Assembly (NCBI GenBank): GCA_047611865.1
Contig: JBLFWS010000001.1
Location: forward strand, 32,001 to 96,000
Source: Chlamydiales bacterium
Lineage (GTDB): Bacteria; Chlamydiota; Chlamydiia; Chlamydiales; JBDQID01
Reading direction: 5' to 3'
Length of the DNA stretch: 64,000 nucleotides
Both the position numbers and the translations under genes were made by a program. Position 1 is the first letter of the stretch. The number at the start of each line of letters is the position of its first letter. The notes below the pieces were generated by a model. The model made no database searches. It was not told where the DNA came from and saw only the letters and a list, made by a program, of their open reading frames with translations. Shown piece by piece: positions 1 through 64,000 of the stretch.

Positions 1-549
1 TTCATATTCAACCTGGATGTAACACTCATCTCTCTCCTGGAAGCGATGGAAAAAACGATCATTCGCATACAATGCTTTCACGACCTCCCCACATTTCCCA
101 GCAGGCATTACAACTTCACCCTGCGTCTGCTGCATTTGGGCATCTCTGATCCCCCGACTGAAGCAAGAAGCTCCTTCTGATAACGTGATTGAATAACCCT
201 GATTTTGAATGATTGACCTGAGTATCTCTTTATAGGGTCTTTGGATGTGTATTATACGTACATCTTCTTCTACAGATTTATATATCTCTGCAAAATCATC
301 CTCTTCATAAGCTTGAGGATCCAAAAGGAGCTTAGCACCCACTACATCTGCGTCTATTCGAGACTTTTCAAAATAACGATATAAACTAGAATCCCCATTC
401 TTTATATTTTCACGATAAGCAAATTTAGGAGAATCCGAAAGCCATCGAAGTTCTAATGCACATTCAACACCGGGAACTCTCCCCAGTATTTCCTGTAACC
501 AAGTTGCTCCACAACGCACATTCGAAACTATGAGAAACTTTGTATCCAA
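1..549 (-). CDS. Sulfotransferase-family protein, runs off the left edge (not in ORF track)
   Basis: Manual translation from TTG at 549 after an AGGAGA RBS: MDTKFLIVSNVRCGATWLQEILG (5'-PSB-like loop), VVGAKLL, RIIHIQRPYKEILRS (3'-PB-like). No stop in the part translated (549 to 181). Confidence 0.65.
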   Translation of the reverse strand, partial: MDTKFLIVSNVRCGATWLQEILGRVPGVECALELRWLSDSPKFAYRENIKNGDSSLYRYFEKSRIDADVVGAKLLLDPQAYEEDDFAEIYKSVEEDVRIIHIQRPYKEILRSIIQNQGYSITLSEGASCFSRGIRDAQMQQTQGEVVMPAGKCGEVVKALYANDRFFHRFQERDECYIQVEYE

Positions 550-650
550 TTGCGATATCTCCTATATCGTAGACTATCGCTCGGATGATGACAGATCCCC
601 TTCTACAGGGTCAATTTATTTTTTCAAGAAACCTGGAGATAGAATTTAAA

Positions 651-1715
651 TTAACACATTTTGAGCATACATCTACCTGTAACTTCACCGGCTTTCATTT
701 GACGAATAGCAAGATTGATATCGTTGAAATCAAAATGGTGAGTAATTAAGCCATCCAGTTGTAATTTCCCGGCATTAACAAGATTTATATAACGAGGTAT
801 GTCTTTTTCTGGTTTTGCCTCTCCACCATGTGATCCAGAGAGTATTTTCCCAAAATGTACTGGAAGTGTGTAAAGAGAAGCTTTCTGACCATGCTTTGGT
901 ACTCCCACAAGAATTGTACGACCTTGAGGTTTTGTCAACTCATATGCCATTTCAATCAAGTCCACATTACCTGTATTTTCTACTATAACATCCGCCCCAT
1001 CAGAACCGAGGATATTCATTATTTCCTTTTTGACATCGGTATTTTTGGCGTTCAATGTGTGTGTAGCTCCAAAACTTCTAGCTAATTCAAGTTTCTTATC
1101 ATACAGATCCACCGCAATAATTGGATGAGCTGAAACCATAGAGGCCCCTTGAATAACATTAAGACCGACACCTCCAGCCCCTAATGCAACAATGGATTCT
1201 CCGATTTTAACTTGCGCATCATTCGTAATAACTCCCAAGCCTGTTAACACTGCACAACCCAACAGAGCTGCATGTTGAGAGTCAAAATCCTTAGGTATAG
1301 AAGTAAGTCGATTTTCAGATATTACAGCGTACTCATTAAAAGAAGTGATGGCACCAGCATTTAAACATCTCCCCTTCCATTTATACTTAGGCATCTGCGC
1401 ATCAATCCCACTGCCTTTCTTCCAGTGTAAGACTACATGATCTCCCTTCATAACGGTTTGAACTCCAGGACCAATTTCAAGTACCTCTCCAGAACCTTCG
1501 TGCCCAAGAAGGTGAGGTAAGTATTTATCTTCTCCTTTTGCTCCGTCTATTTCCCCAATCTGCGATCCACAAATACTGCTATAAAGAACTTTGACCAATA
1601 CTTGCCCATAAGTTAATGTCGAAGGTAACTGAATAGTATCAACTACAAGATCCTGATGTAATTCTGCCAAAATAGCAGCTTTCATCTCTTTGATGATAAT
1701 TTGCTTATTTGACAT
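651..1715 (-). CDS. Zn-binding (MDR) alcohol dehydrogenase
   Basis: ICGSQ, LGHEGSG, GCAVLTG and Rossmann GAGGVG motifs; the structural-Zn Cys loop is absent. Confidence 0.85.
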   Translation of the reverse strand: MSNKQIIIKEMKAAILAELHQDLVVDTIQLPSTLTYGQVLVKVLYSSICGSQIGEIDGAKGEDKYLPHLLGHEGSGEVLEIGPGVQTVMKGDHVVLHWKKGSGIDAQMPKYKWKGRCLNAGAITSFNEYAVISENRLTSIPKDFDSQHAALLGCAVLTGLGVITNDAQVKIGESIVALGAGGVGLNVIQGASMVSAHPIIAVDLYDKKLELARSFGATHTLNAKNTDVKKEIMNILGSDGADVIVENTGNVDLIEMAYELTKPQGRTILVGVPKHGQKASLYTLPVHFGKILSGSHGGEAKPEKDIPRYINLVNAGKLQLDGLITHHFDFNDINLAIRQMKAGEVTGRCMLKMC

Positions 1716-2817
1716 AACTGTCCTTACCTAGAATATTCAGATCGCTCTGAATGGCGTTAAAAAGAAGCCGGGACTTTGCTAACTGCTCCCTTTTCCGAAC
1801 CTTATCAGCCACTTTCCCTTGTGCAAAACGACGGCGGGATTCTCCTTCTGGGAGAAAATCATTTAGTACAATAGTGCACCACTTAAGCCTGTAAACAGGA
1901 AGTAAAAGCCTGGCTCTTTGAAGAAGCTTTTCTTTTGTATCAGGAAAGCAGTCTGCTATTGCAGTAGAGAACTTTTTATAATACTTTTCCGACACTGGAA
2001 CACTTACTTGACAGAAAAAATCACAAATCGTCTTTGCTGGGTCATCCCATCCCGCATATTCAAAATCAAAAAACTTTATCTCGTCATCTGCGGTTAAAAG
2101 AGCATTATGAAATCCAAAGTCCGAAGGCGAAAGGCACCATTCTGAAGTCTCCAATTTCCGGTCTAAGTCTATTTCACAAACCCCCGCAGCTTTTTGTACC
2201 CTTTGCTTAATGACCTCCCATAAATTAGGAATCTCCTTTCGCAAGTGAATAGATACCTCTGATTTCGAGTCACGCTCGTCCACACTTTGTAACCTTTCCA
2301 CACGCTTATCTACACAATGAAAATGCTCATTCATAGTAAAACATGCCTCTGCTGCCCTAGAGAGATGTTGCCCATTTTGAAAAACTCCACCAAAGTTGAG
2401 ATCTTTAAAAAACTTTATGGCTTCATCAATTGCATAATCATTTACTTGTTCTTCCTTAAAAGGACGACCATCCACAAACTCGTATATACAAATATCTCGC
2501 TTAGTATCTTGATCGATCGGTCGAGGAATACTCCGTATTCCTCGATCCCAAGCAAATTGAGCAAAAGAAAACTCTGAGAATTGCCGGTTTCGAGAATCAC
2601 TCGCATGTTTATAGAAGCGTTTGATAATTACATTATCTTCCTTACCCTCTACTTTAAACAGCTTGTTATTTTTCCCTCCATCGATACCAATCAATCGATA
2701 TTCATCCGATTGTGACCAACCTGCTCTCACAAGAAGGTCATCTACATCTTTCTGAAATGAGTTATGCTTTTTCATGTTTTTAATAGCCGAAAGAGGCTCT
2801 CCTGAATGTCTTGCCAC
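1705..2817 (-). CDS. APH/choline-kinase-like phosphotransferase
   Basis: GGKNNKLF, SPSDFGFHN and FFDFEYAGWDDP kinase motifs; start may be the downstream ATG of MKKHNSF. Confidence 0.75.
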   Translation of the reverse strand: MARHSGEPLSAIKNMKKHNSFQKDVDDLLVRAGWSQSDEYRLIGIDGGKNNKLFKVEGKEDNVIIKRFYKHASDSRNRQFSEFSFAQFAWDRGIRSIPRPIDQDTKRDICIYEFVDGRPFKEEQVNDYAIDEAIKFFKDLNFGGVFQNGQHLSRAAEACFTMNEHFHCVDKRVERLQSVDERDSKSEVSIHLRKEIPNLWEVIKQRVQKAAGVCEIDLDRKLETSEWCLSPSDFGFHNALLTADDEIKFFDFEYAGWDDPAKTICDFFCQVSVPVSEKYYKKFSTAIADCFPDTKEKLLQRARLLLPVYRLKWCTIVLNDFLPEGESRRRFAQGKVADKVRKREQLAKSRLLFNAIQSDLNILGKDSYVK

Positions 2818-3389
2818 GACGATAGTCGCTGGAACCTTTCGTCAGTAACCCTGGGATCTCCTGGGACAAAATTAATACGTTCCACGCCCTCTGGAAAACT
2901 CGGGTCACCTAAAAACTCGGGAAGATCGTCTATAAAATGAGTGCATTGTAAAGTCTTAATACGCTCTATTTTTTTTTCTTTCGTAAGTTCAAAATATACT
3001 TTATTTTGGGTAAGGCCAATACCTTTTGGATCATAAAATCCTTGTACTCCTAACCATTCTTCCGCTGCCTGATGAAGGTCATATTGTTTACCTAGATAAG
3101 GACGCTGGGTCCTGTGACTGACAATATATACCTCTATATCTCTGTTGTGGCATTCTCGGAAAAAATTTACAACCCCAGGAAAAGGCTTAGCTTCAACCAT
3201 CCTTTTACCATAAATATATCCTTGCATCTCTGTCCAAGTATCTTCTTTATTTCTTTCTCTTAAGAAATCTCGGACCTCTGATTTACAAGCTGGAAATGAT
3301 GGTGGAATTAGGTTTTGCTCCAATGCCACTGTGTGAAAAAGTTGATCGTAGCAGACAATCGTATTGTCGAAGTCGACACCAATTAACAT
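2772..3389 (-). CDS. HAD-superfamily hydrolase/phosphatase
   Basis: N-terminal DFDNT (DxDxT), IVSHRT and FIDD motifs. Confidence 0.75.
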   Translation of the reverse strand: MLIGVDFDNTIVCYDQLFHTVALEQNLIPPSFPACKSEVRDFLRERNKEDTWTEMQGYIYGKRMVEAKPFPGVVNFFRECHNRDIEVYIVSHRTQRPYLGKQYDLHQAAEEWLGVQGFYDPKGIGLTQNKVYFELTKEKKIERIKTLQCTHFIDDLPEFLGDPSFPEGVERINFVPGDPRVTDERFQRLSSWQDIQESLFRLLKT

Positions 3390-4333
3390 GGTATGTGTTT
3401 CCTTGCGTTATCAATCTGATACAGGTTAAGTATTTTCTGTAAAATATCTTCAACAGAAAGAGAAAAGTACTTCCTGGCATAATTTTGTCCTCCCGCATGG
3501 TGACAAAATTCATCCCTTGTTCCCAGCCGGAGTAACCTCGCTTTTCTTACTGGTTGATCTACAAGCCATTCCGCTACTGCAGAACCAAAGCCTCCGATGA
3601 GACTATGTTCTTCTAGAGTCACAACCAGAGGGTATTGTTCAAAAACTTCCGTTAGAATCTCAATGTCAAGCGGCTTTACAGTGTGGCAACTTAAGACCCT
3701 CGTAGAAATCCCTCCCGCAGCCAGCCTATCTCCTACTTCGGCTGCTAAAGGTAAAATATTTCCTGTTGCTAGAAGACAGACGTCATCCCCCTCACGAATA
3801 CTTATCGCCTTTCCTAAAGTAAACTCTACATTCTGCTTATGAATAAGAGGCTCCCCTTTTTTCCCCAAGCGAATGTACACCGGCCCCTTTAACTTCAAAG
3901 CTTCTCTAAGAGAATGACGAACCTCTATTGCATCCCCAGGACAAATCACTGTCATATTTGGCAAAGCCCGCATTAGAGCAATATCTTCACAGGAATGATG
4001 TGTGGCTCCAAGCCCTGCATAAGACAATCCAGCTCCAACTCCAACAATGACTGCTGGCAAGTTATGATAACACAGATCTACACGAATCTGCTCAAGACAG
4101 CGAGTCGTAGCAAATGGCGTTATCGTATAGGTTATGGGGTGTAAGCCAGAAAGAGCCATTCCTGCAGCGACACCTGTCATATTAGCTTCCGCAACTCCAC
4201 AGTTGTAGAAGCGATTGGGGAATTTTTTTTTGTAGTCATCAAAAAGTCTGTTACCAATATCTCCAGACAATAAAACGACCTTATCATTTTCTGAAGCAAT
4301 TGCAGTAAGCTCTGAGGCAAATGAATTTCTCAT
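3383..4333 (-). CDS. Transketolase, C-terminal (pyrimidine-binding) subunit
   Basis: NCGVAEANM, GATHHSCEDI, YIRLGK, EEHSLIGGFGS. Confidence 0.9.
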   Translation of the reverse strand: MRNSFASELTAIASENDKVVLLSGDIGNRLFDDYKKKFPNRFYNCGVAEANMTGVAAGMALSGLHPITYTITPFATTRCLEQIRVDLCYHNLPAVIVGVGAGLSYAGLGATHHSCEDIALMRALPNMTVICPGDAIEVRHSLREALKLKGPVYIRLGKKGEPLIHKQNVEFTLGKAISIREGDDVCLLATGNILPLAAEVGDRLAAGGISTRVLSCHTVKPLDIEILTEVFEQYPLVVTLEEHSLIGGFGSAVAEWLVDQPVRKARLLRLGTRDEFCHHAGGQNYARKYFSLSVEDILQKILNLYQIDNARKHIPC

Positions 4334-4335
4334 AT

Positions 4336-5178
4336 TTACACCAATCCCAGCTCTTTACGAGCAGCAATAATTTCATCCTCATTCGGAATACGATAGTGCC
4401 AATTATTATCGTCCTCCATAAAAGATACCCCTTTGCCTTTGATCGTGTGAGCTATTATAGCTGTCGGCTTCCCTTTCTCTATCGCATGAGGGTTTACAGC
4501 CTTAAGGATCTCTTCTATGCTATGCCCATCAACTTCCCTGGTACTCCAGCCAAATGCTTCCCATTTGTCCTTTAGAGGGTCCAATGCTAAAGTAGCATTA
4601 CTACGACCCGTTGCTTGCCATTTATTGTAGTCGACGATTGCAGTAATATTATCAAGATTATGTGCAGGAGCCATCATTGCAGCCTCCCAACTAGAGCCTT
4701 CGTTGCACTCACCATCGCTCATCACAACAAATACTTTAGTTTTTCTATTAAGAATTTTTGCAGCCATCGCTTTGCCGACACCAATAGACAATCCATGACC
4801 TAAGGAACCTGTTGCGGCCTCTATTCCTGGAACACAATAAGGCCCAGGATGCTCTGCAAGGGAACTTCCTGGTTTATTATACGTTGCGAGTATTTCTTCT
4901 GAAAAAAAGCCCCTTTCGCAAAGTGTCACGTATAATGCCAACGCTGCATGACCTTTGCTAAGGATGAGTCTGTCACGTTCAGGGGAATTTGGCTTCTTGG
5001 GGTCAATCTGAAGAACCCTCCAATACAAAGCTACAAGGATATCAATACATGATAACGAAGAACCCAGGTGGGGTGTTTTTGCCAAATGAGACATCTCAAT
5101 CGTCTTATACCTTACCTGTCTACAGATCTGATCAAGTTCCTTAATTCTTTCCTCTTTCATTGGTACCAAGCCCCACAT
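4336..5178 (-). CDS. Transketolase, N-terminal (ThDP-binding) subunit
   Basis: HLGSSLS, LSKGHA, TGSLGHGL, SDGECNEG; start may be the ATG at 5160. Confidence 0.9.
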   Translation of the reverse strand: MWGLVPMKEERIKELDQICRQVRYKTIEMSHLAKTPHLGSSLSCIDILVALYWRVLQIDPKKPNSPERDRLILSKGHAALALYVTLCERGFFSEEILATYNKPGSSLAEHPGPYCVPGIEAATGSLGHGLSIGVGKAMAAKILNRKTKVFVVMSDGECNEGSSWEAAMMAPAHNLDNITAIVDYNKWQATGRSNATLALDPLKDKWEAFGWSTREVDGHSIEEILKAVNPHAIEKGKPTAIIAHTIKGKGVSFMEDDNNWHYRIPNEDEIIAARKELGLV

Positions 5179-5193
5179 TTTCCCACATAGAAG

Positions 5194-5360
5194 TAGGTCG
5201 TGTATTAAAATTACGAAACACTGCTTTTGGAGCCTTTATCCACACTTTTGAATCGCACCCAACTCACCTACTTGTCTAAGTATGGAGAGTTGTGAGCGAT
5301 CCAAAATTATAAAAAAATGCCCTCAAAATCAGACATTCCCTAATTTTAATACACGACCTA
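5194..5360. mobile_element. MITE-like element, copy 1 (167 bp)
   Basis: Perfect 20-bp terminal inverted repeats TAGGTCGTGTATTAAAATTA (5194-5213) and TAATTTTAATACACGACCTA (5341-5360); a diverged copy lies at 60276-60399. Confidence 0.8.
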
Positions 5361-5427
5361 GACCTTACATGCTATTGTCTAAATAGTTTTTTTTCAAGTC
5401 GGGGCTCTAGTTTTAAAATATCTAGAA

Positions 5428-6084
5428 TCACTCTGCGATAAACCATCCGTAGTCTCCGGTATAACCCACTACTCCAAAAAGCTTTTCCCAATCATCAACA
5501 TGTAATGCTGTTTCGGCTGTTAGCACCCACTTTCTCAGGTTTTCTTTCTCTTGATCATTTCTCCAAGCATCAACTGTAATATAACTTTTTCCACGTGAAA
5601 CGCGTTGAATTTCCTTCAAAGCATCCTTCAAAGGCTCAAGGTGCAGGTTATGAATTGTGGTCAAAGAAAGTACTAAATCAAAGCTATTATCCGCATACGG
5701 TAGTTTTTCTGCGCTGCACACTTCTAAGTGAGGCTTGACAGTTTCCATTGAACAATCAATGGCATATCGACTTACATCTATTCCTCTTACCGTACTTTTA
5801 GGCATACATTGTTTGAAGTCATGAAGAAGAAATCCTTTTGCACAACCGATATCGAGTATAGCCGCATCCTCGCTCAAGCCGTAATGCTCCTTCATCCGTT
5901 CAACCACCTGCACCCATCTGCCGTCGTAATGATAGCCTCCATAGCCATACAGACGGTCCCCATCAAAGAATTCTTTTCCGTATTGTTTTGCAACTTTGAT
6001 GACCTCATCCGTTTTTTCTCTTGCTCTTTTGTCATAGTCACGTTTTACAGCTGCTTGTTTATCAGCAAAATTTAATTCAGCCAT
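5428..6084 (-). CDS. Class I SAM-dependent methyltransferase
   Basis: ILDIGCAKGFL and LPYADNSFDLV; start moved to ATG 6084 behind a GAGGAG RBS (ORF track gives 6159). Confidence 0.85.
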   Translation of the reverse strand: MAELNFADKQAAVKRDYDKRAREKTDEVIKVAKQYGKEFFDGDRLYGYGGYHYDGRWVQVVERMKEHYGLSEDAAILDIGCAKGFLLHDFKQCMPKSTVRGIDVSRYAIDCSMETVKPHLEVCSAEKLPYADNSFDLVLSLTTIHNLHLEPLKDALKEIQRVSRGKSYITVDAWRNDQEKENLRKWVLTAETALHVDDWEKLFGVVGYTGDYGWFIAE

Positions 6085-6212
6085 CATCTCCTCATAATTT
6101 AATTTAGTATAGTCAACTATAAAAGCAGGTAAGATCGAACAAAGCTTCGATTTCTCCACTGAAAGACCAGAATCGGCGTTGTTGCATAACTTAATACGTT
6201 TACAATCATTTA

Positions 6213-6336
6213 TTTAACCACCGAGAGCACAGAGAGATAGAAAAATGCATAAAGTCTCTCAGAATATGCTATCAACTCATCTGTGATTTTTTATTCTCTC
6301 TGTGCCCTCTGTGCCCTCTGTGGTATCGGTGGTAAA
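6213..6336. repeat. REP-like inverted repeat built from CTCTGTG(CC/GT) 9-mers
   Basis: ACCACCGAGAGCACAGAGAGA (6217-6237) pairs with three tandem 9-mers CTCTGTGCC/CTCTGTGCC/CTCTGTGGT (6298-6324). Confidence 0.7.
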
Positions 6337-6391
6337 ATGTTAATCATAAGCCTCTTGTATACGAATGTTTTATGCAACAACACCACTAGAA

Positions 6392-7309
6392 TCAATAAAC
6401 TTTTTTATCTAATAGCGAAGAGCAGAATTCTATTAGCATGCGCTCAATGCCTGGAGTCGATTTTTCCCCTAGGGCTCCAAGCATTTTTATGTTGCACAAG
6501 TTCAGCTTCTTTTCCCTTGGAATAGGCTGGCTATCAATACTCCCCTTTTTAACAAGTGAGCTATCATAGCCAAAAATTTCCGCTACTTTCAAAGCAAATT
6601 GATACTTCGTGAGAATCTCGGATCCTACAACGTGATAGATTCCACCTGCATTCTTTTCTATAAGAGCCAAAACAATCCTTACGAGTTCTTTTACGTATAG
6701 AGGAGCAAATACAACATCGGCAAATGCCGAATATTCCCTTCCCTGCTGTAAACTCTCAGCAATATTTTCAGCAAAACTCTTTTTCTGACTAAACAGATAT
6801 TTACCAAATGTATTAAAGCGTACAATCAAAGCGTCAGGGAGCATTCCGCTACAGCATTGCTCCCCTTTTAATTTTGTTCTTCCATACTGATTCAATGGAA
6901 AAGGCTCTTCTTTTTCAAGATAGTCTCCTCTTTTCCCATCAAATACGGCATCTGTTGAAAGATAGACCATTTTAGCCTGACACTCTTTTGCCAAATCTAC
7001 TAAATTACGAGTTCCCTGAACATTCACTTTGTATGAAAGCTCTGGTTTGCTTTCACAAAAAGCAATGTTCGCAATCGCAGCACAGTGAATAATTAGTTTT
7101 GGCTCAAGAGTACTTAAGCTAAGTATCGCCTCTCGATCTGTAATATCAACTTGCTTTACAATACAGTTTTGAAAACGACAAGGATGTGAATTATATAGTC
7201 CATAAAGACCCGTTCTTCCTTGATTTTCCAAGGCATGAACAAGATGAGCGCCAACCAATCCACTTGCACCCGTTACAATAATATTTCCCTGAAAACTATC
7301 TCTTTCCAC
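6392..7309 (-). CDS. RmlD-like NDP-4-keto-sugar reductase (SDR)
   Basis: TGASGLVG, STDAVFDG, YGRTK. Confidence 0.85.
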   Translation of the reverse strand: MERDSFQGNIIVTGASGLVGAHLVHALENQGRTGLYGLYNSHPCRFQNCIVKQVDITDREAILSLSTLEPKLIIHCAAIANIAFCESKPELSYKVNVQGTRNLVDLAKECQAKMVYLSTDAVFDGKRGDYLEKEEPFPLNQYGRTKLKGEQCCSGMLPDALIVRFNTFGKYLFSQKKSFAENIAESLQQGREYSAFADVVFAPLYVKELVRIVLALIEKNAGGIYHVVGSEILTKYQFALKVAEIFGYDSSLVKKGSIDSQPIPREKKLNLCNIKMLGALGEKSTPGIERMLIEFCSSLLDKKVY

Positions 7310-7964
7310 AAGCTAAAACCATTATGTAATGACACATTGGGTGAAAACCCGTGTGAACAACTTCATCATTCATTCCGAAGACAAATGCATTTTTAAAGTA
7401 TTTCAACAACAAGCTTTGCAACCGTTCTGCATCATATAGATTAATATGACCTCTTTTGCTCATTTCTGACGCATATTCCTGAGCTGTAATATTAGGCGTC
7501 CCTATCAGACAAAAACCGTCATCGTCGAGGTGGTCAACCATTGTTTGAACGAACATATCTTCTTCTTCTCTAGGAACATGTTCAATTACATCAAGGTTCA
7601 CTACAGCGTCGAATTTTCCTAAATTCATATCAAAAATATCACCATGGTGAAAGTTTAGATCGTATTTAGTTTTATTCTCGAGGTGCTCCTTCGCATAAGC
7701 AATTTGCTTCTCATCAAAATCAACACCTACAATTGAGTGTCCTTCTTCGGCTAGAATCAGAGCTCCTATTCCTTCTCCACATCCCATCTCCAATACTCTC
7801 GCCTTTTTTTTCGACTGAAGCATTTTAGATACAAATTTATAACGAGAAAAAACAAAGACCAAATGCCGAGGAGTTTCTAAAGCTTGATAGGCAAAACATG
7901 GTCCCAGCTCTAATTTTGGATCTCCAATATAGTCCACAACACTATCCCAATGCTTGTCACTCAT
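7296..7964 (-). CDS. Class I SAM-dependent methyltransferase
   Basis: VLEMGCGEG, DVIEHV, TPN. Confidence 0.85.
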   Translation of the reverse strand: MSDKHWDSVVDYIGDPKLELGPCFAYQALETPRHLVFVFSRYKFVSKMLQSKKKARVLEMGCGEGIGALILAEEGHSIVGVDFDEKQIAYAKEHLENKTKYDLNFHHGDIFDMNLGKFDAVVNLDVIEHVPREEEDMFVQTMVDHLDDDGFCLIGTPNITAQEYASEMSKRGHINLYDAERLQSLLLKYFKNAFVFGMNDEVVHTGFHPMCHYIMVLACGKR

Positions 7965-7976
7965 AATTTGTCTCCT

Positions 7977-8975
7977 CTAAGGCTTATGAATATATTCTAA
8001 GGGCTGCCTTTGAATTGATTTCCAATTTTTTTCAACCCAGCCAACCATCTCACCAACACCTTCCTCAATTCCAATCTTGGGCTTCCATCCAAGCTCCTGC
8101 CGAGCTTTAGAAGAATCAATCACATAAGCAGCATCTTGCCCTAGTCTTTCTTTTACAATACGCGTAGACGAGTTGAAATCATATCTCATTGCGGAACAAA
8201 TGTGTTTAACAAGCTCATTCACTTTAATTCCTTGATCGGGAGATAAGTGGTAGATTTCTCCTACTCTTCCATTCTCCATTATGGCTAATTCTCCAATAGA
8301 AACATCACGAATATGAATATAAGACTTTATAGCCTCTCCTCCTCCATGCAGCTCTATTTTCCGATCCGATTTCAAATATATCGCTGATCGTGGAATAATC
8401 TTAAATAGTTGTTGACGAACACCATAAACATTCGTAGCTCTCACAAAAGTCACAGGGAAATCAAAGTTTTTATAGTATGTTAAAAGAGAAAGGTCACCTC
8501 CAGCCTTTGATGCTGCATAGGGAGTACTAGGATTTAATGGTGCCTCTTCCTTAACGTTACCTGAGCAAGCCCCGTAGACTTCTGGTGAAGATATATGTAC
8601 ATACTTCTTTAAGTAGCTTTTACCTTTAAGCATATGAGTAAGCTTCGTTACAGCTACAACATTTGTTTGATACCAATGCTCTGGGTGCTCCCAACTTGGG
8701 GCAACCTCACTCTGCGCTGCAAAATTTACTATATATTCAGGTTCAAACTCATCCAAAAGACTAGATAATTTATCTATCTCATGATTTAAATCTATCTGAT
8801 GATACCGAAAGTCTTCGGAAGAACTAAGGCTTTCTGCCAGAAAAAGCTTATTTTTCATTGCAGATCGACTAACACCCAATACATTAAATCTTTCTTCCTT
8901 CAACAAAAGGTCTATAAAATCGATAGCAGAAAAACTATTACTTCCAATTACACAAACTCTATTTTTCCCTGTCAT
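7977..8975 (-). CDS. NDP-glucose 4,6-dehydratase-like SDR
   Basis: NFAAQSEV, SSPEVYG, YAASK, NVYG; atypical GSNSFS dinucleotide loop. Confidence 0.8.
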   Translation of the reverse strand: MTGKNRVCVIGSNSFSAIDFIDLLLKEERFNVLGVSRSAMKNKLFLAESLSSSEDFRYHQIDLNHEIDKLSSLLDEFEPEYIVNFAAQSEVAPSWEHPEHWYQTNVVAVTKLTHMLKGKSYLKKYVHISSPEVYGACSGNVKEEAPLNPSTPYAASKAGGDLSLLTYYKNFDFPVTFVRATNVYGVRQQLFKIIPRSAIYLKSDRKIELHGGGEAIKSYIHIRDVSIGELAIMENGRVGEIYHLSPDQGIKVNELVKHICSAMRYDFNSSTRIVKERLGQDAAYVIDSSKARQELGWKPKIGIEEGVGEMVGWVEKNWKSIQRQPLEYIHKP

Positions 8976-9011
8976 ATCACGACCTTAATAATTTCAAAGT
9001 TACAAAAACCT

Positions 9012-10007
9012 TTAAAGATTTAATTCCTGCATTGTTTTTATATTATAGTATTTTTTGTCCTCAAAAGCCTTCGGAACCCTTCCTTGATTGAATGCCTTAA
9101 GGAGTGATTCTATAGCATCACCGATACTGTATCTTGGACAAAACCCCAATTCTTCTTTAATTTTTGCGGATGAAATATGATAAGAACGCAAATCGTCAGT
9201 AGGGGTCGTCTCCGTAAGCACATCATCACCTACACGACTTTGAACCATTTCTGCAATTTCTTTTATCGAATGGTTTTCATACCCCGCATTATAAACCTTG
9301 CCGTCAATCAAACTTGAAGGAAGCTCAAGAGTCCTAACATAGAGGTCCGACATATCTTCAACATGAATGTTAGGACGAAGTTGCTCGCCACCAAAAACCT
9401 TAATTTTCCGCTTATTTACAGCATGATTTGTCAAAATATTCACTGTAAGATCCAGCCTCAACCTCGGAGCATACCCACACACTGTTGCTGGCCTAATGAT
9501 TAGTGTCGAGAACCCCGTTGTCTTTTTCTCCAATAAGACATCTTCACACATAGCCTTATACTTCGAATAATCCGTCAAAGGTTGCAAAGAGAGTTCTTCG
9601 GTAACATTGAGTTCTGATTTGATGCCATACACACTCGAAGAAGAAGCGTAAATAAAACGCGAGACACCGCTTTCTTTTGATATATCCACTAATGGACCAA
9701 AAGCGTCATAATTGATAGCACGTCCCAATTCTGGATTCAATTCAAAGCTTGGGTCGTTGGAAATACAGGCTAGATGGATTACCGCCTCACAACCCGGAAG
9801 TATATTCTGAAGCAAACCTTGATCTCGAATATCCCCATTTATTAATTCAAGTCTTTCATGACCCTTTACCTGATCAAGGGCTTCCACTCCAAAGAAAAAG
9901 AGATCTAAAACTTTGACTCGATACCCTTTATCCAAAAGTTTCGGAATCAATGCAGAACCTACATATCCCGCACCTCCCGTAACCAAAACTGATTTAATTG
10001 TATCCAT
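9012..10007 (-). CDS. NAD-dependent nucleotide-sugar epimerase/dehydratase
   Basis: TGGAGYVG, ASSSSVYG, YSKYK, RLRLDL. Confidence 0.85.
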   Translation of the reverse strand: MDTIKSVLVTGGAGYVGSALIPKLLDKGYRVKVLDLFFFGVEALDQVKGHERLELINGDIRDQGLLQNILPGCEAVIHLACISNDPSFELNPELGRAINYDAFGPLVDISKESGVSRFIYASSSSVYGIKSELNVTEELSLQPLTDYSKYKAMCEDVLLEKKTTGFSTLIIRPATVCGYAPRLRLDLTVNILTNHAVNKRKIKVFGGEQLRPNIHVEDMSDLYVRTLELPSSLIDGKVYNAGYENHSIKEIAEMVQSRVGDDVLTETTPTDDLRSYHISSAKIKEELGFCPRYSIGDAIESLLKAFNQGRVPKAFEDKKYYNIKTMQELNL

Positions 10008-10036
10008 TTCACAGGCCCTTCAAGCTACGTTTACCT

Positions 10037-10633
10037 CTATTTCACGGCAAGACGATCTGTTAAATAATGACAAAAGACAGAATGCGACAATTCCACCATC
10101 CCATATGATGAAGATGGCATATAGAAATTTAACTCGCCGATCTGACGGAGGACATTATCAGGAGAAAATCCTGAAAAAGTAATTACTTTCATTCCTTTCT
10201 CATTGGCCATCTCAACTGCTTTTATTATATTTTCAGACTGGCCCGAGCTACTAACCGCTATAAGTAAGTCCCCTTTTGTCCCATGAAGAGATATTTGCCA
10301 GGCAAAAGCCACATCATAGCCTTCATCATTCGTCAAGGCTGTTAAAAGGCTTTGCTCTGTGCAAACCATGGCTGGAATTTCATCACATTTACATAGATCA
10401 TTACTCACGTGAGCTACGAGAGCTGAGCTTCCCCCGTTCCCAACCAAAATAACCTTTTTTCCTTTAGATTTTACATGTCGTAACATTACGACCGCTCTAT
10501 CACTTGCTTGGTCTATTGGAAGCTCAACATCCATATCATCAGTTGCAATGCATGATTCCAGAACATCTAACAAGTTCCTGCCATAGATCTTTACTTTTTT
10601 CTCTTTTTTCGTCGCCGCACTAACCATGTTCAC
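10037..10633 (-). CDS. gmhA: GmhA-like SIS-domain phosphosugar isomerase
   Basis: GNGGS, TALTND, SSSGQSENII, VELSH. Confidence 0.75.
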   Translation of the reverse strand: MNMVSAATKKEKKVKIYGRNLLDVLESCIATDDMDVELPIDQASDRAVVMLRHVKSKGKKVILVGNGGSSALVAHVSNDLCKCDEIPAMVCTEQSLLTALTNDEGYDVAFAWQISLHGTKGDLLIAVSSSGQSENIIKAVEMANEKGMKVITFSGFSPDNVLRQIGELNFYMPSSSYGMVELSHSVFCHYLTDRLAVK

Positions 10634-10639
10634 CTACAA

Positions 10640-12196
10640 TTACTTTAGACAATGTTCAAGGGATCTCAGTAAAGCATCTCTATTAACTGAAGACTTATTT
10701 CCTACCGTTTGCACAGCTTGGAAACCCACAGCGTTTCCAATCAACCCCACAACTTGAAGGGGAATGTTTTGCTGCGAGCAAAGCGAGGCTACAGCCAATA
10801 CGGAATCACCCGCCCCTACTCTATCAACAGTTTTACCCATAAATGCAGGAACTTCAACAAAGCCTTCCTTCGGACCGTAGCAGATTACGCCCTCCACTCC
10901 TCTTGTCACGATGATTTTAGATCCCCCTAGCTTTTCTGAGACTTCTCTAATAATATCTTTTAATGGCCGCCTCTTACTTCGGACATCGATGCGTATTTCA
11001 TTTTCAGAAATACTCACGAAATCTGCTCGTGGATACTTGGAGATCGTATTAAATGCCTGATTCCCAGCATTAACCTGTGTATTTACCGCTAGGAACTTAG
11101 CTTTCTCAGCTAGAAGATTGACAGCTTCCGGACTCATCATCCCATGTCCATAGTCTGTTACAATAACAACATCGTAATCCGCAACTATCTCATCCAATTT
11201 GCTACACAAGGCACTAGAATCATCCGGACTTCCCTCATCATTATCCATCATGTAAACTTCAAAAAGTTTTTGAAGAGGGTAGCTTTCTAAAAACCGTCGT
11301 TTTACAATCGTTGTTTTACCTTTCGCCATTTTAAGAAAATGTGAAGTTACTTTTGGATCTAGTCTTTCACCGATAAAATCTTCATAGGACTTCTCTGATC
11401 CAAGGAAAGTCACGACATCTACATGTTGAGAAAAACCTGCAACGTGGTTTGCTACAGCAAGAACCCCTCCAATAAAAGTTTCTTTTCTTTCGTAGCAAGC
11501 TGCCAAAATGGGATCTTTTCCAGGCTTGCCCATTGTTCGACAAAAGTGATAATCATCAATAATCGCATCACCAACCAAAAGAACTTTCAAGGATTTCAAT
11601 TTCTCAATATAATTTTCTATGCCTTGGTAAGTATAACTTTTCGCAAATTCTTTAATAAATGCACTCATTTCAGAAGAGAAAATTGGCAGGTATTTGTTGA
11701 TCAAACTAGAAGAGGAAAAGGTAATTTCTTCGGTATAGAAAATTTCCCCACCAACAGATTCAACAGCCTCCTTCTCCAGAACAATTCCGCCTGTTTTATC
11801 TTGTGTAGCCTCTTTATAGTCCCTCCCCTTTGCATAAAAATCAGGCTGAAGCAACTTGATTGTTTCCACAGCATTTGGCCATTGATTAATAGAAACATAA
11901 TCAACAAATCCTAACGCTGCCATAGCTTCGGCACGAAGATTCTCTTCGAATGCTGGACGATTAGGCCCTTTATTGACGTAACAATCAGGAGTTAACGTAA
12001 CAACAAGAATATCTCCTGGCTGTTTTGCTTTTTTTAGATGCCGGATATGCCCCACATGCAATAGGTCAAAAACACCATGACAAAGAACGATCTTTTTCCC
12101 CTCTTTTTTAAGGGAAAAAAGAATATCCTTCAGCTCAGTAAGCTGCTTTATACCCCCTGCCGAATCCATGCTTTCATTTGACACCAAATTATCCAT
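10640..12196 (-). CDS. HldE/RfaE-like bifunctional nucleotidyltransferase and PfkB sugar kinase (transferase domain N-terminal)
   Basis: HGVFDLLHVGH at the N-terminus; DYGHG and DRVGAGDS ribokinase motifs at the C-terminus. Confidence 0.85.
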   Translation of the reverse strand: MDNLVSNESMDSAGGIKQLTELKDILFSLKKEGKKIVLCHGVFDLLHVGHIRHLKKAKQPGDILVVTLTPDCYVNKGPNRPAFEENLRAEAMAALGFVDYVSINQWPNAVETIKLLQPDFYAKGRDYKEATQDKTGGIVLEKEAVESVGGEIFYTEEITFSSSSLINKYLPIFSSEMSAFIKEFAKSYTYQGIENYIEKLKSLKVLLVGDAIIDDYHFCRTMGKPGKDPILAACYERKETFIGGVLAVANHVAGFSQHVDVVTFLGSEKSYEDFIGERLDPKVTSHFLKMAKGKTTIVKRRFLESYPLQKLFEVYMMDNDEGSPDDSSALCSKLDEIVADYDVVIVTDYGHGMMSPEAVNLLAEKAKFLAVNTQVNAGNQAFNTISKYPRADFVSISENEIRIDVRSKRRPLKDIIREVSEKLGGSKIIVTRGVEGVICYGPKEGFVEVPAFMGKTVDRVGAGDSVLAVASLCSQQNIPLQVVGLIGNAVGFQAVQTVGNKSSVNRDALLRSLEHCLK

Positions 12197-12334
12197 ACCT
12201 TAAATCCTTGAATTCTCTGGCGATGGGTATAAGATAGTTCTCTTCTTGATTATGAATAAACCATTTTTTAATAATAGTCCGCAAGTTTTATTCTCAAGTT
12301 TTCTTTATTGTCCACCTTGCTAAGAGAATCATTT

Positions 12335-13330
12335 CTACTCAAGAAAAGCAAACCAATCTTTAGTCGCTGCAGATATTCCCTTTTCGTCCCAAACGGGAGC
12401 TGTTTTCCACTGCTCTATCCTTTCAAGCATTTCCTGTACTCCTATCTCAAAAGAAACTGAGGGATTCCAGGCTAATGTTTTTTGTATCTTTTTGATGTCC
12501 GCAAAAGTACTGTCAGGCTCCCCTGGGCGTTTAGGAATATGCACAACATCTCCCCCAAGAAGAGAAACAAGGTGGTTGATAGAATAAGTCCCTCCTGACC
12601 CTACATTTAAAGCTTCTCCAACGACATCAGATTCTGCTGCTCTAACAAAAGCCCTAACCACATCATCTACATAAGTAAAATCACGAGTTTGCTGACCGTC
12701 TCCAACAACAGTTAGTGGTTTATTTGCGAGCTTCTGAGCAAGAAATACCCCAAAGACAGCCCCGTAGGTCCCCGAGGTCCTCGAACGTGGTCCGAAAACA
12801 TTAAAAAGTCTCAGTGAAACAACTGGAAGTTTATATATCTTATGCCAATGAAAAGCATATTGCTCTCCTATATACTTAGTAAAAGCGTAAGGATACATAG
12901 GTTGAATCGCGGCTGTTTCTGAAGTTGGAAAAGATTCAGGAATTCCGTAACAAGAAGAGGAAGCCGTATAAACAAATCGCTTTACCTTTGCTTGCCTGGA
13001 AGCCTCCAAAACCGCCACTGTACCATCAACATTTGCCTTATGATAATCTAAAGGCATCTGAATCGAAGGTACGATGTCCGCCAAGGCCGCTAAGTGAAAA
13101 ACATAGTCTATACCAACGAAGTAATCTTTAATGCCCATTAAATCACTAACATCTACCTGATGAAACTGAAGGTTTTCTGATAACTGGGGAAGGTTTTCTC
13201 TCTTTCCTGTTGCAAGATTATCTAAAACAGTAACATTCGCTTCTTGTTTCAATAAACTTTCAACGAGATGACTCCCTATGAAACCCGCCCCACCAGTAAC
13301 CAATACTCTCTTTCCACGCAAATCTTTCAT
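12335..13330 (-). CDS. NAD-dependent epimerase (UDP-Glc/GlcNAc 4-epimerase-like)
   Basis: TGGAGFIG, ASSSCYG, YAFTK, FNVFGPR, GDGQQTRDF. Confidence 0.85.
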   Translation of the reverse strand: MKDLRGKRVLVTGGAGFIGSHLVESLLKQEANVTVLDNLATGKRENLPQLSENLQFHQVDVSDLMGIKDYFVGIDYVFHLAALADIVPSIQMPLDYHKANVDGTVAVLEASRQAKVKRFVYTASSSCYGIPESFPTSETAAIQPMYPYAFTKYIGEQYAFHWHKIYKLPVVSLRLFNVFGPRSRTSGTYGAVFGVFLAQKLANKPLTVVGDGQQTRDFTYVDDVVRAFVRAAESDVVGEALNVGSGGTYSINHLVSLLGGDVVHIPKRPGEPDSTFADIKKIQKTLAWNPSVSFEIGVQEMLERIEQWKTAPVWDEKGISAATKDWFAFLE

Positions 13331-13633
13331 GTCATCATTCCAGTAAAAGCCAAAGGCTTAAATTAAACTTTTTTGTATATTCCGTACAGCTCCTTTCTTG
13401 CTTCAGTCCCCGAATTCTTAGTTTAATTAGCGAAATTTACGGATATTAACCCATTACAAACCTAGTACATAAACAACTAATAATTAATAGCTTTACTTCA
13501 AACAGGCATTGTTTTATATATAGAATATTTACAACGTGCTATAGTCACTTCACTCCCGACTCCTATCACAATGCTGATAAGAAAAACTTAAAGTACTCAT
13601 TACCAATTAACTACTTAAAAAAAGTGTTTTTTT

Positions 13634-15388
13634 ATGGATAGAATCTTAGCAAAACGTTTCTGCTCTTTTACCTACCTAAATATCACCCAATTTCTAGGAG
13701 CCTTAAACGATACCTTCTTCAAATTTTTGATCGCTTTCTTTTTGATAAATCTCCAAGGGTCTGAGTACAGCGCCACGATTATGTCTTATACCGGCGCAGC
13801 AATCGTTCTCCCCTTCCTAATTTTCTCTGCTACAGCCGGAAAACTTGCTGATTGCTTCAGCAAAAGAAACATCATCGTTTACAGCAAAATTATGGAAGTT
13901 ATTGTCATGTCTCTAGGGACTCTTTCTTTTGCTATCAAGTCACCAGTAGGATGCTACACAACACTTTTCCTCATGGGACTTCAAAGCACGATTTTCAGCC
14001 CCTCTAAATATGGAATTGTCCCAGAACTTGTAAGCTCCGACAGAATTACCAAAGCCAATGGGATACTTACAGCCTTTTCTATTGTCGCTGTTATTTCTGG
14101 TGGTTTTCTTGCCTCTGCTATTACAGACCTATCTGGAAAACACTTTGTCCTTTCATCATGTCTCTGTACAAGCTTTGCAGTAATCGGCCTCCTCTCTAGC
14201 CTCTATATCGAAGCAACTCCTGCTGCCGGAGAAAGGAAAAAAGCCACTCCATTTTTTATCTACGAAATCTACCAAACTTTTGTAATTGCCAGACAACAAA
14301 ACCGCCTCTTCGTTGCGCTTCTTGGATGTTCCTTTTTTCTATTTGTCGGAGCTTTCATACAAATGAATATCATCACCTTTGGTATTGAATCTCTTGGTCT
14401 TAGCGAAGTGCAAGGCGGCTACCTCTTCTTACTCACAGCATTAGGAATAGGTACTGGCTCCATCCTTGCGGGAAAGCTTTCTGGAACTCATGTTGAACTA
14501 GGACTCGTCCCTATCGGGGGGCTTGGTATCGCTATCACCTTTTTGCTACTTCACAGCTACAGTGATAACTTAAACGCCGTTATTCCTTTACTCATATTAC
14601 TAGGTTTATTTGGTGGAATCTTCGAAGTCCCACTCGAATCCTATATACAAGCAGCAAGCCCAGAAAAATACCGGGGACAGATGATTGCTGCTGCAAACTC
14701 CCTTGGTTTCCTATGTGTCTTTGGTGCCTCTGGATTTATTTACGCAAACACGAATATTCTTGGGCTACAGGCCAGCCAAGCCTTCGCCTTTATGGGAATC
14801 ATTACACTCGTTTGCTCATTCGCCTTTATGATAGCTACCCTAGATTATTTTGTACGTTTCCTCGCCTTTGCTGTTACACGCCTTTGCTTTCGGGTAACGA
14901 TATCCAATGAAGATGAATCTACCGATAACTCTCCCTCTATTATCCTCTGCAACCGCCCGTCTTCATGGATAGACACCCTTCTATTGACAGCTATACAAAA
15001 ACCTCCCCTCAGGTTTCTAATTGAAAGCTCTAATTATGACAAAAAGGCTCTTACTTTTTTATGCCGCATTATGCGAATCATTCTTATTCCCGCCACACAC
15101 TCTCCTGAGCAAAAGCAGCGCATTTATACAGAAGCCACTACATCTCTTAGCGAGGGATACACCGTATGCCTGTTTACTAAGTCCAAGGACCTCCCCGCAG
15201 AAGAAAATAACCGATTTGTTGAAGAAATTCAGAATACCTTTACTAAAGCTGGACACACAATTATTCCTGTAAGAATCAATGAAAAGCCCGCTCAACCTCC
15301 AGCCGGAAAGATGACAAGTCTTTTAAAAGAATTCCCCTGGCACGTCACAATTGGTATTGGATCTGACGAAGAACCTAAGGAAAGTTAA
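13634..15388 (+). CDS. LplT/YgeD-type MFS transporter with a degenerate C-terminal acyltransferase-like domain (paralog A)
   Basis: TQFLGALND, AGKLAD.FSKR, FSPSKYGIVPE, about 12 hydrophobic segments; similar throughout to 61300-63051. Confidence 0.85.
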   Translation: MDRILAKRFCSFTYLNITQFLGALNDTFFKFLIAFFLINLQGSEYSATIMSYTGAAIVLPFLIFSATAGKLADCFSKRNIIVYSKIMEVIVMSLGTLSFAIKSPVGCYTTLFLMGLQSTIFSPSKYGIVPELVSSDRITKANGILTAFSIVAVISGGFLASAITDLSGKHFVLSSCLCTSFAVIGLLSSLYIEATPAAGERKKATPFFIYEIYQTFVIARQQNRLFVALLGCSFFLFVGAFIQMNIITFGIESLGLSEVQGGYLFLLTALGIGTGSILAGKLSGTHVELGLVPIGGLGIAITFLLLHSYSDNLNAVIPLLILLGLFGGIFEVPLESYIQAASPEKYRGQMIAAANSLGFLCVFGASGFIYANTNILGLQASQAFAFMGIITLVCSFAFMIATLDYFVRFLAFAVTRLCFRVTISNEDESTDNSPSIILCNRPSSWIDTLLLTAIQKPPLRFLIESSNYDKKALTFLCRIMRIILIPATHSPEQKQRIYTEATTSLSEGYTVCLFTKSKDLPAEENNRFVEEIQNTFTKAGHTIIPVRINEKPAQPPAGKMTSLLKEFPWHVTIGIGSDEEPKES

Positions 15389-15397
15389 AAACTTTCA

Positions 15398-17155
15398 TTA
15401 TGACATAAGCATGTCTGAATGGATTTTGTTGAAGCCATATTTTGATGCAATGGCTAGTGCTGTTTCTCCATTTTCTGTCATCTCATATGGATCGGCCCCT
15501 TTCTCAAGTAAGTAATGGACCATCTTCCTCTGACCATAGCCTGCAGCTGTATGAAGAAGAGACCAGCCTTTATCATCTCTAGTCGATAAAAGGTTTATCC
15601 CATGACCATCAAATAGCTTTATTAATTTCATTGACCCATTTTCTACTGCCGTAAAAATGGGAGATGATATTCCCATTCCAGTAAATGAAGAACGGGGATC
15701 AGCTCCTACTTTAAGGAGCTTTCCGATCATTTCATACTTATCTTCTCGAACAGCCCATTGAAGAGGTGTTAAGCCATTTTTCATGGGCATGTCCGGGTGG
15801 ACTCCGAAATCTTTTAAGCATTCAACAACTTCTTTTCTCTCAAAATTTGCGGCCCCAAACAACAAACCCATTTCGTCTTCTAATGGGCCACCTTTTTCAA
15901 ACAGAAATTTCACAATATCTATGTGGCCCTTTTGCACCGCTACTTCTATCGGTAAAATCATTGTTTCACTGCTACTGTTTATCTTCAAAGGTTCAGCTTC
16001 TTTTTCAAATAAAAGCTGGAGCATCTCTAGGTCCCCTTTATAAGCCGCGCTAAAAATTGGATTTGCCAAGCTAAGCTTACTCGAATTGAGATTCAGAATT
16101 CTTTCTAAAATCTGTCGCTTCTCATCTTTATTTTCCGCTGGACCCTCACTTTTACAAAACTCTTTAAAGCTCAGTGTTAAAAAAGGCTCATTTTTCTTAT
16201 TCAGATTTTTTACGATGTCTTTAGTAAGCAGATCAACACTTAGAGCTTTCTCAGGTTTCTTTGAATTGTTAGGATCATAAAAATAATATGACTCTCCATC
16301 AGAATAAACTCCACAAGCGTGACTGGTCGTCTTTGAGCTCTGTGTTATTTCAATATATTTTTCTTCTCCTGAATCAAGCCTTTCCTCAAAAAATGCCGAT
16401 AGACTCGCATACTCTCCTGATTCATTGGGAGAAAATGGTGCGACAAAATTAAATGATTCATTGCAGCCTTTAATTTCTTCTCTGTCTGAAATAAGCTTTA
16501 GCTTATCAAAGTCCTGAGTCACTCCATTGCTGTCAGGAAACGACTGTAAAAAAATCATCTGGCCTACTAAGTTTTCAATTTCATTTCTCCGATCTTGAGA
16601 AACTTCTGAAATTTCACCATTTGCAATCAACTCAAGATCCTTATAAAAATCCTCAACTCCATTTGTAAGCATATGATAAGCCCACAAACTAGATAGGCCG
16701 TAGCAATGTCCCTGTTCTATATCTGAATAAAGTTTGATTCCTCCCTGTGAATCAAAATGTTTTTTCACGTTATCTAAGAGATTGTCCTGTGAAAAATCAG
16801 TAGGAAGCTCAGTTCTCTCCCATCGCCCGAACCCGTTGTTCACCGAAAAGTCCAATACTTTTATAACAAGATCTTGCTTCTTATGTGCTTCAATTTCTCC
16901 AAAGATCTCATTAATCCTCATTGTAGTCGGATCACTCATAGAGTTCTCAAGCTTCGCCTCAATTGACTCAGCATCGTGACCGGGGCAGTTAACAAAGATA
17001 AAATCTGAAACATCTGCCAGAAAATTCTGAAGCTTTTCACCCTCTGCACTTCCTAGATCCTTGGATTTATCCATAAAATTCAGCCAGTTAGAAACATCCA
17101 TATGGTAAGTAGTTTGAGCTTGTACGCCTGCCATCCCTATTCTCCTTAATAACAA
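15398..17155 (-). CDS. Ankyrin-repeat protein with a YopT/C58-like cysteine protease domain
   Basis: C-terminal ankyrin repeats (GLTPLQWAV, GWSLLHTAA, GETALAIA); central QGHCYGLSSLW, SHACGV, YFYDPN. Confidence 0.7.
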   Translation of the reverse strand: MLLRRIGMAGVQAQTTYHMDVSNWLNFMDKSKDLGSAEGEKLQNFLADVSDFIFVNCPGHDAESIEAKLENSMSDPTTMRINEIFGEIEAHKKQDLVIKVLDFSVNNGFGRWERTELPTDFSQDNLLDNVKKHFDSQGGIKLYSDIEQGHCYGLSSLWAYHMLTNGVEDFYKDLELIANGEISEVSQDRRNEIENLVGQMIFLQSFPDSNGVTQDFDKLKLISDREEIKGCNESFNFVAPFSPNESGEYASLSAFFEERLDSGEEKYIEITQSSKTTSHACGVYSDGESYYFYDPNNSKKPEKALSVDLLTKDIVKNLNKKNEPFLTLSFKEFCKSEGPAENKDEKRQILERILNLNSSKLSLANPIFSAAYKGDLEMLQLLFEKEAEPLKINSSSETMILPIEVAVQKGHIDIVKFLFEKGGPLEDEMGLLFGAANFERKEVVECLKDFGVHPDMPMKNGLTPLQWAVREDKYEMIGKLLKVGADPRSSFTGMGISSPIFTAVENGSMKLIKLFDGHGINLLSTRDDKGWSLLHTAAGYGQRKMVHYLLEKGADPYEMTENGETALAIASKYGFNKIHSDMLMS

Positions 17156-17331
17156 TATAACTACAATATTAACATCGCCGAATTAACTATACGTAAAGGC
17201 TTTGTTTAGTTTTGTACAATTTAGACGTAAAACCTTTACAGATTGTTATTAATTACTTAACAAAGTATTCATATTCACCCTGTATAATGTAACTATTATA
17301 GTTAAACCTATATCAAGGGAAATGGAAAGCC

Positions 17332-17979
17332 ATGATCAATAGCCTTTCAAACTCATTACAAGAATATGAAATCGTTGGCTCAATTCAGGATCGGCGCAAC
17401 GAAGAATTCCCAAAACATTCCGAGTCTTATGGCAATATCATTAATAACTTCCTCAAAGACATGAAACAGCTCGAGAACAAAACTGGCGTTGTTATAGGTG
17501 TCGGCAACAAACAAGCCCAATGGGCAGATAAGGGCTGGGAAACCCTGGATATTGACAGCACATATAACCCTACTTTCGTTATGAGCGCTGACAACATGGT
17601 AGAAATTAAAGATGAAACAAAAGACGTTCTTTTAGCCGAACACCTTCGAATTAGTCGTTTTGTTGATGGCAAGCAACTGCCTGGAGCAAACCCTCAACAG
17701 TTTATCGAAGAAGCTCACCGAATCTTAAAGACAGGCGGCCAACTAATTATTAAAACAGTAGACCATAACGACGGGTTTACTTACGACCCAAACAGTCAGT
17801 CAACTTGGTACACAACTGCCATCCCCAAAAAGAAACTATTCACCGAATGGCTCCAAAAGGACGATAAATTTGATGTCGTAATCTTAAAAGGACAATTTCG
17901 CCAAACCAATGCTATTGTAGGGGAGGGATCAAATATTCCCGCTCAGAGAAAGATCTTTTATATTGCTGAAAAAAAATAG
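17332..17979 (+). CDS. Divergent class I methyltransferase-like protein
   Basis: VIGVGNK, WETLDID, EAHRILKTGGQLII. Confidence 0.55.
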   Translation: MINSLSNSLQEYEIVGSIQDRRNEEFPKHSESYGNIINNFLKDMKQLENKTGVVIGVGNKQAQWADKGWETLDIDSTYNPTFVMSADNMVEIKDETKDVLLAEHLRISRFVDGKQLPGANPQQFIEEAHRILKTGGQLIIKTVDHNDGFTYDPNSQSTWYTTAIPKKKLFTEWLQKDDKFDVVILKGQFRQTNAIVGEGSNIPAQRKIFYIAEKK

Positions 17980-17984
17980 CGTTC

Positions 17985-18299
17985 TTATTCGTTCCCCGTG
18001 GAATCCTCTTGCTGATTTACACCGGAAGAGTCTCTTTCTTCAACAACATGCTCATAAAGCTTTGTATTGGCAGCCCTTTCCAGCTCCTGCCAATAGCCAC
18101 GATCCATCCAACCATGGCTGCCATTCCAATAGCTACAAAACCAAAGTATCCCCCAGATGGGAAGAACTACATAAGTGATCTTCAAAAAAGTCGGGATTCC
18201 GACATCATCAAACTCGTCAACCTCATCCTTGCCAAAATGCACAACATGATGTTGCTCCTCGTGTTGATACTCTTCAAACATCGCCCTTCTCCTTTTCAC
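17985..18299 (-). CDS. Heme-less membrane protein resembling the CcoP/FixP N-terminal domain
   Basis: EVDEFDDVGIPTFLKITY followed by a TM helix resembles the FixP_N pattern (I.EYDNP.P.W); last gene of the operon; no CxxCH. Confidence 0.55.
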   Translation of the reverse strand: MKRRRAMFEEYQHEEQHHVVHFGKDEVDEFDDVGIPTFLKITYVVLPIWGILWFCSYWNGSHGWMDRGYWQELERAANTKLYEHVVEERDSSGVNQQEDSTGNE

Positions 18300-18540
18300 T
18301 TATACTTTCTTCATCCTTCATCATTTGATACTTTGGCTCCTCGTCCATATCCAAACGCCCCTTCCGCCACAAGTAAACGAAAACCAGTAAAGCACTACCC
18401 ACAAAGGCTATTACCATAGAATAGTGCATTACCTCACCACAAACACCACCCCCATCAAGAGGAGTCGAATTAGCAAGCATTTTAAAAGTCATTTGCACGA
18501 TACGTCTATGCCCCCCGGCTCCTGCCTTCAATAATGTCAA
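18274..18540 (-). CDS. CcoS/FixS-like small membrane protein (true start probably downstream, e.g. 18492 or 18429)
   Basis: TM helix then VFVYLWRKGRLDMDEEPKYQM; paralog of 27225-27368. Confidence 0.6.
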   Translation of the reverse strand: MTLLKAGAGGHRRIVQMTFKMLANSTPLDGGGVCGEVMHYSMVIAFVGSALLVFVYLWRKGRLDMDEEPKYQMMKDEESISEKEKGDV

Positions 18541-19789
18541 TCGTACGAACAGGGTCCTTTCCGAGCCACCATGCCTGAGTCGGAGGGGTAATTCTTGTGC
18601 CCTTCGTCATCAAATACTGAAACATCGCCTCAAACTGATAGTTTGGCACCCCAAACGGACTTTTTGAAGTACCCCGAGGGTCTTCATCAAAAAAGTGATG
18701 GAAGGCCGGCATAATAGATCCAGGGCTTTCCGTTTTGGGAGACCAAAAATGTGATTTATGCCAGTCCCGGCTTTGCCGCTTTACCCCAACGCGAGATAAA
18801 TCAGGCCCAATCCGTCTAGTTCCTGGAAAGCTTATATTTTGGTAGATATATTCATTCGGTGAGGATGGAGGAGCAGGAAATGAATCAGAACCATTATGAA
18901 TCGTATCCTGAATTAGTGTACGCGTTTGGTCAGTATGACAATACCAGCATCCTTCCGCAGCAAAGATCCCTTCACCCATCTGAATTAATTCTTTTCGAGA
19001 CAAGAAGCTCAACTTTTCACCTTTCAATTCCTCAAGTCCGTTAATTGAATTTCCATATTTGTCATATTTCCAGCCCTCTTGATTGCCCATCCGAAAATGA
19101 CTAATATGATACTCCTGAGGATTGCTAACGTACAAGACACCTAAGTCTTTGTGATAGTCCTGGCGAACACCCGCATCAATAATTTTGTAGTTCTCATCGA
19201 CCCAGTTTTCTGTAATCCCATCACTGTCATAGATCGCAAACGCTTCTTTCATTCCCGGGTCGTAGAGCTCAAGAATATGAAAAAAAGGCTTACGCTCTCC
19301 TTTGTCTTTCCAGCTAGGATGATGCTGCTCCCAATCAATTTGCAGCTCCTGCTGCAATTTTTCTGCCTCAGTAACTGGGTTATAACTTAGATCTTTCCCA
19401 TTATCCTGAGGATCTCTAAGTAATAGCAAACGAGAACTTAACTTAATTTCTTTCTCTCCCAATTTGGTAATAAAGCGTCTCAATTCTCTTGGGGCCACTA
19501 TTCGAGTAGTTTCTGTCTCTGAAAAATTCAGCAAATCATTATCTTCACGAAGGTGGTATACAGCCTGAATATCCCCACTACCAGTTTGCGCGGTACTAAT
19601 GTAGACGTTCGGGTCTGAGATTTCATACATCTGCTTTTGGTAGACACTGGAAGGCTTTGTCCAGTTTGGATCTACATACCTCGGAGCAATCACTGTCACT
19701 GCTACTGCTGAAGAAAAAAGGAGAACAACTCCAATTACTGTAAGCACGGCAGAGCTCTCTACCTTTCCCATAAATCCATTAGTACTCAT
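18506..19789 (-). CDS. ccoO: cbb3-type oxidase subunit II with a long periplasmic insertion
   Basis: N-terminal TM, EGCWYCHTDQTR, GTRRIGPDLSRVG, PGSIMPAF. Confidence 0.85.
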   Translation of the reverse strand: MSTNGFMGKVESSAVLTVIGVVLLFSSAVAVTVIAPRYVDPNWTKPSSVYQKQMYEISDPNVYISTAQTGSGDIQAVYHLREDNDLLNFSETETTRIVAPRELRRFITKLGEKEIKLSSRLLLLRDPQDNGKDLSYNPVTEAEKLQQELQIDWEQHHPSWKDKGERKPFFHILELYDPGMKEAFAIYDSDGITENWVDENYKIIDAGVRQDYHKDLGVLYVSNPQEYHISHFRMGNQEGWKYDKYGNSINGLEELKGEKLSFLSRKELIQMGEGIFAAEGCWYCHTDQTRTLIQDTIHNGSDSFPAPPSSPNEYIYQNISFPGTRRIGPDLSRVGVKRQSRDWHKSHFWSPKTESPGSIMPAFHHFFDEDPRGTSKSPFGVPNYQFEAMFQYLMTKGTRITPPTQAWWLGKDPVRTIDIIEGRSRGA

Positions 19790-21219
19790 GCTTCTCCGCC
19801 AAGATCTGATTTTTTCATATCCTTTTTCGGATCAAGGATAATGGTATTAAACATATTGACTGCAAACAAAATATTACCCAATAAGATAAGAACCCCTGCT
19901 AAGCCTCTCAAAACCCACCAAACTCTGGACATCTCAATAGTTTGCAGAAATGACAACTGACTGATGTTGTTGTGGAATTCAGCGTAGCTACTCCCATTTG
20001 CCCAAGAAGCCCATTGCATTCCCTGCAAGTAACCTCCAATCCACAAAGCACTAAACATCAACAAAGATCCAGCAAGATTTAGAGTAAAGTGCCAATTAGA
20101 AAGTCTTTCAGACCAAATGGGCTTTTTTGTCATCACATGAACAGAGTGATAAACCCCAGCAATAGCAAAGTATGTAAAAGCTCCGTAGAGGGCCATATGT
20201 GCGTGTCCAATAATCCAATCTGTCTTTGACGTTATTTCATTGACGTTACGCAATGATTGTAAGGGTCCCTGTATACATGTTAGGAGATAAAAGAGCGTTC
20301 CCATCATCAAAAAACGGATCGGAGCACTTTGAGTGTACAAACCCCAATGTCCCTTAAGGGTCATGAAAAAGTTTGCAATTACTGTCCAAACTGGAATAAA
20401 TAACCATATAGAGAAAATAATAGCCACTGTTTGGAGCCACTGTGAAATAGGCCCATGAATAATATGGTGGGCACCTACCCATGCGTAAGTCAACGCTATT
20501 GTCCAAAATCCAATCATAGAAAGTCTGTGACTATATATGGGAACCTTAGCAATTCGTGGGAGAAAGTAATATGCCGCAGCAACACCCATGGGTGTAAATA
20601 TTAAGCCCACAAGGTTGTGTACATAGAAAAATGAAGCATTCACTTTTGATATACCCCCTGGAAGAAATTCCAGGCCAAAATTCCCTATTACAAAAGTAAA
20701 AGTCGTCCAGACCAAGGATCCCATCGTATACCAGAGCGATACATACATCTTCTTAAACTTTCTGTCTGCGATGGTCATGAAAATATTCACGGAAAAAGTA
20801 AGCCAAGCTACGGTAAATATAGCTTTTACCGGTATCCACCCACCAAGCATCATAGGAAGCTCTGCATATTCCCAACCATAGTTTGTCCCAAAGGGAAATG
20901 AGTACACTCCCACTACCAAAGAAAACCACCAAAGAGCACAGGTATAGTTCGCAAGTTTTGTGCTCCATAAGGGTGTTCCACAAAGCCTGGGAACGAAAAA
21001 ATATATTAGTCCAGCGTCTACTGATAGAAGCCACAGTAACGTCACATGACCTACATGTACCGGCCTAAGCCGACCAAAGTGAACATACTCACCTCTGAAA
21101 TAATCAGGAAAAACAAAGCCATTAAAAGAAATGAATACACCCATACTCAAGCCTATCACCAAAAAGATGATGGCAGGATAAATCATTTGCTTTGCAGCCC
21201 TGTCATTAAATTCAATCAT
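19786..21219 (-). CDS. ccoN: cbb3-type heme-copper oxidase subunit I
   Basis: GRLRPVH, EYAELP, YVHNLVG, YAWVGAHH (helix VII Tyr), TDWIIGHAH: all six His ligands present. Confidence 0.9.
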   Translation of the reverse strand: MIEFNDRAAKQMIYPAIIFLVIGLSMGVFISFNGFVFPDYFRGEYVHFGRLRPVHVGHVTLLWLLSVDAGLIYFFVPRLCGTPLWSTKLANYTCALWWFSLVVGVYSFPFGTNYGWEYAELPMMLGGWIPVKAIFTVAWLTFSVNIFMTIADRKFKKMYVSLWYTMGSLVWTTFTFVIGNFGLEFLPGGISKVNASFFYVHNLVGLIFTPMGVAAAYYFLPRIAKVPIYSHRLSMIGFWTIALTYAWVGAHHIIHGPISQWLQTVAIIFSIWLFIPVWTVIANFFMTLKGHWGLYTQSAPIRFLMMGTLFYLLTCIQGPLQSLRNVNEITSKTDWIIGHAHMALYGAFTYFAIAGVYHSVHVMTKKPIWSERLSNWHFTLNLAGSLLMFSALWIGGYLQGMQWASWANGSSYAEFHNNISQLSFLQTIEMSRVWWVLRGLAGVLILLGNILFAVNMFNTIILDPKKDMKKSDLGGEA

Positions 21220-21229
21220 TTGGAACCCC

Positions 21230-24200
21230 TCAAGATCTATCGCTCACAAAAGTCGCAATCTTTTCTTTGTAGTTTTCATATATCTCCGCTTGCTTTGAAC
21301 GAGACTGAGCTGCTAAACGCATCTGTGAAAGCAGTACAGCTTTCATGCCCTTCATTGCTTCAAGCCGCTCTCCAACCTTAGCCAATTCATCACTTCGCTC
21401 AAGAGAGGGTAACTTCCCTCTTAATCTATCCACTTTCCTCTGATTCACATCCACCTGATGATCGAGATCGCGAACAATTTCCTGAGCCTTATTCTGCATA
21501 AAGCGCTCTCGATAAGGATCTTTTTCCATTAGCAAGTCGCCGTTGAGCCTCGTATACCGACCTTTGTTTAAAGCAATGATTTCAAATAATTTCGTGATGA
21601 TTTTTTCATCTGCCTTTTTTGCTATAAATCGCAAGCCAATTTCCGAGTAAAACTTTTGTTCATCGTCGAATTCATCCTTTAAATTCAAGAGAATAGCATC
21701 TACTTCTTTTCGCTTCTTCAAATGATCCATAACTACCAGCTCTTTAGAATAGGACCGAGCAGCTTCTTCTAAAGTAATTGTTCCCTCTTGGGATTTTTCA
21801 TAATTGTCTTGTCTTGCCCGAAGGGCCCGCTTGTATTCCCCCTGCAAAACATTCAGTTTTTTACCTTCAATGTTTCGGGTGTCAGAAATAGCTCTTCCTG
21901 TAGTTTCAAACGCATTAAAAAGAACACTCACCATGTCTTCCCGGTGTTTCTTTTCAACACTCAGACTTCGAATAAACATCACCAACTGAATTCTCTGCAG
22001 TGTATTTGTCTTGTCACCCCACGGGGTCATGGCTGTGCCAGGAACCCCGTATTTAATGGAACGGAGAAGGCGCAAATCATCCCTTGTTTTCAACCAGGGA
22101 AGATTTGTTAGCATGCGGGGCTTGGCCTCCTCCATCGTAGCCGAACGAGGTCCATCTCCAGCTGCTTCCTTTCCATGACAGTGACTACAGTTAGCAAGAA
22201 ACAAGCTCCCACCTTCAGAAATATTTTTCTCTGTATAATACTTCTGCTTTATGAAGAACTCCTTTTCTTCAACTCCCTCAACGGCATCCTTCACATCGAA
22301 AACCTCATCTACTTCCGGGGCTTTCCCTATTTTTTTTTCTTCTGACTTAAAAAACTTTGTGGCTAATAAAAAATTAGGAATAAAGCCTGAGCTCAGTACT
22401 TCACTCATAGAATCATCAACTTTATCTTCTGTCTCACCCTGTAAAACATCTTTTTCTTCATACAGCTCTTTCAAGACATCTTCAGGTGTGTATTTCCATT
22501 TTTCAACATCATTCTCGGACTTAATGACGTGCGCTCCAGGTAAAGACTGAAACAACCAGTCTACAATACGTTCTATTTCTGATTCTTTTAAAAGGGCCGA
22601 GCTATCTCCCAGCTCTGCCGCTGCTGCGGTTTCCCCCCATGGTGGCATGGGGGTGCCCTGAACACCGTGGGTAATTGAATTCACAGCTCTTTCCCGAGTT
22701 AAATTTCTCAAGAAAGTAGCATCTCGAAGATTCTTAGGAATAGGATATATCCATTGAGATACCGTCCCCTTACCGTGAAAATGCTCGCCATGACACTGCA
22801 TACAGTGCCACTCATAAGCCATCGCGGGGTCGAAGCCTCGCTCGTCCCAAATTTCCCGTAAGCTATCTCTATTCTGCTTGCCAAGCACCCGAAGCATATT
22901 TGTCAAAGCATAAAACTTACTTTCATCCAGCGGCATTACAGGCATTATTGATCTTGCTGTATAAGCTGATGGGTTTCGGAAGTGACCTATAAGCCATTCG
23001 TTATCACGATATACACCAGACCAATGCAATCGTGGGGCAATATCTCTACCTAGACCATATTCTTGAATGTACATCATGAACACGCGCTGAACGAGATCTT
23101 TGTAATGTTCATGCTCTTCTAATATTCGGCTTCTTTCAGTAGAGCTTTCCGCTTTTGCGATTAACTGCTCATAATGGTGATTCTTTGCTCTCATTGCATA
23201 TTTGAAAGGGCTATAAAATGAGCTCAAAATCTTTGGAGTCTTTTCCTCAATCTTTTCCAGTATTGAAGACTCACGAACATTTTGAACAATCCGCTTATCA
23301 ATCTCCTGACCCTTTTGGTCAATCATATCGACAATTCGCGAACCAATAAGATCTTCTGGAAACAGCCGGTAGAACCACTGTCGTTCTTTAAATACTTCCT
23401 TAAAAGAAGCCTCTTCTTTCTCTACTCGATAACCAACATTAGACTCAAAACCTTTCAGCCTATGACATGAAGCACAACCCTCATTAGTGTATATGTCCAT
23501 AGCCACTTCCACATCATTCCACTCTGAAACGGGTAGAGGTTTTTCCCAAGCGCGCTTCTTTCCCCCAGCCCACTCCTTGAGAGAAACTTGTGTCAACACT
23601 TCAGAAGTTGTCTTGTCTTCCTTTCTTTGTGCCATCAGAAAGGCTAATAAATCTTCCACTTCCTCATGATCGAGCTTAAAGTTTGGCATTGTTGAAGTTT
23701 TCAAATTCGATTGAGGCCAAACAATTGCCTCTTTGACATACCAAGGATACATCTGTCCAATTTCTGAAAGATCCGGACCCACCTGCCCCCTGGATAAGCC
23801 GCCAATTTTGTGGCAAGCATAACAGGCTGTACTCATGTAAAGCTGCTGTCCTCGAAAGTAACTACCCATTGCATCTTCTGCATCCGACCTTAGGCCATGT
23901 ACTAACTCTTGATCCAATATCGCTGTTTCCAGGGGCGCCTTCACCCTATCCATAAGCTGAATAACCTCACCAGCTTCTTCCATCGCAGCCATTTTAGCAA
24001 AAATACTTCCTGAAATACCCTTTCCATTTGAAACATGTCGAGAGAGAAAACCCAAAAGGGTCTCAGTAGGACTTGAAGCCAACGCTCTGGCTTCTGCCTC
24101 CAACTTTCTCAAATAGATTTCTGAACCCAGAATTTTGGAAATTTCACCATTTATCGCATTTAATACCGCTTCGTCGTCTACATATTTGTCGGTTTTTTGT

Positions 24201-25333
24201 AGGTAGTCCTGAACTCCTGACAAAAGGCTTATTCGAAAAGCAAGAGCTCGCTGCTCCCCTTCACCAAGAGAAATGTCTTGCAATTCCTCACTCATCATCT
24301 CAAGAGTTCTACGGGAGCCTATGTTTTCCAATGAATCTTTTATCTCCAACAAGGCAAATAGCGCCTTTTGGTCGTTAGCAACCCCTTGCCCTATAGCTTC
24401 AGCTTGTTTTTCCTTACGTGTTGTCACAGCTTCAACTGTTGTATACGCCTGTTGAAGCTCTTCTCCACCTGATTGGTGACACTGCGCACACTTTGCCTGC
24501 ATCAATCCGGAAACATAGAGGGGTGTTGTTTGAAAAAGCAGGTGATGTCCCGGCCTGCCATTAAACACTCTGGCCATTGCAGGATCGTTTTCTTCATCAT
24601 TCTCAGTGAAAACTATTTTATGCCCCTCTGAAGACTCTTCATAGGTTCCATCATAAACCGGCCCATGGGCCCTTCCGGATGTAATAGATCGCCCATTACC
24701 ATTGTGACAAACAACACAACCAATTTCATCAGAGGAATGATACTCAAAAGGACGCTCTTCTCTACCAATCAGTGGGTGCATAGCAAGAGCTTTGGTCATA
24801 TCCAGGGAATGCCCATGCTCTTCAATAGATTTCAAATGACTCAGACGTTCAGCCTCATCCAGGCGCCGCTGAATTTCTTCTTCTTCACCATTTTCTCTAA
24901 GCTGTTCTATAAGCTTTTTATCCGTGAGTGACGCTACCTTAGTATCAAGAAGCTTCCATACGTACTCTTCATTTTCGATTTGTACAGGACGGCCATTCTC
25001 TCCGATAATCATGTTGCCATTTATATCATAAGCTATTTTTGTAGGAGAAAAATGACTCAACTTTAAAGCTACATGACATGTGGTACAGCGATCTATAGTT
25101 TCCGGACCTTTGTCTTCCTTGGGGATAACAATCTGTTTAATTCCCAATTTAAAATCAGGGGCCCGTTCACCCGTATGAGTTGAGCGAAATTCCTCAAGAT
25201 CTACATAAGTATTTTGATAGATCTTATATTCGGGAAACATCTCATAGTAGACGAAAACCCCAAATAATAATGCCGATACCACTGATAGAGAAATCAGTAT
25301 TATTTGGTAAATGTCAGCCCGATCAAAACGCAT
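21230..25333 (-). CDS. Membrane-anchored 7-heme cytochrome c (1367 aa)
   Basis: CTTCH, CVVCH, CAQCH, CYACH, CASCH, CMQCH, CSHCH; N-terminal TM; GTPMPPW and GTAMTPW Met ligand motifs. Confidence 0.9.
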   Translation of the reverse strand: MRFDRADIYQIILISLSVVSALLFGVFVYYEMFPEYKIYQNTYVDLEEFRSTHTGERAPDFKLGIKQIVIPKEDKGPETIDRCTTCHVALKLSHFSPTKIAYDINGNMIIGENGRPVQIENEEYVWKLLDTKVASLTDKKLIEQLRENGEEEEIQRRLDEAERLSHLKSIEEHGHSLDMTKALAMHPLIGREERPFEYHSSDEIGCVVCHNGNGRSITSGRAHGPVYDGTYEESSEGHKIVFTENDEENDPAMARVFNGRPGHHLLFQTTPLYVSGLMQAKCAQCHQSGGEELQQAYTTVEAVTTRKEKQAEAIGQGVANDQKALFALLEIKDSLENIGSRRTLEMMSEELQDISLGEGEQRALAFRISLLSGVQDYLQKTDKYVDDEAVLNAINGEISKILGSEIYLRKLEAEARALASSPTETLLGFLSRHVSNGKGISGSIFAKMAAMEEAGEVIQLMDRVKAPLETAILDQELVHGLRSDAEDAMGSYFRGQQLYMSTACYACHKIGGLSRGQVGPDLSEIGQMYPWYVKEAIVWPQSNLKTSTMPNFKLDHEEVEDLLAFLMAQRKEDKTTSEVLTQVSLKEWAGGKKRAWEKPLPVSEWNDVEVAMDIYTNEGCASCHRLKGFESNVGYRVEKEEASFKEVFKERQWFYRLFPEDLIGSRIVDMIDQKGQEIDKRIVQNVRESSILEKIEEKTPKILSSFYSPFKYAMRAKNHHYEQLIAKAESSTERSRILEEHEHYKDLVQRVFMMYIQEYGLGRDIAPRLHWSGVYRDNEWLIGHFRNPSAYTARSIMPVMPLDESKFYALTNMLRVLGKQNRDSLREIWDERGFDPAMAYEWHCMQCHGEHFHGKGTVSQWIYPIPKNLRDATFLRNLTRERAVNSITHGVQGTPMPPWGETAAAAELGDSSALLKESEIERIVDWLFQSLPGAHVIKSENDVEKWKYTPEDVLKELYEEKDVLQGETEDKVDDSMSEVLSSGFIPNFLLATKFFKSEEKKIGKAPEVDEVFDVKDAVEGVEEKEFFIKQKYYTEKNISEGGSLFLANCSHCHGKEAAGDGPRSATMEEAKPRMLTNLPWLKTRDDLRLLRSIKYGVPGTAMTPWGDKTNTLQRIQLVMFIRSLSVEKKHREDMVSVLFNAFETTGRAISDTRNIEGKKLNVLQGEYKRALRARQDNYEKSQEGTITLEEAARSYSKELVVMDHLKKRKEVDAILLNLKDEFDDEQKFYSEIGLRFIAKKADEKIITKLFEIIALNKGRYTRLNGDLLMEKDPYRERFMQNKAQEIVRDLDHQVDVNQRKVDRLRGKLPSLERSDELAKVGERLEAMKGMKAVLLSQMRLAAQSRSKQAEIYENYKEKIATFVSDRS

Positions 25334-25348
25334 TATCGTCTCCCACCA

Positions 25349-26674
25349 TTAGTGTCTTGCAAAGTTCTCCGTCCATGGCCAAATCCATCCCCAGTTTGCC
25401 CCTCTGAAGTACGTTCCAATTATTACCAGGATTCCCTGTGTCGTCATAAAAAACGTGTACAAAAATATCGCCATATATCGGCTGCGGTGATACCACACGC
25501 CTGATCCATAGGGATTTCTATCAAGATAAGGGACTACCATAAGCCCCACAACAATTAACCCTGGTATTCCTACACCACCCCAGAAAGCACTATAAGCAAC
25601 CATCTCTTGAAGACCCAGAAAATACCACGGAGCCTTTGAGGGATTGGGGGGTTTTGTTGCGTTCGCCGCCTCTTCCAATGGTGCATCTATAAATGATAAA
25701 ATCATGATCAAAACTACGGTAAACATAAATGCAATTAACTCGGCACGAAGAAGGTGCGGCCAAGTAAATATGTAGTTATATGGTCCCCTATCAACAGTGG
25801 GACACGTCCCTCTAACAAGCTCCATTAAGCCGTAGGTTCTGCGAACCCCCGGCGCAAAAGTCTCCTTAGTATCCGATCTTTGTACAACACGATAGGGTTC
25901 TGGTGAAACTTTGTCCGGAGGACGCGCCAAGCCACCATCTTTTCTAATACGCCAGAAGTGTACTCCTATTAAAATCCCCGCGGCAAGGGGGAGCACCATC
26001 ACGTGAAGTACGTAAAATCGTATGAGTGCATCTTGTCCAACGCTGGTGGACGCAATAAGCATAATACGGTTAATGTTGTGTTCCATTCCGGGTATTCCCG
26101 GAGCATAGCCAGCAATTTCAGATCCTACAGTTACCGCCCAAAATGCCAGCTGATCCCAAGGAAGAAGGTATCCAGTAAAAGACAGCAGGAGGGTAAGCAC
26201 CATTAGAATCACGCCAATTACCCAGTTAAATCTTCTTTCTCCTTTATAGGAACCCATATAGAAGACACGCGACATATGGAGAAAGACGAACAACACCATC
26301 ATGTGTGCACCCCAGCGGTGCAAATTACGAAACATCTGAGCGAAAGGCGTCACATCCTGCCAGTCTTTCATAATGTCGTAAGCCCTGTCTTCTGCAGGCA
26401 CATAATAAAACATAAGCACCACACCAGTGATCACCAGTGTAATAAACAGGCTCATCGTAATGGAGCCGAGACCCAAAGTCTTGAAAAAATCCGTTGTGCT
26501 TTTGTGACATTTCACCGGGTGAATATGAAGGAAGAAGTTCTTAAAAACAATTTCTGATCGGTCAACATCATTGTTGGGATAACCATGACGAAAGATGGAA
26601 CGTACCACTAGTTTAGGAAGGTTCTCTAGGTACTCCAACCAGGTCTCTCTCTTTTCCCCTTTAAAAACTGCCAT
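25349..26674 (-). CDS. Cytochrome b of a Rieske/cyt b complex (b6-like part fused to a subunit IV-like part)
   Basis: RNLHRWGAH...LHMSRVF, FTGYLLPWDQ, FYVLH-x14-H, and KAPWYF at the Qo motif. Confidence 0.9.
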   Translation of the reverse strand: MAVFKGEKRETWLEYLENLPKLVVRSIFRHGYPNNDVDRSEIVFKNFFLHIHPVKCHKSTTDFFKTLGLGSITMSLFITLVITGVVLMFYYVPAEDRAYDIMKDWQDVTPFAQMFRNLHRWGAHMMVLFVFLHMSRVFYMGSYKGERRFNWVIGVILMVLTLLLSFTGYLLPWDQLAFWAVTVGSEIAGYAPGIPGMEHNINRIMLIASTSVGQDALIRFYVLHVMVLPLAAGILIGVHFWRIRKDGGLARPPDKVSPEPYRVVQRSDTKETFAPGVRRTYGLMELVRGTCPTVDRGPYNYIFTWPHLLRAELIAFMFTVVLIMILSFIDAPLEEAANATKPPNPSKAPWYFLGLQEMVAYSAFWGGVGIPGLIVVGLMVVPYLDRNPYGSGVWYHRSRYMAIFLYTFFMTTQGILVIIGTYFRGANWGWIWPWTENFARH

Positions 26675-26712
26675 GTGCTTACGCTCTCCTCAAAACATCT
26701 TCATTGTGCTGT

Positions 26713-27228
26713 CTAAACATACCATGCAACCTGTGGATCGTGTATTAGTTTTGTTTTATCTGCCAGAAGTTCTCCTGACGCTCCTTTTGAAACATTAAAA
26801 TATACCAATGGGCTAGGAGCAGGCCCTCCCGTATTAAAGCCATTCCGATCATATGTTGATCCGTGACATGGACATTGATATCCTGTTTCTACAGCGTTAA
26901 CAGTGCAGCCCAAGTGAGTACAAACTGCCGTTTGAACACGTACTTTTCCAGAAACCACCTCAACAAAACACTTGAACTTCTCCAGAAAAACCTTTCCCTC
27001 TGTTGCCAGAACATCCTCTGGCCTTCCAATTGAAAAAACGCTAGGCGGAATTTTCAGAGCGTTAGGGTAAAGAAAACCCATAAGCGCAACACTCACAGCT
27101 CCTCCAACACCCATACACACACCCGTTCCCATCAAGGCAAGAAAAGTCCTTCTTGTAATTTTTGGGTCATTGCTCTTAGGATCCACGTTTAATGAATTTC
27201 GAAACCTAGGCATAACACCCTCCTTCAT
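26713..27228 (-). CDS. Rieske 2Fe-2S protein
   Basis: CTHLGC and CPCHGSTY boxes, GPAPSPL; twin-arginine TRRTFL followed by a TM helix. Confidence 0.92.
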   Translation of the reverse strand: MKEGVMPRFRNSLNVDPKSNDPKITRRTFLALMGTGVCMGVGGAVSVALMGFLYPNALKIPPSVFSIGRPEDVLATEGKVFLEKFKCFVEVVSGKVRVQTAVCTHLGCTVNAVETGYQCPCHGSTYDRNGFNTGGPAPSPLVYFNVSKGASGELLADKTKLIHDPQVAWYV

Positions 27229-27368
27229 TCTCCATTTTGTTCCTCATCACGAAACATCTGGTATTTAACATCTTCCAAATCATCGAACTGCCCTTTTTTC
27301 CAAAAATAGACAAAGACTCCAGTCGCCGCTAACCCACCAATTAATGTCGCTGCAAGATATACTACCAC
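27225..27368 (-). CDS. ccoS: CcoS/FixS-like 47-aa membrane peptide (not in ORF track)
   Basis: GTG start after GAAGGGG; MVVYLAATLIGGLAATGVFVYFWKKGQFDDLEDVKYQMFRDEEQNGE; its stop overlaps the Rieske ATG (ATGA). Confidence 0.75.
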   Translation of the reverse strand: MVVYLAATLIGGLAATGVFVYFWKKGQFDDLEDVKYQMFRDEEQNGE

Positions 27369-27385
27369 TCCATCGCCCCTTCATA

Positions 27386-29218
27386 CTATCCAATCCACCG
27401 AAAAGAGTAATTCATCGTATCCATTGTAACAGCTTGAGTAGGACATTTTTCGGCACACAACCCACAACGTATACAAAGGTCTTCATCTTTCAACATTGCA
27501 GACCCTGCTGTATTAAGTTCTTCAGCTGTCATTTCAGAAGAATCGAATCCATAGTTATTGTCCACAGCTTTACGCATATTGCCCTCTCCCCAATCCAAGT
27601 TCAATTTCGATAAAGGTATCAACGTAAGACAATTTGTAGGGCAAACATCTACACAACCATTACATTTTATACAAAGAGATCCATCAAATACTGGACTTAC
27701 ATGACACTGTAAACAACGACTTGCTTGCTGATGCGCCTCTTCTGCAGTATAAGGATTTTCAACAATATTTAGATTTTTCCGCCTCTCCTCTGCCGGCTGA
27801 AGAGAAGGAAGAGACCATTTTGTACTCAGGTATTCTTTATCTCGCATAGGTGGAATTGTTCTGAACTCTCCAACGAACTCCTGGTAAGGCTTTGTTCCTC
27901 TCAAATCACTGTCAATAGCCCTTGCAGATTCTTGCCCATGACGTATTGCTGTAATGAACAACGCAGGCCCATATCCGGCATCCCCCCCACAATAAATCCC
28001 ATTTACAGATGTTCTACCAGTTCCTCTTTCTACTTTTATAATTCCCCTTTCAAGGGTAAGGTCAGCTTTCTTGTCCCACCCGTCAAAAAGACTCGTATCC
28101 ATTCCCTGGCCGATAGCTAAAGCTATGGTATCACAAGGCACAACATACTCTGTTCCTTCAACAAACTCGGGTGAAAAACCCCCTTTATGATTAAAAAGTC
28201 GAGAGATCTTCTGTACACGCAGCCCAATAATCTTCCCGTCGCTGTCACGTTCCACCGCCTTTGGACCTAGCCTGTTGAGGACCTCAATTCCCTCTTCAAG
28301 CGCATCTTCAATCTCAAATTCATCAGCTGTTTGTTCATCTCGAGATTCCAGGCAAACCAGAGTAACCTTATCAGCTCCATTGCGTATAGAAGACCGCGCC
28401 ACATCGTAAGATACGTTACCCCCACCAACAACGACTATATGATTACCTATTCTCCATTTCCCCCCGCCCGTAATCACCTTAAGATACTCTACGCCTCTGA
28501 TTATGTCTGCCTGGTCTGTTCCGGGAATGGGTAACTCTCGGGACTTCCATAAACCATTGCCGATAAAAATCGCGTCATACTTTTCCTGCATTTCAGTAAT
28601 CGTTATATCTCGGCCAACTTTCGTATTATAGTGGATATTAGCGCCCAAGTATTCTATCGCATAGCATTCGTTGATGATTACATCATTTTTCAGTCTGTAA
28701 TTGGGGACACCATAGGTTAACATCCCCCCTGGCATACTCATCATTTCATAAATATCGACAGAATATCCCAAGCGAAGAAGGTCGTGTGCTGCCGTTAACG
28801 AGGCCACTCCCGCCCCTATGCAACCCACCTTCATTCCATTCGGTTTTGGGTTGGTCGTTCCACGTGAGTAGCTAAATTCCAGAGCTTTAATGTGAGCTTC
28901 CTTATCCACCCCGAACCACTCATCGAGAAAACGTTTTTGTGCACGAATGGTAAGAGTTTTATCTACTCGATCTCTCCGACAGGCTGTTTCACAGGGAGCC
29001 CCGCATATCCATCCACAGATAGACGCGAAAGGATTAGGCCCTCGAGCAATTTTATAACCCTCCAAAAGGTTACCTGCTTGTAACGCAAGCATATACCCTC
29101 GAGCATCTGTATTAACAGGACATCCGTCGCGACAGTCGATTTGTTTCAGATAATAATCTAGATCTGGAATAACAACGTCATAACTATCTTTATAGATATC
29201 AACCAGCTCTTTTGACAC
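27386..29218 (-). CDS. GltD/NfnB-like FAD/NAD(P) oxidoreductase with an extra C-terminal 2x[4Fe-4S] domain
   Basis: CRDGCP, ICGWICGAPCETAC, IGAGVAS, VGGGNVSYD, CIKCNGCVDVCP, CIRCGLCAEKCP; GTG start. Confidence 0.85.
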   Translation of the reverse strand: MSKELVDIYKDSYDVVIPDLDYYLKQIDCRDGCPVNTDARGYMLALQAGNLLEGYKIARGPNPFASICGWICGAPCETACRRDRVDKTLTIRAQKRFLDEWFGVDKEAHIKALEFSYSRGTTNPKPNGMKVGCIGAGVASLTAAHDLLRLGYSVDIYEMMSMPGGMLTYGVPNYRLKNDVIINECYAIEYLGANIHYNTKVGRDITITEMQEKYDAIFIGNGLWKSRELPIPGTDQADIIRGVEYLKVITGGGKWRIGNHIVVVGGGNVSYDVARSSIRNGADKVTLVCLESRDEQTADEFEIEDALEEGIEVLNRLGPKAVERDSDGKIIGLRVQKISRLFNHKGGFSPEFVEGTEYVVPCDTIALAIGQGMDTSLFDGWDKKADLTLERGIIKVERGTGRTSVNGIYCGGDAGYGPALFITAIRHGQESARAIDSDLRGTKPYQEFVGEFRTIPPMRDKEYLSTKWSLPSLQPAEERRKNLNIVENPYTAEEAHQQASRCLQCHVSPVFDGSLCIKCNGCVDVCPTNCLTLIPLSKLNLDWGEGNMRKAVDNNYGFDSSEMTAEELNTAGSAMLKDEDLCIRCGLCAEKCPTQAVTMDTMNYSFRWIG

Positions 29219-29436
29219 AGTAATCCCCTTGACATCATTTTCTTTTCAAAACCCTATCAAATATTTCTGTTTTTTAAAATCGTTTTCCAAAATATTGTTT
29301 TTAAAGCGCCTATCAAACCCCGCCTCTTCGCGACGATCTCGAAAGACAAGCCCTTCCCCTCCTGCCTCGACAGAAACAATTGATAAACATATACTCAAGA
29401 TTGAGTTTTTGATTCAATATCATAAGGAATTGTTTT

Positions 29437-31014
29437 ATGCATCTTGTCATAGTCAACACCAGTTCCAAGGGTGGAAAAGAGTTACAAACCGCTCTACTGC
29501 AGGAATCTTACAAAGATGGGAACGATCTAAAAACACGCACCATTGCCAAGCTCATGGAGTGTACGGAAGATGAGATCCATGCTGTACAGATGGCATTCCA
29601 ACACAAAGACAAAATGCTTAAACTGAACCTTCCTAAACTACCGTCAAATACACACAGCCCTCAAGTTCTTAAACAAAACACTCCCATTGGGGCCGCATGG
29701 GTTGCAAAATCCGTCGCAGAATACTTAGGTATCGCTGATGCCCTTGGCACAACAAAGCCTGGTAAATTAGCCCTGCTCCAAATTTTGTCTCATGTTGTTG
29801 AACCCACCCTATACCCCCTTTCCAGGTTTGCTGAACAAACTCATTATTTAATTAACTCTCTTGACCTCCCCATCGACATTGATGCAAAAGACCTTCACAG
29901 AGACCTGACATGGTTATCGAAAAACAAGTCCAAAATAGAAAAGAGAATATTCAAGTTTCGCACCAAGGGGGTTTCTGACCGCCTTTTCTTTTACAATATC
30001 TCCAGCCCATACCTCTCCACCCGCCTGAACCCTCTTGAAATTTTTGAACGAAACCTAGATCAAAGTCACTTCCCGGGGCTGGGTCTTCTATGTGATCAAG
30101 AAGGCTACCCCGTATCCATTTGCCTACCTAATCCAGAGAAAAACCAAACAGTGCTTGATAATGCTCTAAAATTAGCCAAAGACTACTCCGTAGATTCTGT
30201 TACAGTTGTACGTCATAACTCCAGCTCTATGGAAAAAGATAACATCCCTCAGGTTGCAAACTATCTTTCACATGTCACCTCTCCCGAAGACATAGCGTTC
30301 CTCAAAGCACACATACTCCTGGATAAAGTTGAAGACCTTAGTCTCACAAAAAGAAACGACCACAAACACTTTCTTATCAAAAGGGACCCAAAGCGCTCGA
30401 AAATTCTTAAAGAAATGCGCGAAGACCAGCTCAAGCATGCTGAACTACTCATCAATAAAGCTAACGAAAAGCTTAAAGAACAACCCACATCTTCAACAAC
30501 AATTTTACAAAGCCTCCAGAGGGCCATCGAAAACATTGGAGGCTCTGAATGGCTTAAGGTACAAGAGTCTGATGTGGGGTTTATCCATGAAGTCAACCAG
30601 GAAAAGCTCAATGAATTTTCCACCTTAGACGGCTGTCAGATTTTGGAATCCAACCTCCCTTTTAGCGGCACTTCACCAGAAATCCTTTTGGATCGCTTTA
30701 AAAACCAAAAACTTATCGAAGAAGCCTTTCGTAACCACAGCCCTGGTTTCCACGACCTCGAGCTTGCCGATAGCCTCTTAGAAAGCACCCTTCGAGGACA
30801 CTCCTTGTTGCTAATGCTCGCCTTTCTCATTAACCGCACCCTCGGAAAGGCCTGGTCTCCCTTGGGCGTTACTCCCGAGGAGGGATTAAGGGAGCTTTCT
30901 GGTATCTGTTCAATGAATATCGGAAACAAAACCTACATAACAGAGCCCAACAAAGCCACCCAGCAACTTCTTGAAGCCTTAAACCTTAAACTACCCACTC
31001 AGACAGACTTATGA
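29437..31014 (+). CDS. IS1634-family transposase-derived protein, catalytic residues apparently lost
   Basis: RTIAKL, GLLCDQEGYPVS, LDGCQILESNL, LIEEAFR and RGHSLLLMLAFLI match recalled IS1634 patterns; no terminal repeats seen. Confidence 0.65.
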   Translation: MHLVIVNTSSKGGKELQTALLQESYKDGNDLKTRTIAKLMECTEDEIHAVQMAFQHKDKMLKLNLPKLPSNTHSPQVLKQNTPIGAAWVAKSVAEYLGIADALGTTKPGKLALLQILSHVVEPTLYPLSRFAEQTHYLINSLDLPIDIDAKDLHRDLTWLSKNKSKIEKRIFKFRTKGVSDRLFFYNISSPYLSTRLNPLEIFERNLDQSHFPGLGLLCDQEGYPVSICLPNPEKNQTVLDNALKLAKDYSVDSVTVVRHNSSSMEKDNIPQVANYLSHVTSPEDIAFLKAHILLDKVEDLSLTKRNDHKHFLIKRDPKRSKILKEMREDQLKHAELLINKANEKLKEQPTSSTTILQSLQRAIENIGGSEWLKVQESDVGFIHEVNQEKLNEFSTLDGCQILESNLPFSGTSPEILLDRFKNQKLIEEAFRNHSPGFHDLELADSLLESTLRGHSLLLMLAFLINRTLGKAWSPLGVTPEEGLRELSGICSMNIGNKTYITEPNKATQQLLEALNLKLPTQTDL

Positions 31015-31712
31015 AATTTACCTCCCCTTTGCTTTCTGCCACAATCATCAAGCGTTATAAGCGTTTTTTAGTAGATGTTGAGCTCGAAGATGGTCGCATC
31101 ATTACCGCTCATTGCCCCAATACTGGAAGTATGAAAACATGTATCCTCCCTGGATGGAAGGCTCTTCTCAGCTACCACAGCAACCCCAAAAGAAAGCTAT
31201 CCCACACCTTGGAGCTAATCCATAATTCAGAGTGTTGGATCTGCGTTAATACCCATCAAGCTAACAAGATTGTTCACGAGGCTATACTCAACGGTGATAT
31301 CCCCGAGCTCTCTCATTATAAAACTATTCGCCCAGAGGTCAAATACTCCCAAAACAGCCGTATCGACTTCCTTTTAGAAAGCCCCAATAAAAAGCCCTGC
31401 TTCGTTGAAGTGAAAGCTGTGACCCTTCTCGGTGAAAACGAAACCATCCTATTTCCCGACTCCGTAACCACTCGAGGCCAAAAACACATCGCCGACCTTG
31501 ATCAAGAACACTCGAAAGGAAACCGGGCCGTACTGCTCTTCCTGATTCAAAGAGGCGACGGCTCCCACTTTGCCCCCGCTTCCGAAATTGACCCTGAATA
31601 TACCAGGCTTCTGAAAAACGCTTATTCCTCTGGATTAGAGGTTCTGGCCTACCAAACAAATATAACCCCTGAAGGCATCTGCATTCTGAAAAAAATTCCC
31701 TTTAATATTTAA
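31011..31712 (+). CDS. sfsA: SfsA DNA-binding/nuclease-fold protein
   Basis: KRYKRFLVDV, HCPNTGSM, SRIDFLL, VEVK, FPDSVTTRGQKH. Confidence 0.93.
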   Translation: MKFTSPLLSATIIKRYKRFLVDVELEDGRIITAHCPNTGSMKTCILPGWKALLSYHSNPKRKLSHTLELIHNSECWICVNTHQANKIVHEAILNGDIPELSHYKTIRPEVKYSQNSRIDFLLESPNKKPCFVEVKAVTLLGENETILFPDSVTTRGQKHIADLDQEHSKGNRAVLLFLIQRGDGSHFAPASEIDPEYTRLLKNAYSSGLEVLAYQTNITPEGICILKKIPFNI

Positions 31713-31731
31713 TCCTTAGGCAGTACTCATC

Positions 31732-32328
31732 ATGACTCTCGAAGATCAAAACCACAGCCGCCCCTTTGTTAACCTCATAAACGAGTTCGGGATGCTTTCT
31801 CGCCTCCCCCGCTCAGGGTTCTCTTTTCTCGGAACCGGGAAACAGTCTGTTGCCGAGCATAGTTTTGGCGTAATCTCAATTGCTTTTGTTCTGGCTCACT
31901 GTTGTGAAGAGACTGTTGACGAATTGCGACTGCTCCAACTCTGTCTTTTACACGATCTTCCCGAATCCCGAATTGGTGACCATAACTATGTCCAGAAAGA
32001 ATACCTCTCCACCAATGACAGCAAAGTCTTTAAAGATATCAAAGAAGCCTCTCCATTAGGAGGGTTTATTGTAGGGGCTGTTGAAGAGTTTGAAGAGCTC
32101 AAAACTCTTGAAGCCCTGCTTGCGAGAGACGCTGACCACCTAGAGCTCCTGATCACCTTAAAAAAGGAAATCGACACAGGAAACCCGCGCGCTGCTGATT
32201 GGTTTGATCTTGGTGAAAAAAGACTTCATACCCTTGTGGCCAAAAGACTTGCTCAGGGAATTAGAATTACCCCTTTCGATGAATGGTGGCTAAAAGGCGT
32301 GATCAAAAAACAACCTGAAAGTCCTTAA
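31732..32328 (+). CDS. HD-domain phosphohydrolase (YfbR/HDDC2-like)
   Basis: LPRSGF, SVAEHSF, LLHDLPE, DADHLE. Confidence 0.85.
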   Translation: MTLEDQNHSRPFVNLINEFGMLSRLPRSGFSFLGTGKQSVAEHSFGVISIAFVLAHCCEETVDELRLLQLCLLHDLPESRIGDHNYVQKEYLSTNDSKVFKDIKEASPLGGFIVGAVEEFEELKTLEALLARDADHLELLITLKKEIDTGNPRAADWFDLGEKRLHTLVAKRLAQGIRITPFDEWWLKGVIKKQPESP

Positions 32329-32656
32329 ACGAGGCCTTTGACCTATAATGCTTAACTTCGACATTTTCCACCTCACCATGCCTTTGTGCCTTAAGGTTTT
32401 CAAGCAGCTGATCCAAACGCTCCCTACTGCCTTGCGCAAAAATTTCCACTGTCCCATCCGCTAGGTTTTTCACGGTACCGCTTAATCCAAGCTTTGTCGC
32501 ATGTTGAAGTGTTGTAGCCCTAAAGCCTACCCCCTGAACATATCCATGCACAATTGCGTGCATCTCTGAAATCTCTTCAGCCACAGCCCCTCCCGTTGCA
32601 AAAAGTAAACACACCGAACTTAATACAGAGATTGTTTCTTTCCCTATTAAATTCAT
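32303..32656 (-). CDS. acyP: Acylphosphatase
   Basis: VHGYVQGVGFR, GTVKNLADGTVE. Confidence 0.9.
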   Translation of the reverse strand: MNLIGKETISVLSSVCLLFATGGAVAEEISEMHAIVHGYVQGVGFRATTLQHATKLGLSGTVKNLADGTVEIFAQGSRERLDQLLENLKAQRHGEVENVEVKHYRSKASFKDFQVVF

Positions 32657-32748
32657 TATTTCTTTAGGATGCTATTCTTTTTTGAAATTATTCTTTGAAA
32701 ACCAACAGGATGTCCAATCAGGAGCGCCCCCTATCTTGCTATCATCGG

Positions 32749-33735
32749 CTATTGCTCGCCAGGCCAAAACTCTTCAATAATCTTGTAAACTTCAGCCCTT
32801 GTTTCGACCTTCGTTATCGCCCTGCGAAAATCTCTAGCTCTTTTGTCTTTTTTGAAATACCAACAGCCAAGCCTTCGGACATCAGTAACAGCCTTTTTTT
32901 CACTATAATACTGAAGTGAGTGTTCAAAGTGCTCAACAAGAGCGTCGCGATATGCCGTTTCAGGGCGAATAAGCTCTTCCATCCCACTAAGTCTGCGATA
33001 GACATCTTCTGCTATCCACGGCTGCCCCAACGTTCCCCTGGAAACCAATATCCCATCACAGTTCGTATGCTCAAAAATTCGTTCAGCTGCCTCTGCATCG
33101 AAAATATCTCCATTCCCGATCACCTTGATGTTTTTCGCAACCTGCTTACATGCTTTTATATGGTCCCAGTTTGCATTCCCTTTATAAGCCTGAGCCCTCG
33201 TCCGACCGTGTATTGTAATCATTTTAGCTCCAGCCTCTTCTGCCACACGAGTGATCTCTTCTGCGTTAATGTGGCCATCATCCCAGCCCGCTCGAATCTT
33301 TACTGTTACTGGAATTTTTACCGCAGCCACCATATTAGCTAAAACTTCCCCAATAAGCTGGGGCGTCTTTAGCATCCCCGATCCACCGCCATCTTTTGTT
33401 ACTTTATCTACGGGACAGCCACAGTTAAGGTCCACAACATCGAAGCCCAGGTCCTCTATAATTTTGGCTGCCTGACCCGCAATTTCTGGTTTACTCCCAA
33501 CTATTTGCCCCCCAATAGGATGCATACCCGATTCATAGTCGAGGAGGTGAAAGGTTGTCGCATCACTACGAACCAACGCGTCCATTTTCACCATTTCGCA
33601 AAAAACCAACCCCGGGTTGTAGCGAGAAGACATTCTGCGAAAAGGCAAATCTGAACACCCCGCAAGGGGCGCGTAAAAGACGTTACTTGGAAGCTCCAGG
33701 TCGCCCAATAGAAATGGTGTTTTCAAGTGACTCAT
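32749..33735 (-). CDS. dusB: tRNA-dihydrouridine synthase
   Basis: APLAG, DLNCGCP, VKIRAGWD, IHGRTR, GNGDI. Confidence 0.9.
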   Translation of the reverse strand: MSHLKTPFLLGDLELPSNVFYAPLAGCSDLPFRRMSSRYNPGLVFCEMVKMDALVRSDATTFHLLDYESGMHPIGGQIVGSKPEIAGQAAKIIEDLGFDVVDLNCGCPVDKVTKDGGGSGMLKTPQLIGEVLANMVAAVKIPVTVKIRAGWDDGHINAEEITRVAEEAGAKMITIHGRTRAQAYKGNANWDHIKACKQVAKNIKVIGNGDIFDAEAAERIFEHTNCDGILVSRGTLGQPWIAEDVYRRLSGMEELIRPETAYRDALVEHFEHSLQYYSEKKAVTDVRRLGCWYFKKDKRARDFRRAITKVETRAEVYKIIEEFWPGEQ

Positions 33736-33986
33736 AGCTGGAAAAGCGCCATGACAATATATTCGAGAATATTCAGGGAAAACAGCGCGACGATCGGGCT
33801 TAGGTCAAACATGCCGAGGGGCGGGATCACCTGTCGAAAGAAATTTAAGTAGGGATCCGTGTACTCGTGTACATAAAGCATAAAGCGGTACTGGTTGATC
33901 TCTGGAACCCATGAAGCCAGGATTCTAACAAAAAGCATCAGCGTAAACATAGAAAATAAAAGATGAATAAGATAAGGGAGAGACAT
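33732..33986 (-). CDS. yggT: YggT family membrane protein
   Basis: RILASW, TDPYL, PPLGMFDLSP. Confidence 0.9.
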   Translation of the reverse strand: MSLPYLIHLLFSMFTLMLFVRILASWVPEINQYRFMLYVHEYTDPYLNFFRQVIPPLGMFDLSPIVALFSLNILEYIVMALFQL

Positions 33987-34341
33987 TCTAACTACTTCTT
34001 AAGATATAATTGTTCCTAAAAAACACACAGCCGAAATTGTAAATATCGCAGCATAAACTAACATAATACTTTCTTCTGGAACATATTGATCTGATTTCAC
34101 AACCTTAACCTCACATTCCCTAAATGACTATAATCTAACATACCACTTCCTTTATTATTTGTCACCAAACACAATTAAAATTATTTATATCATACCTTTA
34201 AGTCAAATACAGCTCTTGCTCATTAATAACATTAGTTTGTTTGATAGAGTAACTAGATTAACCCTTAAAGTGAGTAATTTGTTGAAATTAATACTCAATT
34301 AAGATAATATTTTAAATTTAACAAAAATTCAAGGCCTGTCC

Positions 34342-35967
34342 GTGGATTATAGAATCTCTGCAGAAAACACCTTGGGTGCCGACATTTACGCTGGAAACGT
34401 TAAAACAGCCCTCCTTTCCTGGAAAAACGGTGCCCCAAAGATAGAAAGCCTACAAGAGTTTCAACAAAATAGCCGTATTTACAATAATGATGATCTCGGC
34501 AGCCCCCCCCTTTTCTCCCAAAATGACTGCGAAGACCCCCTTATAATCACCGCCATTCCCAGTAGATCCGTTCTCGTGCGCCCTCTAAACCTCCAATTAA
34601 CAGATAGTAAGGACGTTGACAGCGTCTTGAGGTTTCAGGCCGAGCCGCTGCTACCTTATCCTATAGAAAGTGCCGTTATTGACCACATGGTCCTTAACAG
34701 CAACGGCAACTCTATTTCCCTCACAATTTTCGCTGTTCAAAACGAAGAAATGGGTCGACACGTCGACCATGCCCACTCTTTGGGATTTGACTCTGAAGCC
34801 GTATCCAGCACCCCTGCTGCACTAGCCTCTCTATCCGAATACTTTGCCCCTGGAGAAAACCCTCGTTTTGTCATCCACATGGAAGGAGACTACTCCCTTT
34901 GCGCTTTTGTCACAAAAGGCAAGGTCCTGGCCTCTCACCACCTATCAATCGGACACGACCACTTTATTGACGCTCTAGTAAAAGACAATGACTTATCTCC
35001 CGAAAGCGCCCATGGGCAGCTTGATGGGATTCTTAATAGTCCGGAATTTAACAGTGAAACACAGCCTGGCCTTTATGCCATCAACAGGCAGTTCAATCAA
35101 GAGCTGACTAAAATCATTAAAGCCCTCAGCCTCCCCGTGGCGCTACCCCCTGAAAAGGAAGCCCTTGTCACCGGAAAGCTCACCCCCGCCCTCTTATCGC
35201 AAAGCGAGCTGCCCCCCCTGTCCCTTCCCGAAAAATACAAAAACTTTGCAATTGCAATAGGCTTGGCGTTAGGGCACCTTCCCAATAACGAAAATCTCTT
35301 AAATTTTCGCCAAGAGAGCTTCGCCTACCAAAACCCTTGGAAGAGGGTAAAGAGAACCCTCGTCACCTTCGGCTTTCTTTGCCTGCTTCTTACCGGGGTC
35401 GCTTTTGTCTTTAGCCAGATGCTCCTTGGGCAACACAAAGTTCAAATAAGCAAAAAATACCTTAGCTCCCTGTCGGCAGTGGGGCAAACATACGAATCCG
35501 CGGAAAAACAAATTCCCAATGGCTCTTCCCTAAAGGTCCCCGAAACCCTCAGAGGCAACGCCCTCTCTAAGAGATTAAAGTTCCTTGAAAAAATGGTCCG
35601 CAACCCCTCTGAAACCTTTCATTTACAGCCCGATACCCCCAGGGTCTGCGACTTTCTTTTTTGGTTAAACAGCCACCCCCTCATAAGCAGCTCTCTAAAA
35701 GACGACCCCAATTCTTTTCACTTAGATCAACTACACTACGTCATGGTCTCGTACCCCCAAGAAAGCAGACCCAGTAGCCCTTACCTTCTAAAGATCGAAC
35801 TAGACTTCAGAACAAATTCTTCCCAGTTTGCCCGAAAGTTCCGAGAATCTCTAATGGAACCCAGTTCTTTTGTTGACTCTCACCGGGATATTTCCTGGAA
35901 AGCCGGTGACGGCAAATACCAGGCTATATTTTTCATCAAGAACCAAGAGAGAGGGGCCCAATCATGA
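34342..35967 (+). CDS. PilM/GspL-like protein (CT646-like by position)
   Basis: VLVRPLNLQ...LRFQAEPLLPYPIE, IAIGLAL, one TM, then a C-terminal domain; recalled synteny yggT-x-x-MORN-ygfA-recA. Confidence 0.6.
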   Translation: MDYRISAENTLGADIYAGNVKTALLSWKNGAPKIESLQEFQQNSRIYNNDDLGSPPLFSQNDCEDPLIITAIPSRSVLVRPLNLQLTDSKDVDSVLRFQAEPLLPYPIESAVIDHMVLNSNGNSISLTIFAVQNEEMGRHVDHAHSLGFDSEAVSSTPAALASLSEYFAPGENPRFVIHMEGDYSLCAFVTKGKVLASHHLSIGHDHFIDALVKDNDLSPESAHGQLDGILNSPEFNSETQPGLYAINRQFNQELTKIIKALSLPVALPPEKEALVTGKLTPALLSQSELPPLSLPEKYKNFAIAIGLALGHLPNNENLLNFRQESFAYQNPWKRVKRTLVTFGFLCLLLTGVAFVFSQMLLGQHKVQISKKYLSSLSAVGQTYESAEKQIPNGSSLKVPETLRGNALSKRLKFLEKMVRNPSETFHLQPDTPRVCDFLFWLNSHPLISSSLKDDPNSFHLDQLHYVMVSYPQESRPSSPYLLKIELDFRTNSSQFARKFRESLMEPSSFVDSHRDISWKAGDGKYQAIFFIKNQERGAQS

Positions 35968-36584
35968 ACTCTATCCCCCAAAATCGTTTACTGGCCTACT
36001 TGTTTGCCCTTGGACTCATTCCTTTATTGGTGGTTTTCTACATACACCTTTCCGAAAGCTCTGAGCTCTACAAACTCGAACAAAGAATAGATGCCATTCA
36101 GCTCACACTGCATCTTGATGATGGAAAACACTCCCGAAATGCTGCCACACGACTCCAGCACGAAAATTCAGACCCCCTCTTTATAGACTCTGAATTAGAA
36201 AGTTTGTCTTTTCTGGGTGATGAAATTAAAAACCTTAAGGCTATCACCCAAGACCCCTCATTTCCCGACACTCCTGCGATCAAAAAGCGCCTCGACTTCT
36301 TAGCTGGACCCAATAATCGCCTTGTCTTCACTGAAGATCTTATACAGTCCTCTCCACACAGCAAGGAAACCCTTGAGGTCATGAGGCACCCGGTAGAGGT
36401 TGATATTGACGACCTCTATAAAATTCTTGCAACTGTTGAAAACGTAAGCATAGGTCCTTATAGTCCACAACCCAATAGCCCTCAGCTTATTATCACAGAT
36501 TTTAAACTAGAGCGAAAAAAATATCCCAACAAAAATGAAGTTTTCGTTTTAAATATAAAGTTACTCAAAAGAGAGTTTTTATAA
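35964..36584 (+). CDS. Conserved chlamydial single-TM protein (CT647-like by position)
   Basis: N-terminal TM followed by a coiled coil; overlaps the upstream stop. Confidence 0.55.
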   Translation: MNSIPQNRLLAYLFALGLIPLLVVFYIHLSESSELYKLEQRIDAIQLTLHLDDGKHSRNAATRLQHENSDPLFIDSELESLSFLGDEIKNLKAITQDPSFPDTPAIKKRLDFLAGPNNRLVFTEDLIQSSPHSKETLEVMRHPVEVDIDDLYKILATVENVSIGPYSPQPNSPQLIITDFKLERKKYPNKNEVFVLNIKLLKREFL

Positions 36585-36587
36585 GCC

Positions 36588-37871
36588 ATGCACAGCAAAA
36601 CCCTTTCTATCCTCAGGTCTTCCTTTTTCTTTTGTCTATGCGCTTTTTCAGCCCCTGGCTGTTCTTCCCCCCGGCGGGTCGGACCCGGAAATATGTCAAG
36701 CATCCACATCATAGATCGAAACGGCCTCACTGAAACCGTAAACTCCGGAGAGCGCCTCAAGCAATATGAAAACAAAAACTTTCTGCAACCCCAACCGTTT
36801 CAAAAAATCACCCGCTCCTTTGGCCGCGATTCCGGCGGAAATATCCCCTCACGAATCACAAGCTACCACCCCAACGGACAACTCAAGCAATATCTTGAGG
36901 CATTAAATTCCCGAGCCAACGGTGTTTACCGGGAGTGGTACTCAAGCGGAATAATCAAGCTAGAGGTTTCCGTCATTGGCGGCGTTGCTGATCTCAATAC
37001 CGCTGCAGAAGAAAGCTGGCTTTTCGATGGACAGAGTAGCGCTTGGGATGAAGGCGGCAACTTAACTGCCACAATCAACTACCTAAAAGGGGCCCTTCAT
37101 GGCAGCTCTTTGTACTATCATCCCAATGGTCGATTATGGAAAACCATCCCCTATGAAAATAACAAAATTAATGGCAGCTTGTTCACATATCTTGAAGACG
37201 GATCCCCTTTATTGAAGAGTGAGTATCAAAACGGCGTTAGACATGGTGTAACCCAGCGCTTTTGGAACGACGGGCAGCTTTCGGCAGAGGAGTTGCACAA
37301 CAAGGGCTTTCTTTATCAAGCCAAGTACTTCAGCAGCTCTGGGAACCTCATCGCTGAAATAAATGACGGTGATGGACACAGGGTTACCTTCGGAAAAAGT
37401 CAGCCATATGAAGTACAAGAATTTCACAAAGGCTCCCCCGAAGGATCCGTCGAAGTGTTTAATGAAGACAGCGACATTTCACGGGTTTACCATCTTAAAG
37501 ACAGCCTTAAACATGGCGAAGACACCGAATACCACGAGGGCTCTAGCGTCCCCAAAATGACTATTAATTGGCACGCGGGCCTTATACAGGGCATTGCCAA
37601 GACCTGGTATAAGAGCGGCGCCCTTGAAAGCCGAAGAGAGATCAACTCGAACAAAAAAAACGGTCTTTCCACTGCATGGTACATCAACGGATCCGTCATG
37701 CTTATTGAGATGTACGAAAACGATAAGCTTGTAAAAGGTGAGTACTTCAAAAAAGATGAGAGCTCTCCAATATCTCGCGTTGTTGACGGAAGTGGCACTG
37801 CGACCCTCTACGATTCCGGAGGAAGCTTCATACGGCAAATTGCTTATCATGAGGGAAGGCCCTCTGCATGA
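36588..37871 (+). CDS. MORN-repeat exported protein/lipoprotein (CT648-like)
   Basis: Repeated YHPNG, G..HG, WY.SG units; possible lipobox APGC. Confidence 0.75.
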   Translation: MHSKTLSILRSSFFFCLCAFSAPGCSSPRRVGPGNMSSIHIIDRNGLTETVNSGERLKQYENKNFLQPQPFQKITRSFGRDSGGNIPSRITSYHPNGQLKQYLEALNSRANGVYREWYSSGIIKLEVSVIGGVADLNTAAEESWLFDGQSSAWDEGGNLTATINYLKGALHGSSLYYHPNGRLWKTIPYENNKINGSLFTYLEDGSPLLKSEYQNGVRHGVTQRFWNDGQLSAEELHNKGFLYQAKYFSSSGNLIAEINDGDGHRVTFGKSQPYEVQEFHKGSPEGSVEVFNEDSDISRVYHLKDSLKHGEDTEYHEGSSVPKMTINWHAGLIQGIAKTWYKSGALESRREINSNKKNGLSTAWYINGSVMLIEMYENDKLVKGEYFKKDESSPISRVVDGSGTATLYDSGGSFIRQIAYHEGRPSA

Positions 37872-38428
37872 CCCCCGCCCCATCAGTCACAAACCAAAAA
37901 GCCTCTATCCGAGAAGTTTTGAGGTCAATCCGAGAAAACATTTCACCCCTCGAAAGAGAAAGGGCTGCCCTTCATCTATTTGAAGCTCTAAGGCGCATAA
38001 CAAACAAATACTCCCTTGTTTTGTCCTATGCCAGCTTTTCCTCCGAAATAGACACCTGGCCCCTTAACTACCACCTCGCCACCAAAGAACGACTTCTCCT
38101 CCCCCAGCTCCAGGGTGACAAGATACGGATTTTTAAAGTTACGGATATCGACAATCAATTAAAAACATCCCCGTATGGTATTATGGAGCCAATTCCCGAG
38201 CTCTGTGCCGAAGTCTCCCTCTCCACGATTCCCTTTGCCATCATTCCCGGACTTGGCTTTGATTCCCAAAATAATCGTCTCGGCTACGGAAAAGGCTGTT
38301 ATGACCGCATCCTTTGCAAGATGCCCGCCTGCCTCACCTGTGGCACAGGCTTTACTCAACAACTTGTAGGCTCTCTACTCCCCACTACAAAAAAAGACAT
38401 TCCCTTAAAAGGCTGCCGTCTTTTCTAA
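37868..38428 (+). CDS. ygfA: 5-formyltetrahydrofolate cyclo-ligase
   Basis: EIDT, YGIMEP, IPGLGFD, RLGYGKGCYDR. Confidence 0.9.
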   Translation: MTPAPSVTNQKASIREVLRSIRENISPLERERAALHLFEALRRITNKYSLVLSYASFSSEIDTWPLNYHLATKERLLLPQLQGDKIRIFKVTDIDNQLKTSPYGIMEPIPELCAEVSLSTIPFAIIPGLGFDSQNNRLGYGKGCYDRILCKMPACLTCGTGFTQQLVGSLLPTTKKDIPLKGCRLF

Positions 38429-38547
38429 ATAACTTAATATAGCAGTACTAATTTGTACTATTACTCCCCTGACATTCCCCTTGACGACAACGCATAAAAG
38501 CGTAAATATCATGCTTTTTTCAACTGTACTTATAAAGGAGTAGTCGG

Positions 38548-39624
38548 ATGTCCAGCAAGGAAAATTCCTCTAGGAAACAAGCTCTAGATGCTGCAGTAGC
38601 TCTTATCAAAAAGCAATTCGGCGAAGGTGCCATAATGTCCATGGGCGCAGGTGCCGCCACTCAACACGTCGAGGTTATCAAAACAGGGGCCATTTCCCTG
38701 GACATCGCCTTGGGAATTGGCGGTGTTCCACGTGGTCGCGTCGTAGAAATTTACGGTCCTGAATCATCTGGAAAATCCACCCTCGCAACTCACATTGTTG
38801 CCAGTGCGCAAAAAAATGGAGGCCTTGCCGCCTACATCGATGCAGAACATGCGTTGGATGCAAAATATGCCGCTCAAATTGGCGTCAACCTTGATGATCT
38901 ATTGATTTCACAACCCGATTGTGGAGAGGAAGCTTTAAATATCGCTGAAATGCTCGCGCGTTCCAATGCGGTTGACGTTATTGTAATCGACTCTGTTGCA
39001 GCACTCGTTCCCAAAAATGAGCTCGAAGGCGAAATAGGCGATACTCACATGGGCTTGCAGGCTCGCATGATGTCACAGGCTCTTAGAAAGCTTACTGCCA
39101 CACTGGCCAAATCCAAAACCTGTGCTGTTTTCATCAACCAGATTCGTGAAAAAATTGGTGTCGTATTTGGCAACCCTGAAACCACAACCGGCGGAAGAGC
39201 TTTAAAATTCTACTCTTCAGTTCGCCTGGATATTCGCCGAATCGGCAGCATCAAGGGAGCTGAAAACCGTGATGTCGGGAACCGCGTAAAAGTAAAAGTC
39301 GCTAAAAATAAAATGGCCGCTCCTTTTCAAATAGCTGAATTTGACATCATGTTTGGAGAGGGCATTTCCCACACCGGATCCATCATTGATGTAGGAGTAG
39401 AACAAAACATCATCGACAAAAAGGGCGCTTGGTTTAGCTACAAAACAACTCGCCTGGGGCAGGGAAGGGAAGCGGTAAAAGAAGAGCTAAAGAAAAACCC
39501 TGCTCTTTTCGCTCAAATCGAAGCTGATATTCTGGAAAAGTTCCCTCTCCTTTCTTCAAAGAAAGAAAAGGCCCCAGAAAAAGAACGCATCAAAGAACTC
39601 AACAAAGTGCTTGCCGGCGTATAA
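38548..39624 (+). CDS. recA: Recombinase A
   Basis: [36 protein letters not shown]. Confidence 0.99.
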
Positions 39625-39691
39625 AAAAACATTCCGCACCGGGTCGAAACGAAGATCGTCGCGGCCCGGTGCCTGTCTCAAGAATCGAGCA

Positions 39692-40591
39692 CTAGACCTG
39701 TTTTGCCTCATGCTCTTCTGCGGCTTTAGAAAGCCCGGAGACAAGTTCCTGAAACCCCCCCTCGAGTAGACCCAGTCCACTCAGGCTCTCCTTAAGAAAA
39801 GAAAGCTCCTCCTGAAGCACCTTTAAAGCTTTTTCAAAGCCAGCAACTACAACAAAATTTGTTTTACAGCCTCGGCTAGTGTCCTGCTCAACATCTCCAA
39901 AATCGTCTGCTATTTGAAATGCCATACCGAAATGCCACGCAGCCCTTTTAACCTCCTCGATTCGATCAATGCGTCCGCCCCCAAAAAGCCATCCAAGAAC
40001 AAAGGATAATTCAAAAAGAGCAACCGTTTTGGCTCGTATGACCCGCCGTAATGTCTCAAGGGTCTGATCTGGCGGATAGATGTCTAGAAACTGCCCTCCG
40101 GTAGCCCCCGCAATACCTGTATTGTAGGTCACGTTTTCCAAAGCGCGCATACAGATCTCATCACCCGAACCAGACAAAAAGTTATCGGGATTGTCACTTC
40201 GGGCGTGGGCATTTTTATAAATACATCGATATCCAGCTGAAATTAAGGCGTAGCTGGCCAATAGAGCCACTGCCTCGCCATATACCTTGTGGAGAGAGGG
40301 CTTACCCCTCCTCATGTCGTCGTTGTCCATACAGGGCAAATCATCGGCTATTAAAGAAGCCGTATGAAAATATTCTGCTGCAAGAGCGACATTTGTAACA
40401 TCTGTTTTTTGATCTAAGGCCTTTGCCACCATAAAAACAATAATAGGTCTCAGTCGCTTACCTCCATTGAGGAGTGCATACTCGCAAGCATCGCGAAGCT
40501 TGCTTTTCTCTCCAATTTGAGGAATGCTTTCAGCAATAGCCTTTTCGGCATACTCTAAAAAGTCTGCGAGCTGTGTATTTTGAAGTGTCAT
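39692..40591 (-). CDS. ispA: Polyprenyl diphosphate synthase
   Basis: GGKRLRP, DDLPCMDNDDMRRG, GQFLD, FQIADD. Confidence 0.9.
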   Translation of the reverse strand: MTLQNTQLADFLEYAEKAIAESIPQIGEKSKLRDACEYALLNGGKRLRPIIVFMVAKALDQKTDVTNVALAAEYFHTASLIADDLPCMDNDDMRRGKPSLHKVYGEAVALLASYALISAGYRCIYKNAHARSDNPDNFLSGSGDEICMRALENVTYNTGIAGATGGQFLDIYPPDQTLETLRRVIRAKTVALFELSFVLGWLFGGGRIDRIEEVKRAAWHFGMAFQIADDFGDVEQDTSRGCKTNFVVVAGFEKALKVLQEELSFLKESLSGLGLLEGGFQELVSGLSKAAEEHEAKQV

Positions 40592-40764
40592 GTTTTATAA
40601 CCGTGTAATGTAGTTAAAAGCGACCCTGCCCTTAAAGAAAATGAAAATAAGGCTGTCGATATGATAGCCCATATCAAAATGAGGGAGCGTTAGACAATTC
40701 TGTCTAGTTAACAGAAAGAAGATTAACAAAAAAAGAACACAAACGTCAAGTTCTCATAATCAAA

Positions 40765-41463
40765 TTACTTTAATGCCTTGCTCGTCTCTGAAATCTCGGC
40801 TTTATGCGAAGGCCGAATAGTGTGGTCACTTGGAATAAAGCCTCCAAAAGTCGTACAGGGATAACAAAGTACTCTTTTTCCAAGTAGGGTACCAGGATTC
40901 GTAACAGAGTTACAGCCAAGTTGAACGTTGTCTCCTAAAATCGCAGCAAACTTCCTGAGCCCCGTAGAAATTTTTTTTCCCTGAAACTGAACAACAATGC
41001 TTTGGTTATCTAATTTAAGATTTGCACATTTTGTCCCCGCTCCTAAATTTACTTGATTACCTAAAATACAGTCCCCAACGTAGGCGAAGTGGGCCGCTTG
41101 TGCTTTGTTGAGAAAAATAGCATTTTTTACTTCCGTCGCATGACCAATTACGCACTGGTCTCCAGTCACAACATTTCCACGTATATAGGCGCCATGTCGA
41201 ATGCTAGAGTTTTTTCCAATTATACAGGGGCCTTTAATATAGGCTGTAGGTTCGATTACAGTTCCCTTTCCAATAGAGATTAATTCAGGGTTTACGAGAT
41301 GAACGCCTTCGGGAATATCAACTTCAATATTTCCAAGGTCGTAGGCTTCTAAGTATGTGCTAATATTTGAAAGGGCTTCCCAAGGATAAGTGCAATTTTC
41401 AAAAATCTTTGCATGTTGAAACTCATTAAGATCAAAAAAGTAGGAAGGTGAAAGTTCATTCAT
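40765..41463 (-). CDS. glmU: GlmU C-terminal-like hexapeptide acetyltransferase (chlamydial short form)
   Basis: Left-handed beta-helix repeats, HFAYVGD, NLGAGT; no uridyltransferase domain; next to ispA. Confidence 0.75.
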   Translation of the reverse strand: MNELSPSYFFDLNEFQHAKIFENCTYPWEALSNISTYLEAYDLGNIEVDIPEGVHLVNPELISIGKGTVIEPTAYIKGPCIIGKNSSIRHGAYIRGNVVTGDQCVIGHATEVKNAIFLNKAQAAHFAYVGDCILGNQVNLGAGTKCANLKLDNQSIVVQFQGKKISTGLRKFAAILGDNVQLGCNSVTNPGTLLGKRVLCYPCTTFGGFIPSDHTIRPSHKAEISETSKALK

Positions 41464-41502
41464 GGGGGGGGGCTCCTTAAAATTTTCATGTTCTTACGAA
41501 CA

Positions 41503-41754
41503 TTATCAACAATGTTCCTTTAAAGAGGAATATAGAAAGATATTTTCTTCTTCTTCTTCAGAGGCTGTGGAGATGTTGATAAGTGTACATTTATACGTTA
41601 GCTAATAGGCTGTTCATAATTTGTCAGTAGTAGGTTAATAAGTTCTGAGTTTTGAACAAATTATAGGTTATGAACAAATATTGTACCCATGAGTTGACAG
41701 GTTTGTGAACAAATAAACAGAACATTTTTGTTGAGAAAACGCGATTGTGGAAAT
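41503..41754. promoter_or_regulatory. DnaA-box cluster 1 (left part of probable oriC)
   Basis: Box-like 9-mers TTATCAACA 41503, TGTGGAGAT/TGTTGATAA 41566-41582, TGTTCATAA 41611, TTATGAACA 41668, TTGTGAACA 41703, TGTGGAAAT 41746; (TTC)5 at 41545-41559. Confidence 0.7.
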
Positions 41755-41785
41755 GAAAATATAGTGAAAAATAGAAAGAACAGCC

Positions 41786-41803
41786 TAGCCATAAAGATGG
41801 CTA
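41786..41803 (-). terminator. Probable intrinsic terminator of flgB-flgC-fliE
   Basis: TAGCCAT-AAAG-ATGGCTA hairpin followed on the minus strand by a T-rich tract. Confidence 0.5.
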
Positions 41804-41848
41804 AGGAAAGAATGTAAACCCAAATATTTACAGACCAATCCTAAGTTA

Positions 41849-42208
41849 TTAGGATCCACGACTTATTTGTTCAAAGCTCTTAACGAGTTGTCCACGGATC
41901 TGCATCATCAAATCAAAGGCAGATTTTGCCTCATCCATAGCCATAACGACTTCATGAATATTTTCTGTTTCTCCAGCAACAAATCTCTGAATCTGTGCAT
42001 CAGAATCATGTTGTAAAGTATTCACTTCATCAAGATACCGGGAGAGAACATCCTTAAAAGTATGAGTATTCTCTAGGTTCGCCGATTCTTGAGGTTGAGG
42101 AACATTTATCTGAAGATCAGCACCTTTAACAAAAATTGAAGGATTTTGAAGTTTACTAGCTCGAACAGGTAAGCCTGAATTAACTTCGAGAAAACTTGAA
42201 TCAACCAT
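41849..42208 (-). CDS. fliE: Flagellar hook-basal body protein FliE
   Basis: FKDVL, VNTLQ, GETENIHEVVMAMDEAKSAFDLMMQIRGQLV; follows flgC. Confidence 0.9.
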   Translation of the reverse strand: MVDSSFLEVNSGLPVRASKLQNPSIFVKGADLQINVPQPQESANLENTHTFKDVLSRYLDEVNTLQHDSDAQIQRFVAGETENIHEVVMAMDEAKSAFDLMMQIRGQLVKSFEQISRGS

Positions 42209-42222
42209 TATATACCTCTAAA

Positions 42223-42705
42223 TTAGCCTCTGCCGATGGCAAGAGCTTGGCGGTTCATTTTATAGGACACGGCCATCACAGTTAAGTTAGCCTCGTAGGA
42301 AGCTGCCGCTATACGCAGGTCAGCCATTTCCTGAGAACCACTAACACTGGGATAATACACATAACCCGCATCAACACTACCGGCCTTTCGAGCCGCCGGG
42401 TGAGATGGAGCATATATTTTTTTTACACTGTTCTTTAGTTCTATCATTTTTTTTACACGAACACCGTTAATAACGTCACCATTAACCCTGTTTTCTCTGA
42501 ATTTTTCAGATAAGACCTTGGCAAAGAGGGGAACTTGTCTTGCATAGGGGACAAAATTGCCGCTTTTATCACGGACTCCCGTATCTAATGTGTGAGAGTT
42601 TGCAATGTTATTCGATATTGCATTCATCCACTGACGACTAGACTTAAGACCGGACGCGGCAACCCTTGAAGCTCTAAAGACATCGTTAATGTTTGAAGGA
42701 TACAT
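42223..42705 (-). CDS. flgC: Flagellar rod protein FlgC
   Basis: ASGL, ISNNIANS, PY.RQ, YAPSHPAA, GYVYYPSV, EMADL, SYEANL. Confidence 0.92.
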   Translation of the reverse strand: MYPSNINDVFRASRVAASGLKSSRQWMNAISNNIANSHTLDTGVRDKSGNFVPYARQVPLFAKVLSEKFRENRVNGDVINGVRVKKMIELKNSVKKIYAPSHPAARKAGSVDAGYVYYPSVSGSQEMADLRIAAASYEANLTVMAVSYKMNRQALAIGRG

Positions 42706-42706
42706 A

Positions 42707-43075
42707 TTAAGAGCCTCCCTTAATTGCGGTATTCAGCATTTTTACTTTCTTCGTATAAAGATCTGTGTAGATCTGGTAAAACATGGCATTTTCTTGCATG
42801 GAGGCCATTTCCATATCAATATCAACATTATTACCGTTATTACGAACAGCTGTATTAGTTGGACGATCAACAAAGCCCCTAATGTTGCGATAATCAGAAG
42901 CTTGGCCCTTAGCCATTGCCTCACGCAAGGCTTTGGAAAACTTAAATTCTCGTCTGCGATAATTAGGAGTGTTGACGTTAGCTATGTTTTGGGCAGACAC
43001 CTTATGCTTTGCTGAATGTAAATCTAGCATCTTCCCAAGGAGGGTAAAATTTTTGTTACCTATCTTTGTAAGCAT
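42707..43075 (-). CDS. flgB: Flagellar rod protein FlgB
   Basis: QNIANVNTPNY, RNNGNNVDIDMEM; start moved to ATG 43075 behind AGGAG (ORF track gives 43162). Confidence 0.92.
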   Translation of the reverse strand: MLTKIGNKNFTLLGKMLDLHSAKHKVSAQNIANVNTPNYRRREFKFSKALREAMAKGQASDYRNIRGFVDRPTNTAVRNNGNNVDIDMEMASMQENAMFYQIYTDLYTKKVKMLNTAIKGGS

Positions 43076-43109
43076 AATCTTGCTCCTAGCAGTTTTATAT
43101 TCTGAAACA

Positions 43110-43126
43110 AGCAAGACTGATGCCAA
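43110..43126 (-). promoter_or_regulatory. Sigma54 (-24/-12) promoter of flgB
   Basis: Minus strand reads TTGGCATCAGTCTTGCT, i.e. GG-N10-GC, about 35 nt upstream of the flgB ATG. Confidence 0.75.
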
Positions 43127-43220
43127 AAGGTTTTTAAGGGAGTCAAAAGAAGGAGTACCCAATAATTAGGTGGGCAATTTGTTCTTATAGGGAATTATTT
43201 TCTTAAGCCATTCAAATAAA

Positions 43221-43970
43221 TTATTGAAGCATCCAATTAATCGGAGCTTTGCCGTCCTTCTCAAGGAGACGATTGATTGTTGAAAAATGACGAGAACCAA
43301 AAAAACCAGAATTGGCTGAATATGGTGAAGGATGGGGTGAGCTTAATACAACATGATGCTTATGCTGGGAAAACTGCTCTAGCTGTTTATACTTTTCTTG
43401 AGCAGACTTTCCCCAGAGGACAAAAATAATGGCTTCTTCACGTTCTGCAAGGTGGGTAATTACAGCATCGGTAAAGCGTTCCCATCCTCTTCCATGATGG
43501 GACTTAGGTTCTCTCGTACGAACAGTAAGGGTAGCATTGAGAAGCAACACGCCCTGACGAGCCCAGTGTAAAAGGCAGCCATGCTTTGGATCGGGAATAC
43601 CAAGATCAGACCCAAGCTCTTTAAAAATGTTTTTCAGGGACGGAGGGGGCCGCACGCCTTTTGCAACACTAAAGCTCAAGCCGTGGGCTTGTCCTGGTCC
43701 ATGATAAGGATCCTGGCCCATTATGACTACTGAAACTTGGTGATAAAGAGTTTGATTAAAAGCGCTAAAGATTTCTTTTTCCGGGGGGTATACTTGCTTA
43801 CCTGCTGCTCTTTCTCCTTCCAAAAACAGAAGAAGTTCAGCAAAATAAGGTTTTTTAAATTCTCCCTCCAATTTCGATACCCAGCTTGGATCGAGAATCA
43901 TGGGTAGTTGGAGCTTATTTTTCATGAGAAATCTCCTAAAAACGGTCAAAAATGAGGGGAAAAATAACAT
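43221..43970 (-). CDS. ung: Uracil-DNA glycosylase
   Basis: GQDPYH, PPSLKNI, GVLLLN, HPSP; start may be MKNKLQ. Confidence 0.97.
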   Translation of the reverse strand: MLFFPSFLTVFRRFLMKNKLQLPMILDPSWVSKLEGEFKKPYFAELLLFLEGERAAGKQVYPPEKEIFSAFNQTLYHQVSVVIMGQDPYHGPGQAHGLSFSVAKGVRPPPSLKNIFKELGSDLGIPDPKHGCLLHWARQGVLLLNATLTVRTREPKSHHGRGWERFTDAVITHLAEREEAIIFVLWGKSAQEKYKQLEQFSQHKHHVVLSSPHPSPYSANSGFFGSRHFSTINRLLEKDGKAPINWMLQ

Positions 43971-44003
43971 TGATTATGTTTAAACAACAAGTTGAATTTG
44001 AGA

Positions 44004-44033
44004 TTGACGATAAAGTACTTAGGAAACTAGAAT
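44004..44033 (+). promoter_or_regulatory. Sigma66/70-type promoter
   Basis: TTGACG-N18-TAGAAT upstream of the ATG at 44064. Confidence 0.5.
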
Positions 44034-44063
44034 GTTGCATTCACATTTTCAGGAAATGTATTA

Positions 44064-44318
44064 ATGAAAAATCTTGCTGATAATTTTGTAGTACGCTTCA
44101 TCAATATTTCTCGTAAAAAAGAAGGCATATTCGCCAACTTTAAGGTTAAGGGAATCAAGGGTGGAACGTCAGTAACAGCTTCTATCGCAGTCGATATTTT
44201 GGAAGCTGAAGTAGATCCAACGGATCCACTAGAAAAAATCATTGAAGAATGTGCTCGAATTGCCGTAAAAGAGTTAAAGAAATCAGAGTTCCAATTCGAA
44301 GGCATGGCTTTAGTCTAA
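44064..44318 (+). CDS. Small conserved chlamydial protein (CT631-like by size and position)
   Basis: 84-aa ORF directly before tRNA-Pro, near glmU. Confidence 0.6.
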   Translation: MKNLADNFVVRFINISRKKEGIFANFKVKGIKGGTSVTASIAVDILEAEVDPTDPLEKIIEECARIAVKELKKSEFQFEGMALV

Positions 44319-44327
44319 TTTGTTTAT

Positions 44328-44402
44328 CTGGGTGTAGCGCAGCTTGGCTAGCGCACTTGCATGGGGTGTAAGGGGTCGGAGGTTCGAATCCTCTCACCCA
44401 GA
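44328..44402 (+). tRNA. tRNA-Pro(GGG)
   Basis: Acceptor stem CTGGGTG/CACCCAG, anticodon arm CTTGC-ATGGGGT-GTAAG, T-arm GGTTCGAATCC; CCA not encoded. Confidence 0.95.
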
Positions 44403-44554
44403 TTTTCTTTTTTTCACAACATAGTTCTAAATTTTCTCTAAAAATTAGATACAGATGTATCTGAGCATTCTCATGTTTTCAAATTCCCACTCTTTTTCAA
44501 AAAGTTTTTTTTATATTCTTTCCTTAGATCAACAAAACAACTCTATTTTCGCTA

Positions 44555-45200
44555 TGTGGGGAATTGTTCACAGTAGGAGAGAAGAGAATTGTCGAGCAAA
44601 ATGTCGATAGTTGTAAAGAAGTCGTATACCTGTGCATAACCACCCCACTTATAAACCTAGAGTTAACAAATTGCGAACAGGTCGCTACAGAGGAGAAAAC
44701 CCCTCTTATCAACAAGTCCACAGCCTCTGAAGAAGAAGAAGAGTATCTATATTTATTATTCTTCATAATAATCTCGGTGGAAAATCGTGTCTTTTCTCAA
44801 AACTTCAAAAAATGGGCATTTTGTGGATGAAATGTTCGCAAATAGAGAGAAAGAACTTGTTCAAGGAAATGAAGGTAACTATGTCGATAATGTTAAATTG
44901 TCAGTAAGCCGAAGTTTATAGACCAATAACGAACAAGTAATGAACAGCTACATTTAGGAGACAAATATACCCTATTGCAAACATCTCCACAGCATAAGAA
45001 GAAGAAGAAAACAGTTTAAATATAAATATTATAAAACATAGAGCATGTGGAAAGCTTAAAAATGGCAAACAATTTGAAAAGACTTTGATCGTCAATATTC
45101 GATCTCTTGAAATTTATGCCTAAACAAAATCTAAAGTAAGCCCTTAACTCGAACACTTTTTACCAAGTCACGTATTAATTTTTGAGAATGTTGTGTATAA
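44555..45200. promoter_or_regulatory. DnaA-box cluster 2 with AT-rich tract (right part of probable oriC)
   Basis: TGTGCATAA 44631 and TGTGTATAA 45192 match TTATNCACA; near-matches at 44555, 44564, 44706, 44822, 44882, 45046; GAA runs near 44729 and 44998; GC skew flips in this area. Confidence 0.8.
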
Positions 45201-45522
45201 CACATCTTACTTCGACAAAAATATGAGTTATAAGTGAAATGAAAGTAGGTCGAAATACTCCAAAAGCGGCTTCGCAATTTTAATATACAACTTCGATTTG
45301 CATATGGCATCGCCAGCTTTCTTGAATTAATTATGTGTTTCAAAACGCTAAAAAAGTCTCTAAAATAGAATTCCAAATTCGAAACTGGTTATGATGAATA
45401 CCCCAAACGAAATTCAAAATAAGCAAAAGCCTAAATTTAAAAATAAATCCAGCCCTAAAAGTAAAATAATCTTGTCAAAAAGGAGTCTATAGAGGTAAAA
45501 AGGCAGATAGCTTAGAAAAGGT

Positions 45523-46980
45523 ATGCCTCAATTTATAGAGGATAGGATGACTAGATTTACACACTGGAAAGTTTTTCTTGGAATTGTAGTTTTCATTTTT
45601 ATGTGCGGAGAAGCGAGCTTAGTTTCTCAAGCAACTGAAGATGAAAATCTTACTGAAAGCTCACGACCCAATATACATCGATTGAACAACAGTCAACTTC
45701 TTGCGCAGGCTGAAGCAGTGGAAAAGGTTCCTCTTGCGAAAAAATATTTTCTCGAAGGAAAAGTATTTTATGACCAAGGTGATTTTACAAATGCTTTAGA
45801 ATCATTTCGAAAATCACTCTTTGAAGACCCTACAGACCCTGTTCTTAACCATCTTATGGGTAGGTCCGCTTTTGAAATTGGGAGTTTTGAAGAAGCTTTG
45901 TTCGCCTTTGAAAGGGTTCTAGTGCTCAATCCAAACCTTGCTTTAAGTCGCCTTGAAAAAGCTCGAACACACCTTGCCCTGGGATCAAACCTGGAGGCTA
46001 AGGAAGAATTATTGCGGGTTTTAGAAGCGGATATCCCACCAGAAGTCAGAGCAAATGTGGAAACACTACTTGCGCAAATCGGCTCGGAAAGAAAACATGA
46101 AGTTAGTGGGGTAATGCTTTTCAGCAATACGTGGGATGCAAACGCAACGTTAGGAACAGGCGCCCTCCCTCTTCCACAAGCACCATCATTGACATCAGAC
46201 CCGACAACACAAAGTGATAGAATATTTTCTATGGCAGCTGTTTTAAGCCACAAGTATCCCTTGGCAAAGGAAGGGCTTACCTGGAAAAATGGAATTACTT
46301 GTTTTGCTTCGGATAACGTAACTTTAAATACGAACGATCTTTTACTGGGCGCTTATTCGAGTGGATTGGAATATTCTTTTAAGAGACATTTATTTGATGT
46401 AACCGGTTCAGCAACCGTAATCTTGCTAGCTGAGCATTTGTATCAAAGTACTCCTGCATTAACTGTGAAGTATAATTATGCTTATTCACCAAGGCTGAGT
46501 TTTACAACAGGAGGAAACTACACAAGAAGGCATCATTTTTCTACTGCAGGAACAGACCAAACTTTCGGTTTTGTAAACTCATATAATTTAGGTGTGAGCT
46601 TTCTCAAAGACGATAAAAACAGTTGGAATACCAGCTGGACTCAGAAGTTTGATAAATCACCTAGAGATTTGAAAGTAGCCTCTTCATATTACCGTTATGA
46701 ATTAGTCCTTGGTTATACACGAGTTTTAACAGACAGGCTTAGCCTAACGCTTAAAGGCACTCGTAGGCATGATGAGTACGCTATAATACACGATGTCTTT
46801 ACAGACCGGCAGAGAAGTGACATAACCCGTATTGGTAATTTGGCCTTAAATTTTAAGCTTACGCCAACCCTCTTGCTTGATATTGCTGGTGGGTACACTG
46901 ACAATGACTCGAACATTCCAAATAACACCTACATCACAAAGCAGGGGATTCTGACTTTGACAGCCCTGTTTGGGCCTTGA
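45523..46980 (+). CDS. TPR plus outer-membrane beta-barrel protein (Slam/DUF560-like)
   Basis: Signal-like N-terminus, TPRs (GRSAFEIG..EEALFAFERVL, RLEKAR), alternating beta-strand C-terminal half, NDSNIP..TY. Confidence 0.7.
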   Translation: MPQFIEDRMTRFTHWKVFLGIVVFIFMCGEASLVSQATEDENLTESSRPNIHRLNNSQLLAQAEAVEKVPLAKKYFLEGKVFYDQGDFTNALESFRKSLFEDPTDPVLNHLMGRSAFEIGSFEEALFAFERVLVLNPNLALSRLEKARTHLALGSNLEAKEELLRVLEADIPPEVRANVETLLAQIGSERKHEVSGVMLFSNTWDANATLGTGALPLPQAPSLTSDPTTQSDRIFSMAAVLSHKYPLAKEGLTWKNGITCFASDNVTLNTNDLLLGAYSSGLEYSFKRHLFDVTGSATVILLAEHLYQSTPALTVKYNYAYSPRLSFTTGGNYTRRHHFSTAGTDQTFGFVNSYNLGVSFLKDDKNSWNTSWTQKFDKSPRDLKVASSYYRYELVLGYTRVLTDRLSLTLKGTRRHDEYAIIHDVFTDRQRSDITRIGNLALNFKLTPTLLLDIAGGYTDNDSNIPNNTYITKQGILTLTALFGP

Positions 46981-47007
46981 TGACTAAAATTTATATGGAG
47001 GGTGTGA

Positions 47008-47253
47008 ATGCTTGGTGCTTGGGAAATTATTGTAATACTATTCGTTGTTTTGCTTTTGTTTGGAGGAAAAAAACTTCCAGAACTGGCCCGCAGTCTTGGA
47101 GAGGGGATACGGGAGTTTAAAAAGGCTTCTCAGGAGATTTCTCAGGAGCTTGAGGTTCGCGATGTTGCTCAGACACCGCCCTCCGCCCACAAGTCTAAAG
47201 AAAATGAAAAAATATTAGAAGTAGAGCCAGAAGAAAAGAAGACCGGTGGTTGA
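47008..47253 (+). CDS. tatA: Twin-arginine translocase TatA
   Basis: [32 protein letters not shown]. Confidence 0.95.
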
Positions 47254-48181
47254 AACTGGCGGCATTGAGGGAAGCTTCTGGGATCATCTGGAGGATTTCC
47301 GAAAGACTATACTTTCTTGTGCTTTTGTGATTATTTTTTCATCTGTGATAGCGCTATTTTTCTACGAAAATGTTTTTTATATTCTTACTACGCCACTAAG
47401 ATCTTTGAATAAAGAAGAATTGGGGCGTGGAGCTGTATATAGATATCAAGTTAAGAGAGAGCGTATTGTCAATGAGGGTTCTCATGAGGTCACCTATACC
47501 ATGCTTGAAGATGGTCGTGGTGACCTGTCTTTCTCGAAAGGAGTAAGGCCTATTGGAGACGGCTCTTTTTTAATTGAAAGTGGTGGATATATTGATTTTG
47601 ACATTCCAGCAGATCACGAAGGTTTAGTGGTTTTCAGTCCTATAGAGGGAATGCTTACAACTTTTAAGGTGTCTTTTTGGGTGGGTTTGGTTTGTAGTGC
47701 TCCGATCTGGATGTTTATTATTCTGAGTTTTTTTAGCCCAGGCCTAAAGCATAAAGAGAAGAGACTTGTATTCCCCTTTATACTTATGTCATTAATTTTT
47801 ATGGGATTTGGGGTTTTATTTTCTCTTACTACCATAATCCCATTGGCAAACAGCTTTTTATATGCTTTCAATGCAAATATTGGAAATAATCTTTGGGCAT
47901 TATCACAGTACTTGAGTTTTACAACGGTTTTGTTGCTGTCTAACGTTTTGGCCTTCGAATTATTTGTACTTTTATTATTTTTGGTTCACTTGGGAATTTT
48001 GAGTTCGGAAGCCCTGCAGAAAAAGCGCCGTATAGCGATTGTGTCAGCATTTGTGCTTGGGGCGGTACTAACACCTCCGGACGTTCTTACGCAGTGCCTA
48101 CTGGCCTCCATTTTGATTATATTCTATGAATTAGCCATTGTATATGCGCGAGTTAGGTCTCGAAGAAAAAGACTTGCTTGA
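47246..48181 (+). CDS. tatC: Twin-arginine translocase TatC
   Basis: [29 protein letters not shown]; long first loop. Confidence 0.93.
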
Positions 48182-48267
48182 ATTGTATCGTGATAAACAG
48201 CGAGATATATCGTAATCCACTGTTCGTAAATAAGATATGAGTTCTTTGGAGAAAAGGAAAAAAAACA

Positions 48268-48297
48268 AGCTTCTCCATGCCAAGCATTGGAGAAGCT
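48268..48297 (-). terminator. Intrinsic terminator
   Basis: AGCTTCTCCA...TGGAGAAGCT stem; the A-run at 48258-48265 gives a U-tract on the minus strand. Confidence 0.75.
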
Positions 48298-48317
48298 ATA
48301 AGACGTAAACAAAAGAA

Positions 48318-48869
48318 TTATTTCTTTGCTGTCACTGAAGTTCCGAGATTTGCAGCGGCCTCAATTTTGTCACGAAGCTGCAGTAGGTCATCTCTGTGTG
48401 CAGAAAGAATTTCTTTTGTTTGATCGGCTTTATCCAGTTCCTGAAGCCTTCCAACAAAATGGTTTAGTAGGTGGATTGTGCTTTCAGGGTCCGTAACAAA
48501 GTGAAACTCTTCGCCATCAATTCGTCTAACTCTGTTCAAAAAGGCTATTCTTTCCCCTTGAGTGAGAGTATCAGAAGTGATGATGTTTACGAATTCGCCC
48601 CTTTCATGGACTTCTTTAGAAAGCCTAATTGGAATAGAGAATTCGTCAATTATTAATTTTAGCGAGTCAAGTGACTTACCCTTAGCTATTTTATCTTTGG
48701 CCTTGCCGGTAAGAAAAGATTCAAATACATCATTCACTTGATCTTTGTTGTCACCAGAGGCACTAATAATAGCGTTCTGTACTTCTCTGAAAGTAGAACG
48801 GGTAATTTTCATAGAGAAAATGCGCTGTAGGGAAGACCTGATACGCGTTACCGTGCTTTCGTTTAACAT
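48318..48869 (-). CDS. CT584-like chlamydial T3SS-associated protein
   Basis: 183 aa, ITRSTFREVQN, RRIDGEEF; position downstream of parA-pGP6D as recalled for Chlamydia. Confidence 0.75.
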   Translation of the reverse strand: MLNESTVTRIRSSLQRIFSMKITRSTFREVQNAIISASGDNKDQVNDVFESFLTGKAKDKIAKGKSLDSLKLIIDEFSIPIRLSKEVHERGEFVNIITSDTLTQGERIAFLNRVRRIDGEEFHFVTDPESTIHLLNHFVGRLQELDKADQTKEILSAHRDDLLQLRDKIEAAANLGTSVTAKK

Positions 48870-49150
48870 TTAATCTCTCCTGGTTTGATGGATAAATTTT
48901 TATCTTCCTTTGATCTGAGGCATCGCTTTTCTACTAGCCCCATAAAATATCCATGGGAAAATGATTTATCTGTATATCTAGTATACAAAAAATATTCGGG
49001 TAAATCTAGAGACTTCTTGAATAAATGAAAATTAATTTCATAAGTTTTCTCTGGTTTCAGTCTTAATTGTTGAGATAGGAAATAATTAAAAAGTAAAAAA
49101 AGTAACTCTTAAAAAAAACATGAGCGATAAAGTACTTAATTAGGAAGGGT

Positions 49151-49888
49151 TTAAAGCTCCTTTCCAATTTCTTGTAAAAGATCTTGTGCCGTTTTCTTTT
49201 GTTTTTTACTTAATGAAAATTTCCGAGAGCACAAAGTATTTTGAACTTGCATAAGCTTTTTGATAATATTTTCTCCGAGGTTTTCTTTGCGCATGTCACT
49301 AGAGGCGAGAGGAAAATTTTCTCGGATTAAGGTCATTAGCTCATCTTTAGTTTCGCCATTGTAATCCAAAACAAGTTGTTTTTTCTTTTCCATTGGACCA
49401 GAACGACTTGAGAGAGAGTAGATAGCCTGCCGAGGCATGCCTTCAATTTGTGGTCGGAGATTTGATGGCATGGATTTCCAAAAATCGTAGTATTGCAAGA
49501 AATTATATGGGGTTTGACGGTTTCCGTAGGTTGCTTTTAACCAGCCGGTAAAAGCACCGTCGCGATAGGGAGTTAATAGGACTTGAGTTTGCTTAATTCG
49601 CTCACCATGTAGCAAAGCAGCTTGATTATTAATAGCTTTAACTTCTGAGGTTATGGCAATTAAAGTAGCAAGGTCTTTGGCAATGTTGGTAGTTGTAGAG
49701 GAGTGGTTTTCAAGAAGGCCTTCTAGAAAAGATTTTTCCTTTTCGTTTAGGTCACTGAGACTAAATACCCCGGCAAAACTTGTAAGGTTTCCAGAGGCGG
49801 ATTTTTTGGCAAGAGAAGCCATCTTGTTTTTCGAGCTGCCGTCTGCTGATTTCAAACGTTTACTGAGTAGGTCGTTGACTTTGGCCAT
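49151..49888 (-). CDS. Chromosomal pGP6-D-like protein
   Basis: ITSEVKAINNQAALLHGERIK, YGNRQTPYNFLQYY, PRQAIYSLSSR. Confidence 0.85.
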   Translation of the reverse strand: MAKVNDLLSKRLKSADGSSKNKMASLAKKSASGNLTSFAGVFSLSDLNEKEKSFLEGLLENHSSTTTNIAKDLATLIAITSEVKAINNQAALLHGERIKQTQVLLTPYRDGAFTGWLKATYGNRQTPYNFLQYYDFWKSMPSNLRPQIEGMPRQAIYSLSSRSGPMEKKKQLVLDYNGETKDELMTLIRENFPLASSDMRKENLGENIIKKLMQVQNTLCSRKFSLSKKQKKTAQDLLQEIGKEL

Positions 49889-49919
49889 AAGTGTTTCCCC
49901 TTCACGGATTTAGGTGTGA

Positions 49920-50675
49920 CTACAGACGCTTCGCAATTTCCTTTGATAAGTTACGGTAGTCTTGAGCAGCTCGGCTTTTTGGAGCTGTTTCAAAGAGTGG
50001 TCTACCATATATGGAGGCTTCAGATACAGCGATGTCGCGGCGGATTTTAGAAGATAAAACTTTTCCTGGAAACGTTTTCTCTACAACATCCAAAAATGTT
50101 TGGTTGCTTTTGCCGCGGGAGTTCCAGAAGGAGAGCGCAACCCCAAGAACGTTAAGGGGGTGCCTTTGAGAGATACTGTTGATAAATAGACTTAGCCTTT
50201 CCAAGCCTTTGATGCTGTAGAATTCAGGGGTTGCACAGATAAGAGAATGCTGAGCTGCGATGAGTGCAGATTCGGTTAACCAGCAGAGTGATGGGGGAGT
50301 GTCGATGATGATATAGTCATATTTTAGGGGTTTGAGAGCCTCTTTTAATCTTTCGTGTGAGTAACGGTCTGCTGCTAAAGACTCTGTAACTTCTACTCGT
50401 TCGAGCCAGGTATCCGCTGGAATTAGGTCGACGTTCGTTACCCCCGTTTTGAGGATGACTTCGTTTAGGGGTCTTTTTTTTTGAAGAACAGAGGCAATGC
50501 TGTCGTGTTCATCAGGGTCAAATCCGAAACCGGTAGTCATATTGGCCTGAGCATCAAAGTCGATAAGTAATACTTTTTTTCTGTTGAACTTGGCTAAGGC
50601 TGTACCGAGGTGAATAGCTGTAGAGGTTTTGGCTGTCCCTCCCTTAAAGCTGCTTATAGCGATTGTTTTTCCCAT
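49920..50675 (-). CDS. parA: ParA/MinD-family ATPase
   Basis: FKGGTAKTS, IDFDAQAN, IDTPPS. Confidence 0.9.
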   Translation of the reverse strand: MGKTIAISSFKGGTAKTSTAIHLGTALAKFNRKKVLLIDFDAQANMTTGFGFDPDEHDSIASVLQKKRPLNEVILKTGVTNVDLIPADTWLERVEVTESLAADRYSHERLKEALKPLKYDYIIIDTPPSLCWLTESALIAAQHSLICATPEFYSIKGLERLSLFINSISQRHPLNVLGVALSFWNSRGKSNQTFLDVVEKTFPGKVLSSKIRRDIAVSEASIYGRPLFETAPKSRAAQDYRNLSKEIAKRL

Positions 50676-50814
50676 TTGTCATCCCCTCAATTTGTGTGGC
50701 AAACAATTCTTTTGTAAATAGCTCATATATAATGAGATAGTAATAAAGTACGGTGAAACAAAAAGTTCATTTGGGAAGACTGTAATAGCCTTCCCGTATT
50801 ATGACTAAACGAAT

Positions 50815-52746
50815 CTAAGATTCTTTTTTGAAAAAAGGAGATTTTAGCTGACGGCTCTTTTTTTCTTTCTCCATAGAGCTAATAAAATCGGTAATGTCGA
50901 CTTCGCCGTGAACATAGTTGTCTCGAGTGCGGAGGGATGCATTTTGGCTTTCGACTTCTCTGTCGCCGACAGTAAGAATGTAATTGCACTGGTCAAGTTG
51001 AGCATTTCGTACTTTTTTGCTTACAGACTCGTGACTTTCATCTAGTTCACAAAGGATTCCGTTTTCTTTCATTTGCTTGAAAATGGCTTTGGCGTGAGGG
51101 GCATGACGATCTGCAACGGTGAGAATTCGTACCTGCCTTGGGCTCAGCCAAAGGGGGAAGCGCCCCGCGAAGTGTTCGATCAGTATCCCCATGAAACGTT
51201 CAATGGAGCCGAAAAGTGCTCGATGAAGCATAATGGGGCGCTGGCGGCTTCCGTCTTTTGCGGTGTACTCGAGCTCGAATCTTTCAGGAAGATTTGTGTC
51301 GAGTTGTACAGTTCCGCATTGCCAGGTTCTTCCGATGGCATCGTAAATGTGGTAGTCGATTTTGGGACCATAGAATGCGCCATCACCCTCGTTGATTCGA
51401 AATTCTTTATTAGATCGGACTAAGGCTTTGCGTAAAGCTTCAGTGGCAAGGTCCCAGTCTTCATCGGAGCCGATAGTATCCTTTTCCGGTCGTGTAGAAA
51501 GCTCAAGGTGATAGGACAGTCCGAAGGTTGAGTAGAGCTCGTCTGCGAGATCGAGGATTTCTACCACTTCATCTTCAATTTGCTCTGGCGTCATAAAGAT
51601 GTGGGCATCATCTTGGTGGAAGCTTCGAACACGAAACAGTCCAGAAATTGCACCTGAAGCTTCAGCGCGATGAACGTTGCCAATTTCTGCTATGCGAAGG
51701 GGGAGCTCTCGGTAGCTATGAGTGTTGCTTCGGTAAAAGAGCATGCATCCAGGGCAGTTCATGGGTTTGATTGCGAAGTCACGTTCTTCGATGGAAGAGG
51801 TGTACATGTTTTCATTATAGTTCTTCCAGTGGCCTGATCGCTCCCAAAGTTCACGAGACATCATTACGGGAGTTTTGATTTCGAGATAGTCCCTTTTGTC
51901 CTGTAGCTCTCTTAGAAAATTGACTAACTGATTCCAAATAGTCATTCCCTTGGGGTGGATGAAGGGCATTCCGGGAGCGGCATCTTTTAGAGAGAAGAGG
52001 TCAAGTTTGGGGCCGATTATTTTGTGGTCGCGTTTTTTTGCTTCTTCGAGGCGTTTTAGGTGTTCCTGGAGGATCTTGCGGTCTGGAAAAGTAATACCGT
52101 AGATGCGTGTTAGCATTTCGTTTGAAGAGTCCCCTCTCCAGTAAGCGCCAGATGTTTTCATCAATTTTAGTGCTTTAATTTTTCCAAGATTAGGAATGTG
52201 CGGCCCGCGGCAGAGGTCGAAGAATTCACCTTGTCTGTAACCTGTTATTTCATCACCGTTCTCGAAATTGGAGATTATTTCGCACTTGTATTTGTTGTCA
52301 GAAAAAGTGTTTAGAGCATCGTCTTTATTTTTAAAGGTTTCTCTTTGAGATTTGTGATTTTCGGAAACAATTTTTTTCATTTCCTTTTCGATTTTGGGAA
52401 AGTCATCTTCAGAGATTGTGAGGTTTGCGAAGTCGTAGTAAAAGCCATCTTTGATGGGAGGTCCAATCGTGGGTTGGGCATCGGGCCATAGACGAAGGAT
52501 TGCCTGTGCAAGAACATGAGCCGAGCTGTGCCAAAATATTTCTTGGCCTTCCGGATCTTCGAAGTTCCAGATTGTTACTTCATCGCCATTGCTTAATTCT
52601 TGAGTGAGGTCGTAGGTTTTTCCATTGATGTGGATGGCTAAAGCTTCGTTGGGAGCTTTTAAATTGAGTTTTTCGACGAGGTCTTTTCCGCTGCTCCCAT
52701 CGGGAAGTTCGACAGAGGCCTGATCTTTTATTTTAATGGATAACAT
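50815..52746 (-). CDS. thrS: Threonine-tRNA ligase
   Basis: TGS domain, DLCRGPH, KPMNCP, FYGPKID, HRALFGSIERF. Confidence 0.98.
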   Translation of the reverse strand: MLSIKIKDQASVELPDGSSGKDLVEKLNLKAPNEALAIHINGKTYDLTQELSNGDEVTIWNFEDPEGQEIFWHSSAHVLAQAILRLWPDAQPTIGPPIKDGFYYDFANLTISEDDFPKIEKEMKKIVSENHKSQRETFKNKDDALNTFSDNKYKCEIISNFENGDEITGYRQGEFFDLCRGPHIPNLGKIKALKLMKTSGAYWRGDSSNEMLTRIYGITFPDRKILQEHLKRLEEAKKRDHKIIGPKLDLFSLKDAAPGMPFIHPKGMTIWNQLVNFLRELQDKRDYLEIKTPVMMSRELWERSGHWKNYNENMYTSSIEERDFAIKPMNCPGCMLFYRSNTHSYRELPLRIAEIGNVHRAEASGAISGLFRVRSFHQDDAHIFMTPEQIEDEVVEILDLADELYSTFGLSYHLELSTRPEKDTIGSDEDWDLATEALRKALVRSNKEFRINEGDGAFYGPKIDYHIYDAIGRTWQCGTVQLDTNLPERFELEYTAKDGSRQRPIMLHRALFGSIERFMGILIEHFAGRFPLWLSPRQVRILTVADRHAPHAKAIFKQMKENGILCELDESHESVSKKVRNAQLDQCNYILTVGDREVESQNASLRTRDNYVHGEVDITDFISSMEKEKKSRQLKSPFFKKES

Positions 52747-53092
52747 GGTGTTGGTAGCTCATATTTTTTGAACAGGTTTAAGAGAACTAAATAGATTAGC
52801 ATTTTACCTTATGCTTCAGCAAATTGAAAGGGTAAATTGGATGAATGGAGCGTAAAGCTTTATGGCGGGAGAAAAATCAGGCCTAATAATTTTCGCAATA
52901 TCCTGAGAATGTGTTGTGAAATGGATTTAATAAGAGAAGAGAAAGATAAAGGGGAGGGTGAGCGTAAAATATTTATTACAAATAATTTACATGTCTATTC
53001 CAAAGCTAGATCTTCTCATATTGTTTATTTTTTTTACGAAACAAGGCAGGATGAGACTAGAAAAGATTATAGGATCTTCCTTTTAAGTTAAT

Positions 53093-56000
53093 TTGCTTGA
53101 AGGAATAAGAGAGGGGGGTCCTCCGGGCTTAAATACAACTTGTCTAGGAAAAAATATGGCCGACATATCGGATGAGATAAATGAGGTTTTGTCTGTCGTG
53201 AAGGCGCCCATTGAGCATGAGGCGTTTTTTTCTCGAATCTATCTCTACTTGTCCAAAAAACAAAAAATAAATTTTAAAAAAAAAGATGTTATTACGAAGT
53301 TGGTGCGTGAAGAATACCACGATCTTTCTTATTTGTTGGATAAAACGACAATTCAGGATAGCTGTGCCTATCGAAATAATTCCCGAACGCGAAAACTTGC
53401 AACATTGTTGGTAAACGAAAAGGGGAAGCTTGATCAGGCTCGTCTCGAGCAGACTATAGAGTCATTGGAAAAGAACTTATTTTCCTTAGGTCCAGAAAGA
53501 CAGCATGATGTTTCCAGGCAAAGACACATACTCAAAATTTTGAAGCGCTTGGCTTCCAATAAAGACGACGCCCTCTTGCTTCAGCGGATTAACCGGCCGC
53601 TTTCTCACCAGGGAGCAGAGAGCATTATCCGTGATACCTTGGGCCTTTCGGATAAGGTTGCTTTGAAAGATTATCATGCCAGAAGAGCGGCCCTTGCGGC
53701 ATGGATGTCCTATTTGCGTCAAAATGTGGGGTCTTGTTTTGCGACGGCTCCTGCAATTATCATACATGGTGAGCAGGGGGATCGTTTTTTAAAAGATGTA
53801 GCAGAAATGCTGGCGACAGGAAGATTAAAGAGGACGTATGGGGGAGTGGAATATTCGGTTCCTCTGAGTTCCAGTTGGGGCGTAGCCGACTTAAAGAAGC
53901 CTTTTGTTTTGACAATTGAAACTCAAGTGGGGAAGTCGATAGGTTTTGTTGGAGCTTTTCAAAAGGCTGGGATTTTAAAACAAAAGCTAACGAAAAAACA
54001 GCTCTATAAAGCTACTCGACAAATGATTATGTCGGCCTATAATCTTTTGGGTAACAGGGGGGTAAGTCTCGTTACGACTCCTGAGGAAGTGATTCGAAAA
54101 GTTCTTCTTTTGCACAATCAAATCACCGAAGATGACGTAAAGGAATATAACAACAGTTCTGGGGCTTCCCATTTTGCGAGTCTATTGGGGTATTCAACAA
54201 AAAATAAAGGCGCGGACAAAGGCCAGGCTTGTAAGAATTTTCATCAGCAAATTGAGGTAGCTTACTCTTATTTTAAGAGTTTGACAGATAATGCATTGTT
54301 AAAGTCTTGGGAGTTTACGATAGCTTCTTTTGCAGAAACAAAGGCGGTATTTGCCAGGTGGAATCTATACTCGAGTCTTGGACTGGCCCCCAATGATAGA
54401 GATGGAATAGGAAACTGTTTGTTTGAGATTTTGAAAGAGAAGCTTGAAAAATCCAATGACCTTGTCCATGAGATGGATGAGCAGTACGAGCGCTATTTTC
54501 TTCAGGTTCAAAATCTGGAAGCCAGGATGGGCAGGGCTGCAACAGAAGAGGAGCTGAAGTCTTTAAAGAGAGAGTATCAGACACTTGTAAGAGAGATGAA
54601 TTATTACCTTGAGCAACGGAACGCTGCTCACTCAGCGGCTCATCGATGGGCTAATCTTTTTGACTTTATTATTGATCAGTATGACGGGAAGTTTAGGGAG
54701 TACTTTCAAGAGGTGTATGATGCTGATCTTTTGGAGGTTGCGACAGATCCTTATGATGACACACCAGCCGGGTTTCGTTTAGTTTTTAAGCACGGAAGAA
54801 GCAATACGAGCTCTTGGACGCAAATCCGGGATCACAATCAGTTTATCGACTTTTTGGCAGAATTTTTTTCGGTAACTGAGCGAGAGATTTCATCCTTAGC
54901 TGAAATGGAAGGAATTGAGCGGGATTTTGGAGAAATTGTTACGGCCATTGTGAGTCACATACGAACAAGGGCATTTTTGGAATCAGCTTTGTATCGAATG
55001 GCTGAGGCTCACGGCGGTAGAATGGTAGAAAATCCCATTGAAAATCTTGATCAGGTTGATAAAAAGCCTTGGGTTTATACTTCCGGTGGGACCATGAATC
55101 ATTTGGTTAGTAGCTACTATTGCCGTGAAGAGTTGCCGGCGACAGAAGGGCGTTTTGTAGATAATGAAACAGAGTTATTTGCTTTTCTTCTGGATACAAT
55201 GAAATCTCTCCATACGAATGATACTCAGGGGTTTGTGGAAAATCCCGAGAAGTCCATGCTTATTCACTCCCCTACTCATGCGTTTGTGTTTAAGCCGGGG
55301 ACAAGTCCTTTCGTTGAAGGGTGGTTGGATAAGGGTTATTCTTATACCTGGATTCGAGATCAAATTGTAATTCCTCAGCAGCATTTCATTAAGAATATAG
55401 ATCTGGATCAGTACATGATGCAGGACTTGATTGAAGAAATAGGAAATAAGCTAATTGAGCCTTATCGACATATTTTTAAAAGAGCCTTGAGTCATTTTTC
55501 TGGCATAAAAAGTGTTAATGCATTCAGAAGTGAAATCATTATGACGATGAATATGGAAACGGGGCTTCATGTTAGAGGAGAATATGTGTTGGAGCTGCAT
55601 GAAATTGACAGTGTTTTGTATTCTATGCTTCCTATGCAACTTGGACACGAAATAGGACCTTGTATTCAACGGATAGTAGAGAGGATGACTGGCTTGAGTG
55701 AAGAGGTGAAGCAAGAAATGATGATGGTGTTTGGGGAGTTATCACATACACTTAATCGTTTTAAAGTTATAAGCGCAAAAAGGTTACAGGAAATTGTAAA
55801 GGCTCTTCTTTTACTGGTAATTCAGTCGCCCTCAACATCTGAAGATTTTCACGGGCAGATTTGTAGAGCAGCGCAAGACTTGGGTTTAGCCATGCCAAGG
55901 CCTGTGATTTTTGCAGACACTAATTGGTCCAGGGATTTTTTTGCATTCGTAGTGAATCCAGGAACTTCAGAATTGGAGTTCTGGAGAGTCGATGCTATTG

Positions 56001-56104
56001 GTAGTGAGGGTATTGGGATGGTTAGGTGGAAAAAGTGGCTGGACGGAAGCGTCCAAAAGCCTGCATGGGGTGTTTATACTCGACCTTTCGAATACGGGGG
56101 ATAG
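53093..56104 (+). CDS. Large conserved chlamydial hypothetical protein (start probably 53156)
   Basis: About 1000-aa ORF with LRQNVGSCFATAP, central coiled coil, KPWVYTSGG, SPTHAF, FADTNW. Confidence 0.7.
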   Translation: MLEGIREGGPPGLNTTCLGKNMADISDEINEVLSVVKAPIEHEAFFSRIYLYLSKKQKINFKKKDVITKLVREEYHDLSYLLDKTTIQDSCAYRNNSRTRKLATLLVNEKGKLDQARLEQTIESLEKNLFSLGPERQHDVSRQRHILKILKRLASNKDDALLLQRINRPLSHQGAESIIRDTLGLSDKVALKDYHARRAALAAWMSYLRQNVGSCFATAPAIIIHGEQGDRFLKDVAEMLATGRLKRTYGGVEYSVPLSSSWGVADLKKPFVLTIETQVGKSIGFVGAFQKAGILKQKLTKKQLYKATRQMIMSAYNLLGNRGVSLVTTPEEVIRKVLLLHNQITEDDVKEYNNSSGASHFASLLGYSTKNKGADKGQACKNFHQQIEVAYSYFKSLTDNALLKSWEFTIASFAETKAVFARWNLYSSLGLAPNDRDGIGNCLFEILKEKLEKSNDLVHEMDEQYERYFLQVQNLEARMGRAATEEELKSLKREYQTLVREMNYYLEQRNAAHSAAHRWANLFDFIIDQYDGKFREYFQEVYDADLLEVATDPYDDTPAGFRLVFKHGRSNTSSWTQIRDHNQFIDFLAEFFSVTEREISSLAEMEGIERDFGEIVTAIVSHIRTRAFLESALYRMAEAHGGRMVENPIENLDQVDKKPWVYTSGGTMNHLVSSYYCREELPATEGRFVDNETELFAFLLDTMKSLHTNDTQGFVENPEKSMLIHSPTHAFVFKPGTSPFVEGWLDKGYSYTWIRDQIVIPQQHFIKNIDLDQYMMQDLIEEIGNKLIEPYRHIFKRALSHFSGIKSVNAFRSEIIMTMNMETGLHVRGEYVLELHEIDSVLYSMLPMQLGHEIGPCIQRIVERMTGLSEEVKQEMMMVFGELSHTLNRFKVISAKRLQEIVKALLLLVIQSPSTSEDFHGQICRAAQDLGLAMPRPVIFADTNWSRDFFAFVVNPGTSELEFWRVDAIGSEGIGMVRWKKWLDGSVQKPAWGVYTRPFEYGG

Positions 56105-56493
56105 AATAAGACTCCTAGTAATTTTTGGAGGGTATTTTTCAAAGTATTTTCTGAAAAGAGAAGAGGAAAACAGGTTTTTTGTTTTAGGAATATATTTTGG
56201 TGAAAAAAAAATGAAGACAAGAAAATAAAAAATAAAAAAAAATACAAAGAAAAATGCTCTTAGAGCGTTCTACCGAGAGGGAAGGCGGAAAAAGGGGAAA
56301 AAAAAGATAAAAAAAACTAGATAAAAAATCGAATTGTGTTTACAAAAAATGAACTTAGTTCCTATATATTCCGTATAGCAATTTGAAAAGATTGCTTTTG
56401 CCGGCGCTTTAAGGCCCCCAATAAGCAAATATGGCAGCGAGTCAGTTTAGGCGGGAATGAGAAGAGTTAAGACTTATAACGAACAAAAAAAAA

Positions 56494-57798
56494 ATGGAGA
56501 TTACCATGGGCGTGTTAAGGTATTTGTTGCCAACGGTAGCAGCAGCTGTAGCGGTATCCTCATTCGGGTTTGCTCAGACACCGGATATGGAACGGGACAC
56601 CGAAGCATTGAAAGAATACACGAAACAGAAAAGATCTGTCTCAGTTAGTGAAAAAGGTGGCGACCTATCCTTAAGTGGTGATGTACGCTTCGAATATCAG
56701 AATGTTACAGAAACTGCAGATGGCGTTTCACAGCGTGGTTCTGGTACTGTAGATCCTAGCAATACGCTTTTTGGAAAAGCAAACCACCAATTCGATGTTG
56801 AAGTTAACCTGATGATCGATTACAGAGCTGAAGACACATGGGCTTCTGTCAAGCTTGAGTTTGACAACAACAGCGGTGACACAACGACATTGTCAAACGG
56901 TACAACACTAGGTAGTGGCGGCGAAAGCGGCATTCATCTACAGAGAGCATTTGCTGGATACAATGTATTCGAAGAAGATACAGCTCGCTTTGATGTTGAA
57001 GTGGGTCGTCGTAAGCTATATGACTTGTTTACATCCAAAGTTCAGTTTGGTGGAACAATGGATGGAGCGGTATTGAAGTATGCTAACAGCCTCGAAGGTG
57101 TTGGAGATTTCTCTGCTACCGGCGGAACATGGATCGTTGACGATAGAGTAGATCAGTTTGCATGGGCAATGGAAGCTGGCTTGTCCGATATTACAGACAC
57201 AGGCCTCTATGCTAAATATTCTTACATCGACTGGGACAGCACAGGCGTTGACCGTTGGGGCAACAGGCCTGGTACTGGATCCGGCAACGGTATGGGAAGA
57301 TGGTGGCAGTCAAGAAACTCACAAGTTATGCTTGGATACAAAGTAGAGCCTGAAGTTCTTAACGTCGACGTAAACCTTTACAGTGGTTACCTTGTAAACC
57401 ATGCTGCTAAGAAGCTTATCAAGACTAACAACAAGAAAAAGAACAAAGCTTGGTTCCTTGGAGCGCGCTTTGGTAAAATCGAATATGCAGGTGACTGGTC
57501 ATTAGATCTAAGCTGGCAGTCAGTTGGAGCACAGGCAGTTTTGGATCAGGAAGTTGCTGGAATTGGCCGTGGTAACACAGCTAAGAACCACTTCACTGAC
57601 TCTCTTGATGGTGCAAATGCTGATACAGCAAAGAACGGCGCTGCTAACTACAAAGGTTACTCTGCTGAAGCCCTCTTCGCCCTTACTGATAACTGGACAG
57701 TTGCTATGGAGTATGAATCTTCTAATGCTGCAGACCAGAAAATCGGTGGTAGAAATGCTTATCACAAATTGGAACTTGAAACCGTCTACAGCTTCTAA
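56494..57798 (+). CDS. Outer-membrane beta-barrel/porin (possibly CT623-like)
   Basis: Signal peptide, GGDLSLSGDVRF, amphipathic strands, terminal Phe (ETVYSF), own terminator. Confidence 0.8.
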   Translation: MEITMGVLRYLLPTVAAAVAVSSFGFAQTPDMERDTEALKEYTKQKRSVSVSEKGGDLSLSGDVRFEYQNVTETADGVSQRGSGTVDPSNTLFGKANHQFDVEVNLMIDYRAEDTWASVKLEFDNNSGDTTTLSNGTTLGSGGESGIHLQRAFAGYNVFEEDTARFDVEVGRRKLYDLFTSKVQFGGTMDGAVLKYANSLEGVGDFSATGGTWIVDDRVDQFAWAMEAGLSDITDTGLYAKYSYIDWDSTGVDRWGNRPGTGSGNGMGRWWQSRNSQVMLGYKVEPEVLNVDVNLYSGYLVNHAAKKLIKTNNKKKNKAWFLGARFGKIEYAGDWSLDLSWQSVGAQAVLDQEVAGIGRGNTAKNHFTDSLDGANADTAKNGAANYKGYSAEALFALTDNWTVAMEYESSNAADQKIGGRNAYHKLELETVYSF

Positions 57799-57830
57799 TT
57801 TTAGTTGATAGATAGTAAACAGTTTTTTAG

Positions 57831-57861
57831 AGAGCCCTTGAATCAAGGGCTCTTTTTTTTT
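57831..57861 (+). terminator. Intrinsic terminator
   Basis: AGAGCCCTTG-AAT-CAAGGGCTCT followed by a T-run. Confidence 0.9.
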
Positions 57862-57988
57862 GTTTTTTTGACAAGAATATCCGGAAGAGAAAAAAAACAA
57901 CCGTTCGTAAAAAGGACTTGATGGAAATAGTTTTGCATCAGGGTAAATTTTACTTCACCGAGAAAGTATTAAAGTGTATTTTTAGTGC

Positions 57989-59425
57989 ATGATTAATAAA
58001 TATGTTTCCAAGATTCATAATTTTATCAAGAAGCAAGACGGTCAATTTGTTACTGGGGACGTTGTCAGTGTCGTTTTTCCCAAGAGGAAAAAAGTAACAG
58101 GAGCTGATGTACGAACTTTGAAGCGCTGGCTGCAGCAGCACCCTGATCTTATACAGGTTGAAGATGAAGTGTGGGATACCAAGGAAAGAATTTTCCGAGG
58201 AGCACTATTTCGTGTTATTCTTGATCCTTTTGAACTGGCTCTTCGAGCCTTTATACCCGGGCAAAGGATTATTCCGTATCTCAGTAGTTTTTTAGGTCAC
58301 GGAGATTGTAAGTTCTGGGATGGTGAAGGAAAATTATTAGATGAAGCCTATAAGAAATTTTCGTTTGAAGAGGTTTATCCGTTCTTTTTTTTATTACCCA
58401 TTGACATGTGGGATAGTGCGAATGAGGATTTTGATAAGTCTATAGTAGACTTTGATATGAATACTGTTGATGTGCCTCTTTATGATCTCTCAACGGTTCT
58501 TCCAGACGATGCTGAAGAAGGAGCAAGCCTCGTGATAGAGGCTATTTCTTCGAATAAGGGTGAATATAGAGTTAGGTATGTAAGTGCAGAAGAGACAGGT
58601 CACGAGCTTCTTCAGGCATCAATTTTAGATGCAAGTCTTGAGAAGGAAATGCAGAAGATAATGCAGCAGCAAAAATTTGCGATTATGTCTCCAGACATCT
58701 TGTTTTTTCGTGCTTTGGCTAGTTTGGGAACGGACTTAAAAAGAGTACCTGGGCATTCAATTTCTGATCTTGTGATAGCTTCAAAACTTTTTGCCTTGCA
58801 TAGAAGCTCCACAGGGCTTGTATCTATTGGGCTAGAGGGTATGGCCTCTGAATCTGATTGGGAGCCCATGAACGGCTTTGAAGAGGACGTAGATGGGGTG
58901 TTTGAGAGCTTGGATGATATATTCTCAGATTTTGAATTAAGCCTTAGCAGGGTTGAGTTGGAATCTCTAGCATATGGTGCGATATTTTTAGATTGGGACA
59001 ACGAAGAATTACTCAAGCACCTCTTACCCGAAAGGGTTATGAGTTTACTATACCCTGAAGAGTTGAAAACTGTTGATGAAGAGATAACAAAACTCTTCTT
59101 AAAAGTACGTCGTAATATTTCTAAGAAGGAATGGAGTGAGGAAAAGCAGAGGTTTATATGTGAGATAACTTTATTTTATTTTGGAAATATCGATACGCTT
59201 CGGAAAATAGACGAGGCTCAAATTTCTTTAGAAAAGGGTTTAGAGCAATCGCTTATAGACAATGCTGAAATTACCTGGTTGCTGATGTCAATGCTATGGT
59301 TGCTTGTGGATGATGAGACATCATCAGTTCCGTCTGAGATAGAGCAACTAATGGATATGGCCAGTACGTCTAACAATTCCCTAAGAGAAGTCTTGGCTGA
59401 TTACCTTAGCGCATCCCTGCAATAG
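57989..59425 (+). CDS. Acidic hypothetical protein
   Basis: 478-aa ORF, D/E-rich, no motif recognised. Confidence 0.55.
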   Translation: MINKYVSKIHNFIKKQDGQFVTGDVVSVVFPKRKKVTGADVRTLKRWLQQHPDLIQVEDEVWDTKERIFRGALFRVILDPFELALRAFIPGQRIIPYLSSFLGHGDCKFWDGEGKLLDEAYKKFSFEEVYPFFFLLPIDMWDSANEDFDKSIVDFDMNTVDVPLYDLSTVLPDDAEEGASLVIEAISSNKGEYRVRYVSAEETGHELLQASILDASLEKEMQKIMQQQKFAIMSPDILFFRALASLGTDLKRVPGHSISDLVIASKLFALHRSSTGLVSIGLEGMASESDWEPMNGFEEDVDGVFESLDDIFSDFELSLSRVELESLAYGAIFLDWDNEELLKHLLPERVMSLLYPEELKTVDEEITKLFLKVRRNISKKEWSEEKQRFICEITLFYFGNIDTLRKIDEAQISLEKGLEQSLIDNAEITWLLMSMLWLLVDDETSSVPSEIEQLMDMASTSNNSLREVLADYLSASLQ

Positions 59426-59555
59426 CCGATCTGGAATAAAGGGATATTTAGAAAGCTTTATTTTTAGCATTTTGTTATTTATGGATATTGGCTTTTGCTA
59501 TTATTTTTTATCGTAGGGCGGCAAGGAAAAATCGAATTCTCTGGAGGGATCTTTA

Positions 59556-60278
59556 ATGGAAGTGCCAAGTGCAGATGTTACCGAGGAAACTCTTCGTCAA
59601 ATGGTGGGAGTGCCGATCCTAGGCCCTAAAGAGTGGATGGATCAAGTTTATGAAGAGGCTTTTACAAAAGCCTTTGAGTATATACTTTATACTGGGGATT
59701 TTTGTGGTGATATCCTAGAATTTGGTACGTTCAGGGGTTATACTGCTCATATTCTGGCCAGAATAATGAGGGGTTGTAATTTTAATGGTCAGCTATGGCT
59801 CTACGATTCATTTGAAGGTTTACCAGAAATATCTAATTCTAATGACTCAGAATGTTATCTCAATAAAAAGGGTGATTGGGTTACTGGAGGGATGAGCCTT
59901 CCTAGAGGTTTTGAACAATATATTTCTGAGTCTTTGGAAAATATTATTTCTAAAAATTCCTTTTCAATAGTTAAGGGTTACTTTGAAAAAACTATGGAGA
60001 AGAACTTGACGAATGAAAAAGCAGTCCTTGTTCATTTGGATTGTGATCTCTTTTCGTCATCGAAATATGTTTTGGAAAAGCTAATAGAAAAAGATGTTTT
60101 ACAGGATGGGACTTTGCTTTATTGCGATGACTATAACTGTAACAGATCTAACCTTAGGATGGGGCAAAGAGGTGCATTGTCTGCTGTATTTACGGATAGC
60201 TGCCGCTTTACTTATTCAGAGTATATTTCTTATGGTTGGTTTGGGAAAGCTTTCTTTATTCATGACAAAGAGGCCTAG
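59556..60278 (+). CDS. TylF/MycF/NovP-type O-methyltransferase
   Basis: GDILEFGTFRG, YDSFEGLP, VKGYF, HLDCDL, DDY. Confidence 0.88.
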   Translation: MEVPSADVTEETLRQMVGVPILGPKEWMDQVYEEAFTKAFEYILYTGDFCGDILEFGTFRGYTAHILARIMRGCNFNGQLWLYDSFEGLPEISNSNDSECYLNKKGDWVTGGMSLPRGFEQYISESLENIISKNSFSIVKGYFEKTMEKNLTNEKAVLVHLDCDLFSSSKYVLEKLIEKDVLQDGTLLYCDDYNCNRSNLRMGQRGALSAVFTDSCRFTYSEYISYGWFGKAFFIHDKEA

Positions 60279-60399
60279 GTCCTGTTTTCAATCGGACCCA
60301 ACTCACTTGCTTGTCTAAGTATGGAGAGTTATGACCAGTCCCAAATCAAAACAAAATGCTCTTAAAATCAGGCATCCCTTAATTTTAATACACGACCTA
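60276..60399. mobile_element. MITE-like element, copy 2 (left-deleted, 124 bp)
   Basis: Starts TAGGTC, shares the core CCCAACTCAC..CTTGTCTAAGTATGGAGAGTT, ends with the same 20-mer TAATTTTAATACACGACCTA. Confidence 0.75.
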
Positions 60400-60426
60400 G
60401 ATTTCAAGTGTCTGGAGTAGGGGGAA

Positions 60427-61293
60427 TCAACTGGTGTAAGAGTCTATTCTGTTAAACCATCCTTTTAACCATCGGTGTTCATTGCGTTCTTTGGGAGAGT
60501 TTTGAACCCGGAGTTTTAGGACTTTTTTCGCTGAAAGTGCAAAGGCTTTTACGGGATCTTCTTTACTGAGTTTGTCATCCATATTATTTAGAACCTGTAG
60601 CAAGCCCCATCCCTGTTTATTGTAACTTTCTTTTGCCGAGTAACCCTCTCCTTTAAAGTTAACATAGTCAATAAGAGCATATAGTCCTTTTGGCGCATTG
60701 GCGACAAGGAAGAAATTTTGAGAGATGTGGTTTTTTTGTTTTTTGGGAAGTTTCTGGGTAATTTGTGGTAGCGTTTTCTCTAAACGTTTTGTAATGAACA
60801 CAGCTTGGAGGTCCATTGTGTTGTAGAGGAGTTGGCGAAGTTCATTCATTTTACGGCCGTGGAATTCATTTTTAAATGCAGCCCGAGTTTTCCAAGGGCA
60901 ATATCGAGAGGTTTCTAACCAGCGTGGAAGTTTGACGCCCTCTTCTTTTAAGAATTCCAGTAGTTGAGGAAATCGTTCTTTAAAAGGACCTTTATAAGCT
61001 TTTGGATACCAGATAAAGTGACCTATTCCTAGGGAGGGGAAGCTTTCATTTTGGCTCCAAAAGGTTAGGTTGTGAACTTTGTTTCCACATTCATTTTTCC
61101 ATATAAGTTTGCCGATTTCGAGGGCTTTTTCTTTAGAGATATTTAAGTGCGCTTGTTTTTTGTTGTGCTCAACTGAAATTTCAGATTGTTTTACGAGAGA
61201 TCCCGTGTCCCTGGTTTTTACTTGGCACCCGTAGGGCAGGAAAAGGAAAAGTGTTTGGATGGCTACAAGAGATGCTGTTCTGAGATATTTCAT
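60427..61293 (-). CDS. Exported protein/lipoprotein, possibly lysozyme-like (CT642-like by position)
   Basis: Signal peptide ending PYGC; IWKNEC, SLGIGHFIWYP, DYVNFKGEG, GWFNRI. Confidence 0.6.
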   Translation of the reverse strand: MKYLRTASLVAIQTLFLFLPYGCQVKTRDTGSLVKQSEISVEHNKKQAHLNISKEKALEIGKLIWKNECGNKVHNLTFWSQNESFPSLGIGHFIWYPKAYKGPFKERFPQLLEFLKEEGVKLPRWLETSRYCPWKTRAAFKNEFHGRKMNELRQLLYNTMDLQAVFITKRLEKTLPQITQKLPKKQKNHISQNFFLVANAPKGLYALIDYVNFKGEGYSAKESYNKQGWGLLQVLNNMDDKLSKEDPVKAFALSAKKVLKLRVQNSPKERNEHRWLKGWFNRIDSYTS

Positions 61294-61299
61294 AAGGGC

Positions 61300-63051
61300 T
61301 TAGTCGTGGTGGGGTTTTCGAATTGGACCAAAAGAGATGCTTACAGACCAAGGGAAGCCTTTTAGTAAATCAATAAGTTTACCCGATTCAGGATGCAGAG
61401 GTTTTTCATCAATGGTGACGGGAATGATGAAGTAGGAGGTGTGCTCGAAGAATTCGTGGAATTCTTCCATATATTTTTTCATCACGTTGTTATTGTCTTC
61501 GTTTACTTTTGTAAAAATACAGACAGTGAATCCTTTGTCCAGGCCTGCTTTGGCGATGTTACAAACTTTTTCTCTTTCCTCTTCGAGGTAGTGAGGGGGA
61601 ATCAGAACGACTCGGAAAAGTCTAAAAAATCTTTTCATCCAGATGTTTTTATATCGGTCGCTTTCAATGAGAAATCGCAAGGGGGGTCTCTGGATGCTTG
61701 TTAAAAGTAATGTATCAATCCAGGAGGAGGGGCGGTCACAAAGGATGAGTGAGGGAGATTTGGTGGGGACATTGTCGTAGCCAGAAACGTTAAGATTGAA
61801 AAATATTTTAGACAGCGTGTGAGAAGAAAAGCGTAAAAAGAAATCCAGAGTTGCCATCGTAATGGCAATTGTAATGCCTAGGCAGATAAAGCTCATGATG
61901 AGGAAGCCTTTCGCTGCTTGTAAATGCAGAATTTCACTCAAAATATAGATGAGAGCCGATGCACATAGAACACCAACGAAGCCGAGGAAATTGGTGGCGG
62001 CGACCATTTGCCCCCTTGCATGATCAGGACTGAAGGCTTGAATAAATGAGTCGAAAGGAACAACCCAGATGCCTCCAAAAAGTCCTGTTAAAATAACGAC
62101 GGGGATGACAACGGATAGTTTTGTGGAAAAGAAGTAGAGAAGAAAGCAACAAATAACCATTCCCAATCCTGCAAATGGAGCGAGACCTAATTCTACATGT
62201 GAGCCTGAAAGCTTTCCTGCAATAGCGGAGCCTGTTCCAATTCCAATCGCGGTTATTAGAAAGAGGTAGCTTCCTTGTACGTCTGTCAGTTCGAGCGATT
62301 GTATAGCAAAGGGAATGATATTGAGCTGCATGTATGCGCCCATAAAGAGAAAAAAGGCAGATCCCCACATGGCACAATAGAGGCGATTATGTTGTCTGGC
62401 ACTTTTCAAAGTTGTGTATACTTCAGATAGAAAGAAGTCGAATTTTTTTTTGGCTCCTGCCGGAGGAGTGAATTCAATTTGGAGGCTTGTCCAAAGCCCT
62501 ATAATTGCGATAAGGGTGCAGATGAGTGATGCGACTATGAAGTTTCTTCCGGAGACTTCGGTGAGAAAGCCAGCCAGAAAGGTTCCCACGATAATGGCAA
62601 GGAAGGTGAAAGTGGTAAGTAGTCCATTTGCTTGGGAGAGTCGTTCATAGCTTACAAGCTCAGGTACGATGCCGTATTTAGAGGGGCTGAAGATGGCACT
62701 TTGGGTAGCCATAAGAAAAAGGATGGAGTAGGCACCTACAGAGCTACCGAGAAAAAAAGCAAGAACACCTAAAGACATTACCAATATTTCGAGGGCTTTG
62801 CTGAAAACGATGATGTTGCGTTTGCTGAAGCGGTCAGCAAGTTTTCCGGAGGGGGTGGAGAAGAGAAGAAAGGGGATAACGAATATTCCGCCGGCATAAG
62901 CCATGATACGAGGGCTTTCGTTAACGCCTTGCATATCGATAAGGAAAAATATAATTAGAAATTTGAATACATTATCGTTCAATGCACCAAGAAATTGTGT
63001 GGCATTGAGGTAGGTAAAAGAGCTTGAGAATTTTCCGGAGAGGAGTTTCAT
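61300..63051 (-). CDS. LplT/YgeD-type MFS transporter with a degenerate acyltransferase-like domain (paralog B)
   Basis: TQFLGALNDN, GKLADRFSKR, FSPSKYGIVPE; divergent from recC. Confidence 0.85.
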   Translation of the reverse strand: MKLLSGKFSSSFTYLNATQFLGALNDNVFKFLIIFFLIDMQGVNESPRIMAYAGGIFVIPFLLFSTPSGKLADRFSKRNIIVFSKALEILVMSLGVLAFFLGSSVGAYSILFLMATQSAIFSPSKYGIVPELVSYERLSQANGLLTTFTFLAIIVGTFLAGFLTEVSGRNFIVASLICTLIAIIGLWTSLQIEFTPPAGAKKKFDFFLSEVYTTLKSARQHNRLYCAMWGSAFFLFMGAYMQLNIIPFAIQSLELTDVQGSYLFLITAIGIGTGSAIAGKLSGSHVELGLAPFAGLGMVICCFLLYFFSTKLSVVIPVVILTGLFGGIWVVPFDSFIQAFSPDHARGQMVAATNFLGFVGVLCASALIYILSEILHLQAAKGFLIMSFICLGITIAITMATLDFFLRFSSHTLSKIFFNLNVSGYDNVPTKSPSLILCDRPSSWIDTLLLTSIQRPPLRFLIESDRYKNIWMKRFFRLFRVVLIPPHYLEEEREKVCNIAKAGLDKGFTVCIFTKVNEDNNNVMKKYMEEFHEFFEHTSYFIIPVTIDEKPLHPESGKLIDLLKGFPWSVSISFGPIRKPHHD

Positions 63052-63386
63052 GTTTTAAGCCGTTTGTATTTCTGTTGGGATAATAGCGAGCAAAATATTA
63101 GTTTCCCCATGGTAGGAAATAGTGAAAATATTTTATCACATGAAGATATGAGTGTCGAGAGTAGAATTTTCCCTATAAAAGAATGGAGGGGTTTCTATCT
63201 TAATATTATTAATGAGCTAATTATTGACATTAGAATATATCTTAAGATGGGTAATAGTACATTAGTAATAGAGCAAAAAGCAAGGTTTTAAAGTGTTTGA
63301 TGAAGGGAGCTTTTTGCTGCGATGAATTTCATTACGAGCTATTCTTGAAACCCAATGGGCTAAATTAATCTTTTTCAGGAATTCTC

Positions 63387-64000
63387 ATGTCTGATCCCGT
63401 CATCTTTTACAGTAATGAATTAGAGCCTTTATACCAGCGTCTTCGACGACTTTTATTTAACGAAAGCGTCGGGCCGTTTGCGAAACGCATTGTTGTGGTT
63501 CCCCATCAACTTTTAAAGCATTGGTTATTTTTTCGTATGGCCCAAGATCCAGAGGTTGGGGTGGCAGCTGGAGTGGAGATATCTTTTTTAAATCATATTG
63601 ATGCAAAGCTGGAACAAAATGGGATACTGAAACCAGGAACGAATGAAGGGCTTAAAGCGGTTTCTATTTTGGAGTTGAGCTTTCGCCTTGAAATAGAAAT
63701 TATAAAGATCCTTTCTAATTTCAGTACAATGCTTCCTGAAGAGCAGGAGGTATGGAAACCTTTAATGGATTACTTGAAATTTCGGGGGCAGGTTTTTTGG
63801 ACAGTAAGGGTTAAAAAGAGACTTATACTACTCTGTGAAAGGCTTTCTAGGCTATTTTCGCAATATGAGCGCTTTGGGGAAGGGGTTGTTTCAGGGTGGG
63901 AGATTTTGAGCTTACTTGCTTGGCAAGAACGGCTTTGGGTAAAGTTATTTGGCGAGGAGGGGGCATATTTACCTTTTTTCAAAAAAACTTCGGCGGAGAT
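63387..64000 (+). CDS. recC: Exodeoxyribonuclease V gamma chain, runs off the right edge (not in ORF track)
   Basis: Manual translation: MSDPVIFYSNELEPLY...PFAKRIVVVPHQLLKHWL..MA....GVAAGVE, the RecC N-terminal pattern. Confidence 0.85.
   Translation, partial: MSDPVIFYSNELEPLYQRLRRLLFNESVGPFAKRIVVVPHQLLKHWLFFRMAQDPEVGVAAGVEISFLNHIDAKLEQNGILKPGTNEGLKAVSILELSFRLEIEIIKILSNFSTMLPEEQEVWKPLMDYLKFRGQVFWTVRVKKRLILLCERLSRLFSQYERFGEGVVSGWEILSLLAWQERLWVKLFGEEGAYLPFFKKTSAE

Follow-up and report, generated by a model that had tools for sequence, protein, structure and literature searches.

Why does a chlamydial operon for quinol oxidation and oxygen reduction begin with a cytoplasmic pyridine-nucleotide flavoprotein, and in which direction might electrons pass between the two? 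In the window, a 64,000-nucleotide stretch of Chlamydiales DNA, positions 17985-29218 hold nine minus-strand genes in the same direction (A-I), every joint being an overlap or a gap of at most 38 nt. The first-pass annotation had described a co-oriented, closely spaced nine-gene operon, and both the coordinates and the domain calls bear it out:

27386..29218, minus strand: A, NfnB/GltD-like FAD flavoprotein (610 aa; Pfam, NCBIfam, solved relatives)
27225..27368, minus strand: B, FixS/CcoS-like protein with a single TM helix, between the flavoprotein and Rieske genes (47 aa; Pfam FixS)
26713..27228, minus strand: C, Rieske [2Fe-2S] protein (171 aa; Pfam Rieske)
25349..26674, minus strand: D, fused cytochrome b6-like and subunit-IV-like protein (441 aa; Pfam PF00033, NCBIfam)
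21230..25333, minus strand: E, membrane-anchored heptahaem cytochrome c (1367 aa; CxxCH motifs, Pfam)
19786..21219, minus strand: F, CcoN, catalytic subunit of a cbb3-type haem-copper oxidase (477 aa; COX1)
18506..19789, minus strand: G, CcoO-like monohaem subunit (427 aa; FixO)
18274..18492 (ORF to 18540), minus strand: H, second FixS-like single-TM protein, start uncertain (BLASTP to B)
17985..18299, minus strand: I, single-TM protein resembling the CcoP/FixP N terminus, no haem domain (104 aa; FixP_N matches in its family)
29219..29436, no strand: divergent intergenic region upstream of A, presumed promoter region (218 nt; coordinates)

Operon structure and gene content

By coordinates, the gaps are 17 nt (A-B), 38 nt (C-D), 15 nt (D-E) and 10 nt (E-F), with 4-nt overlaps at B-C and F-G; the G-H gap is 13-25 nt if H begins at the internal ATGs suggested by its homologs, and H and I overlap by 8-26 nt. 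The block is bounded, because the genes on either side (17332-17979 and 29437-31014) lie on the plus strand. No promoter element was found in the divergent region, where sigma-70-like sites numbered 22 against a mean of 24.6 in shuffled controls. The nine-gene order is not a chance arrangement, for it recurs across dozens of genomes whose proteins are 40-82% identical.

The flavoprotein A combines the Pfam domains Fer4_20 (PF14691) and Pyr_redox_2 (PF07992) with two C-terminal 4Fe-4S motifs (PF00037), and scores 400 bits against NCBIfam PRK12771, under the cut-off of 516. Sixteen conserved cysteines provide for four Fe-S clusters, including a 2x[4Fe-4S] domain at the C terminus, intact Rossmann motifs for NAD(P) are present, and a scan of the protein found no TM helix or hydrophobic segment. 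Solved relatives are 9bov_A (E 3e-82), 8oh5_C, 9n5u_A, 4ylf_B and 5jca_L, the best being NfnABC (9bov/9bp5). Among 142 linked flavoproteins, R501, C502 and C505 are kept in 141 and Glu291 in all, at a place occupied by YRR in five NADPH-type solved relatives. Because Glu291 stands in for the Arg pair of these relatives, NAD(H) is the more likely nucleotide of A than NADP(H), the Glu/Arg criterion being a general rule rather than a measurement. The NAD(P)(H) arm proposed earlier is modified to that extent.

The Rieske protein C has a twin-arginine N terminus with a TM anchor and the cluster boxes CTHLGC and CPCHGSTY. Its best solved relatives, over residues 65-161, are 9rk3_A (Kustd1480, E 4.9e-17) and 9rk4_A (Kuste4569, E 8.3e-15). 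Ser-x-Tyr follows CPCHG in 72/72 chlamydial loci scanned, and both residues are the same in Kuste4569; the link of Ser and Tyr to Rieske potential is likewise a general rule and not a measurement. In D, Cytochrome_B (PF00033) covers residues 66-246 and an ExtQ/subunit-IV-like part residues 301-434, with NCBIfam scores under cut-off for both ExtP (244 bits) and ExtQ (72 bits). Residues 69-247 align to b6 of 7r0w and 6rqf with the four haem histidines conserved, and all of 33 sequences compared share H50, H119, H133, H224 and H239. Gly68 occupies the b6 Cys35 position, and the canonical haem cN cysteine is missing; a cysteine stands in this column in 0/76 flavoprotein-linked cytochromes b versus 11/19 flavoprotein-less relatives.

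Such flavoprotein-less Rieske/cytochrome b pairs share 43-50% identity with D and retain His50, and in the phylum of the L098 genome 19 of the 20 related Rieske/cytochrome b loci examined have no flavoprotein within ~8 kb. Since related pairs occur without it, the flavoprotein is an add-on within the cytochrome b clade of D. By the same comparison, His50, put forward by Hauser et al. (PMC12954380) as ligand of an extra haem, is not restricted to flavoprotein-bearing complexes, because the flavoprotein-less relatives retain it.

Cytochrome E carries seven CxxCH motifs (residues 83, 206, 282, 504, 620, 844 and 1049) behind one N-terminal TM helix (11-29), arranged in CcoP-like and class I cytochrome c modules, and ends in a charged haem-free tail (~1130-1367). 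Pfam matches comprise Cytochrom_C, three copies of Cytochrome_CBB3 and a FixO fragment; 6h5l_B is the sole solved match, and nearly all homologs have seven motifs at lengths of 898-1426 aa. The genome has no stand-alone CcoP gene, the best TIGR00782 match being E itself (25.9 bits, cut-off 179.95).

The oxidase subunit F matches COX1 (E 8e-78) and TIGR00780 ccoN (264.7 bits, under the cut-off of 583), and its alignment to 3mk7_A (residues 12-459, E 7.8e-60) shows identical His and Tyr in the columns RPxH, HN, Y..W.G.HH and GH.H. In G, the FixO match (E 4.5e-22) spans only residues 268-370 around a single CxxCH at residue 281, and an insert of ~230 aa separates this haem domain from the TM anchor (6-24); homologs measure 373-481 aa with one haem motif each. 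The small protein B matches Pfam FixS (E 3.5e-6; 27.1 bits, cut-off 23.1), recurs at the same position in chlamydial loci and in L089, and persists in loci that have lost A, C, D and E. The earlier labels for the last two genes hold indirectly. H, annotated as CcoS-like, lacks a Pfam match of its own but is paralogous to B (BLASTP E 6e-12, with 53% identity across 34 aa) and is conserved after CcoO in chlamydial loci. For I, annotated as CcoP-N-like, the window copy has no match to Pfam families, whereas 10/32 family members match FixP_N (best E 1.8e-5); the family shares invariant G50, W58, G60, G63, G68 and W70, and the TM helix of I lies at 37-55.

Elsewhere in the genome, the search for cytochrome c maturation genes suggested by the first-pass annotation was successful, yielding a System II set of two CcsA/ResC-like and one ResB-like proteins. 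The quinone is probably menaquinone, since MenD and MenB score above cut-off, Mqn genes are absent and UbiG does not reach its cut-off. The genome also carries Na+-NQR (NqrB present), cytochrome bd and a small monohaem cytochrome c ORF (C30), because of which the chain need not be fully hard-wired.

Conservation and linkage of the flavoprotein

In a 301-genome sample of the phylum, the flavoprotein was found in 65 genomes, the D-type cytochrome b in 67 and CcoN in 72. A-B-C-D are adjacent in 60/62 other chlamydial loci, the remaining two contigs ending after C, and all nine genes are collinear in 51. No genome in the sample has a D-type cytochrome b on an uncut contig without A, and A, C and D were lost together in four loci (L070, L071, L072 and L074). 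Between chlamydial families A is 70-78% identical, a level similar to that of cytochrome b. In family f4, with genomes of 1.0-1.3 Mb, we found the flavoprotein in 0/30, the D-type cytochrome b in 1 doubtful case of 29 and CcoN in 0/30.

Linkage extends to other phyla, in which 68/70 flavoprotein homolog loci adjoin Rieske and/or cytochrome b genes and contig ends truncate the remaining two; among genomes sampled from the L098 phylum, 28/29 full-length A matches lie within 7 kb of a D match. The earlier guess that similar loci exist in other environmental chlamydiae was correct, and co-conservation of the flavoprotein with the bc genes, set beforehand as a test, is seen in both groups of loci. 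The combination of flavoprotein, bc and cbb3 genes is not specific to chlamydiae, occurring also in Ignavibacteriota and Acidobacteriota. In other phyla the module precedes high-potential terminal enzymes, namely cbb3, NosZ with NosD, cd1 NirS or a molybdopterin enzyme. Modules beside nosZ, nirS or molybdoenzyme genes (L155, L138, L148, L097, L119, L123, L124, L151) contain the same four-gene set with a flavoprotein 34-42% identical to A, but differ in terminal enzyme, haem number and gene order, and their cytochrome b is often split. Depictions of clade II nos clusters have included Rieske, cytochrome b and 'Fe-S' genes. In the flavoprotein tree, sequences group by terminal partner, one branch (SH-aLRT 85) setting the cbb3-linked sequences apart and the Mo-linked clade having support of 100; the grouping of cbb3-linked with chlamydial sequences (85) sits on a long branch of 1.61.

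Relation to known respiratory complexes

Rieske/cytochrome b complexes of anammox bacteria that include an NAD(P) oxidoreductase subunit were reportedly described by Kartal et al. 2013 and de Almeida et al. 2016. The parallel drawn in the first-pass annotation proved sound, C being closest to Kustd1480/Kuste4569 and A, like the Kuenenia subunit, to NfnABC. As here, the Kuenenia stuttgartiensis clusters Kuste4569-4574 and Kustd1480-1485 bring together genes for a Rieske protein, for a b6-like cytochrome b that has a subunit-IV-like portion, for a multihaem cytochrome c replacing cytochrome f and for a cytoplasmic NfnB-like FAD/Fe-S subunit, and C shares with them the Ser (and Tyr) motif of high-potential Rieske proteins. 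In contrast to Kuenenia, cytochrome b and subunit IV are fused here, there are seven haems, and the terminal partner is a cbb3 O2 reductase instead of an HAO-like octahaem protein; the host is a microaerobic or aerobic symbiont, that of Kuenenia an anaerobic autotroph. Compared by description, Glu291 points to NAD rather than NADP, and the haem cN cysteine is absent here, in contrast to the Kuenenia model of Hauser et al. 2025 (PMC12954380). For the Kuenenia complexes the same paper proposes NAD(P)+ reduction by bifurcation, with +303 and +335 mV measured, names NfnABC as the structure nearest to the flavoprotein subunit, and describes models in which the four clusters line up as a single unbranched chain between the membrane and FAD. 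The operon can be seen as an oxygen-linked cousin of the anammox complexes, and could make their proposed chemistry testable.

Compared with canonical cbb3 CcoNOQP (Pseudomonas stutzeri 3mk7/5djq) and its assembly protein CcoS/FixS, the operon keeps a CcoN alignable over its full length with the metal-ligand columns preserved, a monohaem CcoO domain and FixS-like small proteins. It differs in that the dihaem CcoP is missing, only its N-terminal membrane part remaining as gene I, in the ~230-aa insert of CcoO, in having two FixS-like genes, one of them among the bc genes, and in a CcoN under the NCBIfam equivalog cut-off (264.7 versus 583). Solved bc1-cbb3 supercomplexes (6xkw/6xkx/6xkz, 8smr/8snh, 9g83) match both cytochrome b and CcoN. 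In these, a complex III-type enzyme and a cbb3 oxidase form one unit, as their counterparts here may. The solved assemblies have a cytochrome b of the bc1 type and a cytochrome c1, are encoded in separate operons and use monohaem carriers that are either soluble or anchored in the membrane; none is known to have a flavoprotein or a heptahaem wire. The actinobacterial bcc-aa3 supercomplex (PMC4505504) reportedly likewise wires complex III to the oxidase by a multihaem cytochrome c, with no soluble cytochrome c and in a menaquinone organism, but has an aa3 oxidase, a dihaem QcrC and no flavoprotein; this likeness is an analogy, the wires not being homologous.

Proposed electron flow and alternatives

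We propose that the operon encodes a hard-wired menaquinol-to-O2 unit with a low-potential branch to NAD+, a reading that we hold tentatively and that, direction included, falls somewhat short of an even chance. Menaquinol would be oxidised at the outer (P-side) quinol site of the b6f-type Rieske/cytochrome b complex (C and D). The high-potential electron would pass from the Rieske cluster to the membrane-anchored heptahaem cytochrome E, which would replace cytochrome f/c1, the soluble carrier and CcoP, and on to the CcoN/CcoO oxidase (F and G with the small subunits B, H and I) for O2 reduction. The low-potential electron would cross the pair of b haems, where the canonical cysteine for haem cN is lacking, to cytoplasmic A on the N-side of the cytochrome b dimer, and from there run through four Fe-S clusters and FAD to NAD+. 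NADH may re-enter the chain via Na+-NQR, a recycling loop through which the large menaquinol-to-O2 potential gap would be used more fully. The proposal starts from what the sequences show in gene content and order, co-conservation, cofactor motifs and resemblance to the Kuenenia complexes, and infers physical association, flow direction, NAD preference and the recycling loop. In its favour count the close packing of the genes, the joint occurrence of A with cytochrome b within and beyond chlamydiae, the sorting of the flavoprotein tree by terminal partner, the Rieske box, the probable menaquinone, the motifs of A and D, the lack of a CcoP gene, the presence of NqrB and, weakly, complex prediction.

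The need for NAD+ reduction is not obvious, because the organism is presumably a heterotrophic symbiont with ample NADH, and the direction of electron flow is not readable from sequence. The related pairs that lack a flavoprotein, the departure from the Kuenenia model at the cN cysteine and the long branch in the flavoprotein tree also weigh against the proposal. The main rival, which we consider rather unlikely, reverses that flow: A would oxidise NADH and pass electrons through its Fe-S clusters to the N-side of cytochrome b, reaching haem bN, an extra haem or a bound quinone, much as FNR/ferredoxin is proposed to feed b6f during cyclic flow. On this view the nine genes would encode a compact chain from NADH to O2, with an NDH-2-like input on a bc-oxidase unit. 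Such a path is downhill throughout, most carriers appear to be heterotrophs, Glu291 suits NAD(H) as the usual respiratory donor, and GltD-type relatives, going by the names of the solved matches of A, oxidise pyridine nucleotides. Hauser et al. (PMC12954380) consider this option too, but object that energy would be wasted. Against it, the canonical b6f N-side site needs haem cN, whose cysteine occurs in none of the 76 linked cytochromes b, Na+-NQR already serves NADH oxidation in this genome, and the flavoprotein lineage would track the terminal enzyme without reason. An attached A might instead have a cytoplasmic partner other than pyridine nucleotide alone, exchanging electrons with ferredoxin or flavodoxin, or might itself be a second, flavin-based bifurcation site like NfnB; this corresponds to the ferredoxin chemistry of the first-pass annotation. 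The closest solved relatives, bifurcating Nfn/Stn-type subunits, and the extra C-terminal 2x[4Fe-4S] ferredoxin-like domain would fit this, but the operon holds no NfnA-like or ferredoxin gene, the Rossmann motifs are intact, and the Kuenenia models (PMC12954380) have a single four-cluster chain to FAD; we regard it as improbable.

It seems to us probable that A transfers electrons as a subunit of the complex, in whichever direction. The contrary reading, to which we give a similarly small chance as to a ferredoxin partner, makes A a soluble enzyme merely co-transcribed and exchanging no electrons with cytochrome b, such as a GltD/SudA-type reductase, a redox sensor or an oxidase assembly or protection factor. 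It would explain the lack of a TM helix and the generic database family names (formate dehydrogenase beta, glutamate synthase small chain, sulfide dehydrogenase), and complex prediction does little to oppose it: two copies of cytochrome b with A residues 493-610 scored 0.35, against 0.00 for the best of three controls. Runs agreed in at least 70% of contacts, with a partner pLDDT of at least 66. The mark used was reached by 116/157 solved complexes and 2/215 mismatched pairs, and at 0.60 or less only 18 of those 157, but both passing mismatches, reached it; the predicted contact of the C-terminal domain with the cytochrome b dimer is thus weakly supported. A soluble A is harder to square with its adjacency to Rieske/cytochrome b genes beside any terminal enzyme in chlamydial and other-phylum loci alike, its joint loss with C and D and its cytochrome b-like identity across chlamydial families. 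It also fits poorly with Kuenenia, whose subunits reportedly co-migrate in a complexome study cited by Hauser et al. (PMC12954380).

Operon organization and gene content

An ORF listing placed nine minus-strand genes at 17985-29218, with a plus-strand gene on either side, gaps of at most 38 nt between neighbors and overlaps at three junctions. The gene list of the first-pass annotation proved correct overall, with qualifications for the last two genes. H, which has no Pfam match, proves paralogous to B, at 53% identity across 34 aa (E 6e-12). The window's own copy of I is likewise unmatched in Pfam, FixP_N being matched by 10 of the 32 members of the I family.

Table. Genes of the operon (17985-29218, minus strand), in order, with supporting databases in brackets.
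A: NfnB/GltD-like flavoprotein with an extra C-terminal 2x[4Fe-4S] domain (Pfam, NCBIfam)
B: 47-aa FixS-like protein (Pfam, NCBIfam)
C: Rieske protein (Pfam, NCBIfam)
D: 25349-26674, fused cytochrome b6/subunit-IV-like protein; top NCBIfam models ExtP and ExtQ, each below cut-off
E: cytochrome c of 1367 aa; seven CxxCH motifs, one transmembrane helix
F: CcoN (Pfam, NCBIfam)
G: 427-aa CcoO with one CxxCH motif and a large insert; the FixO match covers residues 268-370 only (E 4.5e-22)
H and I: small membrane proteins, one gene each

Promoter-like sites showed no excess between 17000 and 30000 (22 against a shuffled mean of 24.6), and the 16 terminator-like sites in the same interval, against 10.3 (sd 4.0) after shuffling, were not counted as one. 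For positions 19300-29290 no RNA run is listed; the nine DNA runs are ice or seawater metagenomes, three of which may be where this DNA came from. A 525-aa ORF without any Pfam family (29437-31014, plus strand) diverges from the operon.

Sequence features of the respiratory subunits

The flavoprotein A combines PF14691 and PF07992 and aligns with solved relatives 4ylf_B (E 1.4e-68) and 5jca_L (E 7.7e-56), sharing with NfnB/GltD small subunits the N-terminal two-cluster domain and the FAD and NAD(P) Rossmann domains. It has no transmembrane helix, 16 conserved cysteines and the invariant residues R501, C502 and C505, and the operon holds no NfnA or GltB partner gene. Unlike the NADPH-dependent members of this group, A lacks the YRR arginine pair: at the end of beta-2 of the nucleotide domain it reads LESR, where five NADPH-type solved relatives read YRR, whose arginines are expected to bind the 2'-phosphate. 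By the general Rossmann-fold rule, a glutamate in place of these arginines points to NAD(H) as the nucleotide that A would use.

The best solved relatives of the Rieske protein C are 9rk3 and 9rk4, identified in PMC12954380 as Kustd1480 and Kuste4569 of the anammox bacterium Kuenenia. In its motif CPCHGSTY, C carries a Ser and a Tyr after CPCHG, as Kuste4569 does. This arrangement occurs in 72 of 72 chlamydial loci scanned and the LESR-column glutamate of A in 142 of 142 aligned homologs from flavoprotein-Rieske-cytochrome b loci, although some chlamydial genomes are counted twice in these figures and the locus sets may overlap. In other phyla, Ser-x-Phe follows CPCHG in 59 cases and Ser-x-Tyr in five, one sequence being without a match.

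Residues 69-247 of cytochrome b (D) can be aligned to solved b6 chains, and all four haem histidines are conserved; these four and His50 are invariant in 33 cytochrome b sequences. His50 is also present in all 76 cytochromes b from flavoprotein-linked loci, and Gly68 aligns with b6 Cys35. At residues 347-351, the P-side quinol-site motif reads K-A-P-W-Y in place of PEWY, invariantly in the 33 sequences, and the usual acidic residue is missing.

The oxidase subunit F aligns with P. stutzeri CcoN (3mk7_A) with identical ligand columns, which we take to be the histidine ligands of haem b, haem b3 and CuB and the helix-7 tyrosine. Like canonical cbb3 oxidases, the operon thus keeps the CcoN ligands and places a monohaem CcoO next to CcoN; unlike them, it comes from a genome in which we found no dihaem CcoP, and I resembles FixP_N only.

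Conservation among chlamydiae

Across a phylum sample of 301 genomes, all from the same order, we found the flavoprotein in 65, CcoN in 72 and a CcsA-type protein in 84. All flavoprotein genomes but one (64 of 65) have the CcsA-type protein, and the one that lacks a match is 88% complete. Cytochrome b was matched in 70 of 300 genomes and belonged to the high-identity type in 67; of the other three matches, two lie at 37-38% identity (family f7) and one at 29% with seven TGA stops. A shares 74-76% identity with proteins assigned to Parachlamydia acanthamoebae, Protochlamydia, Candidatus Rubidus and Chlamydiae MAGs.

The first-pass annotation had joined the flavoprotein to the bc genes, and gene neighborhoods bear this out. 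Among 62 loci taken around high-identity flavoprotein matches, leaving out the split or truncated matches of two genomes (G167, G230), A-B-C-D are adjacent in 60, and in the other two the contig ends after C. The complete nine-gene order is collinear in 51 of the 62, the remainder being mostly cut by contig ends or missing the tiny H in the tblastn search. E varies in length from 898 to 1426 aa and carries seven haem motifs in nearly all loci.

Exceptional loci show A, C and D to be gained and lost as a block, and E to be able to remain with the oxidase. In L070 (genome G055, 9080-9970), A and C are short pseudogene relics, D and E are deleted, and intact copies of B, F, G, H and I remain, which leaves the cbb3 oxidase without an evident electron donor. 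L071 and L074 carry only B-F-G-H-I, L072 carries B-E-F-G-H-I and L073 only F. In L033 (genome G195, 7279-9948), A-E are intact, while ccoN and ccoO are split across frames with stop codons, which could reflect oxidase decay or assembly indels. L029 (genome G147, 8008-13613) has about 5.6 kb between the heptahaem gene and ccoN, unlike every other locus. The loci L077 (genome G062) and L078 (genome G269), both of family f7, encode a different cytochrome b (37-38%) without the N-terminal LH motif, with a CcsA-like gene nearby and no flavoprotein.

Distribution and partners in other phyla

Within a set of 1.84 billion representative proteins, all chlamydial flavoproteins fell into one 50% cluster, with the next relatives at most 45% identical. 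An alignment of flavoprotein relatives, used to scan one genome per species, yielded 80 loci, 70 of them non-chlamydial. Carriers include Acidobacteriota, Chloroflexota, Ignavibacteriota, Calditrichota, Planctomycetota, Verrucomicrobiota, Lentisphaerota, Myxococcota, Bacteroidota, Zixibacteria, Eisenbacteria and others. In 68 of the 70 non-chlamydial loci the flavoprotein gene adjoins a Rieske gene, a cytochrome b gene or both, and usually a multihaem cytochrome comes next; the other two loci are cut by contig ends.

The genes that follow this module differ between loci. CcoN/CcoO were found in six (L089, L098, L107, L112, L117, L145), and ten carry a molybdopterin oxidoreductase together with an Fe-S subunit. 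NosZ with NosD was found in three (L155, L138, L148) and NosD in L131. Cytochrome cd1 NirS was confirmed by Pfam in L097, and L104 has a tblastn match only. Other tblastn matches to NirS that lay within multihaem ORFs were set aside as cytochrome-domain cross-matches, and a molybdoenzyme match at position 59 of L097 was left uncounted, being upstream of the module.

A tree of 77 flavoproteins sorts by terminal partner. The cbb3-linked sequences lie on one side of a branch with SH-aLRT 85, the molybdoenzyme-linked ones form a clade with support 100, and a long branch (1.61) leads to the chlamydial clade. As relatives share partner labels, this sorting represents clustering, not independent co-evolution. 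One chlamydial locus, L066, on a 4.5-kb contig (C155) of genome G199, holds a second flavoprotein-Rieske-cytochrome b copy, divergent at 38-45% identity, that falls in the molybdoenzyme-linked clade and may be a second complex or contamination. In two loci from other phyla (L092, 8343-8942; L140, 8379-8966), the gene immediately upstream of that for the flavoprotein encodes a plastocyanin/azurin-like or CarboxypepD_reg-domain protein.

Related complexes without the flavoprotein

A second sample covered 101 genomes of the phylum of the cbb3-linked locus L098. Of these, 60 yielded a related cytochrome b, a count that includes the unpublished genome G325, and 28 of 29 full-length flavoprotein matches among those scored lay within 7 kb of a cytochrome b match. 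Many of these genomes have the cytochrome b without a flavoprotein match, in a search that scored no more than 12 of as many as 44 candidates in each genome, and absence here means not found with the query used. Direct inspection of 20 such loci showed Rieske and cytochrome b genes with no flavoprotein within about 8 kb in 19. The flavoprotein is thus always accompanied by a bc complex of this kind, and the converse is false.

The residue aligned with His50 is a histidine in 19 of 19 flavoprotein-less cytochromes b, ruling out His50 as a marker of flavoprotein-bearing complexes. A cysteine occupies the b6 Cys35 column in 11 of these 19 relatives but in none of the 76 flavoprotein-linked cytochromes b. 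Loss of the haem cN cysteine therefore goes with the flavoprotein in the sample, in which the eleven cysteine carriers are probably close kin.

Comparison with the Kuenenia complexes

The operon resembles the anammox Rieske/cytochrome b complexes with an NAD(P) oxidoreductase subunit in several respects. Both clusters combine a Rieske protein, a b6-like cytochrome b and a subunit-IV-like part, together with a conserved NfnB/GltD-like subunit bearing FAD and multiple [4Fe-4S] clusters, and in both a multihaem cytochrome c (six or more haems; seven CxxCH here) replaces cytochrome f/c1. The Rieske serine (and tyrosine) hydrogen-bond donors linked to a high potential are shared too, on the chlamydial side as read from the sequence. 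The two differ at the haem cN cysteine, which is modelled for Kuenenia, whereas D has Gly68. The N-terminal cytochrome b histidine proposed as a ligand of an extra b haem in Kuenenia (Kuste4571 His43) may correspond to His50.

For two Kuenenia complexes, Hauser et al. 2025 (PMC12954380) propose that NAD(P)+ reduction is driven by bifurcation at the quinol site, give Rieske potentials of +303 and +335 mV, and present AlphaFold3 models in which four Fe-S clusters form a chain and an extra b haem is proposed. Parachlamydia and Waddlia cytochromes b were grouped with Kuenenia complexes 1 and 2 by Baymann et al. 2012 (PMC3509893), and Dharamshi et al. 2023 (PMC9816063) name CcoN/O and PetBD among chlamydial respiratory genes. 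Within the literature open to our search, which did not extend to key subscription papers, we found no account of a flavoprotein in the chlamydial bc-cbb3 operon. Kartal et al. 2013, ten Brink et al. 2013, Dibrova et al. 2013 and de Almeida et al. 2016 may already cover the wider distribution of flavoprotein-bearing complexes.

Respiratory context in the genome

The assembly comprises 3.59 Mb in 272 contigs and is 95.5% complete with 2.5% contamination. The first-pass annotation had called for a search for cytochrome c maturation genes, and this recovered a System II set of two CcsA/ResC-type proteins and one ResB-like protein. The quinone is probably menaquinone, given that adjacent MenD and MenB genes score above cut-off, that neither MqnA/D nor an above-cut-off UbiG was found in the genome, and that the MqnC-like match is weak. 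NqrB and CydA are present, and NuoD was not found in the genome. In the search for CcoP in this 95.5% complete genome, the best TIGR00782 match was E itself, at 25.9 bits against a cut-off of 179.95. An additional small cytochrome c ORF lies on contig C30; two CxxCH motifs on contig C54 were discarded as belonging to DnaJ.

Subunit association and direction of electron flow

The gene-level evidence supports a single respiratory unit in which A would be a subunit attached to cytochrome b from the cytoplasmic side. A structure prediction with two cytochrome b chains and flavoprotein residues 493-610 scored 0.35, against 0.00 for the best of three controls, with contact agreement between runs of at least 70% and partner pLDDT of at least 66. 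Of 157 solved complexes, 116 pass the mark applied, as do 2 of 215 mismatched pairs, and scores at or below 0.60 include only 18 of the 157 solved complexes and both passing mismatches. The model thereby lends weak support to an association between A and cytochrome b.

Within such a unit, E would wire the bc complex to the CcoP-less cbb3 oxidase, quinol oxidation would drive NAD+ reduction with O2 as the driving acceptor, and the NADH could re-enter through Na+-NQR. The main rival is the opposite flow, in which the flavoprotein oxidizes NADH. We favor quinol-driven NAD+ reduction over it, as a high-potential acceptor accompanies the module in every case and the flavoprotein lineage follows that acceptor. 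The same direction is suggested by the Rieske motif, which in combination with menaquinone would create the energetic mismatch measured in Kuenenia, and by a b6f-type N-side site without the cN cysteine.

In its most general form, quinol-driven NAD+ reduction would be the work of a modular flavoprotein-Rieske/cytochrome b unit in menaquinone bacteria of many phyla, plugged into whichever high-potential reductase is present: cbb3 for O2, NosZ for N2O, cd1 NirS for nitrite, or a molybdoenzyme. The low-potential electron would go to NAD+ and not into a Q cycle, and recycling of the NADH through Na+-NQR or complex I would move more ions per electron, the chlamydial operon being the aerobic form, an O2-driven quinol-bifurcating NAD+ reductase. 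We put this forward tentatively, as a possible scheme that is less likely than not to hold as a whole.

Whether Rieske/cytochrome b complexes make NAD(P)H by quinol bifurcation has been an open question since the anammox proposal, and anammox bacteria are slow-growing and hard to work with. The operon combines genes for such a complex with those for an ordinary O2 reductase; it occurs across a whole clade, cultured Parachlamydia-type symbionts among its members, and in other phyla alongside other terminal enzymes. With O2 driving the reaction, assays should become simpler, and Glu291 of A, the loss of the cN cysteine and the loss of CcoP offer comparative handles. If the bifurcating reading is true, the anammox hypothesis could be tested in cultured amoeba symbionts with O2 as the sole acceptor. 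For chlamydial biology, the complex III and cbb3 genes named in an evolutionary reconstruction (PMC9816063) would constitute one unit with a third component, the overlooked flavoprotein, beside Na+-NQR and cytochrome bd in the chlamydial respiratory chain.

Additional observations

On contig C185 (6.8 kb) of the window's genome, a 272-aa ORF with seven CxxCH motifs (L161:230-1045) matches DmsE/MtrA-type decahaem families and neighbors a small cytochrome c encoded by a 113-aa ORF; the pair could be contamination, estimated at 2.5%, or a second multihaem system. At about 40000-42000 in the window, the GC skew flips from about -0.2 to about +0.2 and the cumulative skew reaches its minimum, which may mark a replication origin or terminus. 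A 585-aa protein at 15398-17155 (minus strand) has C-terminal ankyrin repeats and a sub-threshold match to the YopT-like Peptidase_C58 family (E 1.2e-4; 22.3 bits, the cut-off being 23), and may be effector-like.
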